Part shown: positions 1-64,000 of the stretch, piece by piece
Numbering within the stretch: position 1 is the first letter of the stretch
Layout of the letters: the number at the start of each line of letters is the position of its first letter
Source of the DNA: Candidatus Neptunichlamydia sp.
GTDB lineage: Bacteria > Chlamydiota > Chlamydiia > Chlamydiales > Simkaniaceae
Assembly (NCBI GenBank): GCA_965233865.1
Contig: OZ247587.1
Location: 1,440,001-1,504,000 of the forward strand
Reading direction: 5' to 3'
DNA: 64,000 nt
Translations under genes and position numbers: made by a program
Notes under the pieces: model-generated
Seen by the model: the letters and a program-made list of their open reading frames with translations, nothing else
What the model was told of the DNA's origin: nothing
The model's database searches: none

Positions 1-80
1 AAGAAGCGCTAAAGGTGCTCTCAAAAAAGAGATACTATTCGGCGGATTTAACATCGTATGAGTATTTATGCCTTGTGTTT

Positions 81-728
81 CTATGAATCAAGCTTCGGCT
101 TATTGGTTAGACGAGCTTGTTTTTTCCTATATTTCTTATACCAGACAAAGGCAATTACCGTCACACCGAAAGCTAAAAATATAAAAAGATTTAAGGTTTT
201 TACTTTGGAAAGAAGGGCTTCATAGTTTTGTCCCAATCGATAAAATCCAAAAAAACAGACGCTTGCCCATATTGAACAAGCGAGTGCATCACGCACAATA
301 AATTTTCTAAAGTTTGCTTTGCTCATTCCCGTTGTCATGAAAATACAGTTCCGGATGCCGAAAGGAATGAACCTCCCCACTAGAAGCGTTAATAAACCAT
401 ATTTTTCATAAAACTTTCCGACTTTCTCCAACTTTTCAGCAGGAAGTAACTTGGAGAAATAACGGATCTTCAGTAGCTTAATGCCGATTTTTCGTCCAAT
501 CCAATAGCAAATTATTGCGGAAAAATATGCTCCAAAGAGAACACTCGCGAATAAAATAGCTGTATGCTCAGGGATCAGAGTTGCTGCCAAAAAGGCAGTT
601 AAAACCATGATCACATCAATGCTAATTGGGATATTTAAGCCTGCTAGTAAGATGAGAGTAAAGACTATTAAAGGGGCGTAGGAGCTGTGCTCAACAATAA
701 AATTTACTAGTGCTTCCATAGCATTCAT
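81..728 (-). CDS. dedA: DedA family membrane protein
   Basis: Hydrophobic protein with YWIGRKIG, FYEKYG and GRFIPFGIRN motifs typical of DedA/SNARE_assoc. Confidence 0.9.
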   Translation of the reverse strand: MNAMEALVNFIVEHSSYAPLIVFTLILLAGLNIPISIDVIMVLTAFLAATLIPEHTAILFASVLFGAYFSAIICYWIGRKIGIKLLKIRYFSKLLPAEKLEKVGKFYEKYGLLTLLVGRFIPFGIRNCIFMTTGMSKANFRKFIVRDALACSIWASVCFFGFYRLGQNYEALLSKVKTLNLFIFLAFGVTVIAFVWYKKYRKKQARLTNKPKLDS

Positions 729-861
729 TATTCCACAATTTTCATAAAATCAGAAGACAAAATTGACAAGTATTCTACTGAAAAGGAAAAAACATGGATT
801 AAAGTTTTGAGGGTAGTTACCTAAAAATTGATAACCCTAACTTTTGAAAAGAAGCGAGCAC

Positions 862-877
862 TGCCAATCATATGCCA
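862..877 (-). promoter_or_regulatory. Candidate sigma54 (-24/-12) promoter upstream of dedA
   Basis: Minus strand reads TGGCAT-ATGAT-TGGCA versus consensus TGGCAC-N5-TTGCW; GG-N10-GC spacing kept, 2 mismatches. Confidence 0.3.
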
Positions 878-1134
878 TTCTTTCCATGCCTACCCTTGGG
901 TTTAAGGAGTAGCGGCTTCAGTATTTTCCATATTTCATCCGTTATTACTTCTCTCACTATAAAAAATTATCTCCTATTTCTATAGGAGTATATGTGAAAT
1001 TAATCTTTAGAGGCAGGACCTACGTACTGGAAAAGAATACTGATAGGAAAGGTAGCGGAGGGAGCAAGAGATTTGTAGAAATTAGTTGCTTGTGGTTTGG
1101 TTTTCCAAAAAGCAGAAATGGGATTAAGAGGGTA

Positions 1135-2721
1135 TTAAGTAGTGGAGACCTTTTGAGTAACTGTGTTTTTAATGGTTGCCAGTTCACCTCCTTCGATATC
1201 GATTTTTTCATCTTGCTTTGTGAGACGGGTAAATTGGCGGCCAAGGGACTGTGCTGCAATGATCCAGCCAAGGACAACAAAAAGGAGAAAGACGCCAACA
1301 AAGGGTGTGCTAAGAGAAACAGTTCCAAAGACCATTAGAAGGCTTCCGTGGACAATCGACCCTCCTGTTTTTCCAAGACGAGATCCCACTCCATCAATAG
1401 CGGCTTTTCCTTTAAATTTTGATTCAAAGCTGAGAGGGATAAACGAAATCTCTTTCGTCGCATCAAAGAGGGTATATTTACATGCCCGCGAGAACACATT
1501 TTGAACTGTTCCAAAGAAAACTCCTAAGGCAAGTGGTGTGAAGCCGAAGAGGGCGCTCCATTTAATGAGGGTAGGGTTCTCTTTGAATAGCATAACGCCA
1601 AAGAAGAAAAGACCTGTGATTATGAGAGCAACGGGGGTAATCAGAGCGCTAAAGGTCCATCCCATCTTGCGAATCATATTTCCACTGATAAAGATAGCGA
1701 TAAATGTGGAAAGAAACCCTATCCATTTGAGAACACTTCCCATGTATGCGTTGAAGTCGTTCGGGTTGGGGTATAGGAAACAAATTTGATCTTTCCAAAC
1801 GATCTCAATCATGTTAATGGCAAGGTTAAAGCCGATGACTAAAGCGGCTATACAAAGAAGATATTTTGATTTTGTGAGGTAAGCAAAGCTTTTTCGCATC
1901 CCCATTTTGACCTTTTTTCGCTCACTTTGATTTTTTACATACTCTTCTTTCATAGTAGGGTCACGGCGGACTACACGGGTGTTGTACCATCGAAAGATTC
2001 CAATGGATAGAAGTCCTGCAAAAATGACAATGGTTGTAACAAGACCTAAGCTTTGTCCCCACGCATCGTCTCCAAAGAAGAAGGAAAGGTCAAATAGTTG
2101 CCCCGAGACAAGAATTGCAATTTGCCCAGCAAAGATAGCGGAAGCATTTGCTCCGACCCCTAAGATTCCGTAGAATCGTTTGGCATCTTTGACAGTCATA
2201 ATCTCATTGGCGAAGGCCCAAAAAAGGACCGACATAATGGCTGTTCCCCACAGTTCTGACATCACATAGAAGAGGGTGAAGGACCAGTTGCGAAACATTG
2301 CGATAAGCCCTTGAAGTTTTGGTGCCATTTCCTCTAAGTGGTCACAAAGCGTATGAGGATGTATGACATCTCTAAGGGGGTAAAGAACAAGAGCAAAAAC
2401 GGCAAAAAAGGACAAAAAGCTCCCGATCATAATGTAAAAAACTTTTTCTTGGGAGAATCGATTGAAAAGGCGGGTAAAAAGGTATGTGACTAAAAGAGCC
2501 ATAGGTAGAATCGCCCAGATCTTAATGAAAGGAATCACAGCGGCTCCTGAGGAGTTAGCCGTAATCACAAGAGCGTCCTTTGCTGCCTTTAGGAGGCTAT
2601 AGTTAAAGCAGATTAGAGCATAGAGAATCAAAAGAGGAAGAAACTTTTTAATTTCCCATCGATGAATAGGCCATAGATAGAGGCGCCAACGGCTGAACTC
2701 TTTATTACCTTTGGACGACAT
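1135..2721 (-). CDS. Nucleotide transport protein (NTT/Tlc, ATP/ADP translocase family), copy A
   Basis: WPIHRWEIKKFLP, AKDALV, FYVMSELWG, KYTLFDATKE and KGKAAIDGVGSRLGKTGG are TLC family motifs; GGAGG SD upstream. Confidence 0.95.
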   Translation of the reverse strand: MSSKGNKEFSRWRLYLWPIHRWEIKKFLPLLILYALICFNYSLLKAAKDALVITANSSGAAVIPFIKIWAILPMALLVTYLFTRLFNRFSQEKVFYIMIGSFLSFFAVFALVLYPLRDVIHPHTLCDHLEEMAPKLQGLIAMFRNWSFTLFYVMSELWGTAIMSVLFWAFANEIMTVKDAKRFYGILGVGANASAIFAGQIAILVSGQLFDLSFFFGDDAWGQSLGLVTTIVIFAGLLSIGIFRWYNTRVVRRDPTMKEEYVKNQSERKKVKMGMRKSFAYLTKSKYLLCIAALVIGFNLAINMIEIVWKDQICFLYPNPNDFNAYMGSVLKWIGFLSTFIAIFISGNMIRKMGWTFSALITPVALIITGLFFFGVMLFKENPTLIKWSALFGFTPLALGVFFGTVQNVFSRACKYTLFDATKEISFIPLSFESKFKGKAAIDGVGSRLGKTGGSIVHGSLLMVFGTVSLSTPFVGVFLLFVVLGWIIAAQSLGRQFTRLTKQDEKIDIEGGELATIKNTVTQKVSTT

Positions 2722-2890
2722 AATCCTCCAGAAAATAGCTCCATAATTGTTGGGGATTCCAAAAAGCCTCGAATACTCGATGAGAAAAAAAGTTCTTTTT
2801 TTCTAAAGGGCAGGCTTGTTTCACAAAAGGCCTCGCCTCAAAAACTTTTTTAACATTACTGTCCCGGATGGAATATCTATACGACTCGAC

Positions 2891-2918
2891 ATTATATCAT
2901 AAGTGAGTTATTTGACAA
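2891..2918 (-). promoter_or_regulatory. Sigma66/sigma70-type promoter of NTT copy A
   Basis: Minus strand TTGTCA-N16-TATAAT with TG extended -10; near-identical copy at 4733-4760. Confidence 0.65.
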
Positions 2919-3027
2919 TGGGAATTATACCCGAATTTTGGAGATTTTCTAGAGGGAAGAGAAGAGTTTTTTAATTTTAATTTATGAATTATTTTAGCAA
3001 TAGAAAATTGTTGATAGTATAATAAAA

Positions 3028-4611
3028 TCAGGTGGTGGAGAGAGTTTGAGTTGTGGGTTTTTTAGTGACTACCACTTCTTCTTCGATATCAATTTTTTCA
3101 TCCTGTTTTGCGAGGCAATTAAATTGACGGCCAAGGGATCTGGCAGCAACGATCCAGCCAAAGACAACGAGAAGGAGGAAGACAGCAACAAAAGGTGTGC
3201 TGAGGGAAACGCTTCCAAAAACCATGAGAAGGCCCCCGTGGACAATCGATCCCCCTGTTTTTCCAAGGCGAGATCCCACTCCGTCGATAGCGGCTTTCCC
3301 TTTAAACTTTGACTCGGAGCTAAGCGGGATAAATGAAATTTCTTTCGTTGCATCAAATAATGTATATTTGCAGGTCCGCGAAATAATGTTTTGAACGGTT
3401 CCAAAAAGGACTCCGATAGCAAGAGGAGTAAAACCCAGAGCAGTGCTCCATGAGATTAGCGAAGAATTGTCTTTAAAAAGAAGGATGCCAAAGAAAAAGA
3501 TTCCTGTGAGTAGCAATGAAACGGGTGTAATAAGAGCGCTAAAGGTCCATCCCATCTTTCGGATCACATTTCCACTCACAAAGATTGCAACAAAGGTGGA
3601 AAGGAATCCTATCGATTTTACAACACCTCCCATGTATGCGTTGTAATCATTGGGATTTGGATGGAGAATGCTGATCTGGTCTTTCCAAATGATTTCAACC
3701 ATGTTGATGGCAATATTGAACCCGATCACAAGGACGGCTATGCAAAGAAGGTATTTTGATTTTGCAAGGTATGCAAAACTTTTGCGCATTCCCATTTTGA
3801 CTTTTTTTCGTTTGGCATGATTTTTTACATGCTCTTCTTTCATGGCGGGATCGCGGTAAACGACATGGGTGTTATACCATTTGAAAAATCCCATAGTTAG
3901 GAGTCCTGTAAAAATCACAATGGTGGTGACAAGGCCCAAACTTTGTCCCCAAGCATCCGCTCCAAAAATGAAGGAAAGGTCGAATATTTGTCCGGAGACT
4001 AGAATCGCAATTTGTCCGGCAAAGATCGCAGAAATATTGGCTCCGATTCCTAGGATTCCATAGAATCGTTTGGCATCTTTAACGGTCATTACTTCATTGG
4101 CAAAGGCCCAAAAAAGGACCGACATGATGGCTGTTCCCCAAAGTTCAGATATTACGTAGAAAAGGGTAAAAGACCAGTTGCGAAGCATTGCAATCATGGC
4201 CTGACATTTTGGGGCAATGGCTTCTAACTGATCACAAAATGCGTGGGGATGGATAACGTCACGTAGGGGGTAGAGAACGAGAGCAAAGATGGCAAAAAAG
4301 AGTAAAAAGCCCCCAATCATGATGTAAAAAACTCTTTCTTGGGAAAAACGATTGAAAAGACGCGTAAAGAGATAAGTGACCAGGAGAGCCATGGGAAGAA
4401 TCACCCAGATCTTGATAAAGGGGAGTACAGCGGCCCCTGAAGAATTAGCTGTAATCACAAGGGCGTCTTTTGCGGATTTCAGAAGATTGTAGTTAAAGCA
4501 GATCAGAGCGTAGAGAATTAGAAGGGGAACAAATTTTTTCATTTCCCATCGATGAATAGGCCATAGATAGAGGCGCCAACGACTGAACTCTTCTCTATTT
4601 TTGGAGGACAT
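3028..4611 (-). CDS. Nucleotide transport protein (NTT/Tlc family), copy B, tandem paralog
   Basis: Highly similar to 1135-2721 over its length; start placed at the ATG at 4611 (MSSKNREEF) by alignment to copy A and a GGAGGGG SD. Confidence 0.95.
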   Translation of the reverse strand: MSSKNREEFSRWRLYLWPIHRWEMKKFVPLLILYALICFNYNLLKSAKDALVITANSSGAAVLPFIKIWVILPMALLVTYLFTRLFNRFSQERVFYIMIGGFLLFFAIFALVLYPLRDVIHPHAFCDQLEAIAPKCQAMIAMLRNWSFTLFYVISELWGTAIMSVLFWAFANEVMTVKDAKRFYGILGIGANISAIFAGQIAILVSGQIFDLSFIFGADAWGQSLGLVTTIVIFTGLLTMGFFKWYNTHVVYRDPAMKEEHVKNHAKRKKVKMGMRKSFAYLAKSKYLLCIAVLVIGFNIAINMVEIIWKDQISILHPNPNDYNAYMGGVVKSIGFLSTFVAIFVSGNVIRKMGWTFSALITPVSLLLTGIFFFGILLFKDNSSLISWSTALGFTPLAIGVLFGTVQNIISRTCKYTLFDATKEISFIPLSSESKFKGKAAIDGVGSRLGKTGGSIVHGGLLMVFGSVSLSTPFVAVFLLLVVFGWIVAARSLGRQFNCLAKQDEKIDIEEEVVVTKKPTTQTLSTT

Positions 4612-4732
4612 ACCCCTCCAAGCCGAAATTGTGTGATTGTAAAAATTCTCGAGAGGTTGCAAAGGTCTGTTGAGAAAAAAATAATTTTTTTTTTAACATG
4701 ATGTCCCTGCATAAGTGCGTGTATGCCCCGGC

Positions 4733-4760
4733 ATTATATCATGAGTAGGTTATTTGACAA
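4733..4760 (-). promoter_or_regulatory. Sigma66/sigma70-type promoter of NTT copy B
   Basis: Minus strand TTGTCA-N16-TATAAT with TG extended -10, duplicated from 2891-2918. Confidence 0.65.
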
Positions 4761-4766
4761 TTGGTA

Positions 4767-5951
4767 TTATTTGGGTGTGAGGGCATCGACTCCGGGAAGG
4801 TGGCCAAATTCGATAAATTCTAGAGATGAGCCTCCTCCGGTGGAAAGATGAGCAAAACTTTTCTCCAATTTTAGATCGCTAATAGCTGCAACAGAATCGC
4901 CTCCTCCGACAATCACATCTCCTGACATCATAGATAAATTTTGAGCGAGCCTTTCTGTGCCATGGGCAAATGAAGGTTCTTCAAACACTCCCATTGGGCC
5001 GTTCCAAAAAATTGTTGCTCCTTTGCTCACAAGGGGAGTCCATTCCTCGACTGTTTGAGGGCCAATATCCATCCCCTTCCATCCTTTTTTGATGCCATCT
5101 TTTGATAGGATTATTTGGATGTCTTGGTCATCGGTGACAACTAAATCTTTGGGGAGGTGAACCTGAATGGCTTTTTCTTCACAAACTTTCAGGAAAGACT
5201 TGGCATTGTCGAGCATTTCATCATCGCAAATGGAATCTCCAATAGAGAGGCCCATCGCTTTGAAAAAGGTAAATGACAGCCCTCCCCCAATAAAAATCCC
5301 GTCTATTTTTTGAGATAATGAGTTGAGGACACCGAGCTTACTCCCAACTTTTGATCCTCCAATGATGGCATAAAAAGGGCGCTTGGGGTTTAAAACAACT
5401 TGAGAGAGGTACGAAACTTCCTTCTCCATAAGGAAACCCATTGCACTGGCTTTGGGGAAAAATTTGGTGATTCCCACAATAGAGGAATGATTTCGGTGGG
5501 CAGCTCCAAAAGCATCGTCAACGTAAACATCGCCTAGTTTCGCAAGGTTTTTTGCAAACTCAGGGTCTGTATCAGGATGCTCTTCTCCTTTGTGAAATCG
5601 AAGGTTTTCTAGCAGAAGAACTTCTCCTACTTGGAGATTCTTTGCAATATTTTCGACATCACTTCCTACACTGCTTGGAGCTAGCATGACGTTTTGCTCC
5701 AAAATGTTAGACAGGTATTGAGCCACAGGCCTCAAGGATAGGTTGGGGTTGATCTTCCCTTTTGGCCTTCCAAAGTGGCACATGAGGATTAGGGAGCCCC
5801 CATGGGCGAGTATATATTCTATTGATGGAAGAGAAGCTTGAATTCGAGCATCGTTCGTGATCATTCCCTCCGCATTGAGAGGGACATTGAAATCAACCCG
5901 CATTAACACCTTCTGCCCTTTGATATCTAGGTCTTGAAGGGAAAGTTTCAT
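4767..5951 (-). CDS. pgk: Phosphoglycerate kinase
   Basis: RVDFNVPL, LLENLRF, DAFGAAHR, WNGPMGVFE, GGGDS, STGGG motifs. Confidence 0.97.
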   Translation of the reverse strand: MKLSLQDLDIKGQKVLMRVDFNVPLNAEGMITNDARIQASLPSIEYILAHGGSLILMCHFGRPKGKINPNLSLRPVAQYLSNILEQNVMLAPSSVGSDVENIAKNLQVGEVLLLENLRFHKGEEHPDTDPEFAKNLAKLGDVYVDDAFGAAHRNHSSIVGITKFFPKASAMGFLMEKEVSYLSQVVLNPKRPFYAIIGGSKVGSKLGVLNSLSQKIDGIFIGGGLSFTFFKAMGLSIGDSICDDEMLDNAKSFLKVCEEKAIQVHLPKDLVVTDDQDIQIILSKDGIKKGWKGMDIGPQTVEEWTPLVSKGATIFWNGPMGVFEEPSFAHGTERLAQNLSMMSGDVIVGGGDSVAAISDLKLEKSFAHLSTGGGSSLEFIEFGHLPGVDALTPK

Positions 5952-6697
5952 AAATTTGAAAAGGGGTTAGAGGCTTGTGTAAAAAGGTTTCCTTGCTTGC
6001 GCTTTTTAAGCTCAGAGCGGAGTGAAAAAAGGAGGTCTTGGTCAAAATTTTGATTCGCAGCCCAACGCAAGTACTCAACGGGGATGTCGCGAAATAGACG
6101 TCCCTTGTGTTTGCCAAGGGGCATTAGTCTGAGGGCAATTGGTTTCTCGAGACGCTTTATGAGTTCTTCAGTCGTCTTAAATTTTCGGCTTAAGTGTTTA
6201 AAAACCTCGATGTTTACGATCACATCATTCATTGCGCGGTGCGCCCCATGAGCTTCGATATTGAAATGTTTTCGTAGGACTTCAAGAGAGTTCGTAGGGC
6301 TTTCTCCATAAAGTCGGGCCATGCGGAGCGTGTCGATATATTTCTGTTTTAATAGATTAGATTTGACATATGATCGTTTTGATTCTGAGTCCAAAAGGGT
6401 TAAGTCAAAGGGGATCCCATGCCCCACAACAATATGATCCCCAATAAAATTTAAATAGTCTGCAGCAACGTTTTTGGCTGAAGGTTTCCCTCGAACCATC
6501 TCATCAGTAATGTGATGGATCTCGATTGTGTGTTGAGGGATCAAAATGCCTGGATCAATGAGATCTTCTTTTGAATCGAGGATTCCGTCAAAAGTGAAGG
6601 TAGCGGCCGCAATTTCAATGAGTCGATCTTTTTTGGGGTCAAGTCCTGTAGATTCGCAGTCAAAGCAGAGAAATGTATCTTTGTGGATTAGTCCCAT
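5948..6697 (-). CDS. dnaQ: DEDDh 3'-5' exonuclease (DnaQ-like) with C-terminal MPLGKHKG domain
   Basis: FDCESTG, HGIPFD, HRAMND exonuclease motifs; position next to tsaE as in chlamydiae. Confidence 0.85.
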   Translation of the reverse strand: MGLIHKDTFLCFDCESTGLDPKKDRLIEIAAATFTFDGILDSKEDLIDPGILIPQHTIEIHHITDEMVRGKPSAKNVAADYLNFIGDHIVVGHGIPFDLTLLDSESKRSYVKSNLLKQKYIDTLRMARLYGESPTNSLEVLRKHFNIEAHGAHRAMNDVIVNIEVFKHLSRKFKTTEELIKRLEKPIALRLMPLGKHKGRLFRDIPVEYLRWAANQNFDQDLLFSLRSELKKRKQGNLFTQASNPFSNL

Positions 6698-7278
6698 AAT
6701 GCCTTGTTCACTTCATGGATAAGTGCTTCTCTGCACTTCCCTTCTTTTATAGAGTACAGTACGGGAGGCAATCCACTCAAGGTTTTCTCACCTTCGATGC
6801 GCTTTAGTGAGACATACCTTTCTGATTGAATGAGTTTATCCCCTTTTGTCAAAACAAGTAGAAGGGGCATATGGATATGCTGTGCCCATTCAATAAACTG
6901 TCGATCTTCAGTTGTGAGTTCTCGCCTAGAGTCAAGGAGAAAAATAATCAGCTTCAGTCCGCGCTCTTTTAAGTATTTGTCAATCCATACTCCCCATTCC
7001 TCTTGAAGACTTTTTGAGGTTTTAGCATAACCGTATCCTGGGAGGTCGACAAGTACAAGAGAATCGTCAATAACAAAATAGTTGATTCGCTGTGTTTTTC
7101 CTGGTTTTGATGAAACTTTTGCAACGGTTTTTGAACGGAGGAGATGGTTAATAAGAGAAGATTTTCCTACGTTAGAGCGCCCCACAACAGCAATTTCAGG
7201 GAGCTCCATATCAGGAAGCTCATCGGTTTTGAGAGCAGATGTTAGAAACACGGCCTTTTTAAAGAGGACTTTCTTCAT
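6688..7278 (-). CDS. engB: Ribosome biogenesis GTPase EngB/YsxC
   Basis: GRSNVGKSSLIN, PGKTQ, DLPGYGYA, TKGDK motifs. Confidence 0.95.
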   Translation of the reverse strand: MKKVLFKKAVFLTSALKTDELPDMELPEIAVVGRSNVGKSSLINHLLRSKTVAKVSSKPGKTQRINYFVIDDSLVLVDLPGYGYAKTSKSLQEEWGVWIDKYLKERGLKLIIFLLDSRRELTTEDRQFIEWAQHIHMPLLLVLTKGDKLIQSERYVSLKRIEGEKTLSGLPPVLYSIKEGKCREALIHEVNKALWD

Positions 7279-7711
7279 AACGGATTATTCGCTCCTTCTT
7301 CCCATGGTATTCAATTTTGATCATCCCTCGATTCGGTGGCAGTATCGGAGCAATTCTTTCTGGCCATTCTACTAAACAGAGAAAACCGAAATATTCATCG
7401 AGACCGCGTTCAAGGAAATCTTGTGGTCCGTTTAGTCGGTAGCAATCGAAGTGATACAGAGTTTCTTTTCCTTCATAAATATTGAGGTAATTGAAGGTGG
7501 GGCTATTAATTTCATTAGGGGATAGTCCTGTAATCCTTGCTGCAATCCCCTTAATGAGAGTTGTCTTCCCCGCTCCTAGATTCCCTGTGAAACAGATGAC
7601 CTGTTCTCTAGGGATCAATTGACCAATTTCCTCTCCAATGGAAACGGTTTCTTCTGGAGATTTACTGATTCTCTTCAATCCAACGAGCGACATGGGTCTC
7701 AAATTCATCAT
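7259..7711 (-). CDS. tsaE: t6A biosynthesis ATPase TsaE
   Basis: GNLGAGKTT, SPTF, YHFDCYRL, VEWPE motifs. Confidence 0.95.
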   Translation of the reverse strand: MMNLRPMSLVGLKRISKSPEETVSIGEEIGQLIPREQVICFTGNLGAGKTTLIKGIAARITGLSPNEINSPTFNYLNIYEGKETLYHFDCYRLNGPQDFLERGLDEYFGFLCLVEWPERIAPILPPNRGMIKIEYHGKKERIIRYEESPL

Positions 7712-8417
7712 GGGCGCTCATCGCTTCGACAAACGCGGAAATTCTAGTATCGTCGAGTTGTTCTTGAATAAAAGCGAGGAAATGCTCTTCAATCTGATAG
7801 CGGTTTTGAGAAGGAACATCGACAAGTTCCATACTCTTGAGTTGATTCTTTTCAAAGTCGTCAAGGACTGCCTTCTTGCTGTTAAACAGCTTTCCAGTCA
7901 CTCCGGATGAAAAAACGATTTTAGAGATAGGCTCGCGCCTTTTCTGAATATAATTTTTAATGACATCAGGATCTTCAGAAACAAAAAAGCGTTTTACTTT
8001 GATTCCGTCGAGTCTTTCCTTGTTCTCAGGGCATTTTGATACCCAGTCGTAAATCGCATCTTGAGGATTAGGGTGAATATTATCTCCAAAAACTTTACCA
8101 GTAAAGGGGCAGATATAGATTTTTTTCGTTGCTGCATTGACCGATTGTGTACCGACTTGAATCTTTATCTCTGTCTCACGCCAAAGTTTTCCGGTTTCTT
8201 CAAGCCTTTTCAAGAGATCAGTTTTGCTCTGAAAGATTGTTTTCTCCCGCAAGAACAGGACAGGCTGGATATTGTATTTTTTTTCGAGAAAAAAAAAGTA
8301 AGTCGTTAATAGATCAGACTTTTTGTGTTTCTTTAGGTAGTCAGCCAGGAGATCTTTCAGACTTGGGGTAATGATGGTACTTATCATTTCACATAATCCT
8401 TGATTCAATTTTGCCAA
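7662..8417 (-). CDS. Conserved chlamydial hypothetical protein (DUF2709/CT538-like); start may be the ATG at 8387
   Basis: IYICPFTGKVFGDN..PNPQDAIYDWVSKCPEN motif; adjacent to tsaE as in Chlamydia. Confidence 0.8.
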   Translation of the reverse strand: MAKLNQGLCEMISTIITPSLKDLLADYLKKHKKSDLLTTYFFFLEKKYNIQPVLFLREKTIFQSKTDLLKRLEETGKLWRETEIKIQVGTQSVNAATKKIYICPFTGKVFGDNIHPNPQDAIYDWVSKCPENKERLDGIKVKRFFVSEDPDVIKNYIQKRREPISKIVFSSGVTGKLFNSKKAVLDDFEKNQLKSMELVDVPSQNRYQIEEHFLAFIQEQLDDTRISAFVEAMSAHDEFETHVARWIEENQ

Positions 8418-8712
8418 CCCATTCTATCGGAAAAAATCTTTATCTTCAACCCTGAACCTATACCGTATTAAAGAACTCTTTTGAAAAGGATTATTTGACA
8501 ACGCTATTTAATACCATTCGTAAAAAATAAAGTCATAAATTAGCCCAAGATCTTGAGCAGAGATTCTTCACTCTGGTTGGAATGTCGACAAATACTCCTA
8601 ATGTTAAGAGTGGTCTTAGTATTATGATTTTCCATAAATAAATATTTATTGAGGTGGGTGGGGAGGTAACAATCTTGACAATTTTAGGGAGAGAGCCGCA
8701 TGATGGACCTCT

Positions 8713-10431
8713 ATGGAAAATTTAACAAACCAGCTCCAGAAGCAAGCAAGCCATGTGATCAAGGAATTATTTCCTGAGGCTGATTCTGTAGCCGATATCG
8801 CTAAGAGTACAAACCCCCAGTTTGGGCACTACCAGTGCAATTCTGCGATGAAACTTGCAAAGGCTTTGAAATTCAATCCTCGAAAGATTGCAGAGAAAAT
8901 TCTTGAAAAGTGGCCAAAAGAGGGGATGATTGAAAAACTTGAGGTTGCTGGTCCAGGTTTTATAAATATTACGTTGTTACCGGAGTTTCTTTCCAAGCAA
9001 GTCACTGAGGCCGCTGCTGATCCTCGGCTAGGGGTATCATCTCTCAAAAAAAAGAAGAAAGTGATTGTAGAATTTTCCTCTCCTAACGTGGCAAAAGAAC
9101 TCCATGTGGGTCATCTCCGCTCTACAGTAATAGGGGAGAGTTTAGCTCGCCTGTTTGAATTTTTAGGACACGATGTTCTTCGCTTAAATCACATTGGAGA
9201 TTGGGGAACGCAGTTTGGAATGCTCATCACTTACCTGAAAGAAAAAGAACCAGATGTTCTTGCCGGAAAAAAAGAAACCAACCTTTCTTCCTTGATGAAC
9301 TGGTACAAAGACTCGAAAAAGGTATTTGATGCCGATCCAGAATTCAAAAAACGGGCTCAACTCCAAGTGGTTAGTCTGCAGGGAGGAGATCAAGAGACCC
9401 TTAACGCATGGAAAAGGATCTGTGAGATTTCTCGCCGAGGGTTTTCAGAGATTTACACATTTTTGGATGCCAATCTTACCGAGAGAGGAGAATCTTTTTA
9501 TAATGAGCGTCTTCCTAGAATCGTTGAGGAATATGAAAAATCGGGAATTGTTGAAATTTCTGATGGGGCAAAGTGTGTGTTTCTTGAAGGATATGAAATT
9601 CCTATGATTTTGCAAAAATCTGATGGAGGATTCAACTACGCTTCAACAGATGCGGCGGCCCTTGCGCAACGTGTGAGAGAAGAGCACGCAGAACGGATTA
9701 TTTATGTGGTTGATGCAGGGCAACAACTGCACTTCCAAATGGTTTTCAAAGCCGCGCTGAAAGCGGGAATTTATGATCCTGAAAAGGTGCAAGTTGAACA
9801 TGTTCCTTTTGGGGTGGTTCTTGGCTCTGATGAGAAGAAATTCAAAACGCGATCTGGAGAAACAGAAAAACTTATTGATCTTCTTTCTGAAGCAGTACGT
9901 CAAGCGCGTATTCTCTTGCAAGAGCGCCTTCAAGATGGGACAGAAACAGAAATTGATGAGCTTGCTCATATTCTCGGTGTTGATGCAGTCAAATATGCCG
10001 ACCTCTCTTGCCATCGTGTTAAAGATTATATTTTTAGCTACGACCGCATGCTGAAGTTTGAAGGAAATACTGCCGCGTACCTCTTATACTCCTATGTACG
10101 CATTCAAGGAATCAAAAGAAAATGCAACAAAGACATTCATGTTCTTTATGCAAACACCCCCATCATCTTAAAACATCCTACAGAGATTGCTCTGGGCTTG
10201 CAATTGCGTCAATTTGGAGAAACGCTTGCTCTTATGGATCGCGATCTTCTCCCTAATCGCCTTTCTGATTACCTCTACGATTTAGCTGAAAAGTTTCATG
10301 CTTTTTTTCGCGACTGTCGCGTTGAAGGGGTGGATGAAGAAAGTAGCCGGCTTGTTCTGTGTGAGCTAACAGCACGCATCCTCAAACAAGGACTTCAAAT
10401 CCTTGGCCTGAAGACGATGGATCGAATGTAA
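8713..10431 (+). CDS. argS: Arginine--tRNA ligase
   Basis: FGHYQCN, SSPNVAKELHVGHLRST, NHIGDWGTQFG, GNTAAYLLYSYVRI. Confidence 0.97.
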   Translation: MENLTNQLQKQASHVIKELFPEADSVADIAKSTNPQFGHYQCNSAMKLAKALKFNPRKIAEKILEKWPKEGMIEKLEVAGPGFINITLLPEFLSKQVTEAAADPRLGVSSLKKKKKVIVEFSSPNVAKELHVGHLRSTVIGESLARLFEFLGHDVLRLNHIGDWGTQFGMLITYLKEKEPDVLAGKKETNLSSLMNWYKDSKKVFDADPEFKKRAQLQVVSLQGGDQETLNAWKRICEISRRGFSEIYTFLDANLTERGESFYNERLPRIVEEYEKSGIVEISDGAKCVFLEGYEIPMILQKSDGGFNYASTDAAALAQRVREEHAERIIYVVDAGQQLHFQMVFKAALKAGIYDPEKVQVEHVPFGVVLGSDEKKFKTRSGETEKLIDLLSEAVRQARILLQERLQDGTETEIDELAHILGVDAVKYADLSCHRVKDYIFSYDRMLKFEGNTAAYLLYSYVRIQGIKRKCNKDIHVLYANTPIILKHPTEIALGLQLRQFGETLALMDRDLLPNRLSDYLYDLAEKFHAFFRDCRVEGVDEESSRLVLCELTARILKQGLQILGLKTMDRM

Positions 10432-10437
10432 TACCTC

Positions 10438-10469
10438 CTCCCCTGCAGTGGATATGCGGGAGTGTTTTT
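10438..10469 (+). terminator. Probable intrinsic terminator after argS
   Basis: CTCCC..GCA / TGCGGGAG imperfect stem followed by TGTTTTT. Confidence 0.4.
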
Positions 10470-10561
10470 AACCAGGGAGTTTATTTACTGAAAAGACAAA
10501 AGCACTTATAAACAAAGAGAGACATAAAATAGAATGTTTGTTTGGGTTTTTTATTTTAGCC

Positions 10562-11506
10562 CTAGGGGCTAATGGGAGTTTTAGAAGTGTTGTGGGGAAT
10601 TTCCTGCACATATGTTGGAATGGCGTAGCCTGGAAGTTCTTTTCTTAGGGTATCGATGAGTTTTTTTCCTTTTTCTATGGAGACTTCAAAGTGCGCTGCT
10701 TGCTCAATCCGGTCAAGTTGATGCAGGTAGTAAGGAATTACACCATTTGAAATGAGAGTCATAAAGAGGGTTTTTAAAGTTTCCACATTGTCATTGATGT
10801 TTTTCAAAAGGACTGTTTGCGTGAGAACAGGAGCTTGGATTTTCTTAAGAGAAGAGAGAACGTCTTGATCAAGCTCTTTTGGGTGGTTTGTATGGAGAAT
10901 AAAAATGACTTGCAGGCGCGTTTCTTCAAGAATTTTTAAGAAAGAAGGGGTGATTCGCTCAGGAATGCCAATGAGGAAACGGGTATGAAAGCGGAGGAGC
11001 TTTAGATGGGGGATTTCGCTTAGGGTTTCGATTAATGCTTTTAAGCGTTCATCAGATAGGGAAAGAGGATCGCCGCCACTTAGAATAATTTCATAAATGG
11101 TAGAATCGTTTCTGATGAGCTCAATTTCCTCAGTATGATCTTTATCCTGCTCATAGGGATAATTTTGTCTGAAGCAAAACCTGCAGTTCATGACACAGGC
11201 GCTGGTGGTAATTAGTAGAGCACGTCCTTGATATTTTTGTAGAAGGCGGGGGCTTTTTTGGAAGGAGAGGTCAGAGACAGGATCAGCTATAAACCCAGGT
11301 GTTTTCAAGGTTTCTTGATGGATTGGTAGAAACTGCATGAGAAGAGGATCATCAAGTCGGCCCTTTTCTACTTTTTCGGCAAGCCTTCTCGGAAAATTCA
11401 AAGGGAACGAGGATTTTAAGATTACACTTGAATCGATCTCTAGAAACTTTGCAAGGTTACTAATCTTTGTAAAGTTAGTTTTTTGAATCTGTCTCCATAT
11501 CTCCAT
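10562..11506 (-). CDS. epmB: KamA-family radical SAM lysine 2,3-aminomutase (EpmB-like)
   Basis: CVMNCRFCFR (CxxxCxxC), ILSGGDPL, RFHTR, YYLHQLD..AAHF. Confidence 0.85.
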   Translation of the reverse strand: MEIWRQIQKTNFTKISNLAKFLEIDSSVILKSSFPLNFPRRLAEKVEKGRLDDPLLMQFLPIHQETLKTPGFIADPVSDLSFQKSPRLLQKYQGRALLITTSACVMNCRFCFRQNYPYEQDKDHTEEIELIRNDSTIYEIILSGGDPLSLSDERLKALIETLSEIPHLKLLRFHTRFLIGIPERITPSFLKILEETRLQVIFILHTNHPKELDQDVLSSLKKIQAPVLTQTVLLKNINDNVETLKTLFMTLISNGVIPYYLHQLDRIEQAAHFEVSIEKGKKLIDTLRKELPGYAIPTYVQEIPHNTSKTPISP

Positions 11507-11530
11507 AGAAACAGTATAGCTGCTTTACTG

Positions 11531-12880
11531 CTAAGTTGCAATCAGGGGCTCAGGGGATATAACCCTTTCAATGTTGGCGCCGAGAGATTGGAGCTTTCCT
11601 TCAAGATTTTCATACCCGCGATCGAGATAAGGAAGTCCTGTTAGGGTGCTTTCTTCAGAGGCAAGAAGTGCCGCCATGACATAAGCAAAGCCTGCTCTGA
11701 GATCAGGTACTTCGATCTCCATCCCCCGGAAATCGGATGGCCCCTTGACGATGAGGCTATGTTGGTAGTTTTGGGAGGTAAAACGGCAGGGGCGGTCCCC
11801 AAGACATTGTGTAAAGCGCTCGACATGAGCACCCATTTTTAGAAGAGTGTCGACATAACCAAAGCGGTTTTCATAGACTGTTTCATGAACAACTGAACTG
11901 CCATGGGCTTGGGTGAGAAGGACGACAAAAGGTTGCTGCCAGTCAGTCAAAAATCCAGGGTGAACGTCGGTTTGGAGATGAAGTCCTCCTTTGAGAGGTC
12001 CTTGATAAAAGAACTCAATGCCACCTTCTTTTACGGCAAAGCCACCATTGATCTGTCTAAGTTTATTGAGAAAGGTGATCATGTGAGATTGCTGCGCTCC
12101 TTCTACAAAAACCCGTCCGCGTGTTGCAATTGCAGCCATTCCAAAGGAAGCGGCTTCAATGCGGTCCGTAATTACTTTGTGTTCGACCTCGTAGAAGGTG
12201 GTTGTTTCTTGGACATAAATGGTTCGATCCATGTCGACATAAATCACAACACCAAGCTTTTGCAAAAAAAGGATTAAGTCCATGACTTCGGGTTCAATGG
12301 CGGCGCCACGAATTGTTGTGCGTCCTTTTGCGCGGCATGCTGCAAGGACTGCATTTTCAGTTGCCATCACAGAAGGGTAGGGTAGTTCAACAATGCTACC
12401 TTTCATCCCTTCAGGAGCATGGGCAAAGTAGGCATGTTCATTTTTTATGGTGCGGTATTCAACAACTGCCCCAAGCTTTTCTAAGGCCATGACATGAAAA
12501 TCTACAGGGCGTTTTCCAATTTTGCACCCTCCAACTGTGGGGACAATAATGTTTTCTCGGGTGCGTCCTAATAAGGATCCCATCATGAGTATTGGAATCC
12601 GGTTGGCTCCAGAAAAGTTCAGGGGGATGTAGGAGGATTTGATCTCCTTTGTGACAACTTCCATCCGCCCATTTTTTCGATCCCATTCCACTTCCATTCC
12701 AATTTCTTTGCAGAGATTGACCGTTGTTTCCACTTCAGAAATATCGGGGACATTTGTGAAGATACACTTCTTATCAGAAAGCAGAGAGGCAACAAGCATC
12801 TTTGTGATCGCATTTTTTGCGCCCGCAGCTTTGACATGCCCTTCTAGAGGTTTTCCACCAGTAATCTTAAATGAGTTCAT
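11531..12880 (-). CDS. murA: UDP-N-acetylglucosamine 1-carboxyvinyltransferase
   Basis: GAKNA, GGCKIGKRPVDFH, SVMATEN, DRIEA, PGFLTDWQ, ETVYENRF, DLRAG, DRGYE. Confidence 0.97.
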   Translation of the reverse strand: MNSFKITGGKPLEGHVKAAGAKNAITKMLVASLLSDKKCIFTNVPDISEVETTVNLCKEIGMEVEWDRKNGRMEVVTKEIKSSYIPLNFSGANRIPILMMGSLLGRTRENIIVPTVGGCKIGKRPVDFHVMALEKLGAVVEYRTIKNEHAYFAHAPEGMKGSIVELPYPSVMATENAVLAACRAKGRTTIRGAAIEPEVMDLILFLQKLGVVIYVDMDRTIYVQETTTFYEVEHKVITDRIEAASFGMAAIATRGRVFVEGAQQSHMITFLNKLRQINGGFAVKEGGIEFFYQGPLKGGLHLQTDVHPGFLTDWQQPFVVLLTQAHGSSVVHETVYENRFGYVDTLLKMGAHVERFTQCLGDRPCRFTSQNYQHSLIVKGPSDFRGMEIEVPDLRAGFAYVMAALLASEESTLTGLPYLDRGYENLEGKLQSLGANIERVISPEPLIAT

Positions 12881-12890
12881 ACGACTTGCA

Positions 12891-13829
12891 TCATAACAAC
12901 TTCAGTTGTTTCTGAAACGTGATTTCTTTTCCAACTTGTAAATAGTTTGGAAGGACGCCTTTATTTCCTTTTTCATAAGACAAGCTTTTCCCAAGTGTTA
13001 ATGCGAGCCAACCCATTGTTTTTCTTAGGTTAATTTCAACGATGGGATGAAGTTTTTGGTTGTAAACCATTGCATCGATTCCCAAGTTACCTCGAAAACC
13101 CATCTCAAACAGTCGTTTCAAAGGGATTTGCGCAACTTCGAAATGCTCCTTTAAAAAGGGGATTTCTTTTCCGATGTAGGTTTTGTTGTATGCACCCCAC
13201 TCAGTGTTTTCCATTACAGTAGATCCTAAGTAAGTGATCTCATCACTTAACATCCATTGCGTACTAAAATCCATTTCACGTTTCACCCAGGGCTCTCCAA
13301 TCAATAGATGGCCTTTTTCAAACTCTTTGAAAGCCTCTGGTGGAAGATCGTTTTCTTTTTGCAGTATCCACCGTCCCCGTCCTGCAAAACCAAAACAGGT
13401 TTTCACCACTTTGGGGTACGGACCTTCACGAAGCCACTTCTTCACTTCTTGTGGATGATGTAAAAGTTTTGCTCCAGGAAGCGAAGGGCTATGTGTGAAG
13501 GCAAAAGTTTTAGATGCCATTTCTCGTAAATGCTCAGGAACATGGTGGGGAAGAGAGGCCCATTTTTGGACGGCTTTTGACCATCCCCACGTTTCAATTT
13601 GGTCATATCCATCGACCGGATCGTCAAAAAGATGAACATTCAAATGTCTTGGCACTTCTGGAGGTAGGTGACTCACAACCACTCCGTCGCCGTCTTTAGC
13701 ATAAAGGAAAGGGAGAAACTGAAGCTGCAAAAAATTTGGATGAACCATGAAAGATTCTTTCAGTCCAAGAGAGGAATGGGTTTCAAGTTCCCATTCAAAA
13801 TTGACATTGCAGATATGGAGTGTCTTCAC
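12891..13829 (-). CDS. ATP-grasp-fold hypothetical protein
   Basis: KTCFGFAGRG, EPWVKREMDFS, GFRGNLGIDAM and VEINLR are ATP-grasp-like motifs. Confidence 0.65.
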   Translation of the reverse strand: MKTLHICNVNFEWELETHSSLGLKESFMVHPNFLQLQFLPFLYAKDGDGVVVSHLPPEVPRHLNVHLFDDPVDGYDQIETWGWSKAVQKWASLPHHVPEHLREMASKTFAFTHSPSLPGAKLLHHPQEVKKWLREGPYPKVVKTCFGFAGRGRWILQKENDLPPEAFKEFEKGHLLIGEPWVKREMDFSTQWMLSDEITYLGSTVMENTEWGAYNKTYIGKEIPFLKEHFEVAQIPLKRLFEMGFRGNLGIDAMVYNQKLHPIVEINLRKTMGWLALTLGKSLSYEKGNKGVLPNYLQVGKEITFQKQLKLL

Positions 13830-13844
13830 TTATAATCTCCTGCT

Positions 13845-14339
13845 ATGAGATACCGTACAGGAATAGGCCAAGATAGTCACCGGTTTTTACAAGATGGAAC
13901 AGAAAAAAAGTGCATCATCGCTGGACTTTCTTTCGAAGGGGCTCCGGGGCTCGATGCTGATTCCGATGGAGATGTTGTGTTCCACGCTATTTGCAATGCC
14001 ATCACCTCCCTGACTCATGTTCCAATCCTTGGGGGAATCGCGATCGATCTCTGCAGAAATCAAGGGATAACCGATAGTCGGGTTTTTTTAGACAAAGCTA
14101 TAGAAACCCTTGGCGACCAAATTATTGAACATGTAGCTCTTACCATTGAGGGAAAACGCCCCAAGTTTCAAAAACGGGCTGATGACATTCGCAGTAGCGT
14201 TGCCAGTGCGTTGTCAGTCAATATGAATCAGGTTGGAATCACATTCACTTCAGGCGATGGCCTTACTGCTTTTGGGAAAGGTGAAGGAATGATGTGTTAC
14301 TGCATCCTTACAACCCATACCATGCCTATAAAGACTTGA
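13845..14339 (+). CDS. ispF: 2-C-methyl-D-erythritol 2,4-cyclodiphosphate synthase
   Basis: RTGIGQDSHRF, SDGDVVFHAICNA, GLTAFGKGEG. Confidence 0.95.
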   Translation: MRYRTGIGQDSHRFLQDGTEKKCIIAGLSFEGAPGLDADSDGDVVFHAICNAITSLTHVPILGGIAIDLCRNQGITDSRVFLDKAIETLGDQIIEHVALTIEGKRPKFQKRADDIRSSVASALSVNMNQVGITFTSGDGLTAFGKGEGMMCYCILTTHTMPIKT

Positions 14340-14364
14340 TAAACAAGTCGAGCCTTGGTAGCTT
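14336..14364 (+). promoter_or_regulatory. Candidate promoter for the Rhs gene
   Basis: TTGATA-N17-TAGCTT with TG before the -10, 30 bp upstream of the ATG. Confidence 0.3.
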
Positions 14365-14394
14365 CGTTTATTTCAAAGACTCATTTGAGGCAAT

Positions 14395-17300
14395 ATGCGG
14401 TTTGTCTTAGGTTTAATTTTCTGTTTTCAATCTCTGTTTATCTTTGCCGAAGATTACTCAGGGGATAACGTTGTTCTTTCTACTCCTGGGCAAATTGCAA
14501 CTCTGCATGCTTCGTTAAATGATCTTGTTGGGGGTCTGATCAGTCCTTTGAGTGGGCAGCTTGCTTTAAAAAAAACAGATCTTGTGATTAAAGGGGCTCA
14601 GAGTCTCTACTTAAATCATCTGTACATTCCTCCGTGTATCCCTAGCTCTTTTCCTCAGCACAAAAAACAGCAAACCGAATGGAATCGTTTTTATTTAGCA
14701 CAGCACCTTGTAAGCTCTTATAAAGGGTGGACCTACCTTCCACACCTTTGTCTGCAATACTTTCCAGCTTCTGGCGATATCTATTTATCAGATCCAAGTG
14801 GAGCGACCTTAAATTTTCGTTTATCTGGTAATGGCACGCATCTTGTTTCAGATTCTTATGCGATTAGCAATGTTTCGGGGGACGTGCCGAGTGGAAAAAA
14901 CGATCCAAGAAATACGCGCATTGTTTGCGATAGAGCCTCTGGTACGATCCATGTATCTTCTCCCGATGGGAGCACAAGATTCTATGGAGATAGCTACAGA
15001 AACTCCTCGGGAAGGACGATTTTTCTTTTGTTAAAAGAAAGACTTCCCAATGGAAAAATCCTTCGTTATCTGTATCATAAAAAACAGCTAATTTCTATAG
15101 AAGCAAAAGACCCAGAGGAACGCTTTACCTACGCAAAAATTCATGTTGAAAATGGTCTTACTCTAAGTGGTGGATCAATGGCTTTTCGAGCGTCCTCTGG
15201 CGTCAGTGCGCAGCATGTTCATACCCGCCGCTCTCTTCCCGCTAAACTAAAGGAGAACCCTTTCACTGGAGAGAGTGCAAAGCACTTTGAGTGGGATCCT
15301 ATTTTACCCGCTCTTTTAACCGAGGTAAGCAGTCCTTTTTTTCAAGAAGAAATCCTGTCTTACGACAAGCATTTCTTGCTGACAGATTATTCTGGTAAGG
15401 ACAACCTTTTTATGTGTTCTTATGGAAGTTATGGCTCCCAGAACGAGCATTTTAGGGTACAAACCCTTAGTTTTGCGATGGGCCCGAATGAAACCTTTCA
15501 ACCCGTTTATACTCTCAGCTATGATCCTCCTATTCCTGGTCAGCGTTTTGGCTACACAGTCGTAAATAACCCCGATGGTACATTTACACGTTACAATTTT
15601 TCAGAAAATCTTTTGATAACCTCTATTCAGTGGCTTGACGAAAAAAGTGTTTTGAAAAAACAAAAAACTTTTAATTGGACAGATCAACATTACCTATCTG
15701 CTATCGAAATCAAAGATAGAAATGGTTTAGCTATTCATCGAAAAACGTTTGAGTATGATCCGTTTGGAAATCCTATTGTTGAAACACTCCAAGGAAACCT
15801 TACAGGGAGAGAAGAAGACGAAACTTACATGATCAAGAGAGAGTTTTCTCAAGATGGGAGAAATCTCTTGCTTAAAGAAGTCACTGAAGAAGGGAAAGCC
15901 ACCACCTGGGAATATCTTCCTGAAACAAATCTCGTCACAGCAAAGCTGATCAAAGATCACAATCACATTTTTCAAAGGGAATTTCATATCTACGATGACT
16001 GCCATAACTTAATTCGTGTCATTCATGATGATGGTAGCGGAAAAGATCCTACTGATCTATCAGCAGTGAGTCAAAGAACCATCAAAGAATATCACCTTAG
16101 ACAGAAAGATCCTTTCCTCCATTTACCTGAATGGATAGAGGAGAGGTATTGGGATCAAGGGGAAGAAAAGCTCTTAAGACAGGGACACTTTGTATATGAT
16201 GTCCATGGAAATATCAAAGAAGAGCATGTTTATGGAAGTGATCGTAAATTTGCGTATACCATACGACGATCCTATAATGAGCGTGGAGACGTTCTCTCTG
16301 AAACTAATGCACTTGGAGATCAAGCTTCCTATATTTATGATGCAAAAGGACGCCTCACCTCTAAAAATACCTTTTCTGGAAGGCTCCATACGACCTTTGT
16401 GTATGATAAACAGGGGAGACTGAAACAAAAAGAAGAGGAAGGAGAAGGGCTTAAGCATGTTGATTTATACAAATATGACTTTCTTGATCGTCTGACTGGC
16501 AAGATTGATCCTTTTAAAAACCTCACTTCTTACATGTACGATCCTCTTACAGATCGTGTGATCCAAACAATATTTCCCTGTATTGAATCTATTCAAGGCG
16601 GATCTTCTGTTGTGCAGACCCATGCTAGCCACGATGTTTTGGGTCATTGTCTTACACAAACAGATACGAATGGAAACGTGACAAAGTACAAGCGCAATAT
16701 CTACGGATCTCCTTTTCATAAGATTTACCCCGATGGGGCTAAAGAACATTCCCGCTATACACAAAGTGGACAGTTAGCTTCCCATACAAATCTTGATGGA
16801 TTAACTACCCACTACAAGCGCGATGTTTTAGGACGGACCCTTTCCAAAAAGTATGCGGATCGATCTGGGGAAAGGGTTGCTGAGGAGACGTTTACCTACA
16901 ATGGCTTTAATCTCTTAACCCATACAAACAAAGCAGGACACACAAAAAAATATGTTTATGATGGGGCTGGCCGTAAAATTCGTGAAGAGTATCGTGGTCG
17001 GGTGACTCGATTCACGTATAATCCTCTAGGGTTTTTAGAAAAAACTATCTATGAAAATGGCTTCAACACCCTCATTGTTGCTTATTCAAGGGATCATCTT
17101 GGACGCATTTTAAAAGAGGAAAAACGGGATAGCTCTGGAAACGTTCTGCATAGAAAGGGATATACCTACGATGCAGATGGAAATCAAAAGACCCTTTCAC
17201 GCTTCATCCACGGCAAGGAAGCAGTAGAATCATTTGATTATGATCCCATTGGTCGTATGCTTTCTTATACCGATGCACTCGAGCATGTGACGACTAAGGC

Positions 17301-19512
17301 ATATAACGAAGATTACATGAACGCCATTGGGCAACAAGTTCTCCAGTTGACAACCAGAGACCCCCTCCAAACCTCAAAAGAGACAACTTACGATGCCTTT
17401 GGCAGAGCTATACAGGAAACAACATTTCATCCTCATGGGCAACCCGTTGCTCAATATAAAAACATCTATAACCCATCTGGTAACCTGACTTACCGCATAG
17501 ATGATATCTATCATGGTGTTGACCATATGGGGACTCAAGCGATTCAGCATACCTATAATCCTAGGGGACAAATTGCAAGCACCACCCGAGGATACGGCTC
17601 AAGCAATCCCAGACTGACATCTTATCACTATACTCATGAAGGAAGGCTTGGTACAAAAACAAATCCTGACCAAATTTCATTGGTTTATGAATACGATTCC
17701 TTGGGGTTTTTAGCCTCTATTAACTCTTCAGATCACCAAATTGATCATCGCTTTGAATACGACAAAGAAGGCTACCTTTTGTCTGCAACAGATGAGAGAT
17801 TTGGGCTTACCATCAAACGAGAGTGGGACCCATTTGGAAACATCATCAAGGAGACCTTTCCAAATGGGCTAGCGGTGGAAAAAGACCACGACGCTTTAGA
17901 TAGAGCGACTATTTTTAGGTTGGACGGGGTAGGAGAGATCCATTATAGATATGATCCTCTTTTTCTAAGAGAAGTCACACGATCGTCCGTTGAGGGAATC
18001 ACTCTGTATTCTCATCAATATGATTCCTATGATCAAAATGGAAATATCCTCTCAGAGAAGTGCATCTATGGCTTAGGGTTTATCAGCCATTGCTGGGATC
18101 TTAAAGGGAGAAGGGTGGGGATGACTAGCCCCTATTTAATCGAAACAGCTTTGTATGATCCCTGCGATAACCTGCAGAACAAAGTCACAGATAATCAAAC
18201 ATATGAGTATTCCTACGATGCACTTTATCAACTCACCTCTGAAAAAGGAGAAGAGTTATTTACTGCTCATCAATATGATTCGCTGCGAAACATCCTTGAA
18301 AAAGATGATCAAGTTGTACAAACCAATCCTCTCAATGAACTCCTCTCTATGGGAAAGACTAGGTGTGAGTATGACCTAAATGGGAGGCAGACTCTCAAGC
18401 AATCCCCTGAGGGAGAGTTAGCCTTTACTTACGATCCCCTTAATCGATTGACATCTGCTTCTGGGAAAGATTTCGCGGTGTCTTTTTTATACGACCCCTT
18501 GGGCAGAAGGCTTTCCAAAAAAATAGAAAAGCACGGTTTTTTCGGAACATCAGAGTCTACAGAGCACTACCTATACGACGGAGAAGAAGAAATAGGAGCC
18601 GTGACAGATAGAGGAAAACTCAAAAATCTTAAGGTGCTAGGAGCTTCCTCCTATCAAAGCGTGCGTCAACCGATAGCAATTGAACTAGGCGGACAGGTTT
18701 TTGCCCCCATTTTGGACATGCAAAGTAACGTCAGAAAACTGGTTGATCCGTGCAGAAACATGCATGCAGCTTACCGCTACAGCGCATTTGGTGAGGAGCA
18801 AAAGACTCCCGACCCATCAAATCCTTGGCGTTATTTTTCTAAAAGGATAGATCCCGAAACAGGGTTGATTGACTTTGGAAAGCGTTACTACGACCCGCAG
18901 CTGTCCAGATGGTTAACTCTTGATCCCGCAGGATTCCAAGATAGCATCAACCCCTACCAATATGCCCTGAATAACCCATTTAAATACTATGACCCCAACG
19001 GAGAAACCCTCGTGGGTTTTCTTGGTGGTATTGCTCAGATTTTAGCTGGGGGAGCCATTATGGCTTCTGGTGTAGCCATTGAAGTCGCAACCTTCGGAGG
19101 GTATACGTTTGCTCTGGGATTCCATGAAGCTGCAGGGCTCGCTTTGATGACTACTGGATGTACTCAGGCGATGTATCATGCCAAAGATCTTTCTATGCCC
19201 AGTAGGTCTTCTAAAATCCAACCCATAGCTAGTTGGGACATGTATGAAGGCGTTAGAGACTTTAGTATAGATGCGCATGGAAACCTCATTTATATGTCCA
19301 AAGATAAAAAGCATACTCCGGGGCAGGAAGCACTAAGTGATTTAGTAAAAGAAAAGGGGAAAAAAGGAGTAACAAATGCTGAAGCAGACACACTACTTGA
19401 TTGGGCGGAAGAGTATGATTTTCCACGTAGAGACGATAGAGGTAAACCGATTCATTGGGAAGGAGGTGAACATATTCACTTGGGTCCAAAACATGTTAAA
19501 GTGTACGATTAA
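14395..19512 (+). CDS. Rhs/YD-repeat polymorphic toxin with N-terminal signal peptide and variable C-terminal domain
   Basis: MRFVLGLIFCFQSLFIFA signal-like N-terminus; many YDxxGR repeats; core end RYYDPQLSRWLTLDPAG...NPFKYYDPNG; then a hydrophobic segment and a His-rich tip (HWEGGEHIHLGPKH). Confidence 0.93.
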   Translation: MRFVLGLIFCFQSLFIFAEDYSGDNVVLSTPGQIATLHASLNDLVGGLISPLSGQLALKKTDLVIKGAQSLYLNHLYIPPCIPSSFPQHKKQQTEWNRFYLAQHLVSSYKGWTYLPHLCLQYFPASGDIYLSDPSGATLNFRLSGNGTHLVSDSYAISNVSGDVPSGKNDPRNTRIVCDRASGTIHVSSPDGSTRFYGDSYRNSSGRTIFLLLKERLPNGKILRYLYHKKQLISIEAKDPEERFTYAKIHVENGLTLSGGSMAFRASSGVSAQHVHTRRSLPAKLKENPFTGESAKHFEWDPILPALLTEVSSPFFQEEILSYDKHFLLTDYSGKDNLFMCSYGSYGSQNEHFRVQTLSFAMGPNETFQPVYTLSYDPPIPGQRFGYTVVNNPDGTFTRYNFSENLLITSIQWLDEKSVLKKQKTFNWTDQHYLSAIEIKDRNGLAIHRKTFEYDPFGNPIVETLQGNLTGREEDETYMIKREFSQDGRNLLLKEVTEEGKATTWEYLPETNLVTAKLIKDHNHIFQREFHIYDDCHNLIRVIHDDGSGKDPTDLSAVSQRTIKEYHLRQKDPFLHLPEWIEERYWDQGEEKLLRQGHFVYDVHGNIKEEHVYGSDRKFAYTIRRSYNERGDVLSETNALGDQASYIYDAKGRLTSKNTFSGRLHTTFVYDKQGRLKQKEEEGEGLKHVDLYKYDFLDRLTGKIDPFKNLTSYMYDPLTDRVIQTIFPCIESIQGGSSVVQTHASHDVLGHCLTQTDTNGNVTKYKRNIYGSPFHKIYPDGAKEHSRYTQSGQLASHTNLDGLTTHYKRDVLGRTLSKKYADRSGERVAEETFTYNGFNLLTHTNKAGHTKKYVYDGAGRKIREEYRGRVTRFTYNPLGFLEKTIYENGFNTLIVAYSRDHLGRILKEEKRDSSGNVLHRKGYTYDADGNQKTLSRFIHGKEAVESFDYDPIGRMLSYTDALEHVTTKAYNEDYMNAIGQQVLQLTTRDPLQTSKETTYDAFGRAIQETTFHPHGQPVAQYKNIYNPSGNLTYRIDDIYHGVDHMGTQAIQHTYNPRGQIASTTRGYGSSNPRLTSYHYTHEGRLGTKTNPDQISLVYEYDSLGFLASINSSDHQIDHRFEYDKEGYLLSATDERFGLTIKREWDPFGNIIKETFPNGLAVEKDHDALDRATIFRLDGVGEIHYRYDPLFLREVTRSSVEGITLYSHQYDSYDQNGNILSEKCIYGLGFISHCWDLKGRRVGMTSPYLIETALYDPCDNLQNKVTDNQTYEYSYDALYQLTSEKGEELFTAHQYDSLRNILEKDDQVVQTNPLNELLSMGKTRCEYDLNGRQTLKQSPEGELAFTYDPLNRLTSASGKDFAVSFLYDPLGRRLSKKIEKHGFFGTSESTEHYLYDGEEEIGAVTDRGKLKNLKVLGASSYQSVRQPIAIELGGQVFAPILDMQSNVRKLVDPCRNMHAAYRYSAFGEEQKTPDPSNPWRYFSKRIDPETGLIDFGKRYYDPQLSRWLTLDPAGFQDSINPYQYALNNPFKYYDPNGETLVGFLGGIAQILAGGAIMASGVAIEVATFGGYTFALGFHEAAGLALMTTGCTQAMYHAKDLSMPSRSSKIQPIASWDMYEGVRDFSIDAHGNLIYMSKDKKHTPGQEALSDLVKEKGKKGVTNAEADTLLDWAEEYDFPRRDDRGKPIHWEGGEHIHLGPKHVKVYD
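19050..19199 (+). repeat. 150-bp anchor repeat, copy 1 (inside Rhs, after DPNG)
   Basis: Identical to 20101-20250; degenerate copy at about 21104-21249. Confidence 0.95.
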
Positions 19513-19520
19513 AGGATTTG

Positions 19521-20096
19521 ATGATGCATAGTCTTGTTTTAATAGAAAAGTACCTTTCGTCTAGTTTGTTTTGGTCTAACTTAGTAAGGGATAAAAGAAT
19601 TACAGAACTCTCCGTTGAGCAAGTGTTAGACAAGTATCAAGGCTTCGAAGGGGATTTTGTTTGTTATTTTCAAATTAATAAAAATATCGATCTATTTCAA
19701 ATAAAAATTAGCGAGTGTCTAAGATTGAAATCTCTAGGAGGGTGCCTTTTATTACATGTTATTTCTAGTCCAGATTCTATGCCTTCTTTGTTAGAAAATC
19801 AAACGACTAAAATAGGATATGATGTTGGAGTTTGTGATGAAGAAAAGACCGTTTATTCTTCCATCTTTCATGAAATATTGTTTGGACATCTTGATGAATT
19901 GGTCGATTACAAAAGAATATTAAACGAAAACTTACTGTTTCCTGATAGATCTTTAGCTGAGAAATACGTTAAACTGCACGACCAGATGTCAGCTGAAGGG
20001 GAAAGTGTAGAGGATTACGAAAAAATGACGATTTACGAGGTTTGGAAACAAAAAGATTTAACCAGTTCGCCGTATACTAAGATTAGTAAATCATAA
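19521..20096 (+). CDS. Putative immunity protein for the Rhs C-terminal toxin
   Basis: Starts within 10 bp of the Rhs stop, AT-rich, no recognisable housekeeping motif. Confidence 0.7.
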   Translation: MMHSLVLIEKYLSSSLFWSNLVRDKRITELSVEQVLDKYQGFEGDFVCYFQINKNIDLFQIKISECLRLKSLGGCLLLHVISSPDSMPSLLENQTTKIGYDVGVCDEEKTVYSSIFHEILFGHLDELVDYKRILNENLLFPDRSLAEKYVKLHDQMSAEGESVEDYEKMTIYEVWKQKDLTSSPYTKISKS

Positions 20097-20100
20097 GCTA

Positions 20101-20250
20101 GGGAGCCATTATGGCTTCTGGTGTAGCCATTGAAGTCGCAACCTTCGGAGGGTATACGTTTGCTCTGGGATTCCATGAAGCTGCAGGGCTCGCTTTGATG
20201 ACTACTGGATGTACTCAGGCGATGTATCATGCCAAAGATCTTTCTATGCC
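20101..20250 (+). repeat. 150-bp anchor repeat, copy 2
   Basis: Exact match to 19050-19199. Confidence 0.95.
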
Positions 20251-20617
20251 GAATGAAAGGCCAAGAACTAGCTCAACGGACTGGAATGCTTTTAAATCAG
20301 ATGTTAAAGAACAGAAGAAGCGTGGTAATACAAATCCTTTTAATGGAGCTGTTGACGAAGAGGTCATTGTTGTTGATCCTCAGGGGAACGCAATTCCAGT
20401 GAAAGAGGGGAATTGGTTAGGAGGATCTAAAGATGGAGTTTGGATTGAAGAAAAGTGTCCAGGCGCAAATCCAAGAGGAGAAAAAACAGGGCTACGTAAA
20501 GATAGTGGACATGACCCGGGTCCAAAGCATCCTAGTGATCCAAGGCCTTGGGAACCACACGCCCATGTTCCAGGAGCCACAAACCCAGATGGAACACCTT
20601 GGTTACCAGTTAAATAA
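20111..20617 (+). CDS. Orphan Rhs C-terminal toxin cassette (CT2)
   Basis: First 47 aa identical to the Rhs pre-toxin segment, then an unrelated domain ending PHAHVPGATNPDGTPWLPVK; GGGAG 5 nt before the ATG. Confidence 0.85.
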   Translation: MASGVAIEVATFGGYTFALGFHEAAGLALMTTGCTQAMYHAKDLSMPNERPRTSSTDWNAFKSDVKEQKKRGNTNPFNGAVDEEVIVVDPQGNAIPVKEGNWLGGSKDGVWIEEKCPGANPRGEKTGLRKDSGHDPGPKHPSDPRPWEPHAHVPGATNPDGTPWLPVK

Positions 20618-20642
20618 CATAAACCATTAAGTATTTGAGTAT

Positions 20643-21104
20643 ATGATAAATAAAACTGAGAATAGTAGATTTGATTATGGAGATGCTGTAAAAATTAAGG
20701 CAACAGCTCCTGAAAAATTTTATCCAGGTCAGGTTGGAAACATTTGTGGAATGGATAAAATTACAGTTGATGCAGAAGCTCAAGAACTTTTTTCTAAAAT
20801 CGGAGATTGGGCATATACAGTTGAACTTCCGAATGGTTCTTCTATTGAAGTAGCAGGGTGTTATTTAGAAGTGGACTCTGATAGACTAAAGTACAAGATA
20901 AGAGATCAAGTAATTATAAAAAAAGATTTTTCTGAAAAAAATAAAATTACAGAGATTGTATCTGTTATTGATTATCATAAAATTTCTGGAAAATCACTAG
21001 CAAAAAAATTTAATCTAAAAATAGGGTGTTTCATATATGTTGTTGAAAATCAGTCTGGCCAAATATCATTGATTCCTGAATACCTTATAGAGAAAAAATA
21101 TTAG
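20643..21104 (+). CDS. Putative immunity protein for CT2, made of two tandem small beta-rich repeats
   Basis: Follows CT2; halves RFDYGDAVKIK..YTVE..YLE and KYKIRDQVIIK..YVVE..YLIE align. Confidence 0.72.
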   Translation: MINKTENSRFDYGDAVKIKATAPEKFYPGQVGNICGMDKITVDAEAQELFSKIGDWAYTVELPNGSSIEVAGCYLEVDSDRLKYKIRDQVIIKKDFSEKNKITEIVSVIDYHKISGKSLAKKFNLKIGCFIYVVENQSGQISLIPEYLIEKKY

Positions 21105-21453
21105 GTTTTCTTGGTGGTATTGCTCAGATGAAGTCGCAACCTTTGGAAAGTATACGTTTGCTCTGGGATTCCATGAAGCTGCAGGGCTCGCTTTGGTGAC
21201 TACTGGATGTACTCAGGCGATGTTATCATGCCAAAGATCTTTCTATGCCGAACGAAAGGCCAAGAACTAGCTCAACGGGCTGGAATGCTTTTAAATCAGA
21301 TGTTAAAGAACAGAAGAAGCGTGGTAATACAAACCTTTTAATGGAGCTGTTGACGAAGAGGTCATTGTTGTTGATCCTCAGGGGAACGCAATTCCAGTGA
21401 AAGAGGGGAATTGGTTAGGAGGATCTAAAGATGGAGTTTGGATTGAAGAAAAG
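21104..21453 (+). pseudogene. Decayed copy of the anchor repeat plus the 5' part of CT2
   Basis: Matches 19015-19040, then lacks 19041-19080, then follows the repeat and CT2 (to about 20455) with substitutions and 1-nt indels. Confidence 0.88.
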
Positions 21454-21665
21454 CATTAGGGTGTACAAATGGAGGTTTAAAGTGGAGAGATGTTAAACCA
21501 ATAATAGAATATTATTCATCTAAAATGGACATACCGGTAGAAATTCTTGAGCCATCTGATCTTAAGATAGATAAAAAAACCACTACTAATAAAAAAAGAG
21601 TTTTCGAGGATTCACCCTTAGGTCCCCTAGTAAGGCCTAAGAAAAGATCTCGTCCTGAGTCATAG
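21453..21665 (+). pseudogene. 3' fragment of a macrodomain (DarG/Poa1p-like) gene
   Basis: Open frame ALGCTNGGLKWRDVKPIIEYY...PKKRSRPES* with an in-frame stop just upstream and no start; matches the LGCGxGGLxW macrodomain motif. Confidence 0.65.
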
Positions 21666-21733
21666 CTAAATAAAGGTCGAGTCTTTTTAGATGAATATAG
21701 CTTAAATACAAAAGCCATTTTTTCGAAAAGTTC

Positions 21734-22606
21734 TTATTTTTTTATAAGAGAGAGTATTTCTTCTTCAGAAAGGTCTGTTGCTTTAGAAATTGTTGTAGGA
21801 TCTAGCCCTTGCTTTACAAGCGCATTGGCAATTCTTAGTTGTTCTTCTTTAATACCTTCCTCACGACCTTTCTCTTCGTATTTTTTCAAAGTATTTGCTT
21901 CAATTCTGAGCCATTTGAGCTTTCCTTCATAGATTTCACGCTCTTCATCAGAGAAGTTCATTACATTGAGAACATTGATAGCTTTTTTAACAGGAGAATC
22001 ATCCAAGGATGGCGATAGTTTAGCTTTGCTAAGTAGGTCGCGCCTTAAAAGAAATGTAGACCAGAGGTCTAGGACATTTTGAATTTTTGAGCCAATATCT
22101 TCAAATTCTTTTCCTAGGCTGTCGCTGAATTTCTTCAGTTCTATTGTATGAAGTTCTAGCTCTTTGAAGTAGTGGATTCCGGTTTCTTTTTCTGTGATAT
22201 GGAAAGCGTTATGATATTTTCCTGAGTCTAAGATGGAAGTGAAGTTCAAGATATGGATTCCGATGACTTTTTCAAGAGAGCCATAGTCATCTCTTTCTTT
22301 TAGTTGCTCTGCATAGAGCTTTGCCCAGTAGTATAGAGCTCTTTTGTCATAATCGGCTTCATCGGTAATTTGGATTTCGATATTAAATTTCTTGCCGTGA
22401 TCACCTTCAGCCTTGATATCTAAGATGGAGAGCTTGTCACTTTTAAAATTTTTCTGATTATAGGGGTTGAGCAGGGTCACATCAACAACATGATCTTCTT
22501 CTCCTACAATAGAATTAATCAAGGAGATCAGAAGATCTTTGTTTTCTTCTGTGCCAAATATTTTCTTAAAGGCTATATCAACGCGCGGATTAATTTTTTC
22601 CGTCAT
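21734..22606 (-). CDS. Rpn family recombination-promoting nuclease / PD-(D/E)XK putative transposase
   Basis: INPRVDIAFKKIFG, LDIKA, NIEIQ, RALYYWAKLY, C-terminal EKGREEG..IA..L..GL...IS..T.LS tail. Confidence 0.92.
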   Translation of the reverse strand: MTEKINPRVDIAFKKIFGTEENKDLLISLINSIVGEEDHVVDVTLLNPYNQKNFKSDKLSILDIKAEGDHGKKFNIEIQITDEADYDKRALYYWAKLYAEQLKERDDYGSLEKVIGIHILNFTSILDSGKYHNAFHITEKETGIHYFKELELHTIELKKFSDSLGKEFEDIGSKIQNVLDLWSTFLLRRDLLSKAKLSPSLDDSPVKKAINVLNVMNFSDEEREIYEGKLKWLRIEANTLKKYEEKGREEGIKEEQLRIANALVKQGLDPTTISKATDLSEEEILSLIKK

Positions 22607-22694
22607 TAGATTCTACTCCATACCATCTGGATCCATTGTACTCTCTATATAAAAACCATTCAATGGTTTTTATTTATCTTAATGACTCCCTGAA

Positions 22695-22856
22695 TTAGTA
22701 ATCATAATCTTTCCACGTCATGAAATTCTCCCTTGTGGATTTCAGAAGCTCTATGGGGACTGTTGATTCATAGTCGCTTTTTTCACTACTCAATATCACA
22801 TCAGTAGGCCCTTCTGTTGTATCGGATCTTTCCAAGTTTATATTATCACTAGGCAT
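22695..22856 (-). CDS. Small hypothetical protein, 53 aa (MPSDNINLERSDTTEGP...KDYDY)
   Basis: Open frame between the Phd-like gene and rpn, same strand; no motif. Confidence 0.25.
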   Translation of the reverse strand: MPSDNINLERSDTTEGPTDVILSSEKSDYESTVPIELLKSTRENFMTWKDYDY

Positions 22857-22923
22857 ATATATGTCACTTAATTATTTGATAACTTCAGTATAAAGAAAAA
22901 AATTGTTCTGCGTCACTCAAAAA

Positions 22924-23145
22924 TTATCGGTCTATCCCTTCTAAAACCACGTAGTCTTCCAAAGGAACAATAGCAACCTCTGCACCGTTAAAATTATAGA
23001 GGATGCGCTCTCCTTCAAAGGCGACCTGATTAAACATTTCTTGCTCTTCTTCTTTCGATTGTAGCACGATCCCTTCATCTTCAGTCTCGTGTCCTTCGTT
23101 GAGCTCCCATCCTAATGGGTATTGCACAGCTTCTAAAGATTTCAT
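22924..23145 (-). CDS. Small acidic protein with a Phd/YefM antitoxin-like segment
   Basis: Strong AAGGAG SD; FNQVAFEGERILYNFNGAEVAIVPLEDY resembles the Phd/YefM pattern VNRVAxxGERIxxxRxGxxxAxxVPxED. Confidence 0.55.
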   Translation of the reverse strand: MKSLEAVQYPLGWELNEGHETEDEGIVLQSKEEEQEMFNQVAFEGERILYNFNGAEVAIVPLEDYVVLEGIDR

Positions 23146-23176
23146 ATATTCTCCTTAATGGATGTTTTTGTTGGGC

Positions 23177-26100
23177 TTACAAACTCAAGTCAAACCCACG
23201 TTGGTGTTGTTCTTCTTCAATGCCAAGTTGAATATCTAATTTCTCTTCCAAATCTTCAACTTCCTGCCAGTCACCTCTCACCGCTTCTCCATCTTGCCAG
23301 TCTTCAAACTCAAATTCATTTGCTGCAGCAAAATCATAGTCCGTTGTCTGAACGTGAAGGCTATTTTGATTTTCTATCTGTTCTAAGGTATCCAGGCGTT
23401 CCATCTCCGAGCCGGAGACTAATAACTTGCGATCTTCTAGTGCGGATAGATCTAACACTTTTTCTGATGCAACATCTTGAGAATCTAAAGACAAAAACAC
23501 AAAACCCTCTTGCTTGCAGTTTTTATTTGCTTCAGCTGCTGTCTCTTGAGAAGTGCATAGCACGACGATGGCTCGTTCATTCTCAGGAGTGAAGATGTTT
23601 TCGATATTTTTGATTGGCTCTAACCCCTCAGACTGACAATGCTCTTGGTAAGCTGCTAGTTTCTCTTGCATGATGCCCTGTCTAAGCACTCTTTCTTGCT
23701 CAATCTGCTTGTACTGATCGAGTTCTTTTAGGGCCTCCTTGGATAGGTTGAGGCCATAGATAGGATCTTCAAGCTTTGATGCCCCATATTCAGGGGTCTC
23801 AGACTTTTCGGTTGAAGTGTTTTGATAGAAATCATGGATATCGGATTTGTCAGCTCTATTTTCCCGACGATCGTCTAGTATCTCCTGGATGTTTGCCTTT
23901 AACTCTCTTCCAAATGCTTTAACACGAGTCCACCTAGTACCATATTCTCTTGCTTTCTCAAGATCGCGATCAAATGTCTCTTTCTCGGCTTGTTTCTGCA
24001 GATCATATTCGTTTTGGAAGTAGAGTGTGGATTCCTTAGAGGTGTCTTTGGAGCATTGTTTTTGCAATGGTCCAAAACCTCCGCACTCTTCTTTATCAAT
24101 GTAAACACTGACAGTTTCTTTGTGCCTGGACGTGGCGACATAGGAAGTTTGTTTTCCATTGAGCGAGTTGTGGAGAACGTAGGTGTCCTCCACCGTTCTC
24201 CCTTGAGATCGAAAAGTAGTTGTTGCGTACCCTAATTGCCAAGAGCCGTATTCTTTTGGATCAAAGGATACAATCTTGGTGTATTTGGAGCTGTCTTTTC
24301 CCTCCTGATCAAGCTTTACGACAAAACGGTCTTCTTCAGCTTTAACAAGTTCGCCCTTTAGACCGTTTGTTACACCAATAGCGCGGTCATTCTTCCTGAA
24401 TTCAATGAGATCACCCTCAGAAACACGCAGCTCTCCAAACATTGTCTTGCAGGAGTATTCTTGCTCTTTCAGCTCTCCTTTAACCATGCGGACGTCGTGA
24501 GCCGCTTGATTGAGTACATGGACTTCTCTATTGGTGGTCGCAAGAATTAGGGATTTGTCATAGGACTTAGATGTGTCGAGGTAATGAGAAAAAGACCAAT
24601 CGACTATGAGCTTTTCCATTGCGCTAGCTTTGTCTCTTTCGAAGTTCAGGCAGTTTTCCTTGCTCAACCCTCTTAATGCGGCTTCAATATCTCCTTGTGC
24701 AAAGCTTTGCGTTATAGATCGTTGCTCTTGAGAGCTTTGGCGTTGTATATAGTGCAGTTTCGAAGCGTCATATTTTTCTGCCAGAACCTGAAACATCCCT
24801 CCTCTATCAACTGAGGGCATTTGGGAAGAGTCTCCGGAAAGGATGAGCTTGGCTTTGTGGGCGTGAGCTACCCTACAGAGTTCATTAAGCGCCTGATTCC
24901 CAAGTTTTCCAGCTTCATCGACGATCCATAGCTCTTTGGGCTTGATCTCTCTGTGGCCATGCTCTTGAGCGTACAAAAATCTAGGTACATTCTCAGCATT
25001 AAAGCCTTTTTCTTTGAGAAGATTAGCGGTTGCGTTATCAGGACCAAACCCTCGTACTCTGATTCCTTTTGCTTCGTAAGACTTTTTTAACGCCTCTAGA
25101 ACGTGAGATTTCCCTGTACCAGCATAACCTTCCAATACATATAAACCTTCTCTTCCAGAGAGTGTTTTAAAAGCTTGGAGTTGTTCTGGACTCAGATAGC
25201 TTGAGAATTTCTCTAGGTGCTTTTCTCGAAACTTGGCATGTTCTACATCATTGATCTTCTCGCTCCGTCTTAAGATTTGCTTTTCTTCTTCGAGGACTTC
25301 GATGGTGGTGAATTTTCCGGCATCTCTTAGTGTCCTACTTAAAACTGAATGATTCTTGCCGAGTTTCCCAATTTGGAGCTTCACTATTTCTGTTTGCTTC
25401 CAAAATAGATCACGCACTTCTTCCAGCTTCTCATGAGGAGTATGTTTAGCCATGAACCGCTCTACATCTTGGACTTGCCATACTGCTTTCTGGTTGGAAA
25501 TTGCCTTTAAGATTTTAGATGGATCACTTGCATCAATGACGTTTTGCTTTTGAATTTCCGCGTGTCGCTCTAACATTTCTAGGCAGTTACCTCTTAATCT
25601 TACTGCTCCTAGATGCTCTTGAGGATTGAGTGACTTGGGATCAACTCTGAGGTCCAAACCAAGATCTTTAAAGTAGTCGTTTTGTATCTTTGTCCAAACC
25701 TCTCCCCAACGAGTATTAGAGATCTCTTTTTGCAAGGATCTATCTTTCAAATAGTGAAGACTTTCTCCATCTTCTGAAAATGTTCTGGTGGGCACTAGTA
25801 TATGGGCATGCCAGTTATGATCTTCTTTATCATCAGGGCTGTGAATGGCGTAATGCGCAGCAAGCCCCTTATCTACAAACTTTTGAGAAAATCTTTGTGT
25901 TAAAACAATACGGTCTTCCTCCGTGATTACTTTGTCATCAGGAAGGGCAATGACTAGTTCCATTCCTACTTGTGAATTGTGTTGCTTCTCGATTTGCTCG
26001 GCAGCATTCCACAGGATTTCAGGATTTAAAAACTTTTCATCTGCGACCTCAGGAAGCATGATCTTTTTTGCTAATGGAGCCTCTCTACTGGAATAGTCAT

Positions 26101-26230
26101 AAAGCTTTCTATCTTGAAACTTCGTACCTTCGAATTCTAATTTAGAGCGATCAATATAGGCAGATTTGTGACAGATATTTTGCCCTTTAGAGCGTTGTAC
26201 GAATTCGTTCCTAGCTTGTCCTATTGCCAT
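23177..26230 (-). CDS. traA: Ti-type conjugative relaxase-helicase TraA (MobA/MobL relaxase plus RecD-like helicase)
   Basis: SAYIDR, LWNAAEQIEK, ELVIALP, HNWHAHI (3H) relaxase motifs; GYAGTGKS, IVDEAG, GDSSQ, SQGRTV, YVATSRH helicase motifs. Confidence 0.92.
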   Translation of the reverse strand: MAIGQARNEFVQRSKGQNICHKSAYIDRSKLEFEGTKFQDRKLYDYSSREAPLAKKIMLPEVADEKFLNPEILWNAAEQIEKQHNSQVGMELVIALPDDKVITEEDRIVLTQRFSQKFVDKGLAAHYAIHSPDDKEDHNWHAHILVPTRTFSEDGESLHYLKDRSLQKEISNTRWGEVWTKIQNDYFKDLGLDLRVDPKSLNPQEHLGAVRLRGNCLEMLERHAEIQKQNVIDASDPSKILKAISNQKAVWQVQDVERFMAKHTPHEKLEEVRDLFWKQTEIVKLQIGKLGKNHSVLSRTLRDAGKFTTIEVLEEEKQILRRSEKINDVEHAKFREKHLEKFSSYLSPEQLQAFKTLSGREGLYVLEGYAGTGKSHVLEALKKSYEAKGIRVRGFGPDNATANLLKEKGFNAENVPRFLYAQEHGHREIKPKELWIVDEAGKLGNQALNELCRVAHAHKAKLILSGDSSQMPSVDRGGMFQVLAEKYDASKLHYIQRQSSQEQRSITQSFAQGDIEAALRGLSKENCLNFERDKASAMEKLIVDWSFSHYLDTSKSYDKSLILATTNREVHVLNQAAHDVRMVKGELKEQEYSCKTMFGELRVSEGDLIEFRKNDRAIGVTNGLKGELVKAEEDRFVVKLDQEGKDSSKYTKIVSFDPKEYGSWQLGYATTTFRSQGRTVEDTYVLHNSLNGKQTSYVATSRHKETVSVYIDKEECGGFGPLQKQCSKDTSKESTLYFQNEYDLQKQAEKETFDRDLEKAREYGTRWTRVKAFGRELKANIQEILDDRRENRADKSDIHDFYQNTSTEKSETPEYGASKLEDPIYGLNLSKEALKELDQYKQIEQERVLRQGIMQEKLAAYQEHCQSEGLEPIKNIENIFTPENERAIVVLCTSQETAAEANKNCKQEGFVFLSLDSQDVASEKVLDLSALEDRKLLVSGSEMERLDTLEQIENQNSLHVQTTDYDFAAANEFEFEDWQDGEAVRGDWQEVEDLEEKLDIQLGIEEEQHQRGFDLSL

Positions 26231-26473
26231 TTTACTTTTCTTATTCCTATGTCTTTATCTAACGTTATCAAAACAGACTTTTTGTTTTTCTGCAAGTTTT
26301 AACAAAAGCAAGCGCCTGTAAGGTGCATATTGCGTATGACTCTAATCTGGCGATTAATAGCCATAACGCTTTAACTCTAATTTAGGTAAGCTTAAAAATA
26401 CAACCGCAAGGCAAAAGTCCTTTTCGTTAAAGGACACTTTGGTTACGATGTATAGAAAATAGAAAGTTGTTAT
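26231..26473. other. Candidate oriT region between divergent traA and traD operon
   Basis: Positional, as in MOBQ traA/traCD loci; imperfect inverted repeat GTCCTTT-TCGTT-AAAGGAC at 26417-26435; only a weak nic-like match near 26320-26336. Confidence 0.35.
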
Positions 26474-26725
26474 ATGGAAAAACATTTTGATGCCTCAAGA
26501 AGAGAGGTGGTAGAGTTGCTTCAAAGGAAAAGACGGTATGGCAGATCTTTAACGGATAATGAATTGAGAGGGCTCTTGAAAGTGGAAAACTTTGAAAAAG
26601 AAAACGGCATGTCCTCGGAAGCTCTGCTGAGCACCTCGGCATGTCCAGGCGCTTCGCTTTCTATTGAAGAGGGAAATGTGGTTGTTTATCCAAAAATGGG
26701 AGACTGTGAAAATGAACGAACTTGA
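26474..26725 (+). CDS. Hypothetical protein, possible relaxosome accessory factor
   Basis: 83-aa ORF divergent from traA, overlapping the traD start. Confidence 0.5.
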   Translation: MEKHFDASRREVVELLQRKRRYGRSLTDNELRGLLKVENFEKENGMSSEALLSTSACPGASLSIEEGNVVVYPKMGDCENERT

Positions 26726-27194
26726 AAAGAAGAAGGAAGCCCTTAAGCTAAAAAAGTCTCGGATTGAGCATCAGGAAAGGCTTCTGAAGCTTAAAGAGCG
26801 TAAAAACCGCACGAGGCTTCTGATTGAAGTCGGTGGGGTTGCTTCGAAAGCCGGAATTGATCATTTGAACACCAACACTCTTTTGGGGGCTTTTCTTGAG
26901 ATTAAGGAGAAGGAACAAGAGGAGGGGACGCTTAAACGGTGGACCAAAAAAGGTGCTGAGGCTCTTGATAGGGATAAAAAGAAAAATGGGGAGCCGTTGA
27001 TTGTGACGTTTGCTGAGGAACCGGAAAAGAAGATTAAGACGGAGATCAGGCAGGCGGGACTGCGATGGAACCGTTTTAGAAAGGAGTGGCAAGGGTTTGC
27101 TAAAAAAGCGCAGTTAGAAAAGCTTCTTAAGGGGGTTGACCATCAGGTGCAAGCTGTAGGGAGTCAATCGTCTAAAAGTGGAAAGGAGGGGTGA
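26712..27194 (+). CDS. traD: Conjugal transfer protein TraD (Ti-type, relaxosome accessory)
   Basis: ERKNRTRLLIEVGGVASKAG..LLGAFL motif and C-terminal GLRWNRFRKEWQG; start set at ATG 26712 after GGGAG. Confidence 0.85.
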   Translation: MNELEKKKEALKLKKSRIEHQERLLKLKERKNRTRLLIEVGGVASKAGIDHLNTNTLLGAFLEIKEKEQEEGTLKRWTKKGAEALDRDKKKNGEPLIVTFAEEPEKKIKTEIRQAGLRWNRFRKEWQGFAKKAQLEKLLKGVDHQVQAVGSQSSKSGKEG

Positions 27195-27196
27195 AT

Positions 27197-27313
27197 ATGG
27201 CTTCTGATAACGAGATGCTAGCGTTTTTGAAAAGGTCTTTGGAAAACCCTCACTTTGATCAACTGGAGCTTTGTCTTTGGGCGGTTGAGGGCGATCAGTT
27301 GGTGTTTGTTTAG
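27197..27313 (+). CDS. Small hypothetical protein, 38 aa (MASDNEMLAFLKRSLENPHFDQLELCLWAVEGDQLVFV)
   Basis: AGGAGG SD; stop TAG directly abuts the dsbB ATG (TAGATG). Confidence 0.45.
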   Translation: MASDNEMLAFLKRSLENPHFDQLELCLWAVEGDQLVFV

Positions 27314-27793
27314 ATGGAAACCTCCAAGCGCATCTTTTTGAACAGATGGTTTTTAGCGATGATTGCTATTGGATCGGTTGCTCTAGCTTGTTCCATATCA
27401 GCGGTGCATGTTTTCCATTTAAAACCTTGTGTGATGTGCAATCTCCAGAGGATCCTCTTTGCTCTTTTGATTGTGAATTCGGGATTTGGGCTCTTGAGCT
27501 CTTATAAGCAAGGGTTTTTTAAGGTAACGCGCGGATGTTTAGCTTTGGGGATTGTCCTTGGGGTGGGACATTTTTTGATGCAGATGGGTGCTGTGCCAGA
27601 TTTTTGTACTTCAAAGCGGGGTTTTGATACAGCTGAGGAATTTTCAAGGATGCTAAAAACTTCAAAATGTTCTGATATAGCTTGGTCGATTTTTGGTGTG
27701 CCGGTTTCTCTATTAAATGCGATGCTTCATGGAGGTGTTTTGGGGGTGGGGTGTCGTTTCAGCTTGAATAAAAGTCTGATGGGAGCCTTATGA
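27314..27793 (+). CDS. dsbB: Disulfide bond formation protein B family
   Basis: KPCVMCNLQR motif, four hydrophobic segments, second Cys pair, WSIFGVPVS. Confidence 0.85.
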   Translation: METSKRIFLNRWFLAMIAIGSVALACSISAVHVFHLKPCVMCNLQRILFALLIVNSGFGLLSSYKQGFFKVTRGCLALGIVLGVGHFLMQMGAVPDFCTSKRGFDTAEEFSRMLKTSKCSDIAWSIFGVPVSLLNAMLHGGVLGVGCRFSLNKSLMGAL

Positions 27794-27823
27794 TGGAAAC
27801 ACAAGTGGTTGTGAACAAGTTTT

Positions 27824-28993
27824 ATGAAGTCAACAAGAGGTAATATGAGCTTCAGATTGTTAAATATTTCGGTATATATTCGTCCTACTTTCTGGATTTT
27901 TATGATTTTTTTTACGAGGGTTTACCAAAACCCTTCGGTTTATAGCTTGGTGTTGGGATTGGTTCTTGTGGTAAGCCTTTTGGTACATGAATTTGGGCAT
28001 GCCATGACGGCTCGGTATTATGGTACTCAGCCGACTGTGATTCTTGAAGCCTTTGGAGGAAGAGCAGAGTACGAAGGAAGGGGCATTAGTCCTAAGCAGG
28101 CTTTTTATATCACGCTGAACGGCCCTCTATTCGAAAGTCTTCTCATTCCTTTGTCTTACTTTTTGCTAAAATCGGGTATTTTTGATGGGCATTCATATAT
28201 CCAGTATTTCTTATACGCAACCATGCGCTTCAATATCCTTTGGTGTTTATTGAATCTCATTCCCGTTTTTCCACTTGATGGAGCACACCTAGTGCAGTAC
28301 TTTCTTGAGAAAAAATTTGGAGATAAGGGAGTTCAATCAACGCATATTCTTGGATTGGCATGTGTCATTTTGATTGCCCCTTATCTTTACTTCAAAGGTT
28401 TTTTCTTTTTTGGAACGCTCCTTCTTATCTTTGGGTACCGAAACTTTCGATTGCTTAAACAGGGCAAGATTTTATCAGGGCAAGACAGTCCATTTAAGCG
28501 GTATCTTCAGGGGGTGGAGGCTTTGAAGAACAATGATCTTGAAAGTGCAAAGACTCTTTTAAAGAAGCTTCTTAAGTCCAAAGATAGCCAAATAAAAACC
28601 TCTTCTGCGGAAGCACTAGCCCAGGTATATTACCAAGAACAAGACAAGAATAAGGCGTACCAGATTTTACTAAAAACCAACCATAACTGCCTAAAAGAGG
28701 GAAAGTATCTACTGTGTAAATTGGCTTTTGAAAGGGAGGATTATGCTCTTGTAGCCAATTATTCTAGAGATGTTTATAAACAAAACCCCTCTTTTGAAGT
28801 TGCGATCCTGAATTCTAAAGCTTTTGCTCACCTCAACAAAGTCAATCTTTCTGTGGGTTGGATGGAAACAGCTTGCCAATTTGGGGATGAGTATAGAAAA
28901 AAGGTACAAGATCACTTGCGCGATTCTGATTATGACTCAGTGAAGACACATGCACATTTTAAGAGTTTTATAGAGAAGCTTGATCCAGTTTAG
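27824..28993 (+). CDS. Site-2 (M50) metalloprotease with a C-terminal TPR-like region
   Basis: HEFGH, ITLNGP, NLIPVFPLDG; helical-repeat C-terminus. Confidence 0.85.
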   Translation: MKSTRGNMSFRLLNISVYIRPTFWIFMIFFTRVYQNPSVYSLVLGLVLVVSLLVHEFGHAMTARYYGTQPTVILEAFGGRAEYEGRGISPKQAFYITLNGPLFESLLIPLSYFLLKSGIFDGHSYIQYFLYATMRFNILWCLLNLIPVFPLDGAHLVQYFLEKKFGDKGVQSTHILGLACVILIAPYLYFKGFFFFGTLLLIFGYRNFRLLKQGKILSGQDSPFKRYLQGVEALKNNDLESAKTLLKKLLKSKDSQIKTSSAEALAQVYYQEQDKNKAYQILLKTNHNCLKEGKYLLCKLAFEREDYALVANYSRDVYKQNPSFEVAILNSKAFAHLNKVNLSVGWMETACQFGDEYRKKVQDHLRDSDYDSVKTHAHFKSFIEKLDPV

Positions 28994-30090
28994 TAAACAT
29001 CTAATAAAAGACGTTTTTCTTTGCGGAGCATCTTGATGTATGGTTTTGGATCTTTACCTCCATGCGTTTGCACGATCGTATGGAGTGCTGCAGTCACATC
29101 TTTTGCCATGTGGCGGGCATCTCCACAAATATAGAGGTAAGCTCCCCTGCTCAGCGTCTCCCAAACAGCAAGGCCATTTCTAAGAAGCAGGTGTTGAACA
29201 TAGAGTTTTTCATTTTGATCGCGGGAGAATGCTAAGTCTAGGCGAAGGAAGTTTTCCTTCTCTAAAGATTCTAGGAAGTTTTCATAATAATAATCTGTTG
29301 CGCGGTTACGCTCGCCAAAAATGAGCCAGTTTTCTCCTGAGGCTTTTTGTGCGTTTCTCTCCTGCAAGAAAGCGCGGTAAGGAGCAATCCCTGTTCCCGG
29401 TCCAATCATAACAATAGGCGTAGTAGGATCTTTCGGCAGGACAAAATGAGGCGTGGGGTGTAGGTAGGTGTAGATGGGAGTATGGTGCATCGCTGCAATG
29501 TTACAAAGGAAATGAGAGCCAAGACCCTGACGCACTTTTTTTCCGTGGGTATAGTTAAACGTTGAGACGAGAAGATCGATAGAGTTAGGGCTTACTTTAG
29601 GAGAGGAAGCGATTGAATAAAAGCGGGGAAGGAGGGGAGCTAAATAAGAGATGAGCTCTTGCAAAGGAATCGTCGGGGGGTGAAGTTTAAAAAAATCGAT
29701 CAGATCATGAGAGTTGATAAACTGAATCCTAGCTTCTTTATTTTCGTCCCCAAGAAGGGAGGGATCTCCTGCAAGTTTTAAAATAGGAACGGGGATTCGA
29801 ATAAGGTTGGCTTTGGTTTTTAAAAAATGTTCCAAAGACATTGTAGCTCCAGAGCGAGGATCGGTGATCTCTTCATTCCCACTTTGGTTTAGAGCGTCTA
29901 ACAGTACATGGACCTCCTCAAGGGGGTTTTCAGGATAGATTCCAACAGCATCGCCAGGAGAATAAGAGACATTTGAATCTGAAAGATCGAGGGTTATATG
30001 ATACGTTTTTTTTGTGGAGCCCTCTTTATTAAGGATTAAACGCTCAGTAATTTTCGCCGGGAAAGGGTTGTTTTTATTATATTCTGTCAT
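28990..30090 (-). CDS. cysJ: Sulfite reductase flavoprotein-like FAD/NADPH oxidoreductase (no flavodoxin domain)
   Basis: PRFYSIASS, MIGPGTGIAPYRAFLQER, AFSRDQ, YICGDA, LDVY. Confidence 0.9.
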   Translation of the reverse strand: MTEYNKNNPFPAKITERLILNKEGSTKKTYHITLDLSDSNVSYSPGDAVGIYPENPLEEVHVLLDALNQSGNEEITDPRSGATMSLEHFLKTKANLIRIPVPILKLAGDPSLLGDENKEARIQFINSHDLIDFFKLHPPTIPLQELISYLAPLLPRFYSIASSPKVSPNSIDLLVSTFNYTHGKKVRQGLGSHFLCNIAAMHHTPIYTYLHPTPHFVLPKDPTTPIVMIGPGTGIAPYRAFLQERNAQKASGENWLIFGERNRATDYYYENFLESLEKENFLRLDLAFSRDQNEKLYVQHLLLRNGLAVWETLSRGAYLYICGDARHMAKDVTAALHTIVQTHGGKDPKPYIKMLRKEKRLLLDVY

Positions 30091-30103
30091 ATAAATAGAA
30101 GGT

Positions 30104-30271
30104 ATGAAATTCTGTGTTTTATTTTTATCAGTTCTTTTTCTTTTGGGATGCGCCTCTAGTGACTACAACCCGCACTATATCGCTTCCGATACACTCGATG
30201 AGGAGATTATGATTCCACCTGGGGAATCCTTCCATCCCACTTCTTCTTTAGAGCAGACATTCTCTTATTAG
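30104..30271 (+). CDS. Putative small lipoprotein, 55 aa
   Basis: MKFCVLFLSVLFLLG-C lipoprotein signal (lipobox LLGC); overlaps the gltX 3' end convergently. Confidence 0.5.
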   Translation: MKFCVLFLSVLFLLGCASSDYNPHYIASDTLDEEIMIPPGESFHPTSSLEQTFSY

Positions 30272-31706
30272 AGATCCCACCAAGAAATTCAATGCCATTG
30301 AGATGGCGTGCTCGCGTCCGATCTTTTCCTAAGATCGAGACGGAATCGAAAAGAGGTGGCCCTTGATGCTTTCCAGTGATTACAGCAAAAAGGATCCGCA
30401 TGATCACTTTTTTATGATTCAATTCAAAGAAAGTAGCCATTTCCCTTGAGGCTTTTTCAAAACCTTCCCGTCCCCAATTTTCCTGAGATTCCATGCTCCA
30501 AATCATGCACTGCAGAATCTCTGCAGATATTTCTTTAGCAGTTCCTTTAGGACAGAGGAGCTCCTCAGAGTAATTCAAGTGATTTACAAAAAGGAATTGG
30601 CAAAGCTCCATAAATTCCCCAAATGTTTTGATCCGAGTGTGGATCAAGGGGATGATCTTTGCCATCTTTTCATCAGAAAACCCCCACTCTTTGATCTTTT
30701 TCCAAAGGTCTTTTTCGGGAATGTTGTTGATCAAGTATTGCTGGTTAATCCAATCAAGTTTTTTTACATCAAAGAATGCACCAGAAACACCAACACGGTT
30801 TACTGAAAAATCTTTGATGATCTCATCAAGAGTATAAATTTCTTTATCCTCAGGCATACTGTAACCCATCAGAGTTAGGAAATTAATAAATGCATCTGGG
30901 AGATAACCACTTTCTTTATAGTAAAAAACGGAGGTAGGATTCTTTCGTTTTGAAAGCTTTTTCCCATCAGCTCCAAGAAGAAGGGGCATATGCATAAATT
31001 TGGGTCTTTCCCATCCAAATAGGTCGTATAAAAGAATATGCTTAGGTGTCGAAGATGTCCATTCATCTCCTCGAATGATGTGCGTAATTTTCATCAAGTG
31101 GTCGTCAACAACATTCGCAAGATGATAGGTTGGAAAGCCATCTGATTTCAGGAGAATCTGATCGTCAACATCGCTCCAAGGAGTTGTAATCCGACCTTTT
31201 GTCATTTCTTCGTAAACGCATTCACCAGTGAGCGGAACTTTTAAGCGCACCACATATGACTGTTCTAAGCTTTCCCGCTCCTGAATTTCTTCAGTGCTCA
31301 GATTGCGGTAGCGGCGGTCATACCCCATGCGTTTCCCCATTTTTGAGGCAAGTTCACGCATCTCCTTAAGCTCTTCAGGAGTTGCAAAGCATTTATAGGC
31401 ATGCCCGGCATCGAGAAGCTTTTGGCAGTATTCTCGGTAAATCTCAGTCCTCTCAGATTGTCTATAGGGTCCATAGGGACCTCCTACGTCTGGACCTTCA
31501 TCCCACTCAATACCTAGCCACTTCAAAGATTTAAAAATACTCTCTTCATATTCGGGACGGCTTCGTGACTGATCGGTGTCTTCAATGCGGAGTAAAAACT
31601 TTCCGCCATGACGCTTAGCAAAGATTAAATTAAGAAGAGACATGTAGGGTGTTCCTACGTGTGGATCTCCAGTCGGGGAGGGGGCTATACGTGTGCGGAC
31701 TTCCAT
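30207..31706 (-). CDS. gltX: Glutamate--tRNA ligase
   Basis: RIAPSPTGDPHVGT, LRIEDTD, PTYHLANVVDDH, KLSKR. Confidence 0.97.
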   Translation of the reverse strand: MEVRTRIAPSPTGDPHVGTPYMSLLNLIFAKRHGGKFLLRIEDTDQSRSRPEYEESIFKSLKWLGIEWDEGPDVGGPYGPYRQSERTEIYREYCQKLLDAGHAYKCFATPEELKEMRELASKMGKRMGYDRRYRNLSTEEIQERESLEQSYVVRLKVPLTGECVYEEMTKGRITTPWSDVDDQILLKSDGFPTYHLANVVDDHLMKITHIIRGDEWTSSTPKHILLYDLFGWERPKFMHMPLLLGADGKKLSKRKNPTSVFYYKESGYLPDAFINFLTLMGYSMPEDKEIYTLDEIIKDFSVNRVGVSGAFFDVKKLDWINQQYLINNIPEKDLWKKIKEWGFSDEKMAKIIPLIHTRIKTFGEFMELCQFLFVNHLNYSEELLCPKGTAKEISAEILQCMIWSMESQENWGREGFEKASREMATFFELNHKKVIMRILFAVITGKHQGPPLFDSVSILGKDRTRARHLNGIEFLGGISNKRMSALKKKWDGRIPQVES

Positions 31707-31969
31707 GGGAAATTACTTTTGGTTAAAAAAGTCTATTTTAGACTTTTTCTCAATTATACCCAAACAAATTCAAAAGGCAACTCCAAGGAAAGCTTAGATC
31801 TTGTCTTTTCTCTAAGTAAGGTTTTGCATAAAGGGAAATCATGAAGGTTTAGAGAGGGGATAAGATGATTGGGGCGATCTGTTTCAAGGAGTTGGTTATA
31901 GGATAAAGGATGGGGTTTCATTTTTGTAATTGTATTGGAACATAAGATCTCCCAGCCTTTCCATGTTTC

Positions 31970-33949
31970 TCAGCCTCCAGCAGCCATCTTCAGAGGCCGT
32001 ATGTGTTGTGCTGAGGCTTTTTCAAGAAGGATTAAATCTTTCATGATATTGTATGATTCTTCGAGTTGCAAGTCGTTTTGCCCATACTTTTCTATAGAGT
32101 CTGCATCAAACTCTTTTTTGTGAACTTCCTTTAGAAAACTTTGGTAGTTTGTGTTTTGAGCGATTCTTAGATCAGAATTGGACTTTAATCGATCAAGGTG
32201 TTTTCCGTAGAGGTCAGTGCAAGACTGTTGATCTTTTTTATACATGCGCATCATTTTCCCTCGATGAAAAGGGTGGATATCGCTGAGATTGTCTATAAAG
32301 TTAGGGGGAATCTCATCATTTTCTAAGGGGAATTTTGCATAGGATTCTCCGATTTCTAGTTCCGTAAGTCCTCCAGGAACTTCGATGTCTACTTTTGTTC
32401 CTGTTAATTGTGGACTCTTCCCTGAAACCGTGTAGTAAAGACCTCGAGTGACTTTAAATTCTCCTTGCGGATTTACTTTATCGACATTTCCTGAATCAAG
32501 CGTAAAGGTTTGATAGGATCCTTTTCCCCAGGTGAACGGGTCTCCGATAAGGAGAGCACGTCTATAATCTTTGAGGGTTTGTGCCACAATTTCAGCTGCG
32601 GAAGCACTGCCCTTGTTTGTCAAAACAATGAGAGGGCCATCCCAAGTCACCTTTCCATCAAAATTACGGAGATGTTGGATATTCCCAGCTGAATCTTTGA
32701 TTGAAACTACAACCCCTTTCTGAATGAAAAGGCCTGTCACAGCAACAGCTTGAGGAAGGAGCCCTCCAGCATTTCCTCGAAGGTCTAAAATAACCCCTTC
32801 TAGCTGGTGGTTTTTCTTGATTTTCTCAAGGGCAGCTTTAATATCTGAGGCAGAAGAGTTGTTTGGGTCTTGATAAAATGAAAAGAGACGAACATGAGCG
32901 ATCACCCCATTTCCATAAGGGATTTTTTCCGTTTCAAATCGTGTTTCCTTCAAGACAATTTCATCTCGGACCACTTCAATATTAAACTTTTCAGTCTTTT
33001 TATTTTCCCCTTCGTCCGTTTCACGGAGAATGGAGAGGGCAACTGCTGTCCCTTTCGGCCCTCGGATTAAGTCTACGGCTTCGATAATATCCATTCCTGC
33101 AACCGGTTCGTGGTTAACAGCAATGATCTTATCATCTACTTTTAGCATGCCACCTTGCAGGGCAGGGCCTCCGTCAAGGAGTCTAACAAGAGTGAAGCCT
33201 GTCAGGTCATCACGAAGTTGCGCTCCAATTCCAAAGAGACGCTGCTGAACTTGAATCATAAATTGATTCGCTTCTTGAGGGGTAAAATAGACGGTATGAT
33301 TATCAAGAGCTCCGCTAAAACTCTTGAGGAAATACACAAGCGACTGCCTTTTCTGAAGTTTTTTTTTATCTCCCTGAAGGACCTCATCTTCTCTATTAGC
33401 ACGCCGTTTTGAAAGGCGTTGAAGGAACTGATCCTGTGACTCAACTTCTAGCTGTTCGGCGGTTTCCAGTTGGAGGGCTCTAAGGGCTAGAAGGCGCTGC
33501 TCGAGATCGATTTCATTTTTTGCCCATGTAATATCTTTAAAATCAGCAGTTTTTACATCTTTGGGCAAAGAGAGGTTTTCAAGTTTCTTCTCTAGAATGT
33601 TTCGCCGAGTAATTGATTGAATCATCACTTCATAAATTTCGTCATAGGGGCCGAAATTTTCCTTTTTAAAGGCGCTTACGAATCCTTCAAGGAGTTCAGA
33701 ACTAGGATGATCCCACTTGGCTATTTCATCCGATAGAAGGTAGGTTTTAGTGGGATCTAACTCATCAAGGTAATTTTTAAGAGCTCTTTGGACAATTTCA
33801 GAGGTTAGCTCCTTGTAAGTGACGTGTCCTTTGAAAATCTCCTCGGCTTTCTTATGGGTTGCATGAGGGGTCAATTCTGGAGGTTTAGCGCTTGCAAGCA
33901 CAGTGAATCCAATGAGTAACAAACTTATTATAAGTCGTTTAAAAGTCAT
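31970..33949 (-). CDS. tsp: Tail-specific (S41) protease with PDZ domain
   Basis: Signal peptide, GIGAQL PDZ motif, LDLRGNAGG, SASAAEI, GKGSYQ. Confidence 0.93.
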   Translation of the reverse strand: MTFKRLIISLLLIGFTVLASAKPPELTPHATHKKAEEIFKGHVTYKELTSEIVQRALKNYLDELDPTKTYLLSDEIAKWDHPSSELLEGFVSAFKKENFGPYDEIYEVMIQSITRRNILEKKLENLSLPKDVKTADFKDITWAKNEIDLEQRLLALRALQLETAEQLEVESQDQFLQRLSKRRANREDEVLQGDKKKLQKRQSLVYFLKSFSGALDNHTVYFTPQEANQFMIQVQQRLFGIGAQLRDDLTGFTLVRLLDGGPALQGGMLKVDDKIIAVNHEPVAGMDIIEAVDLIRGPKGTAVALSILRETDEGENKKTEKFNIEVVRDEIVLKETRFETEKIPYGNGVIAHVRLFSFYQDPNNSSASDIKAALEKIKKNHQLEGVILDLRGNAGGLLPQAVAVTGLFIQKGVVVSIKDSAGNIQHLRNFDGKVTWDGPLIVLTNKGSASAAEIVAQTLKDYRRALLIGDPFTWGKGSYQTFTLDSGNVDKVNPQGEFKVTRGLYYTVSGKSPQLTGTKVDIEVPGGLTELEIGESYAKFPLENDEIPPNFIDNLSDIHPFHRGKMMRMYKKDQQSCTDLYGKHLDRLKSNSDLRIAQNTNYQSFLKEVHKKEFDADSIEKYGQNDLQLEESYNIMKDLILLEKASAQHIRPLKMAAGG

Positions 33950-34248
33950 TCTAATTAATCCTTACACAGGGTAGTTCTACTATATATAGCTTACAGCAAA
34001 TCAAAGGTTTAAGTCCAATCATATTCAAATATTTATTATAGTAATCGAAATATTTTTTGCTATAATCCCATCTAAATCAAAATTTTGTGAAAATGTAAAG
34101 AGAAATTGATTGATTTCAACTCAAATCTTTGTAATAATAGAATATCTAAAGACTAAGGAATATTAACAAATTCATTAAAAAATGATTTTTGACGGACTAA
34201 TCAATTTTCTAGTTTTTAGCAGATTTGTTTTGGATTGAGGAGAAAAAC

Positions 34249-34683
34249 ATGGATATTGTAAACCAAACTGGGGCACTTGAGTCTCCACAAAAGGTAGTTT
34301 CTATTACTGAAGCTGCCCGTATTAATGGTGTAACGAGACAAGCTATTTATGTTGCGATTAAGCAAAATAAACTTAAAGCACGTAAAGACTCTACTCGTTG
34401 GACTATAGATTTAGATGATCTAGAAAATTATCGTCGCAATAAATATTCGCGTACGAAATCAACGTTTGATGGTGAACTCCTTTTTGATAATAATAAGGGT
34501 TTTTATTCTGTCAATCAAGCTGCAAAGATTCTCGGCGTTCCTGCGCAGAAAGTCTATTATGCAACAAGAATTGGCATGTTAAAAGCTACTCGTAAAGGAG
34601 CTGCTTGGGTTATTCACACTGATGATATTACAGATTATCAAGAAAAATACCTAAGCCGATGTTCTGAAAACGAAGCAATGTAA
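34249..34683 (+). CDS. euo: EUO, chlamydial repressor of late genes (two HTH domains)
   Basis: VSITEAARINGVTRQAIYVAIKQNKLKA and YSVNQAAKILGVPAQKVYYATR; GAGGAG SD; synteny with gltX/recJ. Confidence 0.93.
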   Translation: MDIVNQTGALESPQKVVSITEAARINGVTRQAIYVAIKQNKLKARKDSTRWTIDLDDLENYRRNKYSRTKSTFDGELLFDNNKGFYSVNQAAKILGVPAQKVYYATRIGMLKATRKGAAWVIHTDDITDYQEKYLSRCSENEAM

Positions 34684-34785
34684 TTGTAGTTTTGTTTAAG
34701 ACGTTTCCAAGAAAGAAAAGAGAGGTACATTCTTATTTGGAATTGTAATATGGGTGAAGAACCTATTATATTTATTATATAATCT

Positions 34786-36051
34786 CTAGCTATCACCAGC
34801 TAGAGATTTTTTTTGCTCTAACATAACGACGGTTTCAACATGTGTGGTTTGAGGAAAGAGATCAAACCCTTCTACTTTTTTAACAATGTAGCGGCTAGAG
34901 AGTTCTTGAAGGTCTCTTGCAAGGGTCGATGGCATACAAGAGATATAAAGAATCTTGGGGCTGTCTAGAAGAGTACGAATCTCCTTAGAAAGACCCGTTC
35001 GTGGAGGATTTACAATGATCACATCAGGTTTTTCTTTAAGGGTAGGTAGGATGGTTTCTACAGCACCATAATGCATCTTAAAGTTGCTGCAGGGAGGAAG
35101 GGAGCGATTCATTTCGACTCCCACTACATCATGTCCTTTCTCTTTTAGAAGAGCGCTGGCGATCCCCACGCCACAATAAAGGTCGAAAACAGTTTGAGGC
35201 CTCTCTCCAATCCAATCGACAATTGTTTGATAGAGCTTTTTGCTAAGTGGAAGGTTGTTTTGCATAAATCCATAGGGAGAAAATGGAGCAGAAATCCCTA
35301 AAACGTCCTTTGTCAAAGATGTGTCTCCGAGATGCTTCTCTCGGCCGGGAGTTTTGTAGCATACTCCTATAGCAAAGGAAAAAGAGAGGAGTTTTTCTGG
35401 GAGTTTGGGGAAGCAAGAAAATGCGAGGATGATTCCTCTGCTTTCATTGAAAATACGGAGGGAGGCCGAGTGAATTCCCCGATTGGAAAGAGAAGCAAGG
35501 CCAGCCTTTAGCTTTTTAAATAGCACAGGGTCTTCTGAAAATAGAGGGCAGACTGTTGGTTCAATCAAAGAATGATTGTCTATACCTATGTAGCCCATTT
35601 TAAAACCTGTACCCTCTTTTCTTAAATTTAGGCGAAGGTTTGAACGGTAATTCCACTCACTATGGGAAGGATTAATAGGGATGCTTTCTATACGCAATGA
35701 CTCTTGAAGAAAGCCTTTTTTTGCTTCAAGTTGGGTTTGATAATCAAGATGTTGGAGCTGGCACCCTCCACACGTCTTGAAGTGAGGGCATTTTGGAGGT
35801 CTTCGACCAGGCCCTCCCCGAAAAACTCTTTCGATTTTAGCAATCTGATAGTTTTTTTTCTTTTTTGTAATTTTCAAAAAAACTTGGTCGCCTGGAGCTG
35901 AAAAGGGGACGAAGGTAACGCACCCATCGATTCGGGTGATTCCATTTCCCCCAAAAATGATTTTATCAATCGTGCTTAATTTTGAAGTCTTTGACAAGGA
36001 GCTGGATACTTGATTTGTTGAGGAAGACATTAATGTGAGGTGTAAATGCAA
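34786..36051 (-). CDS. TRAM-domain RNA m5U methyltransferase (RlmD/TrmA family); true start uncertain, overlaps recJ
   Basis: CPHFKTCGGCQLQH, DLYCGVG, VNPPRTGL, YISCMPSTLARD, DLFPQTTHVE. Confidence 0.9.
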   Translation of the reverse strand: MHLHLTLMSSSTNQVSSSLSKTSKLSTIDKIIFGGNGITRIDGCVTFVPFSAPGDQVFLKITKKKKNYQIAKIERVFRGGPGRRPPKCPHFKTCGGCQLQHLDYQTQLEAKKGFLQESLRIESIPINPSHSEWNYRSNLRLNLRKEGTGFKMGYIGIDNHSLIEPTVCPLFSEDPVLFKKLKAGLASLSNRGIHSASLRIFNESRGIILAFSCFPKLPEKLLSFSFAIGVCYKTPGREKHLGDTSLTKDVLGISAPFSPYGFMQNNLPLSKKLYQTIVDWIGERPQTVFDLYCGVGIASALLKEKGHDVVGVEMNRSLPPCSNFKMHYGAVETILPTLKEKPDVIIVNPPRTGLSKEIRTLLDSPKILYISCMPSTLARDLQELSSRYIVKKVEGFDLFPQTTHVETVVMLEQKKSLAGDS

Positions 36052-37726
36052 TTTGTAGGGTGAGGTTTTTCTTGGTCAACTTACTCCGGTGTTCACTCAA
36101 CCCAAACCCAATTCCTTCAAGTACCCGTTCGTTCTGTTCTAGATAAAGCTTGAGGTGAGTTTTCCCTACTATCTTGGGAGGCCAGGCTTGAGTAACATCA
36201 GTATATAGAATCGGAGGAGAATTTCCTGTTCCATAAGGTTCTAGAAGTTGCATAGAATCGAGAAATTCGAAAGTCAAGTCCTCAAACTGAACACGTGAAT
36301 CAAGATGAAGTTTAGGAAGGAGGTCATCATTATTGAGTGACTTATTAGCATCTTCAATAAATGATTTTTTAAATTTTAAGATGTTTTCCTCCTTAATCAT
36401 GAGCCCTGCTGCAAAATCATGCCCACCAAAATTCAAGAGGAGATCGTGGTTTTTTTTTAAAGAAGTGAGGAGTGGAAATTCTGGGATGGTTCGAATCGAT
36501 CCCTTCCCAATGCCTCCCTCTACGGCAATGATAAGAGTAGGGCGGTTATATTGTTTGGAAAGGCGCGCAGCGAGGATGGGAATGATCCCTGGATGCCATT
36601 TATCAGAGTGGAGGACAAGTGCTTTTTCTTGAAGAAGCTGAGGATGAGATTCTATATATGACACGATATCATCGGAATCGCGCCGTTCAATCTGCTGTCG
36701 TTTAGTGTTGTTGCTATCTAGGTCTTGAGCAAGATGGGATGCTCCAACAGAATCATGCATGAGCATTAACTCGACCCCTTTAAGGGGATCGGCTATCCGA
36801 CCAAGACTATTCAAGCGAGGGGCAATTTTTGATGCGATATCAGCGGTTGAAACCTCTGAAGGCTTGATTTCACAGATTTCCATGAGCTTGAGAATGCCTA
36901 CCCTTCGGGTTTGTGAAAACTGCTTCAGACCATATCGAACAAAAACACGGTTTTCGCCCTTCAGGGCGCCCATATCAGCAATGGTTCCAAGAGCGACTAA
37001 GTCGAGAAAACGCTTTAAGTCAATCATTGAAGAACTAATTTTCCCCGTTGAAACTAGGTGATTCGTTAAGGCATGAGCAAGCTTGAATGCAACACCGACT
37101 CCCGTTAAGTTGCGATTAGGATACGTGCTGTTGATGAGTTTTGGATTGAGAGTTGCAATACAGTTGGGAATTTTGTCTGTTGGTTCATGATGATCTGAGA
37201 TAATAACATCAATGTCATGCTTTATTACCTCTTCAACTTCTTTTGCAGCAGTGATTCCGCAGTCAACCGTAATGAGCAGTTTGCACTCTTTTTCGAGAGC
37301 ATAAGAAATCGCATCGGTGATCATTGAGGGGGTGGTGGTTGTTCTGTGTGGAATATAATAATAGGCGCTGCCTCGTAGGAGGCGAATGAATTCAACAAGA
37401 AGGGTTGTTCCAGTTATCCCGTCTACATCATTGTCTCCGTAAATCAAAATGCTCTCATTTTTTGCAAGGGCATGGACAACGCGGGTAACGGCTTTGTTCA
37501 TATCCATCATCAAGTCAGGAGAAAGGAGGTTAGGTAATTTGGCGTAGAGGTGGTTATAGATCTCTTCAAAGGTTTCAAAACCTCTTGAAACTATCACTTG
37601 CGCAGTTACAGGATGAATATTATATTCACCGATAATTTCTTTGCACCAGGATGGTTTGTAGTCAGGGTAAACCCATAGAAGGTTTTGATCTTCTTCTTTT
37701 ATCTCTTTCAAAGGGGAAATTCTCAT
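35966..37726 (-). CDS. recJ: Single-stranded-DNA exonuclease RecJ
   Basis: YGDNDVDG, TVDCG, SDHH, LGTIAD, APRLNSLGR, FGGH. Confidence 0.96.
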   Translation of the reverse strand: MRISPLKEIKEEDQNLLWVYPDYKPSWCKEIIGEYNIHPVTAQVIVSRGFETFEEIYNHLYAKLPNLLSPDLMMDMNKAVTRVVHALAKNESILIYGDNDVDGITGTTLLVEFIRLLRGSAYYYIPHRTTTTPSMITDAISYALEKECKLLITVDCGITAAKEVEEVIKHDIDVIISDHHEPTDKIPNCIATLNPKLINSTYPNRNLTGVGVAFKLAHALTNHLVSTGKISSSMIDLKRFLDLVALGTIADMGALKGENRVFVRYGLKQFSQTRRVGILKLMEICEIKPSEVSTADIASKIAPRLNSLGRIADPLKGVELMLMHDSVGASHLAQDLDSNNTKRQQIERRDSDDIVSYIESHPQLLQEKALVLHSDKWHPGIIPILAARLSKQYNRPTLIIAVEGGIGKGSIRTIPEFPLLTSLKKNHDLLLNFGGHDFAAGLMIKEENILKFKKSFIEDANKSLNNDDLLPKLHLDSRVQFEDLTFEFLDSMQLLEPYGTGNSPPILYTDVTQAWPPKIVGKTHLKLYLEQNERVLEGIGFGLSEHRSKLTKKNLTLQIAFTPHINVFLNKSSIQLLVKDFKIKHD

Positions 37727-37772
37727 GATTCATTTAACGAAAGTTTATCACGTTTAACGAGGTATTACCACG

Positions 37773-40700
37773 TTAATTTTCATGCATCGCCAACTTTTCA
37801 GCTTTCTCTTTCTTATGGAAGAAAAGAAGAAGAGGTGCTGCAACAAATAAAGAAGAAAATGTTCCAAATACAACACCAATTACCATGACAAGTGAAAGGC
37901 CAAAAATTGCGCTCCCACCTAAAAACAGGAGAGCTAAAAGAACAACAAGCGTTGTTCCTGATGTCATCACTGTTCGGCTTAAGGTGACATTTAAAGCGTG
38001 GTTCAGCACGTCTCTAAAAGAATGTTTGCGCATTTTCTTTAGATCTTCACGGATTCGGTCAAAGATGATAATTGTGTCATTGAGAGAGTATCCAATAATT
38101 GTCATCAGTGCAGCAATTGTATTGAGATCAATTTGTATTGGGGTTCCAAAGGCGTGGAGAATACTCACGACTGCCATTGTGATTGCAACATCAATTGCAA
38201 GGCCAAGGGTCGCACTGATTGCATATTTAAACTCAAAACGGAAGGTGATATATCCCAAAATACATATTAACGCTATAGAAAGCCCTAACAGCGCACTGTT
38301 CCTCATTGCATTGGACATTTGTCCGCTGATACTGGTCCAGCTGTTGTCGAGCTGTTTCATCGACTGTGGCGTAATGGAAACACCATTTTTTTCTAGAGAG
38401 TCAATAACCCAAACCAATCGGGGATTAGTTTGATAAGCAAAAGTTGTATCTTTTAGGTCTGTTTCAAGAGGCATGTTGTAAAAAGGTTTTCCAAACTGGT
38501 CCAATCCTCTTCCAAGTAAGAGCTTGATGACATTAGATGGAGAAAGTGCACGCACTTGCATATCTTGAGCTGTAACTCCCGCAGCTAGAAGAGCAGATTC
38601 TATTTGAGCTTGATAGTTTTCATCACCCTTTGACTCTACTTCGAGTGTGACAGAGTATCCTCCTGTAAAGTCCATTCCAAGCATTGAGCTTCTCTGAGAA
38701 ACCAATAAATAGCAACCGACAAGAGCGACCGCAATGGTGCTATATAGGCTTACCTTACCATATTTTAAGAAATTGAAGTTGGTCTTTTTAATAAGATTGG
38801 CCATCTTCAGCTCTTTATTCTTTGGATTCTCAACCCATCTACTAAAGAAGTAACGAGTGAGGAATAGAGCAGTAAACATTGACGAGACAATACCAATGAT
38901 CAATGTGACTGCAAAGCCTTTGATAGGCCCGGCGTCAAAGTGCAATAGAATTAGAGCAGCGATAATTGTGGTGATGTTCGAATCAATAATAGCTGAAAAA
39001 GCTTTCTTATATCCTGCGTGGACAGCCTGCGCAATCCGTCCTGTTGCTAAAAACTCTTCTCGAATGCGCTCAAAGACTAAGACATTCGCATCAACAGCCA
39101 TTCCAACGGTCAGAATAATCCCAGCGATTCCTGCTAAAGTTACCGTTGCAGAAATATTCTGAAGCGTTGCCCAAATGATTAACAGATTAAAGAGAACTGC
39201 AACAGAAGCAACGATTCCGGAAAATCGGTAGTAGCCTACCATAAGCAAAACAACAAGAATTAGTGCCAATACCGTTGCGATGATTCCCATTGTTCGGTCC
39301 TTAATGCCTAGCTCAGGGCTTACATTTTTTTCAGACAGAATATGTGGAGCAAAAGTTAAGGAACCTGCCTTGAGATCTGCCTCTAAGCGATTGGCTTCAC
39401 GCTGAGTAAAACTTCCTGAAATTGAAACATTATCTCTTAGAGGGGAAGTAATTGTTGCTGTATTCACAACTGAGCCATTTAAAATAACAGCCATGCGCCA
39501 CCCTTCTCCTCGAGTATAGCGATCCATAGGTGTTCCCTGAATCTTCTCTTTCGAGAAAGGTGCCGTCCAGTTGTATAGGTCATTGCGAGGGTTAAGCTTT
39601 TGACCATCTGAAAGGGATTGTGATCCTTTAACGTTGAAGGCTAGAAAGTTTCCTTTTGATGAATCATAAGCCGCGTGAACATCCGTCAAATTAGCCCCTT
39701 CAAGAGCATAATTGTTCATCACTACCAAGAGGGGGTGAGTCTGCCCGTTCCAATCTGCAAAATTATCACCTCTAAAGATTGCAATTTTTGAAATTGCATC
39801 ATTGAAGTGGCTTGACGAGCCTTTGTTTTCTGAAGAAGCAAAGCGAAGTCCCTGACTATACAGAGTTTTCGCAGCCTCACTCACAGGTTGAGCCATTTCA
39901 GCATCTAAGGTGTCACCATAGAGGTGTTTCCATGCAATTTGATTAATACTTTCTAAATCTTTTCGATTTGTAACAACCGCTTCATTCCAAACATTTTGCA
40001 AGAACTGATGAACAACGGGCTCAAGATCACCATTATTGCTCGTGAATTTTTCGTTTACAATATGGAAATACATTGAAGATGCTTTGACTAAGTCGGCAGC
40101 TGAAAGGCTTTGGGCGCTTGGAAAATCCAAAGTAATATTAGAGCCTTCCTGACGAATACTAACTTCAGAAACTCCCATTTTATTAACCCGACTATAAAGT
40201 TCATTAATCCCTTGCTTAATGTCGTCATCATTGGCCACAATTTTATTATTACTGTCTCGAAGTTGGATTTGGACAGTCTTTCCTCCTGAAAGGTCAAGAC
40301 CCCAATGGAGAATTTTTCTGTCATCACCTCGAAAATACTTACGAGCGCTTAGGCTCAAATTGTTCAAAAGAGGACTCTTGGTTGGTGCGGGAATGTCGTA
40401 CTTTGCATGGAGCTCCGTGCGTACTTGAGCCGACTGATATTCATCTCGCCACTTTAATAAGTCTTCGTGCTGCTTGGTTTCAATTCGATTGAGAGCCAAA
40501 ATGCGCTGTTCCACATTTGTAAATTCAAGAGTTGCATACTTTCTTGTTCCATGAACGTTAAAATCTTCACGCGTTGCGCTAATAATTGAATTATAAAAGT
40601 CTTCAGCTTCAAAGATGAAATCTTTTGCGAAACTACCACTTAAAGGATAGGTGGTTCCTGGGTAGCTACTAAATCCATTGTTTTGCAGGAGAACCCGCAG

Positions 40701-42323
40701 ATGATTAAAGTCTTGAATAAAGCTTTGTGCTTGAGGGGAATCTGGATTGGAGCTTAACTTTGTTAAAACATCTTGAACGCCTTTTGCGATGACATAAACC
40801 GAGTTTGTGCGGAATCCTGCTTGAGGTTCAGTTTTAAGCTCTGCAGGAGTATATACAACAAGGCCAATCTTCTGTTGGTGGGCAGGTAGATCCTTGAAGG
40901 TTTTGTAATCGTATATAGGGAAAGAACTTCTCTTTAGGTCTGGATGAGTTGGTGCCCATTCAGTTTGAATTAGATGAAGAAGCTGAGCCCCTTGCTTTTT
41001 TGCAATCGATCTTAAGTCCATAACCAGAAGGCTTTTGCTGTTTGTTAATTGATTGAGTTCGATTGAAAATGTGGCTCCGTGTGGTTTGAGCAGTTCTCCT
41101 GCCTCTCGTCCAATTCGAGCAACTTCATTGTAAATCAGTTGGTCAACAGCATCACTTAAGTAGGATTTAAAGCGGGAAATTTCATTTTTGTAGTCGATAA
41201 TATCTTGGTGGAGCTCAAGGCCGATTGTTTCGTTGTTCCAATCGATTGTAATAGCTTTTATCAGAGGGCTTCTTTCTCCAGATAGGAGAGTTTGTACAGA
41301 GGTGTCTTTTCTTGCCAACAGGGTGATATCTTGCCTGAGTTTTGCGCTTGTCCAGGGCGACGCACCTGCACTAAAAGCTCTTGTTTGTCTTCTGATAATT
41401 CCAATTGCGGAGGAGATTCGTTCTTCTTTGGATTTTAAAAAATCAAGTTGTTGTTGTTCATTTGCTTCAAGAAATCCTCCACTTTCTCGCTTCTTTGTAT
41501 CTACATCCTCAAGAGAGATACGCTCAAGCTTTATCCGATCTCTATAGTGTTCTAGTGACGCAGTAAATTGGTCAACAATCCCGTTTCTATTTTCCATCGG
41601 TCCTTGGGTGAAGGTCGCATAGTAGCGTTTAGCAATCGGAGAGTTTTCTCCAAATGCTTTTGAATAAGTCAGGATGTTTTGTGAAAGAATTTGCAAAAAC
41701 TCTTCGGAGCGCGGGTTTTCTAGGTGGTGGAGAATTGTCTCTAAGTATTGAGCATTTTCACTAATTCCGCCCACAGCAAGTCCGATCTGTAGGACGCGGT
41801 CATCGACAATTTGGCGGTAAAAAGGAGTGATATTTCCTTGGGTATCCCGCTTTGCTGTAAATTGAAATATCTTCTCTATTTGATCGGGATAGAAATGGAC
41901 GGGAATATTGCGTTGAATTGTAACAACGGTTGTCTCATGATCTTTCTCACTTGGGACAAGAGAAAGTTTAGCAGGCATAAAGGGGATTAGGGAGCCCGCG
42001 CGCACAATATAGCTCCGAAACTTTTCTGCGTCTTGCCCTGTTTCATATCTTACATGAATGAGTTCTGGATTGTCACTGTTGAGGGAAATTGAGGAAGATT
42101 TAATTCCCAAAAGTTTATTGTAAGACTTCAGCCAATTCAAGGCTTCGTCTTCGAGCAGGTTGACTCTTTTTATTGCATTTTCAGCAACAAGCATTGCCTG
42201 CTTTTCCTCTATAGGGTCCTTCAGGGGCTTGGAATAAAAAAGAACAGTCGGAAGAATGTTATAAAAAGTTAATATCACGACGACTGCAATGAGAATAAAT
42301 TGCCAACGTTTCTGCTTTTTCAT
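37773..42323 (-). CDS. secDF: Fused protein translocase SecDF (long chlamydial form)
   Basis: GLDLSGG, GMAVDANVLVFERIREE, GMDFTGG, GYSLNDTIIIFDRIRE. Confidence 0.95.
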   Translation of the reverse strand: MKKQKRWQFILIAVVVILTFYNILPTVLFYSKPLKDPIEEKQAMLVAENAIKRVNLLEDEALNWLKSYNKLLGIKSSSISLNSDNPELIHVRYETGQDAEKFRSYIVRAGSLIPFMPAKLSLVPSEKDHETTVVTIQRNIPVHFYPDQIEKIFQFTAKRDTQGNITPFYRQIVDDRVLQIGLAVGGISENAQYLETILHHLENPRSEEFLQILSQNILTYSKAFGENSPIAKRYYATFTQGPMENRNGIVDQFTASLEHYRDRIKLERISLEDVDTKKRESGGFLEANEQQQLDFLKSKEERISSAIGIIRRQTRAFSAGASPWTSAKLRQDITLLARKDTSVQTLLSGERSPLIKAITIDWNNETIGLELHQDIIDYKNEISRFKSYLSDAVDQLIYNEVARIGREAGELLKPHGATFSIELNQLTNSKSLLVMDLRSIAKKQGAQLLHLIQTEWAPTHPDLKRSSFPIYDYKTFKDLPAHQQKIGLVVYTPAELKTEPQAGFRTNSVYVIAKGVQDVLTKLSSNPDSPQAQSFIQDFNHLRVLLQNNGFSSYPGTTYPLSGSFAKDFIFEAEDFYNSIISATREDFNVHGTRKYATLEFTNVEQRILALNRIETKQHEDLLKWRDEYQSAQVRTELHAKYDIPAPTKSPLLNNLSLSARKYFRGDDRKILHWGLDLSGGKTVQIQLRDSNNKIVANDDDIKQGINELYSRVNKMGVSEVSIRQEGSNITLDFPSAQSLSAADLVKASSMYFHIVNEKFTSNNGDLEPVVHQFLQNVWNEAVVTNRKDLESINQIAWKHLYGDTLDAEMAQPVSEAAKTLYSQGLRFASSENKGSSSHFNDAISKIAIFRGDNFADWNGQTHPLLVVMNNYALEGANLTDVHAAYDSSKGNFLAFNVKGSQSLSDGQKLNPRNDLYNWTAPFSKEKIQGTPMDRYTRGEGWRMAVILNGSVVNTATITSPLRDNVSISGSFTQREANRLEADLKAGSLTFAPHILSEKNVSPELGIKDRTMGIIATVLALILVVLLMVGYYRFSGIVASVAVLFNLLIIWATLQNISATVTLAGIAGIILTVGMAVDANVLVFERIREEFLATGRIAQAVHAGYKKAFSAIIDSNITTIIAALILLHFDAGPIKGFAVTLIIGIVSSMFTALFLTRYFFSRWVENPKNKELKMANLIKKTNFNFLKYGKVSLYSTIAVALVGCYLLVSQRSSMLGMDFTGGYSVTLEVESKGDENYQAQIESALLAAGVTAQDMQVRALSPSNVIKLLLGRGLDQFGKPFYNMPLETDLKDTTFAYQTNPRLVWVIDSLEKNGVSITPQSMKQLDNSWTSISGQMSNAMRNSALLGLSIALICILGYITFRFEFKYAISATLGLAIDVAITMAVVSILHAFGTPIQIDLNTIAALMTIIGYSLNDTIIIFDRIREDLKKMRKHSFRDVLNHALNVTLSRTVMTSGTTLVVLLALLFLGGSAIFGLSLVMVIGVVFGTFSSLFVAAPLLLFFHKKEKAEKLAMHEN

Positions 42324-42445
42324 GCTTATCTAATCCTTCATTCTAAAAAAACAGAATACCGATATTTAAGGATTATGTCTAGAGAAATCGTTGGTGTTAA
42401 GATCTGAGATATGTTATGAAAAACCCTTTATACAATTGGATGAAC

Positions 42446-43708
42446 ATGAAGACTCTTGCAGTTGTTGGAATGCAGTGGGGTGATGAAGGAAAGGGAAAGA
42501 TCACCGATCTATTGTCAAAGGACCGGCACATCGTTGTCCGAGCACAAGGCGGTCATAATGCTGGGCATACTGTTATTGCTGGAGGCAAGGAGTTCCATTT
42601 TAATCTCATTCCATCGGGGATTCTTTACCCAGAGGTTCAATGCTATGTCGGTGCGGGAACAGTGGTAGATCCTAAATCATTGCTAATGGAGATCCATCAG
42701 CTTCAAGAGCAGGGAATTAAATTAAAAAACCGCCTTTTTATTTCTCCCTATGCGCATGTGATTTTCCCTTATCATCAACGTCTCGACAAGCTTCAAGAAA
42801 AAATTGATGCTCCAATTGGGACAACAGGCAGGGGGATTGGACCTTGTTATGAAGATGTAGCTGCACGCTCAGGAATACGTGTTGGGGAGTGGGTTGATCC
42901 AGAGGTGTTTCAAAAAAGACTATCTACAACTTTGGCTAAAAAAAATCGTTTATTTCAGGTTTATGGGGAAGCAACTATTGATTACGATTTGGTGTATGAA
43001 GAGTATTCTGAATATGCAAAGAGGCTTAGAGGGTTTATTTTCCCTTTTGAAGAAAATCTTGATCGACAGATTAAGCAAGGTAAAAAAATTCTTTTTGAGG
43101 GAGCTCAAGGAGCTCTTTTGGATGTTCACTTTGGAACCTACCCCTTTGTGACCTCCTCTTCTACTTCTAGCGCTGGATTAGCGGTTGGAGCCGGAGTGGG
43201 GCCTGGCTCTATTGGAAAGACGATTGGTGTTATGAAAGCTTATACAACACGTGTGGGAAATGGCCCATTCCCCACAGAATTTTCTCCAGAGGAGCTCAAT
43301 CGATTTGCTTCGCACAAAATGGCCCGAGAGTTTGGGACTACAACGGGAAGAAAGAGGAGGATAGGCTGGCTTGACATACCCCTTCTCAAGGAAGCAATCC
43401 GATTAAATGGAGTGAATTCTTTAGCCCTTACTAAAATTGATATTTTGGATTCCTTAGACTTTATCAAAATTTGTGTAGGGTATGAAAATTTTTCTCGCCC
43501 TCCCCTTTTTCATGGATATTGGAAGGAGATAAAACCTCAATTTGAAACCCTTTCAGGCTGGAAAAAATCGACAAAGGAGATAAAAAAGGTAGAAGAATTC
43601 CCAGAAAATGTTAGAGTCTTTGTCAATCGAATTGAATCTCTTTTAGATCGCCCAGTTGAGATACTTTCTTTTGGGCCTGAGAGAGAGAGAACACTATTTT
43701 TGAAATGA
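42446..43708 (+). CDS. purA: Adenylosuccinate synthetase
   Basis: QWGDEGKGK, GGHNAGHT, GTTGRGIGP, EGAQG, GTYPFVTSS, EFGTTTGR. Confidence 0.96.
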   Translation: MKTLAVVGMQWGDEGKGKITDLLSKDRHIVVRAQGGHNAGHTVIAGGKEFHFNLIPSGILYPEVQCYVGAGTVVDPKSLLMEIHQLQEQGIKLKNRLFISPYAHVIFPYHQRLDKLQEKIDAPIGTTGRGIGPCYEDVAARSGIRVGEWVDPEVFQKRLSTTLAKKNRLFQVYGEATIDYDLVYEEYSEYAKRLRGFIFPFEENLDRQIKQGKKILFEGAQGALLDVHFGTYPFVTSSSTSSAGLAVGAGVGPGSIGKTIGVMKAYTTRVGNGPFPTEFSPEELNRFASHKMAREFGTTTGRKRRIGWLDIPLLKEAIRLNGVNSLALTKIDILDSLDFIKICVGYENFSRPPLFHGYWKEIKPQFETLSGWKKSTKEIKKVEEFPENVRVFVNRIESLLDRPVEILSFGPERERTLFLK

Positions 43709-44472
43709 ACAGTCCTACACCAGAAATGATTGAAAACCCGGTTTACACTGAAAAGGAGTTTGCCTGCATTGATCCCAAAAGCGTTCCTCAGCATGTTGCT
43801 ATTATTATGGACGGGAATCGTCGGTGGGCAAAAAGCCAAGGAAAGCCTGCAGAAATGGGTCATTGGTACGGTGCTGAGCAGCTCGACCTTATTGTTCGTG
43901 CCGCTTCAGAGCTTGGAATCAAAGTTCTTACTGTCTACTCGTTTTCTACTGAAAATTGGAGTCGGCCTCAACATGAGGTTGAAATTCTTATGCAGCTTCT
44001 TGAAGCCTATTTGGTGAATAAAAGAGAAGCTCTTGTAAAAGAAGGTGTACGTCTCCACACAATTGGGGATACACCAAGGCTTCCAGAAAATGTGAAGAAG
44101 GCTCTAAATGATACAATTCAGGCTACAAAAAATAATGATCGGATCGATTTAATTCTTGCTCTCAATTATGGGGGTAGAGATGAACTGCGGAGAACATTTC
44201 TTAGGATGCACAATGCTATTGAAGAGGGGAGTCTTGATTTGGAAGAAATTACTGAGAAGACAATTTCGTCATACTTAGATACTGCTAAATGGTCTGATCC
44301 TGAACTTTTCGTTCGGCCTAGTGGTGAGTTTAGGCTTAGTAATTTCCTTATCTGGCAAAGTTCATACAGTGAAATATACATGACTGATATTCTCTGGCCT
44401 GATTTTTCTGAAAAGAATCTTCTTGAGGCTGTTATTGAGTATCAAACACGCTCGAGGAGGTTTGGGGGCTAG
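43705..44472 (+). CDS. uppS: Undecaprenyl diphosphate synthase
   Basis: HVAIIMDGNRRWA, FSTENWSRP, NYGGR, RLSNFLIWQ. Confidence 0.96.
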   Translation: MNSPTPEMIENPVYTEKEFACIDPKSVPQHVAIIMDGNRRWAKSQGKPAEMGHWYGAEQLDLIVRAASELGIKVLTVYSFSTENWSRPQHEVEILMQLLEAYLVNKREALVKEGVRLHTIGDTPRLPENVKKALNDTIQATKNNDRIDLILALNYGGRDELRRTFLRMHNAIEEGSLDLEEITEKTISSYLDTAKWSDPELFVRPSGEFRLSNFLIWQSSYSEIYMTDILWPDFSEKNLLEAVIEYQTRSRRFGG

Positions 44473-45326
44473 TGAATTTTCAAGATCTATCAAAACGGTT
44501 CGTTTCATCAATTATTTCGCTTACTGTTTTAGCGTGTATTCTGATTTTTTCCTATGTTGGCGTGGTAAAGTGGGTCATTGCTCTGTTTACTGCAGGCATT
44601 GGGGTAGTGGGGATTTGGGAATACTGCCGGCTGGGAAAGTTAATAGAGAAGAGAGGGCTTGCAGAGCTGTGTATGATTGTTGGGGCGGTCCTTGTTTTCT
44701 CTTTTTTTGTCTCAACTTTCGACCTTTCTTTTTCACTCCTCCCATTTATCATAGCTTTCTTTGGGCTCATTTGCCTTTTTCTTTTTCACTTTGATAAAAT
44801 TTCAGGATCGATTAGCTCGATTGGAATAAGTTTTTTTGGGATTTTGTATGTTGCCATTCCGTTGGGGCTAATCCTCAAAATCCTCTATCTTTATAGCCCA
44901 TGCAAGATGGGGCATGAAGGGAGGGTCTGGCTTCTCTATCTTCTTGTTGTTACAAAAATCACCGATGTGGGTGCCTATTTTGGAGGGCGTCTTTTTGGAA
45001 ATCGAAAACTTGCAGCGGACCTCAGTCCAGGTAAGACGATTACTGGAGCAATTTTTGGCTTTTTCTCAGCGATTATTTTCAGTGTTCTTTTTTATTTTTT
45101 GGGCCATTTAGTTCCGAATTTTCACCTCTCTTTTTCTGAGAGTATTTGGCTTGGGGCTCTTCTTGGCTTCTTGGGTCAAGTAGGGGATTTGGGTGAATCG
45201 CTATTTAAAAGAGATGCCGCGGTTAAGGACAGTAACCGACTTCCTGGACTTGGAGGTATCCTTGATATGCTAGATTCTCTTTTGTTTACAACGCCAGTCA
45301 TTTATTTCTTTCTGTACGTCTGCTGA
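44472..45326 (+). CDS. cdsA: Phosphatidate cytidylyltransferase
   Basis: DVGAYFGG, SPGKT, GDLGESLFKRDAAVKDS..PGLGGILD. Confidence 0.95.
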   Translation: MNFQDLSKRFVSSIISLTVLACILIFSYVGVVKWVIALFTAGIGVVGIWEYCRLGKLIEKRGLAELCMIVGAVLVFSFFVSTFDLSFSLLPFIIAFFGLICLFLFHFDKISGSISSIGISFFGILYVAIPLGLILKILYLYSPCKMGHEGRVWLLYLLVVTKITDVGAYFGGRLFGNRKLAADLSPGKTITGAIFGFFSAIIFSVLFYFLGHLVPNFHLSFSESIWLGALLGFLGQVGDLGESLFKRDAAVKDSNRLPGLGGILDMLDSLLFTTPVIYFFLYVC

Positions 45327-45397
45327 GGTTAAAGTTATGAGTTTATTCCATTATTTTGAAACTTTCCCCTGCGATATTCTAATAGCGAGCGCGTTGC

Positions 45398-46057
45398 ATG
45401 ATTGTCACAATTGATGGGCCGTCAGGTACAGGAAAATCGACAGTAGCAAGAAAACTAGCAGATGCTTTAGGAATTACTTATTTTGATACTGGGGCGCTCT
45501 ACCGAGCAATTAGTTGGAAAATTCTTAAAGAGGGAATCTCTTATCATGAAAAGGGCGAACTACTAGCTCTTCTTAAAGAATTTTCCTATCGTATCCAAAC
45601 AGTCAATGGAGAAAAGCATTACTTTGTTGGAAACTCTAATGTAACAAAGGCTATTCGTGATCCTGAAGTCACTGCTATTGTGTCAGAAGTCTCAGCCCTC
45701 AAAGAGGTGAGAGAAGCTCTAAAACCCCTTCAGGTTGACTTTTCAAAAGAGATAGATGTTGTTTTTGAAGGGAGAGACCTAGGAACGGTTGTTTTTCCAC
45801 ATGCTGATGTTAAGTTTTTTTTAGTAGCACGCCCTAAAGTGCGCGCAGAGAGGCGTTATAGAGAACTTCAAAAGAAATTTCCTGATCAAACTTTTTCACA
45901 AGGAAAGACTCTTCAAGAGATTGAATCAAGAGACAATAGCGACTCTAATCGAAAAATCGCACCTCTAAAACAAGCGGATGACGCTGTTCTTATCGATACT
46001 TCTGACCTTACGACTGAGGAAGTAGTCCAAAAGTTGAAAGAGATCGTTCAGGCATGA
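45398..46057 (+). CDS. cmk: Cytidylate kinase
   Basis: IDGPSGTGKST, DTGALYR, EGRDLGTVVFP. Confidence 0.96.
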   Translation: MIVTIDGPSGTGKSTVARKLADALGITYFDTGALYRAISWKILKEGISYHEKGELLALLKEFSYRIQTVNGEKHYFVGNSNVTKAIRDPEVTAIVSEVSALKEVREALKPLQVDFSKEIDVVFEGRDLGTVVFPHADVKFFLVARPKVRAERRYRELQKKFPDQTFSQGKTLQEIESRDNSDSNRKIAPLKQADDAVLIDTSDLTTEEVVQKLKEIVQA

Positions 46058-46713
46058 ATCAAAAAATGAAAAAACCAACATTTCTCTACAAATTTGTAAT
46101 TTCCTCTGTAAAGATGTTTTTTAATTTTTTTTATCGTCATAAAGTGTATGGTCTTGAACATTATATCCCGGGCAGCGCTTTGATTGCTGCGAATCACGTC
46201 TCCTTTTTTGATCCTCCTGCTATCGCAGTCTCATGCCCAGGAGAAATCCATTTTCTTGCTCGTCAGACGTTATTCAAGTCATACTTTGGAAAATTCATTA
46301 GCGCAGTGAACTCCCATCCTGTTCAAAAAAATGCGACTAATTTGCGTGTCATGAAGGATATTTGCCTCATGTTGAAGGAAGGGAAAAAAGTATTGATGTT
46401 TCCTGAAGGAACACGCTCTAAAGATAATGTTCTGCAACCGATTAAGCCTGGAATGGGGCTTTTGCTTTCAAAGAGTGAGTCAGCGATTCTCCCCGCCTAT
46501 GTGCATGGAACATTTGCTATTTGGAATCGGAATCAAAAATATCCCAAACTTTGGGGGCGCACAGCTGTTATTTTTGGCTCTCCGATTCTATGGTCAGACT
46601 ATGCTGACATGGATCGCAGAGAGGCTCAGGAGCTCATAGCTATTCGTCTCACCAAGACTCTTGGAAAACTTCGGAAGTGGTATGAATCTGGGGCAGAAGG
46701 AACTCCTCCTTAA
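46054..46713 (+). CDS. plsC: 1-acyl-sn-glycerol-3-phosphate acyltransferase
   Basis: NHVSFFD, FPEGTRS. Confidence 0.92.
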   Translation: MNQKMKKPTFLYKFVISSVKMFFNFFYRHKVYGLEHYIPGSALIAANHVSFFDPPAIAVSCPGEIHFLARQTLFKSYFGKFISAVNSHPVQKNATNLRVMKDICLMLKEGKKVLMFPEGTRSKDNVLQPIKPGMGLLLSKSESAILPAYVHGTFAIWNRNQKYPKLWGRTAVIFGSPILWSDYADMDRREAQELIAIRLTKTLGKLRKWYESGAEGTPP

Positions 46714-46773
46714 AAGAGAATTTGATTCATTGCATAACTAACTTAATACCTCCTAGGAGTTATATAATCCCTC

Positions 46774-46921
46774 GCTTTTAGACGAAGGAAAGATATGAGA
46801 AAATCAATTTGCAGAATTTATGGTAAAGCTCCAAGTTTTGAACTATAGGACCGAACTGGGCATGCCAGATAGAGCTACAAAGTGATTCGCTGATTCATAG
46901 AAAAGAGGAAAATCTAAAAGC
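46774..46921. repeat. Long imperfect palindromic element (repeat relic or structured RNA)
   Basis: GCTTTTAGA/TCTAAAAGC ends plus nested pairings TATGA/TCATA and AATCAATTTGCAG/CTACAAAGTGATT. Confidence 0.45.
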
Positions 46922-46947
46922 CGTTTGCAAGCGAAATTTGGAACAAA

Positions 46948-47415
46948 ATGGGGAAGTGTGCCATTATGTCTGATATGAAAAAGCCAATGATTTACATTGC
47001 ACGGGGTCTTGTAAGTCTCATTTTTCTCTTTGCAGGAGCAGAAAAGCTCATGAATTGGCAAGGGGCCGTCGATGCTCTTGCAACGACGTTTTCGAACTGG
47101 TACATGCATCTTGAGGGGGCTATTATTAGTAAAGAAGCGCATGAGTTTCTTGTGGGGAGTGCATCTACCCTTTTAGGGATTGCCACCTTTTTAGAAATTA
47201 CTGGAGGCTTTCTTCTACTCGGGGTTAAAGTGAGATGGGGGGCTCTGTTTCTCCTTCTATTTCTTGTTCCAACAACGATTATTTTTCATGCTTTTTGGTT
47301 TGAAATCGGCGTTGATTTGCACAAAGAACTCGGAGTGTTTTTGAAAAACTTAGCGTTAATTGGAGCGCTTCTCTATCTCCTTGTTGGGCCTCAACCTTGT
47401 CAGACAAGTAAATGA
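46948..47415 (+). CDS. DoxX family membrane protein
   Basis: ARGLVSLIFLFAG..K, LEITGG, PTTIIFHAFW, FLKNLALIGALL. Confidence 0.88.
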   Translation: MGKCAIMSDMKKPMIYIARGLVSLIFLFAGAEKLMNWQGAVDALATTFSNWYMHLEGAIISKEAHEFLVGSASTLLGIATFLEITGGFLLLGVKVRWGALFLLLFLVPTTIIFHAFWFEIGVDLHKELGVFLKNLALIGALLYLLVGPQPCQTSK

Positions 47416-49043
47416 TTACGGCGTTATTATTTCTTGTCAGTTGGTCTCTTTTTGCTTGGGGTCAACCTCATATTAGCCCTATTCTTTCTGTCATCGCAAG
47501 TAGTTTTGGGTTATCTCTCATGTGGCTTGCACTATTGAGTATTCGGTCTAAGAAGATCCGTTATATTATCTCTGCGCTTTGGTTTTTTGCCGTGCAACTT
47601 GTGCAGCTTTCTTGGTTTGCTTCTCCAACGTATCAAGGAACCTATATCTATTTTGTCTATGGAGGGCTAGCTCTGTGGCTTGGCGCAGAGTTTGGAATAC
47701 TGTCACTCTTTCTCCCAAAAAAGGGGGCAGTTTCCTTTCGGCGCATTTTGGGAATATCAGCGCTTTGGACTCTATTAGAGTGGAGCCGTCTCTTTGTTTT
47801 GTGTGGATTCGCCTGGAATCCGATTGGACTATCTCTAACAGGGTTTAATATCTCATCTCAATTAGCGTCAGTTATTGGAATATTTGGCCTCTCATTTTTA
47901 GTAATGGCGATCAATTTGCTTGGGGTAAACTTGTACTATAGAAGAAGCAAACGTGCCCTTTTGACCTATGGAATTGTTCTTCTCTTCCCCTATTTATTTG
48001 GAGCGATTCATCTAGATTTTCATGGGAAAAGGGATCGAAAAAAGCCTTACCACGTGGCGCTTGTTCAGACAGCGCTACTTCCCGATGAAAAAAACTATTA
48101 CTATGGAAAAGAAGACCGCTTTGTACATCCCTACCTCCAATGGTATTCGATCGTTACCTATTTAAAAAATCTCAGTGATAAGCAGTTGGATCTTATTGTG
48201 CTTCCAGAATATGCGCTTCCTTTTGGATCGCATGCAAAAGTCTATGCATTCAAAGATATGGCCCCTTTTATGGAAGAAGAACTTGGAGATTTATCGTCTC
48301 TTCTTGTTGAGCCCTTTGCTGAAGAGCGGGAGGGAAAATGGTATGTAAGCAATTCCTTTTGGGCGCAGGCACTCGCAGACTACTATCAGGCAGAGCTTGT
48401 GATGGGGTTAGACTCCAAAGATGGAAAAGATCACTATAATGCAGCCTTTCATTTTTCATCTCATGGAGAGAAAGAAGTAACTCGGTATGAAAAAAGAGTC
48501 CTTCTTCCTCTAGCAGAGTATCTTCCGTTTACTTTTTTGAAACCTTTGGTGGTGCGCTATGGCATTACAAACTTTTTTACTCATGGAAAAGGGGCAAAGG
48601 TGATTGGGCAAAATCACCCCATGAGCCTATCGGTTTGTTATGAAGAGTGTTTCCCTCATATCATGCGGGAAGGGAGAATTAAGGGCGCAAAGCTCTTTGT
48701 TAACGTGACCAATGATGGGTGGTATCCTTACTCTCGTCTTCCTGAGGAACACTATATCCATGGGCGCATTCGATCCATAGAAAATGGGGTTCCTCTCCTC
48801 CGAGCGTGCAATACAGGGATTACAGCTGGTGTGGATAGCTTAGGAAGGACGGTTGCGCGGCTTGAGAATGGAGATGGGAGTTTTGAGCTGGGGAAAGGAG
48901 CTCTATTTGTTCCTCTTGACCTTTATTCTTATCCAACCCTTTATACTTTCTGGGGTGATGCCTTTATTGTTTTGATCTCATTAGTTTCCTTGATCTTTTT
49001 AAGGAATCCCCTTGCTGAAAAACGGGAATTTGATTTAAGCTAA
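47412..49043 (+). CDS. lnt: Apolipoprotein N-acyltransferase
   Basis: WTLLEWSR, GFAWNPIG, LPEY, YEKRVLLPLAEY, VCYEE, NVTNDGWY, RACNTG. Confidence 0.94.
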   Translation: MITALLFLVSWSLFAWGQPHISPILSVIASSFGLSLMWLALLSIRSKKIRYIISALWFFAVQLVQLSWFASPTYQGTYIYFVYGGLALWLGAEFGILSLFLPKKGAVSFRRILGISALWTLLEWSRLFVLCGFAWNPIGLSLTGFNISSQLASVIGIFGLSFLVMAINLLGVNLYYRRSKRALLTYGIVLLFPYLFGAIHLDFHGKRDRKKPYHVALVQTALLPDEKNYYYGKEDRFVHPYLQWYSIVTYLKNLSDKQLDLIVLPEYALPFGSHAKVYAFKDMAPFMEEELGDLSSLLVEPFAEEREGKWYVSNSFWAQALADYYQAELVMGLDSKDGKDHYNAAFHFSSHGEKEVTRYEKRVLLPLAEYLPFTFLKPLVVRYGITNFFTHGKGAKVIGQNHPMSLSVCYEECFPHIMREGRIKGAKLFVNVTNDGWYPYSRLPEEHYIHGRIRSIENGVPLLRACNTGITAGVDSLGRTVARLENGDGSFELGKGALFVPLDLYSYPTLYTFWGDAFIVLISLVSLIFLRNPLAEKREFDLS

Positions 49044-49089
49044 GGGGAATTAATTTTGCTTATTTTCAAACGTTTAAACTGGACTCTTC

Positions 49090-49968
49090 ATGGCATCTTC
49101 CGATAAATATTCCACGTCAAGAAAACATCAACGTACCTTAAAAAATTCAGTTTCCCTGTCTGGAACAGGCCTCTTTACTGGAGTGAGTTCTGAAGTCAAG
49201 CTTCGCCCTGCTCCCGAAGGGACAGGGGTTATATTTCAAAGAATGGACCTCCCTGACAAGCCAACCCTTCCTGCCTCTGTTGAATACGTGTGTGAAACAC
49301 CGCGCTGTACCATATTAGGTTCAGGGGATTTTCAAGTTCAAACTGTGGAGCATATCCTTTCTGCAATTAAGGCCTATGAAATCGACAACCTTATTATCGA
49401 AATCGATGGACCAGAAATCCCTAGTTGCGACGGAAGCGCAGTTCCCTTTGTTGAGCTAATTGAAAAAGCGGGAGTTGTTTCTCAGAGCAAAACAAAAAAA
49501 ATCCATCACTTAGAAGTTCCTGTTTTCTGGTCAAAGGGAGATGTTCATCTTGTCGCTCTTCCTTCCGAGGAATTCCGGATTAGCTATACACTGAACTATC
49601 CAACATGTGAGCTTTTGAAATCACAGTTCTTTACTGTCCATATCAACGAAGAAATTTACAAAGAAGAAATTGCTCCTGCGCGAACCTTTTCCCTTTATGA
49701 AGAAGTTGTCCCTCTGATTGAAAAGGGGAATATTAAAGGAGGACGCCTTGACAATGCCGTGATTATTAAAGGAGATTCGATTTTGAATCCAGAAGGAGTC
49801 CGCTACAAAGACGAAATGGTGCGGCATAAGATCCTAGATCTTATTGGAGACCTTTCCCTTGTTGGACAATCTTTTATTGCCCACATCATTGCAATTCGAT
49901 CGGGTCATTTTTCTAACACATCATTTGCGAAAGAGCTTGTGAGTAATTTCACTATGGAGAACCATTGA
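49090..49968 (+). CDS. lpxC: UDP-3-O-acyl-GlcNAc deacetylase
   Basis: TVEHILSA, EIPSCDGSA, IAPARTF, RHKILDLIGDL. Confidence 0.96.
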   Translation: MASSDKYSTSRKHQRTLKNSVSLSGTGLFTGVSSEVKLRPAPEGTGVIFQRMDLPDKPTLPASVEYVCETPRCTILGSGDFQVQTVEHILSAIKAYEIDNLIIEIDGPEIPSCDGSAVPFVELIEKAGVVSQSKTKKIHHLEVPVFWSKGDVHLVALPSEEFRISYTLNYPTCELLKSQFFTVHINEEIYKEEIAPARTFSLYEEVVPLIEKGNIKGGRLDNAVIIKGDSILNPEGVRYKDEMVRHKILDLIGDLSLVGQSFIAHIIAIRSGHFSNTSFAKELVSNFTMENH

Positions 49969-50435
49969 TGACTACTGAAGACTCCACTTCAAAAACGATC
50001 CTTAACATCAAACAAATTCGCGACATTCTTCCCCATAGGTATCCCTTTCTGCTTGTAGATCGAGTTACTGAGCTTGATTTAGAGGCTAACGACATTGTAG
50101 CAATCAAGTGTGTGTCGATGAACGAAGAATTTTTTCAAGGACACTTTCCTCAGGCTCCTATTATGCCAGGAGTTTTGATCCTGGAAGCCTTGGCTCAGAC
50201 TGGAGGGATCCTTATCCACCAAAAGGGGTTTCAAGAGAAAACAGCTGTCCTTTTGAGCGTGACCAAAGCAAAGTTTCGCCGTCCTGCACTGCCTGGTGAT
50301 GTGATTACTATGTATGTTCATGGTCAGCACTTAAGTGCTAAGGGAGGGAAAATCCAAGCAAAAGCAAAAGTTGCCGGGGAGTTAGCTGTCGAAGCAGAAA
50401 TTGGATTTGCACTCACTAGTTTTGAACAGATTTAG
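49965..50435 (+). CDS. fabZ: 3-hydroxyacyl-ACP dehydratase
   Basis: LPHRYPFLLVDRV, FFQGHFP..PIMPGVLILEALAQ. Confidence 0.97.
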   Translation: MMTTEDSTSKTILNIKQIRDILPHRYPFLLVDRVTELDLEANDIVAIKCVSMNEEFFQGHFPQAPIMPGVLILEALAQTGGILIHQKGFQEKTAVLLSVTKAKFRRPALPGDVITMYVHGQHLSAKGGKIQAKAKVAGELAVEAEIGFALTSFEQI

Positions 50436-50446
50436 GAAACGCATTC

Positions 50447-51277
50447 ATGTCTAATATTCATCCTACAGCGATTGTCGAAGAAGGAGCTCAGCTCGGAGAA
50501 AATGTTACTTTAGAACCTTACGCAATTGTTAAAAAGAATGTGGTTCTAGGCAACAATGTAACAATTAAATCCCACGCCTACATCGATGGGCATACAACGA
50601 TTGGAGAGGGAAGCACAATTTATCCCTCTGCAAGTATTGGGACCAAAACGCAGGCTAAGAAATTTCATGGGGAAGTAACCTATGTCAATATTGGAAAGCA
50701 CTGCGAAATTCGCGAGTTTGTGACCATCAATTCCTCATGCGATGAAGGTTCAACCGTTGAGGTTGGGAATCATTGTTTGATTATGGCTTACTGTCATATT
50801 GCCCACCACTGCAAGGTGGGTAATCATGTCATTATGGCAAATGGAGCAATGCTTGCTGGACATGTAGAGATTCAAGACTATGCCAATATCGGGGGAATGA
50901 CCCCAATCCATCAGTTTGTTCGAGTGGGAGCTTACGCTATGGTAGGGGGGCTTAGTCGAATTACTAATGATATTCCTCCTTATACATTAGGCGCTGGAAT
51001 TCCTTATCGCATTGCAGGGCTCAACCTGATTGGGCTGAAAAGACATGATTTTAATCTCGAGCTTCGAAAAAATCTCACTAAAGCTTACAAACTCACTTAC
51101 CGCTCTGGAGCTCAGCTGCGAGAAGCTCTTGAGCGCGTTGAAAACGAAGTGGAAAAAAGTCCTGTGATTAACCACTGGATTGACTTTTGCAAAAGCTCAA
51201 AGCGGGGGCTTATCGGCCTGCAACCCGTAGGACATGGAAATGGAATCCTTGATATCAAAGATCTTTTAGAAGAGTGA
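50447..51277 (+). CDS. lpxA: Acyl-ACP--UDP-GlcNAc O-acyltransferase
   Basis: IHPTAIV, hexapeptide repeats, IREFVTI, HIAHHC, LAGHV, HQFVRVG. Confidence 0.96.
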   Translation: MSNIHPTAIVEEGAQLGENVTLEPYAIVKKNVVLGNNVTIKSHAYIDGHTTIGEGSTIYPSASIGTKTQAKKFHGEVTYVNIGKHCEIREFVTINSSCDEGSTVEVGNHCLIMAYCHIAHHCKVGNHVIMANGAMLAGHVEIQDYANIGGMTPIHQFVRVGAYAMVGGLSRITNDIPPYTLGAGIPYRIAGLNLIGLKRHDFNLELRKNLTKAYKLTYRSGAQLREALERVENEVEKSPVINHWIDFCKSSKRGLIGLQPVGHGNGILDIKDLLEE

Positions 51278-51439
51278 GTCACTTGCAAAGCTCTATATCA
51301 TTTCTTTTTAATCTTTTTCACAAATTTACCCATGTAATGCAAGCATCCTACCCTAAAGGGGGTGTGAGTTTTTATTGCAGAGCTAACTGCGCAAAAAATC
51401 TTCAAGAATCGACTGATCAGGAGCTTAGCAAGTGACTCA
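51275..51439. mobile_element. MITE-like element with 19-bp terminal inverted repeats
   Basis: TGAGTCACTTGCAAAGCTC (51275-51293) versus GAGCTTAGCAAGTGACTCA (51421-51439), 1 mismatch; flanked by AG on both sides. Confidence 0.7.
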
Positions 51440-52364
51440 AGTGAAAATCGTTTACTTTGGAACCCCTCCCATTGCCGCAGAAGTCCTAGACTTTCTAAGT
51501 AAAAATGGAGTTGAAGTTCTTGCTATCGTCACTAAAGGCGATAAGCCGCGGGGTCGGAGTGGTACGCCAGTTTTTTCGGCTGTAAAAGAGCTTGCTTTAG
51601 AAAAATTCCCTAACATTCCCCTATATCAACCTGATAAAGCCTCAACGTCGGCCTTTGAAGAAGAATTGCGCCTTTTTGGTGCTGATCTCTTTGTTGTTTT
51701 TGCTTACGGAGAGATTATTAAGCAAAACATTTTGAACCTTCCTCGCTATGGTTGCATAAACCTTCACCCCTCTCTTTTGCCTAAATACCGGGGGCCAGCA
51801 CCCATCCGTTTTGTGTTATTAGATGGTGCCAAAGAAACAGGTGTTTCCGTGATTGAAATGGCATTAAAAATGGATGCTGGGGACCTTCTTGCTCAAGAGA
51901 AAGTATCTATTCCTTTGGACATGGATTGCGAGCAACTTGAAAGAGTGTTGATACCACTTGGGGCAGAAACTCTGCTCAAAGTGATTCAAAACTATGCTTA
52001 CCATGATGAGCGTAAAACGCCGCAGGATCCAACTCTTGCGACCTACGTTCAAAAAATTGATGCAACAATGGCAGAGATTGACTGGAATCAAAGTGCCGAG
52101 ACAATTCATAATCAAATACGAGCCTTTAGCCCTAAGCCTGGAGCTTGGTGCAATGTAGTGGTTAATGGAAAACCCAAGAGGCTTAAGATATTTGGCACTA
52201 CTCCAACGGTTGAGGCTCCTCAATATCAAAAAGATCAATGGGTAGTCTCTTGCGGCGCTGGCAACCTATCCCTTCTAGACCTCCAGTTAGAGGGAAAAAA
52301 GCGCCTTACTATCTCTGAGTTTATTAGAGGATTTCAAAGAGCTCCGTCCTTAAGACCCGTTTAA
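51432..52364 (+). CDS. fmt: Methionyl-tRNA formyltransferase (probable start GTG 51441)
   Basis: YFGTP, INLHPSLLPKYRGPAPI, MDAGD, QIRAFSPKPGAW, QLEGKK. Confidence 0.96.
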   Translation: MTQVKIVYFGTPPIAAEVLDFLSKNGVEVLAIVTKGDKPRGRSGTPVFSAVKELALEKFPNIPLYQPDKASTSAFEEELRLFGADLFVVFAYGEIIKQNILNLPRYGCINLHPSLLPKYRGPAPIRFVLLDGAKETGVSVIEMALKMDAGDLLAQEKVSIPLDMDCEQLERVLIPLGAETLLKVIQNYAYHDERKTPQDPTLATYVQKIDATMAEIDWNQSAETIHNQIRAFSPKPGAWCNVVVNGKPKRLKIFGTTPTVEAPQYQKDQWVVSCGAGNLSLLDLQLEGKKRLTISEFIRGFQRAPSLRPV

Positions 52365-52434
52365 GAATCAGTTGACTGTTTAAACTGGCTGCACCTTGCT
52401 TCATTCAAGTAGTCAACTTATTCTTAAACGGGCC
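52354..52434. mobile_element. Short palindromic MITE/REP-like element with 24-bp inverted repeats
   Basis: GACCCGTTTAAGAATCAGTTGACT versus AGTCAACTTATTCTTAAACGGGCC (2 mismatches); CTTAA direct repeats at 52349-52353 and 52435-52439. Confidence 0.65.
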
Positions 52435-52458
52435 CTTAAATTAAAATATTTATTTACC

Positions 52459-52487
52459 TTTACACTTTTTTAATATTCTTCTATAAT
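52459..52487 (+). promoter_or_regulatory. Sigma66/sigma70-type promoter
   Basis: TTTACA-N17-TATAAT, 41 bp before the 52529 ATG. Confidence 0.6.
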
Positions 52488-52528
52488 GTCCCCTCGATTA
52501 AAGCAATAAAAACGATAGGTAACGAATT

Positions 52529-54094
52529 ATGGTAACTGAAACTTCATTTCCACTAGCCTCACAATCTCGTGCGGCACTTGATTTTATGAATACCTGGCAA
52601 AACACTCTTCTAATTGGAAGTTGCGTAACCTATTGGGCTGGACGCGTTGTTCTTCCTCTTTTGGGGAAGTCTGCTGAAAACCACCCTTATCTATCAAAAA
52701 TGAACGCCCAATTCAACTCATTTTGGGCTTTTGGAGATTTTGCAAAAATCTCAAGCTCTTTCTTTGTTTTGGGGAGCGATATAGCGACAGCTAATAGTGG
52801 TCGACAGCTAAAAGCTATTCGAAAAGGAGAGTGGAATGAAAAGGAGGAGAGGTGGATCCACCGTCCAAACGCTGAGATGACCCTTAACGGCAATCGTTAC
52901 ACATGGGCTGCCTATCGCTCGCTTGCTACGCTTTTAAAAATGTTTTCCGCTTATATTGCGGTGCATGCAGGATTGAAATCAGTAGGAGCTCTTAAAGCAG
53001 AACCAAGCTCAATGATGAAAACTTGCGGCGCCGCTGCAGGCTTAGCTGGTTTAGGAATCGACTTTTATGACGTTCAATCACGCAAAAAGGACTATGCAGA
53101 AGACAATCTATATAAAAGTTTATGTCATTCTGACTTAAAAGACCCAACTAAAGCAGAATTTGATAATGCCTATATAAAAGATTTATCCTATAGTCAAGCG
53201 AGTAGGGTGATTGGTATATGCGCGAAGGTGATTGCACTTCTTTCCATTCTATCTAAAGCTGAACCTAGCGGATTTGTGGGTCGCGTCATGAAGAACCCTT
53301 ACATGGGAAAGATATTAGAAAATTCAGATGATATTTCTAATGGGCTGCTTATTGGGTTGATTGGGATTTCGGGTGTTCAACAAGTGGACGTGGGTGCCAA
53401 TAAAAACAAATGGACAGGGAAGGCTGGGACTTGGTGGGCTAAATATGCGATCAAAAGTTTTCCGGAATCTCGCGAGTTTATCCGATTGGTTGAAGGGACG
53501 GCGACAACTCTTACGGACTTCGGATATGATGTTTTAGCAGGAATAGACATTGGGTCATTAGGGAAGTTTGCAAAGTCATTTGATAGCTTTCTCTATGTGC
53601 CCAAAATTTCTGAGCGAACTGGTGGTTTGATCGATAAGGTTGGGGATGTCATAAAAGAACGCAGTTCGCGTAACATTTGGAAAACTGTTTTTGCTATCGT
53701 CAAGCTTTTTGCTGATACTTTTGCAGCGCTTAAGTTTATTGGAGCTTTTGAGGGCGTTGTTTACTTATCAGGTCGAGTCAAGGGGCTTGGGTATTTGAAA
53801 AATGGATTTAGCTCTATCGGAGCGATCATGGCGATTTCAGAAGAAGTATTCTTCTGTGAGATTAAGGAGGGTAAGGGGGACAAGAAGCCTCTTATTCAGA
53901 GAACTCTGATTGTTCTGGGCAGCACAGGATCTCTTTTCCTCAATGGAATGGGAGGGTTGGCCTCTGCATTTAGTGATAAAATTATTGTTCCTGATGTAAA
54001 CAAGAACTTCAAGCCAGGGGTTTACAACTTCGTAAAGGTAAGCAGTACTGCCTTGGCAGCGATTAATATATTTATTAGCGCTCCTGCAGAGTAA
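52529..54094 (+). CDS. Hypothetical multi-helix membrane protein, candidate secreted effector (cap1 position)
   Basis: 521 aa, several Gly/Ala-rich hydrophobic and amphipathic helices, no Sec signal, own promoter and terminator, between fmt and rplC. Confidence 0.75.
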   Translation: MVTETSFPLASQSRAALDFMNTWQNTLLIGSCVTYWAGRVVLPLLGKSAENHPYLSKMNAQFNSFWAFGDFAKISSSFFVLGSDIATANSGRQLKAIRKGEWNEKEERWIHRPNAEMTLNGNRYTWAAYRSLATLLKMFSAYIAVHAGLKSVGALKAEPSSMMKTCGAAAGLAGLGIDFYDVQSRKKDYAEDNLYKSLCHSDLKDPTKAEFDNAYIKDLSYSQASRVIGICAKVIALLSILSKAEPSGFVGRVMKNPYMGKILENSDDISNGLLIGLIGISGVQQVDVGANKNKWTGKAGTWWAKYAIKSFPESREFIRLVEGTATTLTDFGYDVLAGIDIGSLGKFAKSFDSFLYVPKISERTGGLIDKVGDVIKERSSRNIWKTVFAIVKLFADTFAALKFIGAFEGVVYLSGRVKGLGYLKNGFSSIGAIMAISEEVFFCEIKEGKGDKKPLIQRTLIVLGSTGSLFLNGMGGLASAFSDKIIVPDVNKNFKPGVYNFVKVSSTALAAINIFISAPAE

Positions 54095-54106
54095 GAATAA
54101 TTAAAG

Positions 54107-54137
54107 AAAAAACCCTTCCAAATCGGAAGGTTTTTTT
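54107..54137 (+). terminator. Intrinsic terminator
   Basis: AAAAAAC-CCTTCC-AAATC-GGAAGG-TTTTTTT. Confidence 0.8.
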
Positions 54138-54159
54138 AGCCCAGAGGTTAAAATAATAA

Positions 54160-54855
54160 ATGTATACTGCAATTACCCCGCCGCTTCCTCCTGGACTATC
54201 AAGAGAGCTATTTCACCAAACCTATCTGTCTTCGTCACATTACCCTGATAAAGATCTTGCAGAGGGGGCGATTTCTCTGCTTTTTCTTATGGATTACTTT
54301 GTTGAGTTCATGCGTATTCCCTATTTATATATAGAAATACAGAGGATTCAAAAAGTGATAGAAAAAGGAGGGGCATTCAAAAGCTCTCTTGAGCTTCGCT
54401 ATCAAATACTCTCTACTTTTGCCAATGCTTTAGAGATCTTCATTTTGCTTTGTGAGAAGAAGTTCGTCAACATTACAAAGAGAAGAACGAAATCTCTTCA
54501 GGGAATAGGGTATTTCGCTCGGATGGTTCTCTATGAGTATGCAGTAAGAAAAGAAAGTGCAGCATTTATCAAATGTCAAAGGTTGAGGAGGCTCACCCCA
54601 GGTATTATAAAAAAAACAGAATACAAGTACCTAAAAATGAGTCTAATTTCCCATTCAGCATTTCTTGGGTGGGTGACAATGAGTTTTATAACCCATATTA
54701 AGGGGGTTCCGTATCCTTCCCCTTTTCTTAGAATGCTACATTTTACAAGCGTTTCCTTTGGTCTCATTTCAATGGGATACGACAAGGATTCAGAGGTAAG
54801 ACTTTTTTTTCGAATCATGTCACCACACTTTCCAGATGGACAGATATACCGATGA
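54160..54855 (+). CDS. Hypothetical helical membrane protein
   Basis: 231-aa ORF, GAGG SD, hydrophobic C-terminal helices. Confidence 0.65.
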   Translation: MYTAITPPLPPGLSRELFHQTYLSSSHYPDKDLAEGAISLLFLMDYFVEFMRIPYLYIEIQRIQKVIEKGGAFKSSLELRYQILSTFANALEIFILLCEKKFVNITKRRTKSLQGIGYFARMVLYEYAVRKESAAFIKCQRLRRLTPGIIKKTEYKYLKMSLISHSAFLGWVTMSFITHIKGVPYPSPFLRMLHFTSVSFGLISMGYDKDSEVRLFFRIMSPHFPDGQIYR

Positions 54856-55025
54856 GGGCGCGGCTTCAGAGTCAAGAATGGGGTCTCTTAATATCTTTAA
54901 TTGCCCTGTTCTTAGTGCTGGTCGTCATTGCATATTCAACCAAAGATTGCGTTGATCCTTCAATACAGAATTTCTTTAATACTGAAAAAATCCAAGAAGT
55001 TGGAAATTTTGATTGTACAAAATAG
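54852..55025 (+). CDS. Small single-TM protein, 57 aa (MRARLQSQEWGLLISLIALFLVLVVIAYS...)
   Basis: ATGA overlap with the upstream stop; one clear transmembrane segment. Confidence 0.5.
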   Translation: MRARLQSQEWGLLISLIALFLVLVVIAYSTKDCVDPSIQNFFNTEKIQEVGNFDCTK

Positions 55026-55143
55026 ATCCTTTTGATAACCTTTTCGCTTTAGCCATAAATAGCGTGGTCTCATTTTAGATGACTCCGCTGTTGCTCAATA
55101 GTGTAAACAAGATCGAATCGAAATTCGAGAAAAGGAAATAAAT

Positions 55144-55797
55144 ATGTCACTAAAGCTGATGGGCAAAAAGAGGGGGATGACCCGTGTGTATGATGAAAAG
55201 GGCAACCTTATAGTCTGCACGCTCATTACCGCCGAGCCCAATGTAATCGTCCAAGTGAAGAGTCAAGAAAAGGATGGTTATTCTGCAGTTCAACTTGGAG
55301 CTGTAAAGGTTCCCGAGTCCAAAAAGAAGAATGTCTCAAAGCCTCTTATTGGTCACTTTGCACGTGCTAAAGCGGAGCCTAGACGTCATCTGCTAGAATC
55401 CCGAATTAATAATGCTGAAGAGTATGAATTAGGTCAGGAAGTTGGAGTTGATTACTTTGCTGATGTTGAGTTTGTGGACGTGTGTGGCACCTCTAAGGGA
55501 AAGGGATTTCAAGGGGTTATCAAACGTCATAATTTTGCTGGAGGACCAGCTTCTCACGGATCAGGCTTTCACCGTAGTGCAGGATCGACAGGAATGAGAA
55601 GTACACCCGGCCGTAGTTTGCCAGGAGTTAAGAAAGCTGGTCAAATGGGATCGCAGAAGGTTACTACCGAAAACCTCAAAGTGGTCCGCATTGATGCTGA
55701 AAAACAAATTATTTTAGTCAAAGGAGCTGTTCCAGGAGCAAAGAACAGTCTTCTTTATATCCGGAAATCGGTAAAGAAAACACCTGCAAAAAAATAG
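55144..55797 (+). CDS. rplC: 50S ribosomal protein L3
   Basis: GKKRGMT, DGYSAVQLG, SKGKGFQGVIKRH, KGAVPG. Confidence 0.98.
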   Translation: MSLKLMGKKRGMTRVYDEKGNLIVCTLITAEPNVIVQVKSQEKDGYSAVQLGAVKVPESKKKNVSKPLIGHFARAKAEPRRHLLESRINNAEEYELGQEVGVDYFADVEFVDVCGTSKGKGFQGVIKRHNFAGGPASHGSGFHRSAGSTGMRSTPGRSLPGVKKAGQMGSQKVTTENLKVVRIDAEKQIILVKGAVPGAKNSLLYIRKSVKKTPAKK

Positions 55798-55806
55798 GAA
55801 TAGACT

Positions 55807-56460
55807 GTGCCGAAGCTGAAAAAATACGATTTACAAGGAAAAGAGATTGAAGAGGTTTCTGTTGAAGAAGGCCTTCTTCAGGTTTCTGTCAATCCGCAAC
55901 TGATAAAAGATTATATCGTTGCTGTGCGGAAGAATGCGCGCCAGTGGAGCGCCAATACGAAGGGGCGATCTGAAATTGCTCTTTCTAATGCCAAGCCTCA
56001 TCCCCAGAAAGGAACGGGAAAAGCTCGCCAAGGGTGTACAAAAACTTCCCAGTACCGTAAAGGAGCTGTTGTTTTTGGTCCAAAGCCAAAATTTGATCAA
56101 CATGTCCGCATCAACCGAAAAGAAAGACGGGCAGCGATTCACTATATTCTTGCTCAAAAGGTGATGGATGGACAGATCAGGTTTCTTAATTTAAGCGGCT
56201 TAAAAGAGCCCAAGACCAAGTCGATTTGTAAATTTTTAGATGCAGCTGGTCTCAATAAAAAGAAAGTTCTTTTCCTTTGTGATGAAGGAAATGAGACGCA
56301 GAGAGAACGCACCAATTTTTACTTGAGCATGCGAAATATTCCAGGGGCAAGGTTTATGCCAGTTTCAAGTGTTAGTGGGTACGATCTAATGAGAACTCAA
56401 GAACTGGTTGTTATTGATTCAGCTCAAAAACAACTCTTAAACGCAATGGGGGGAGAGTAG
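55807..56460 (+). CDS. rplD: 50S ribosomal protein L4
   Basis: TKGRSE, QKGTGKARQG, FGPKP. Confidence 0.97.
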   Translation: MPKLKKYDLQGKEIEEVSVEEGLLQVSVNPQLIKDYIVAVRKNARQWSANTKGRSEIALSNAKPHPQKGTGKARQGCTKTSQYRKGAVVFGPKPKFDQHVRINRKERRAAIHYILAQKVMDGQIRFLNLSGLKEPKTKSICKFLDAAGLNKKKVLFLCDEGNETQRERTNFYLSMRNIPGARFMPVSSVSGYDLMRTQELVVIDSAQKQLLNAMGGE

Positions 56461-56799
56461 ATGAAAGAGAGAAACCCTTACCACGTTATTAAATCACGAC
56501 ACGTCACTGAAAAGACGACCGTTCTTGGAGGACTCCAGCACTCGGTTAGCAACAAATGCGTAGCCAAGTGCACAAGCCCCAAGGTTGTTTTTATCGTTGA
56601 TAAAAACGCAAATAAGAATGAGATTTCTCGCGCAGTTGAGGAGATCTACAAGGATAAAAAGATAAAAGTGAAAGGTGTGAATACCATCAATATGAAACCA
56701 AAGAAACGCCGTGTTCGAGGGTTCAAAGGTTTTCGCGCTGCAGTGAAAAAAGCAATCGTCACACTCGAGAGTGGTGATACAATTGACGATGCAGTTTAG
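56461..56799 (+). CDS. rplW: 50S ribosomal protein L23
   Basis: VTEK, ANKNEI, KKAIVTL; operon position. Confidence 0.96.
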
Positions 56800-56807
56800 G
56801 AGAAACA

Positions 56808-57650
56808 ATGGTTAAGAAATTTCGACCGACAACACCCGGACAGAGAAAGTTAGTTCTCCCTAGCTTCGGTCAGCTGACTAGAGTCAAGGGGAAGCGAGCG
56901 ACCATTAAGCCGACGAAGTCTCTTATGGTTCCGAAAAAGCGTATTAATGGAAGAAACCACCATGGACACATCACGTGTCGTCATAAAGGTGGGGGCCATA
57001 AGCGTTTTTATCGGCTTATAGACTTTAAAAGAGATAAAGATGGAATTGAAGCGAAGGTTGCTTCAGTAGAGTATGACCCCAATCGATCTGCTCATATCGC
57101 ACTACTGAATTATCGTGATGGAGAAAAGCGCTATATCATCGCCCCTGAAGGGATTAAACAGGGAGATGTTCTTCTGTCTGGAGATAAAGCTCCGTTTAAG
57201 ACCGGATGTGCAATGGAACTTAAGAGTATGCCTCTTGGTTCAACAGTCCATAACATTGAGCTGTATCCTGGGCGTGGAGCAAAGTTCGTTCGCTCAGCGG
57301 GGCTATCAGCGCAGCTGATGGCACGTAGTGGAGGCTATGCAACCCTTAAAATGCCATCAGGCGAAGTTCGGATGGTAAGAGAAACATGCCGCGCAACATT
57401 TGGTGTTGTTTCCAATGCTGAAAATGCTCTTCGTGTTGAAGGAAAAGCTGGTAGGTCGCGCTGGAAAGGGATTCGCCCAACAGTTCGAGGGACCGCAATG
57501 AACCCTGTCGATCACCCACATGGTGGTGGAGAAGGGCGTCACAATGGATATATTCCACAAACTCCATGGGGAATGCAGACTAAGGGATTCCGCACCCGAT
57601 CGAAGAAAAAATCGAAGAAGCTGATCGTGAAAGACCGAAGGAAGAAATAA
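56808..57650 (+). CDS. rplB: 50S ribosomal protein L2
   Basis: [25 protein letters not shown]. Confidence 0.98.
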
Positions 57651-57913
57651 TGGGTAGAAGCTTAAAAAAAGGTCCTTTTGTGGATCACCACCTAGTAAAA
57701 AAGGTCCTGAAACAAAATGATGAAGGGTCAAAAAACCCGATTAAAACATGGTCTAGACGATCGATGATTATTCCTGAAATGATTGGACATACGATCGAGG
57801 TTCATAATGGTAAGAAATTTATCTCAGTCTTTGTGTCTGAGAATATGGTCGGTCACCGACTGGGAGAATTCTCTCCTACTCGGCTCTTTAAAGGCCATCC
57901 GGTTAAGAAGTAA
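57650..57913 (+). CDS. rpsS: 30S ribosomal protein S19
   Basis: [28 protein letters not shown]. Confidence 0.98.
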
Positions 57914-57918
57914 AGGAT

Positions 57919-58263
57919 ATGACAATGCGAGAAGCTATAGCCAAAACGAAATACGTCCGAATTAGCCCAAGGAAAGCACGACTTGCAGCTGGATTGATTC
58001 GAGGAAAGGCCTGTGAGGAGGCTCTCATTCAACTCCTTTATTCGAATTTGAAAGGGGGACGTCTCCTAAAAAAGACCCTTGATAGTGCCATTGCGAATGC
58101 AGAAACACTTCATAGTGTTCAGCGGCGTGATCTTAAAGTAAAAGAAGTGCGCATCGATGTTGGCCCTGTAATGAAGCGGGCAAAATCGAAGAGTCGAGGT
58201 GGGCGTGTGCCTATCTTGAAACGGATGAGCCATTTTACGGTCATCGTTGGAACGGAAAATTAA
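57919..58263 (+). CDS. rplV: 50S ribosomal protein L22
   Basis: [15 protein letters not shown]. Confidence 0.97.
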
Positions 58264-58272
58264 CGAGGAAAC

Positions 58273-58902
58273 ATGGGACAAAAAACATCGCCGACAGGAT
58301 TTAGACTCGCTCTTAATAAAAACTGGAAATCCGTATGGTATGCCAACAAGCAAGAATTTGGAAAGCACCTATTTGAAGATGGGGAAATTCGTAATTTTCT
58401 TATGAAGAAACCTTGTTGTGTTGGTACAGCTGAGATTGTCATCAAGCGAATGAGCGAAAAAATTGAAGTTACCCTCCACACTGCGAGACCTGGTCTTGTG
58501 ATTGGAAAGAAAGGGGCTGAAATTGAAACGATCAAGCAAGACCTGAAGAAGTTAACCGGCAAAGATATCTGGATTGAAGTTGCGGAAATTAAGCGTCCTG
58601 ATTTAGATGCTAAGCTAGTAGCAGAAGGGATTGCAAAACAGTTAGAAAGGCGCGTTGCTTTTAGACGAGTACTAAAGAAAGCGATTCAAGCAACAATGGA
58701 TGCTGGAGCGGCTGGAATTAAAGTTCAGGTTTCTGGACGGATTGGCGGGGCAGAAATTGCTAGAACTGAGTGGTATAAAGAGGGACGCATTCCTCTTCAT
58801 ACAATGAGAGCTAATATCCAGTATGCAACAGCGCGAGCTGAAACGACATATGGCTCAACAGGGGTCAAAGTTTGGATTAATAAAGGCGAAGACCACACAT
58901 AA
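58273..58902 (+). CDS. rpsC: 30S ribosomal protein S3
   Basis: MGQK..PTGFRL, RPGLVIGKKG, GAEIARTE, GVKVWI. Confidence 0.98.
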   Translation: MGQKTSPTGFRLALNKNWKSVWYANKQEFGKHLFEDGEIRNFLMKKPCCVGTAEIVIKRMSEKIEVTLHTARPGLVIGKKGAEIETIKQDLKKLTGKDIWIEVAEIKRPDLDAKLVAEGIAKQLERRVAFRRVLKKAIQATMDAGAAGIKVQVSGRIGGAEIARTEWYKEGRIPLHTMRANIQYATARAETTYGSTGVKVWINKGEDHT

Positions 58903-58922
58903 GGAATTAGGAGAATATCGCA

Positions 58923-59342
58923 ATGGCACTGATACCGGGACGCCCAAAATTTCGAAAACAACAGAAAGGCTCGATGAGCGGAACCACTAAGGGTGGACAG
59001 TTTGTTGAGTTCGGTGATTTCGGAATGCAAATTCTTGATCGCGGACGCATCACTAATCAGCAGATTGAATCATGCCGGGTTGCAATTACCCGCTATTTTA
59101 GTCGAAGAGGAAAAGTATGGATTCGTATTTTTCCTGATAAGCCGATTACTAAGAAGCCTGCCGAAACCCGTATGGGTAAAGGAAAAGGAGGAACAGACCA
59201 CTGGGTTGCTGTTGCCCGACCAGGACGAATTTTATTTGAAGTTGCGAACGTCTCAAAGGACGAAGCAAAGAAAGCTCTTCTCAAAGCAGCAGCGAAACTT
59301 CCGTATCGCACACGCTTTGTAGAGAGGGTGGAAAGGGTATAA
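58923..59342 (+). CDS. rplP: 50S ribosomal protein L16
   Basis: [24 protein letters not shown]. Confidence 0.98.
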
Positions 59343-59352
59343 GGAGGCGAAA

Positions 59353-59559
59353 GTGTTAAAGGTAAAGGAAATTATCAACCAATCAGTTGAAGAGCTTAAA
59401 GGTCAGTATGAGGATATTTGTAGAGATATTTTTGAGCTAACCAACGAACTTCGCGTGTCGAGAAAACTAGAGAAGCCTCACGAACTGAAAGGTAAGAAAA
59501 AAGATCGAGCGCGAATCCTAACTGTTTTGCGTCAAAAGAAGAACCAAGGATCAGCGTAA
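59353..59559 (+). CDS. rpmC: 50S ribosomal protein L29
   Basis: KKDRARILTV; operon position. Confidence 0.94.
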   Translation: MLKVKEIINQSVEELKGQYEDICRDIFELTNELRVSRKLEKPHELKGKKKDRARILTVLRQKKNQGSA

Positions 59560-59565
59560 GAGATT

Positions 59566-59814
59566 ATGGAAGCTCAAGGAAGAAAGAAAGTACGAGAAGG
59601 GGTTATTGTCTCAGCAAAGATGAATAAGACTGTAACGGTTAATGTAGAGAGAATAATTGCTCATCCACGTTACAAAAAAGTAGTAAAAAGAAGTAAAAAA
59701 TACTACGCGCACAATGAAAAAAGCGACCTTAAGGCTGGTCAAAGGGTAAGGATTCAAGAGACCCGCCCTTTTTCGAAACTTAAGCGCTGGATTGTAGTGG
59801 ACGTCCTTTCATAA
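59566..59814 (+). CDS. rpsQ: 30S ribosomal protein S17
   Basis: [25 protein letters not shown]. Confidence 0.97.
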
Positions 59815-59838
59815 AAAAAATGTAAGTAGTGAGAAACG

Positions 59839-60207
59839 ATGATTCAACAAGAAACAGAATTAGAAGTAGCAGATAACAGCGGAGCCAAGAGGGTGAAGTG
59901 CTTTAAGGTTCTACGTGGAACCAGAAGGCGGTATGCCCATGTGGGCGATACAATCGTTTGCTCAGTAAAAGAGGTAGATCCAAAAGGAAGTGTCAAGAAG
60001 GGTGATGTTATTAAGGCAGTAATCGTTAGAACAAAGAGCTATATCCGCCGCAAGGATGGAACAATGATCAGGTTTTATGATAACAGCTGTGTCCTTGTTG
60101 ACGACAAGCAAAACCCGAAGGGTACGCGAATATTTGGACCTATTGCTAGAGAAGTACGAGATAAAGGATTTATCAAAATTAGTTCACTTGCACCCGAAGT
60201 GATTTAA
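59839..60207 (+). CDS. rplN: 50S ribosomal protein L14
   Basis: [22 protein letters not shown]. Confidence 0.98.
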
Positions 60208-60222
60208 AGAGGAACATTAGAA

Positions 60223-60564
60223 ATGAAACAGAAATGGATCAAAAATGGGGACAAAGTCCTCGTCCTCAATGGAAACGACCGGGGGAAAGTAGGTGAAGTT
60301 CTTGCAAAGAAAGAAGACCGTATCCTCGTTCAAGGAATCAATGTCCGAAAAAGACATACGAAAGCACGTCAACAAGGACAGAAGTCTGAGATAGTGAGTT
60401 TGGAAAAGTCCATTCACATCTCAAACGTTGCTCTATGTGATGGCGATGGAAAAAAGATCAAATTGAATGTGAAAATGGGCAAAGATGGCTCGAAAGAGCT
60501 CGTTTATCTTGATAATGGAAAAGAAATTAGCCATCGAACCCTTAAAAAACCTGTGAAGGCATAA
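60223..60564 (+). CDS. rplX: 50S ribosomal protein L24
   Basis: [22 protein letters not shown]. Confidence 0.97.
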
Positions 60565-60565
60565 A

Positions 60566-61108
60566 ATGTCTAGATTAAAGAAGAAATACGAAGAAGAAGT
60601 TAGAGAGTCCTTGAAGAAGAAGTTCTCTTATCAAAACCCAATGAATATTCCTGAGCTAAAAAAAATTATTATTAGCATGGGAGTAGCAGAGGCTGTAAAA
60701 GATAAGAACATTATTCAAGATTGTGTAAAAGAGCTTATGCTTATCTCAGGACAGAAACCTATCGTAACTCGAGCAACAAAGTCTGTCGCGAACTTCAAAC
60801 TTCGTGAGGGGCAAGCAGTTGGATTGAAGGTTACCATTAGGGGAAAACGGATGTACGAATTTCTAGATCGTTTTTCAAACATTGTCTGCCCCCGTATTCG
60901 TGACTTTCGTGGTTTCAACAAAAAGGGTGACGGTAGAGGGAGTTATTCTTTAGGATTATCTGACCAACAGATGTTTCCAGAGCTTAACCTCGACAATGTA
61001 AAAAGAGATCAAGGAATGAATATCACCTTTGTTACAACGGCAAAGAAAGAAGATGAATGCCTTGAGCTGCTTACACAGCTCGGCCTTCCATATAAGCGTG
61101 AAAATTAG
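60566..61108 (+). CDS. rplE: 50S ribosomal protein L5
   Basis: [19 protein letters not shown]. Confidence 0.98.
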
Positions 61109-61116
61109 AGGATAAG

Positions 61117-61512
61117 ATGTCAGTAACCGATACAGTAGCAGATCTACTTACAAGAATTCGAAATGCTAAAGATGCAAAACATAAGTATGTTGATGTAAGA
61201 TGTAGCAAATTGAACAAGAACATCATTGCCGTTCTTCAAGACAAAGGTTATGTGAATAATTTTCTTGTGAATGAGAAAAAGCGCCAGATTCGTGTCTTTC
61301 TTAAGTACATTAAAAATACAAGAAATAGCGTGATCCATGGTCTTAAAAGGATGTCAAAGCCGAGTCTTCGATATTACGTAGGATACCAAGAGATTCCTAG
61401 AGTTTTCAGTGGGCTTGGAATTGCAATTCTATCGACACCCTCTGGAGTTCTGGATGGAGAAAAAGCAAGAGAAATGAAAGCAGGTGGAGAGCTCCTCTGT
61501 TTTGTTTGGTAA
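61117..61512 (+). CDS. rpsH: 30S ribosomal protein S8
   Basis: ADLLTRIRNA, SKPSLR, GLGIAILSTPSG, GGE. Confidence 0.98.
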   Translation: MSVTDTVADLLTRIRNAKDAKHKYVDVRCSKLNKNIIAVLQDKGYVNNFLVNEKKRQIRVFLKYIKNTRNSVIHGLKRMSKPSLRYYVGYQEIPRVFSGLGIAILSTPSGVLDGEKAREMKAGGELLCFVW

Positions 61513-61530
61513 AATTAGGAAATAAGTAAC

Positions 61531-62073
61531 ATGTCACGATTAGCTAAAACACCCATTCTTCTTCTAAAAGGGGTTGAAATTAAGATCTCCAAAGGCGAAG
61601 TAGAAGTGAAGGGCCCTAAGGGAACTATTCAACGAAGGGTTCCTGAGGGAATCTCAGTTAAAATTGAAGAAGGGCAGCTCTCAGTTCATTACGATGAGAA
61701 GAGCGGTCTCCCAAAACCTATGTATGGCCTTCACTGGTCTTTGATCAATAATGCAATTATTGGGGTCAGCACAGGATTTGAAAAACAACTAAGTTTAATT
61801 GGTGTTGGATATAGAGCAGCCGTTAAGGGAACCGTCCTTGATTTGCAACTTGGGTTTTCTCATCCGACTCAAGTCGATATCCCTTCCGAAATTCAAATAG
61901 CCATTGAAAAAAGCGTTCTCATCAAAGTTACAGGAGTGGACAAACAGCTTGTTGGGCAGTTTGCAGCAGATGTTCGCGCTAAGAGGCCCCCTGAGCCTTA
62001 TAAGGGAAAAGGGATTCGATACGTTGATGAGTATGTTCGTAAGAAAGCTGGTAAGTCAGCAAAAGGAAAGTAA
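61531..62073 (+). CDS. rplF: 50S ribosomal protein L6
   Basis: KGPKG, GVGYRA, PEPYKGKGIRY. Confidence 0.98.
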   Translation: MSRLAKTPILLLKGVEIKISKGEVEVKGPKGTIQRRVPEGISVKIEEGQLSVHYDEKSGLPKPMYGLHWSLINNAIIGVSTGFEKQLSLIGVGYRAAVKGTVLDLQLGFSHPTQVDIPSEIQIAIEKSVLIKVTGVDKQLVGQFAADVRAKRPPEPYKGKGIRYVDEYVRKKAGKSAKGK

Positions 62074-62076
62074 GAG

Positions 62077-62439
62077 ATGCATCTAAATCTAGAAAAACGT
62101 AATACTATCCGTAAGAAGCGTAGTATGCGCGTTAGAAAAAAGCTTCGAGGAACTGCTGAACGTCCTCGCTTATCGGTTTTTAAATCGATTAATCACATTG
62201 GTGTGCAGCTGATTGATGACGAAAATGGACTTACGTTGGCAAGTTATAGCACCCTTGTGAAAGAACTTAAAGGGAAGAAAAAATCGAAGGAAACTGCGCG
62301 AATTGTAGGTGAAAAGATTGCTGAGCTTGCTAAGGATAAAAATATCGATCAAATGGTTTTTGATCGTGGACGACTTAAATATCATGGGATCATCGCTGAG
62401 CTTGCCAATGCTGCTCGCGAAAAAGGAATAAAATTTTAG
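62077..62439 (+). CDS. rplR: 50S ribosomal protein L18
   Basis: RPRLSVFKS, QLIDD, FDRG..YHG. Confidence 0.97.
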   Translation: MHLNLEKRNTIRKKRSMRVRKKLRGTAERPRLSVFKSINHIGVQLIDDENGLTLASYSTLVKELKGKKKSKETARIVGEKIAELAKDKNIDQMVFDRGRLKYHGIIAELANAAREKGIKF

Positions 62440-62447
62440 GATAATTC

Positions 62448-62945
62448 ATGGCTATGAAAGGCAAAAGAGAAGAAGATTTCGATACCGACTTTGAAGAGAA
62501 AGTCCTTTATATTAATCGCTGTTCAAAAGTGGTTAAAGGGGGACGTAAATTTAGCTTTTCAGCCCTCGTCATTGTTGGCGATGGAAATGGACGAGTAGGA
62601 GTAGGATTTGCAAAGGCAAATGAAGTTGCTGATGCAATCCGTAAAGGGGGAGAGGCTGCTCGTAAGAACATCCTTACTTTTGAGCTCGAAGGAACCACGA
62701 TTCCCCACGAAATCCTTACCGATTGGGATGGAGCTAGAGTTCTCCTAAAGCCGGCAAAAGAAGGAACTGGAATTATTGCAGGATCCAAAGTCCGAGCGGT
62801 TCTTGAGGTAAGTGGAATTAAAGATGTTGTGGCCAAAAGCCTTGGCTCTAGCAATCCACTGAATCAGGTACGTGCGACCTTCCAGGCACTTGCAGACCTT
62901 AGAAATAGACAAACGACACTTGATGCAAGGGGGGTAGCTGTATGA
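62448..62945 (+). CDS. rpsE: 30S ribosomal protein S5
   Basis: KVVKGGRKFSFSALVIVGD, GTGIIAG, KSLGSSN. Confidence 0.98.
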   Translation: MAMKGKREEDFDTDFEEKVLYINRCSKVVKGGRKFSFSALVIVGDGNGRVGVGFAKANEVADAIRKGGEAARKNILTFELEGTTIPHEILTDWDGARVLLKPAKEGTGIIAGSKVRAVLEVSGIKDVVAKSLGSSNPLNQVRATFQALADLRNRQTTLDARGVAV

Positions 62946-63391
62946 AACTATCAGAATTACAAGACACACACCGGAAGCCTAAACGAAGAAAGCGTGTAGG
63001 GCGAGGACCTGGTTCAAAGTTAGGTAAAACCTCTGGCCGTGGACATAAAGGGGCTAAATCTCGTTCAGGGTATAAGACTCGTGCTGGAAAGGAAGGAGGG
63101 CAACTACCTCTTTACCAAAAGCTTCCGCATCGAGGATTTTCCAATGCGCAGTTTAAGGTGCCAGTGTTTGAGATTAATCTAGGTCGAATTAATGATGCCT
63201 TTGAAGATGGAGAAGTCGTTAGTAAGAAGACTCTTATGGAAAAGGGGTTCCCAATGCGCCGAATGAGAGGAGGATTTAAAGTCCTTGCAAGTGGAGAAAT
63301 CACAAAAAAAGTTGTGATTGAAGCAAATCGATATTCTAAGAACGCGATTACCAAGCTAGAAAAGCAGGGAATCGAATTTAAACGCATCTAG
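62942..63391 (+). CDS. rplO: 50S ribosomal protein L15
   Basis: RVGRGPGS..GKTSGRGHKG, EGGQLPL..LPHRGF. Confidence 0.98.
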   Translation: MKLSELQDTHRKPKRRKRVGRGPGSKLGKTSGRGHKGAKSRSGYKTRAGKEGGQLPLYQKLPHRGFSNAQFKVPVFEINLGRINDAFEDGEVVSKKTLMEKGFPMRRMRGGFKVLASGEITKKVVIEANRYSKNAITKLEKQGIEFKRI

Positions 63392-63396
63392 GTTAT

Positions 63397-64000
63397 ATGC
63401 TCCAGACGATAAAAAAGATTTTTTCGATAGAAGAAGTAAAGTGTAAAATTTTATTTACTCTTTTAATGCTCATTGTTTGTCGTATTGGGGCTTATATTCC
63501 TGTTCCTGGAATTAATGGTGACGAAGTTTTTCAAGTCTTTCGCCAACTTACAGGGGGGAGTCAAAATCTCTTTCAGCTAGTAGATATTTTTTCAGGTGGT
63601 GCATTTGCTCAAATGACGGTGATTGCTCTTGGGGTAATGCCATATATTTCAGCCTCGATTATCATGCAGATACTGGTTGCTGTTGTTCCTTCTCTTCAAA
63701 GAGAAATTCGGGAAAATGGAGATGCAGGCAAGAAGAAAATGGGAAAAGGAATTCGTTTGATGACGATTGTACTAGCCCTTTTTCAATCCGCCCTTTTAGC
63801 GAAGTATGCGCTTAGCCTGAATATGTCGCATCCTGGAATTATTGTTCCTCAGTTGATTGCTTCTCAAATCTTTGGTTTCCCGTGGCTTTTTTTCTTGGTT
63901 GTAATGGCAGCGATGAGTACTGGGACTCTCTTCTTAATGTGGATTGGTGAACAGATCACGGATAGAGGTATTGGAAATGGAATAAGCTTAATCATCTCGG
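63397..64000 (+). CDS. secY: Preprotein translocase SecY (runs off the window end)
   Basis: Own translation from ATG 63397: KILFTL..RIGAYIPVPG, FSGGA, ALGVMPYISASIIMQ, MWIGEQITDRGIGNGISLI. Confidence 0.96.
   Translation, partial: MLQTIKKIFSIEEVKCKILFTLLMLIVCRIGAYIPVPGINGDEVFQVFRQLTGGSQNLFQLVDIFSGGAFAQMTVIALGVMPYISASIIMQILVAVVPSLQREIRENGDAGKKKMGKGIRLMTIVLALFQSALLAKYALSLNMSHPGIIVPQLIASQIFGFPWLFFLVVMAAMSTGTLFLMWIGEQITDRGIGNGISLIIS

Follow-up and report, generated by a model that had tools for sequence, protein, structure and literature searches.

The 64,000-nucleotide stretch of DNA analysed here (the window) contains a large Rhs gene at 14395..19512, whose open reading frame and translation predict a candidate polymorphic toxin of 1705 aa; this gene and all features described below lie on the + strand unless marked otherwise. 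The protein matches the shell repeats of RHS/YD proteins (Pfam RHS_repeat PF05593, E 5.8e-46; YD_repeat_2x TIGR01643, E 4.9e-33) and, at aa 1462-1536, the NCBIfam model Rhs_assc_core TIGR03696, with 80.4 bits against a cut-off of 32.5. This Rhs-associated core domain (18778..19002) ends in DPNG; the translation of the core end bears both a DPAG and a DPNG motif, and by analogy with the family the latter is the expected self-cleavage site. The first 20 residues (14395..14454) consist of Met-Arg, about 15 hydrophobic residues and an Ala before Glu-Asp, with a maximum Kyte-Doolittle 15-residue mean of 2.43 at aa 3. By hydropathy and residue pattern, this is a putative signal peptide, and the N-terminus is equally signal-like in the Rhs frames of 11 out of 11 relatives. 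Means of at least 1.6 are reached in only two stretches of the protein, with starts at aa 1-5 and aa 1538-1550. The second belongs to a hydrophobic, glycine-rich pre-toxin linker (aa 1538-1602; 19006..19200), which follows the DPNG motif and is delimited by hydropathy and by homologues; in other genomes, these homologues stand ahead of tips of three types, tip1, tip2 and Ntox37-type. The Pfam scan of the protein returned no PAAR, SpvB or TcdB domain, and no wall-binding domain was found in it. In the ESM Atlas, aa 20-440 match ordinary Rhs/DUF6531 clusters with scores of 0.91-0.95, which gives no hint of a special delivery domain. The sequence-only reading, an earlier interpretation of this DNA, had already described the 1705-aa Rhs protein, its signal-peptide-like N-terminus and the DPAG/DPNG motifs at the core end, and these descriptions hold.

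The protein ends in tip1 (aa 1603-1705, 103 aa; 19201..19509), the conserved domain of which covers approximately the last 70 aa in alignments A2 and A7. It is followed by imm1, a candidate immunity gene for tip1 at 19524..20096 (ORF start 19518/19524), encoding 190 aa from the ATG at 19524 and showing no signal-like feature at its N-terminus. Next comes an orphan cassette of 168 aa (20111..20617), identified by its translation and the tip2 alignment, in which the last 47 linker residues precede tip2; the orphan and the main gene have the linker alone in common, not the Rhs core. Its partner imm2 (20643..21104), the candidate immunity gene for tip2, encodes 153 aa in which a ~75-aa domain occurs twice in tandem, and both halves match the same place in three other loci (L030, L031 and L038). 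The GC content of imm1 (0.33-0.34) and imm2 (0.30-0.33) is low compared with that of the Rhs body (0.40-0.47). Both the AT-rich gene after the Rhs frame and the orphan cassette with its own partner gene had been noticed in the sequence-only reading. Main gene and orphan are connected by a 150-nt recombination handle, the copy in the main gene (19050..19199) being 100% identical to the copy at the orphan start (20101..20250).

A third cassette, which had been reported as decayed, is indeed broken, having lost 40 nt in one deletion and acquired two frameshifts, a +1 insertion and a -1 deletion, and its sequence ends prematurely at 21453. It does not constitute a third toxin type, since the segment at ~21099..21453 is a truncated duplicate of the orphan, comprising the linker and the first part of tip2, that is 97-99% identical to 20225-20455 and sits 998-999 nt from the orphan cassette. 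The frameshifted and truncated copy, the transposase-like gene adjoining it and the absence of an RNA run among the sequencing runs on record would agree with a decaying, non-working relic. This explanation is nevertheless very improbable, because no break interrupts the 5.1-kb main frame, the orphan or either immunity gene, tip1 and tip2 each retain the residues conserved in their family, and contigs from a second study carry the Rhs core, tip1 and imm1 at ~97-99% identity. The contigs of two runs from that study match 17000-20130 with 54 differing letters in 2066 and 7 in 961, respectively; they diverge from the window at 20491-20503, or have 452 nt replaced by 445 other letters. Parts of the stretch that the X4 and X5 contigs leave uncovered were not counted as absent. 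Read at the level of these alignments, the second-study contigs represent strain-level variation at the locus.

Conserved residues of the tip1 family are a Glu, a Trp and four His (alignments A2 and A7), and those of the tip2 family an Arg, an Asp and a His. The tip1 profile recovers 695 representatives at E<=0.001, with the domain C-terminal in most of the matches listed; among 43 longer matches, 19 are RHS or YD-shell carriers (one also with SpvB) and three are PT-HINT carriers. The tip2 profile recovers 234 proteins, mostly with an RHS/YD shell, some of them named as non-chlamydial phyla. Both tip families occur on RHS or PT-HINT carriers outside chlamydiae, including free-living phyla. Judged by such homologies, tip1 and tip2 are bona fide polymorphic-toxin ends. 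For imm1, 231 homologues were retrieved, and none of 120 among the matches listed contains a Pfam domain (alignment A6).

Pfam searches with tip1, tip2, imm1, imm2 and the linker returned chance-level rows only at loose thresholds (e.g. DUF4225 at E 2.3), and PDB sequence searches with the tip1, tip2 and imm1 profiles returned nothing below E 0.35. Neither tip could be matched to a solved fold. The AF2 model of tip1 (pLDDT 77.3) shows a helix-helix-strand-strand-strand order, and no fold match was obtained for it with Foldseek (best E 2.4) or VIA (best Z 4.1, to a glyoxalase-like protein). The model of tip2 is middling (pLDDT 68.5) and likewise found no fold match (Foldseek PDB best E 0.13; VIA best Z 2.4). 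The order of elements in the tip1 model would suit a RelE/ParE-like (BECR) RNase, which has two helices ahead of a sheet of three or four strands; no RelE or ParE chain occurs among the structure matches. In the ESM Atlas, the best score for tip1 is 0.83, and the toxin-named clusters Ntox33, MafB and Ntox37 follow at 0.78-0.79 as leads only. A relationship between tip1 and tip2 was rejected (hhalign probability 0.4%), and there is no support for identifying tip2 with Ntox37 (PF15535), which neither tip2 nor any of 13 family members matched at E<=10 or E<=1. Against chlamydial Ntox37 tips, tip2 reaches an hhalign probability of 0.9% with E 0.059, the likeness being confined to the order of a few motifs. 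The Ntox37 profile, run over this genome, detects one remnant elsewhere and nothing at tip2. A complex prediction for aa 30-103 of tip1 with imm1 scored 0.00, which bears on binding neither way. On these comparisons, the two candidate tips are in no catalogued toxin family, while the overall kind of bacterial weapon is already known.

Relatives were surveyed in ~300 genomes of the order, sampled from a larger set. In seven of nine foreign loci, tip1 is immediately followed by an imm1 homologue; the two loci without an imm1 match are L024, a remnant with a stop, and L026, which has the most divergent tip (40% identity). A single-domain imm2 homologue directly follows tip2 in every one of 11 foreign loci. 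According to these gene orders, each candidate tip and its own downstream gene are kept paired across distant genomes of the order, and the toxin/immunity/orphan layout proposed for the locus is present. Tip1 was found in 12 of 301 genomes of the order and in none of the 11 other genomes of the same genus, tip2 in 16 of 300, and Ntox37-type tips in 36 of 301; in other families, identities reach up to 82% for tip1 and 67% for tip2. The closest Rhs relative, from a same-genus genome and 54% identical, shares the linker but ends in an Ntox37-type tip. In G007, the same linker (86%) is combined with an Ntox37-type tip, followed by an imm2-like gene without tip2 ahead of it, and genome G278 shows the reverse arrangement of the present locus, tip2 being carried by a frame of 1741 aa and tip1 by a fragment of 342 aa. 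These arrangements show that the putative toxin tips have been exchanged between Rhs scaffolds, and the swappable tips postulated by the sequence-only reading are thereby seen among relatives. When the whole Rhs protein was used as query for related loci in genome contigs, 33 pattern matches were obtained, none of which was confirmed.

The neighbours of the Rhs locus are housekeeping genes such as ispF and murA. The ispF gene adjoins a cysJ-like gene in five of five same-genus genomes, in which nothing is inserted at that site; because the junction is intact in all five, the Rhs locus lies on an island. This island spans 14.65 kb (14340..28989) and comprises the Rhs locus and five genes. An Rpn/PDDEXK_2 transposase-like gene (21734..22606, - strand; TIGR01784 E 1.8e-50, PF12784 E 1.5e-58) and a TraA-type relaxase/helicase (23177..26230, - strand; MobA_MobL and AAA_30, with TIGR02768 at E 2.5e-128, below its cut-off) are followed by genes for a TraD-like small conjugal-transfer protein (26664..27194; PF06412 E 3e-15), a DsbB-like protein (27314..27793; PF02600 E 7.6e-16) and a Peptidase_M50-like protein (27824..28993; PF02163 E 8.9e-14). 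Direct repeats were sought at the island borders, and the windows compared have no common word of at least nine bases. The mobile-island setting had gone unmentioned in the earlier interpretation.

The position of the locus inside an insertion with a TraA relaxase, TraD and a PDDEXK transposase-like gene that is missing from this site in all five same-genus genomes, together with the finding that the tips and immunity genes are absent elsewhere in the genome, could also mean that the toxin-immunity pairs are addiction or stabilising cargo, mainly keeping the island in the population or excluding losers rather than serving as a weapon. We regard this as a rather improbable account: an exported shell of 1705 aa would be a costly addiction module, and relatives bear the same tips on large Rhs genes (mobile genes there were outside the comparison). 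Moreover, killing island-less kin would itself be interbacterial competition, so that this explanation overlaps with that of an antibacterial weapon.

Enterobacterial Rhs loci are tied to the T6SS through PAAR and VgrG, whereas the locus described here has no T6SS genes and a signal-like N-terminus. In the single-contig genome of 1.83 Mb, which is 96% complete, PF05488 (PAAR), PF05943 (VipB/TssC) and TIGR03361 (VgrG) gave 0 matches while the controls were detected, and GspD-type secretins are present. No chaperone gene was found near the Rhs locus. The lack of PAAR and of a nearby VgrG, pointed out earlier, is thus found genome-wide, and a non-T6SS route fits the absence of PAAR, TssC and VgrG, the signal-like N-terminus and the secretins. 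Enterobacterial Rhs systems with orphan rhs-CT/rhsI pairs, the kind treated by Poole et al. 2011 (PMC3150448), have the same YD shell, DPxG-type core end and variable tip; the immunity gene comes immediately after the tip, and the orphan tip/immunity pairs are homologous to the main gene. The orphan homology differs in that it involves the core end in enterobacterial Rhs but the hydrophobic linker after the core in the present locus.

WapA of Bacillus subtilis and Streptococcus suis is a Sec-exported, wall-anchored Rhs/YD toxin of Gram-positive bacteria, while the product of the present locus has an outer membrane to cross and no wall-binding domain was found in it. The two otherwise resemble each other in that WapA, in B. 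subtilis as well as in S. suis (PMC12704120), is an Rhs/YD toxin that has a signal peptide and an immunity gene and functions free of a T6SS, as is presumed for the present Rhs protein. A further parallel exists with the TcB/TcC cocoon of Tc toxins, in which YD repeats form the cocoon and the C-terminal toxin is released by self-cleavage (cleavage being expected here from the family). The Pfam scan showed no SpvB or TcdB domain in the Rhs protein, and candidate immunity genes and orphans are present, which Tc loci are not known to have. A hydrophobic segment that travels with the toxin is also described for prePAAR effectors, where it is thought to aid crossing of the target membrane, according to the part of PMC7773334 considered. 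Those segments are N-terminal, chaperone-dependent and linked to the T6SS in the same part of that source, whereas the linker described here comes after the expected cleavage site and ahead of the tip, with no chaperone gene nearby.

RHS-borne toxins of chlamydiae were listed by Zhang et al. 2012 (PMC3482391), in the sections drawn on here, with Ntox37 and others, a 'T2SS' route and Imm32. They share with the present locus the phylum, the RHS-repeat carrier and, presumably, the class of Sec-type route; that such toxins were catalogued as early as 2012 speaks against the novelty stressed in the sequence-only reading. The locus differs from that catalogue in that its tips match neither Ntox37 nor another Pfam toxin family and their partners no Pfam immunity family. 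The same sections emphasise how scarce immunity genes are among intracellular bacteria, a picture with which the conserved tip-partner pairing described here contrasts. As the kind of system is known and chlamydial RHS toxins have been catalogued, the gain is in detail and scope, not in principle.

Zhang et al. 2012 (PMC3482391), in the passages at hand, judge hosts to be the main target of such toxins in intracellular bacteria, and a signal-peptide Rhs-family protein of Waddlia was detected by mass spectrometry in a host-cytosol fraction, according to the part of PMC7143554 consulted. Given that the organism bears the marks of obligate intracellular life, the Rhs protein could be a host-directed effector, released via Sec and the T2SS or vesicles into the inclusion and host cytosol, with a tip acting on the eukaryotic host and downstream genes that protect the producer prior to export; producer protection alone could account for immunity genes. 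This possibility is an unlikely one, although less so than relic or addiction cargo. The protein detected in Waddlia is another Rhs paralogue, and abundant contaminants in that fraction are reported by the authors in the same part of PMC7143554. Orphan tip/immunity arrays and the toxin-less immunity-like gene in G007 are hard to fit with self-protection alone, both tip families are also borne by RHS and PT-HINT proteins of free-living phyla, and the tips are spread patchily, each with its own partner.

The locus is best, and with somewhat better than even confidence, interpreted as an Rhs-type polymorphic toxin system on a mobilisable island of an environmental chlamydia, most likely directed against other bacteria, be they competing chlamydial strains or symbionts living alongside. 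The overall interpretation given earlier is supported in part: the layout, the pairing, the tip variation and the fit with a non-T6SS route stand, the third cassette is no further toxin type, and the emphasis on novelty and on a bacterial target is weakened.

In the proposed mechanism, the Rhs precursor would cross the inner membrane via Sec, the YD-repeat shell would enclose the C-terminal piece, and the core's own protease would cut at the DPxG motif. The shell might then exit the cell or stay on its surface by a non-T6SS route, conjecturally the T2SS or vesicles, and the hydrophobic, glycine-rich linker, again by conjecture, may help the small tip through the target membrane. With a Glu and four His in tip1 and an Arg, an Asp and a His in tip2, both tips may be hydrolases whose substrate, most probably nucleic acid, lies in the cytoplasm. 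Imm1 and imm2, which are without export signals, would neutralise their own tips in the cytoplasm. Recombination between the two handles would produce a 1051-nt deletion that fuses tip2 and imm2 to the full-length gene, and the weapon would be switched.

The protector genes kept across many chlamydial families, the tip swaps and the mobile island point to a possibly continuing conflict among chlamydiae or with co-symbionts. More tentatively, and with odds we put below even, environmental chlamydiae may fight each other or their co-symbionts by means of T6SS-free, Sec-exported Rhs shells, with a self-inserting, glycine-rich membrane linker that would accompany the cleaved tip and bring the two unclassified toxin domains into the cytoplasm of the rival, weapon and antidote being spread together by islands. 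If this is true, interbacterial warfare would be a regular part of obligate intracellular life, as opposed to the picture of toxins with hardly any immunity genes and to the usual view that obligate intracellular bacteria need few antibacterial weapons. The locus also offers two small, unclassified candidate toxin domains with their partners for biochemistry and a test case for Rhs delivery without a T6SS.

The same genome contains a second locus, in which a lipase-like tip occurs together with an array of six or more units, each composed of an orphan fragment and a lipoprotein gene. Elsewhere in the window, two NTP/NDP exchange transporters, a CT441-type Tsp (803 bits, cut-off 700) and a fused SecDF are encoded, and the source names of close homologues are chlamydial; the label of the window as chlamydial DNA thus fits its content.

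The locus is read from its sequence as a predicted Rhs polymorphic toxin system with conserved tip-partner pairs, a clear recombination handle and no T6SS, carried on a mobile island; neither its two families of tips nor the partner genes have been classified. In the source genome, one contig of 1,830,388 bases, the window runs from 1,440,001 to 1,504,000. The main gene (14395..19512, + strand) is an open reading frame of 1705 residues encoding the Rhs protein P0001. This protein matches Pfam RHS_repeat (E 5.8e-46) and NCBIfam YD_repeat_2x, and contains an Rhs-associated core domain at residues 1462-1536 (80.4 bits, cut-off 32.5). The sequence-only reading had placed DPAG and DPNG motifs at the end of the core and had seen no PAAR domain. 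Inspection of P0001 confirmed the motifs, and a Pfam search of the protein, which detected no PAAR, SpvB or TcdB domain, bore out the second claim. Residues 20-440 resemble the usual N-terminal parts of Rhs proteins (ESM Atlas, scores 0.91-0.95, to be taken as leads only).

A hydropathy scan revealed only two strongly hydrophobic stretches across the entire P0001. The first comprises the initial ~20 residues, with Met-Arg followed by ~15 hydrophobic residues and an Ala ahead of acidic residues, and the second covers residues ~1538-1565, immediately after DPNG. A comparable hydrophobic N-terminus is present on all 11 long Rhs frames taken from relatives (L006-L016; best 15-residue means 1.89-2.77). 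PAAR, VipB/TssC and VgrG gave no match in the whole genome, with control genomes matching in the same search, and the genome encodes GspD-type secretins. On this sound basis, we infer that P0001 would be exported via Sec.

Downstream of the main gene follow the candidate immunity gene imm1 (19524..20096, +; 190 residues when counted from the ATG that agrees with the start of its homologues), an orphan cassette carrying a second tip, tip2 (20111..20617, +; 168 residues), its candidate immunity gene imm2 (20643..21104, +; 153 residues) and a broken repeat (about 21099-21453, +), the remnant of a tandem duplicate. The GC content is 0.33-0.34 over imm1 and 0.30-0.33 over imm2, versus 0.40-0.47 in the Rhs body. 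The handle is a repeat of 150 nt that is 100% identical between the main gene (19050-19199) and the start of the orphan (20101-20250); the two are unrelated 5' of it, and their tips differ 3' of it. The third element opens with the start of the linker, the hydrophobic glycine-rich stretch after DPNG (21090-21129 versus 19001-19040, 85%), then lacks 40 nt and has a single additional base, after which tip2 DNA follows (97-99% identity, one base missing) until the match ends at 21453. The spacing of 998-999 nt identifies it as a broken and truncated tandem duplicate of the linker-tip2-imm2 unit, and the locus therefore carries two tip types rather than three. The locus proposed in the sequence-only reading stands, except that its decayed third cassette is this broken duplicate. 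The translations of imm1 and imm2 both begin without a signal-like segment, which points to a cytoplasmic site at which both would act. A ~75-residue domain that relatives have as a single copy occurs twice in tandem in the window imm2; in the locus of one relative (L031), a 231-aa frame joins an imm2-like domain to a longer C-terminal part. No further copy of the tips or their partner genes was found in the own genome.

No Pfam family was matched by tip1 (the C-terminal 103 residues of P0001), by tip2 or by any member of either alignment, and neither tip had a sequence match among solved chains. The two tips show no detectable relationship to each other (hhalign probability 0.4%). Assignment of tip2 to Ntox37 was considered and found no support: a few motifs occur in common order in tip2 and chlamydial Ntox37 tips, but no relationship was detectable (probability 0.9%). 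Among 1.84 billion proteins, the tip1 profile found 695 representatives at E<=0.001 (160 at E<=1e-10), and the match forms the C-terminal end in most of the best 150 of these 695. A Pfam scan of the 43 longer hits found RHS, RHS_repeat or YD-shell domains in 19 (with SpvB and FG-GAP as well in one of them), PT-HINT in three, YidC_periplas in one and no family in 20. The tip2 profile found 234 proteins among 7999 scored, of which most carry RHS/YD-shell domains and two carry PT-HINT; the names attached to some are Verrucomicrobiota, Bryobacterales, Pseudomonadota or Alphaproteobacteria. Because both profiles find RHS/YD-shell and PT-HINT carriers, tip1 and tip2 are judged to be genuine, widely distributed polymorphic-toxin ends outside every Pfam model. 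For imm1, 231 homologues were found, and none of the 120 listed has a Pfam domain.

The tip1 model (pLDDT 77.3, rising to ~90 in the conserved C-terminal 65 residues) consists of two helices followed by three strands, and the tip2 model (pLDDT 68.5) has an all-beta core; neither gave a significant match in PDB fold searches. Tip1 conserves four His together with one Glu and one Trp, and H85, H91 and H98 of this tip are among the (near-)invariant positions of a 56-row alignment; tip2 conserves Arg, Asp and His. These patterns tentatively suggest hydrolases, perhaps metal-dependent, with nucleic acid as the most likely target.

Genomes of the order commonly encode Rhs proteins: P0001 was matched in 35 of the 41 sampled, with full-length matches only in a few (G007 54%, G028 44%, G037 38%). 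In the closest relative, G007, the linker is kept at 86% identity and the tip (L006) is a Pfam Ntox37 match at E 8e-4, compared with E 6e-3 and 5e-7 in two other relatives. The tip is followed by a different gene of about 215 aa and, further downstream, by a 133-aa gene that is 46% identical to imm2 without tip2 ahead of it. Of 301 genomes of the order, 12 carry tip1, and none of 11 other same-genus genomes does; tip2 was found in 16 of the 300 that were scored, one more being left unscored, and one same-genus genome has only a remnant of 20 residues. Identities in other families reach 82% for tip1 and 67% for tip2. G278 reverses the window arrangement, with a frame of 1741 aa carrying tip2 and a fragment of 342 aa carrying tip1. 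Local tblastn over the loci taken from relatives placed an imm1 homologue directly 3' of tip1 in seven of nine foreign loci, the others being a remnant with a stop (L024) and the most divergent tip (L026, 40% identity), and an imm2 homologue directly 3' of tip2 in all 11. Linker homologues precede tip1 (L018, L020), tip2 (L029, L030, L031) and Ntox37-type tips (L006), so the linker serves as a common joint for different tips.

In all five same-genus genomes examined, ispF adjoins a cysJ-like gene, which identifies window 14340-28989 (14.65 kb) as an insertion. In addition to the Rhs locus, this insertion carries a PDDEXK_2/Rpn transposase-like gene, a TraA-type relaxase/helicase and a TraD-like gene; no direct repeat was seen flanking it. 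A DsbB-like gene (27314-27793) and a Peptidase_M50-like gene (27824-28993) ride on this Rhs/relaxase island and may or may not have a role for the toxin, e.g., in periplasmic disulfide formation or processing. An ORF outside the island (34225-34683) encodes an excisionase-type DNA-binding domain (TIGR01764, E 3.2e-12); it is kept at its site in all five same-genus genomes and is thus not part of the insertion.

The window also encodes a fused SecDF, a CT441-type tail-specific protease (803 bits, cut-off 700) and two adjacent NTP/NDP exchange transporters (1135-2721 and 3028-4662, - strand; TIGR00769, E about 1e-157 each) of the kind that intracellular energy parasites typically have. Six of the seven imm1 homologues with a named organism are chlamydial (Chlamydiota, Chlamydiales, Rhabdochlamydiaceae, Parachlamydiaceae), the seventh being from Anaerolineae. 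These genes and names are consistent with a chlamydia.

Zhang et al. 2012 (PMC3482391) list chlamydiae with Ntox37 and other toxin domains that are carried on RHS repeats and assigned to a 'T2SS' (Sec-type) route, and an RHS family appears among predicted chlamydial outer-membrane protein clusters in Heinz et al. 2009 (PMC2811131). The target of the toxin is probably rival bacteria. The host is a less likely target, which would fit the detection by Kebbi-Beghdadi et al. 2020 (PMC7143554) of a Waddlia 'rhs family protein' with a signal peptide in the fraction of host cytosol. Chlamydiaceae are without Rhs-like orthogroups according to Taylor-Brown et al. 2018 (PMC6171736). With subscription journals and supplements outside the scope, the literature on chlamydial Rhs gave nothing beyond these four papers, and from 2013 on no paper among the matches listed combined 'polymorphic toxin' with chlamydial genus names. 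The island link, and how widely tips pair with their partners in chlamydiae, extend what was already catalogued.

Contigs from three runs of one study contain the stretch nearly whole (shares 0.84-0.94) and may represent the source sample rather than independent support. A second study provided contigs from two runs, assembled from mixed samples, with 54 other letters over window 17000-19065 and seven over 19170-20130. The 150-nt handle is unchanged in them, with a depth roughly threefold that of the adjoining sequence, and past 20491-20503 they either diverge from the window or have 445 other letters instead of 452 nt. This suggests, as a hint and not as proof, that close strains may differ in the orphan part while the main tip and imm1 stay.

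Many chlamydial Rhs proteins (loci L009-L011, L013-L016 of relatives) have ~250-aa tips with His-Ser-x-Gly motifs and an alpha/beta-hydrolase look; the gene downstream (~185 aa) begins with a hydrophobic or lipoprotein-like segment, and Pfam gave no significant match for either. A short Ntox37-like remnant with a stop codon lies outside the Rhs locus in the own genome (G000:C1:904932-905030, E 5.1e-5, below the family cut-off). A second Rhs locus, outside the window and spanning the contig ends (G000:C1:1819242-1830388 and 1-3016), encodes a 2803-aa protein that begins with a signal-like segment and ends in a lipase-like tip (motif Cys-His-Ser-Gly-Gly). On its 3' side are at least six repeated units, each with a ~135-aa orphan tip fragment and a ~185-aa gene with a lipoprotein-type signal, an array that crosses the contig ends if the contig is circular. 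A third Rhs protein (G000:C1:291634-296421, - strand; 1596 aa) has a lipase-like tip as in the second locus and is followed by a ~190-aa gene with a lipoprotein-like start. Since it is without a signal-like N-terminus, the three Rhs proteins of this genome may use different export routes.
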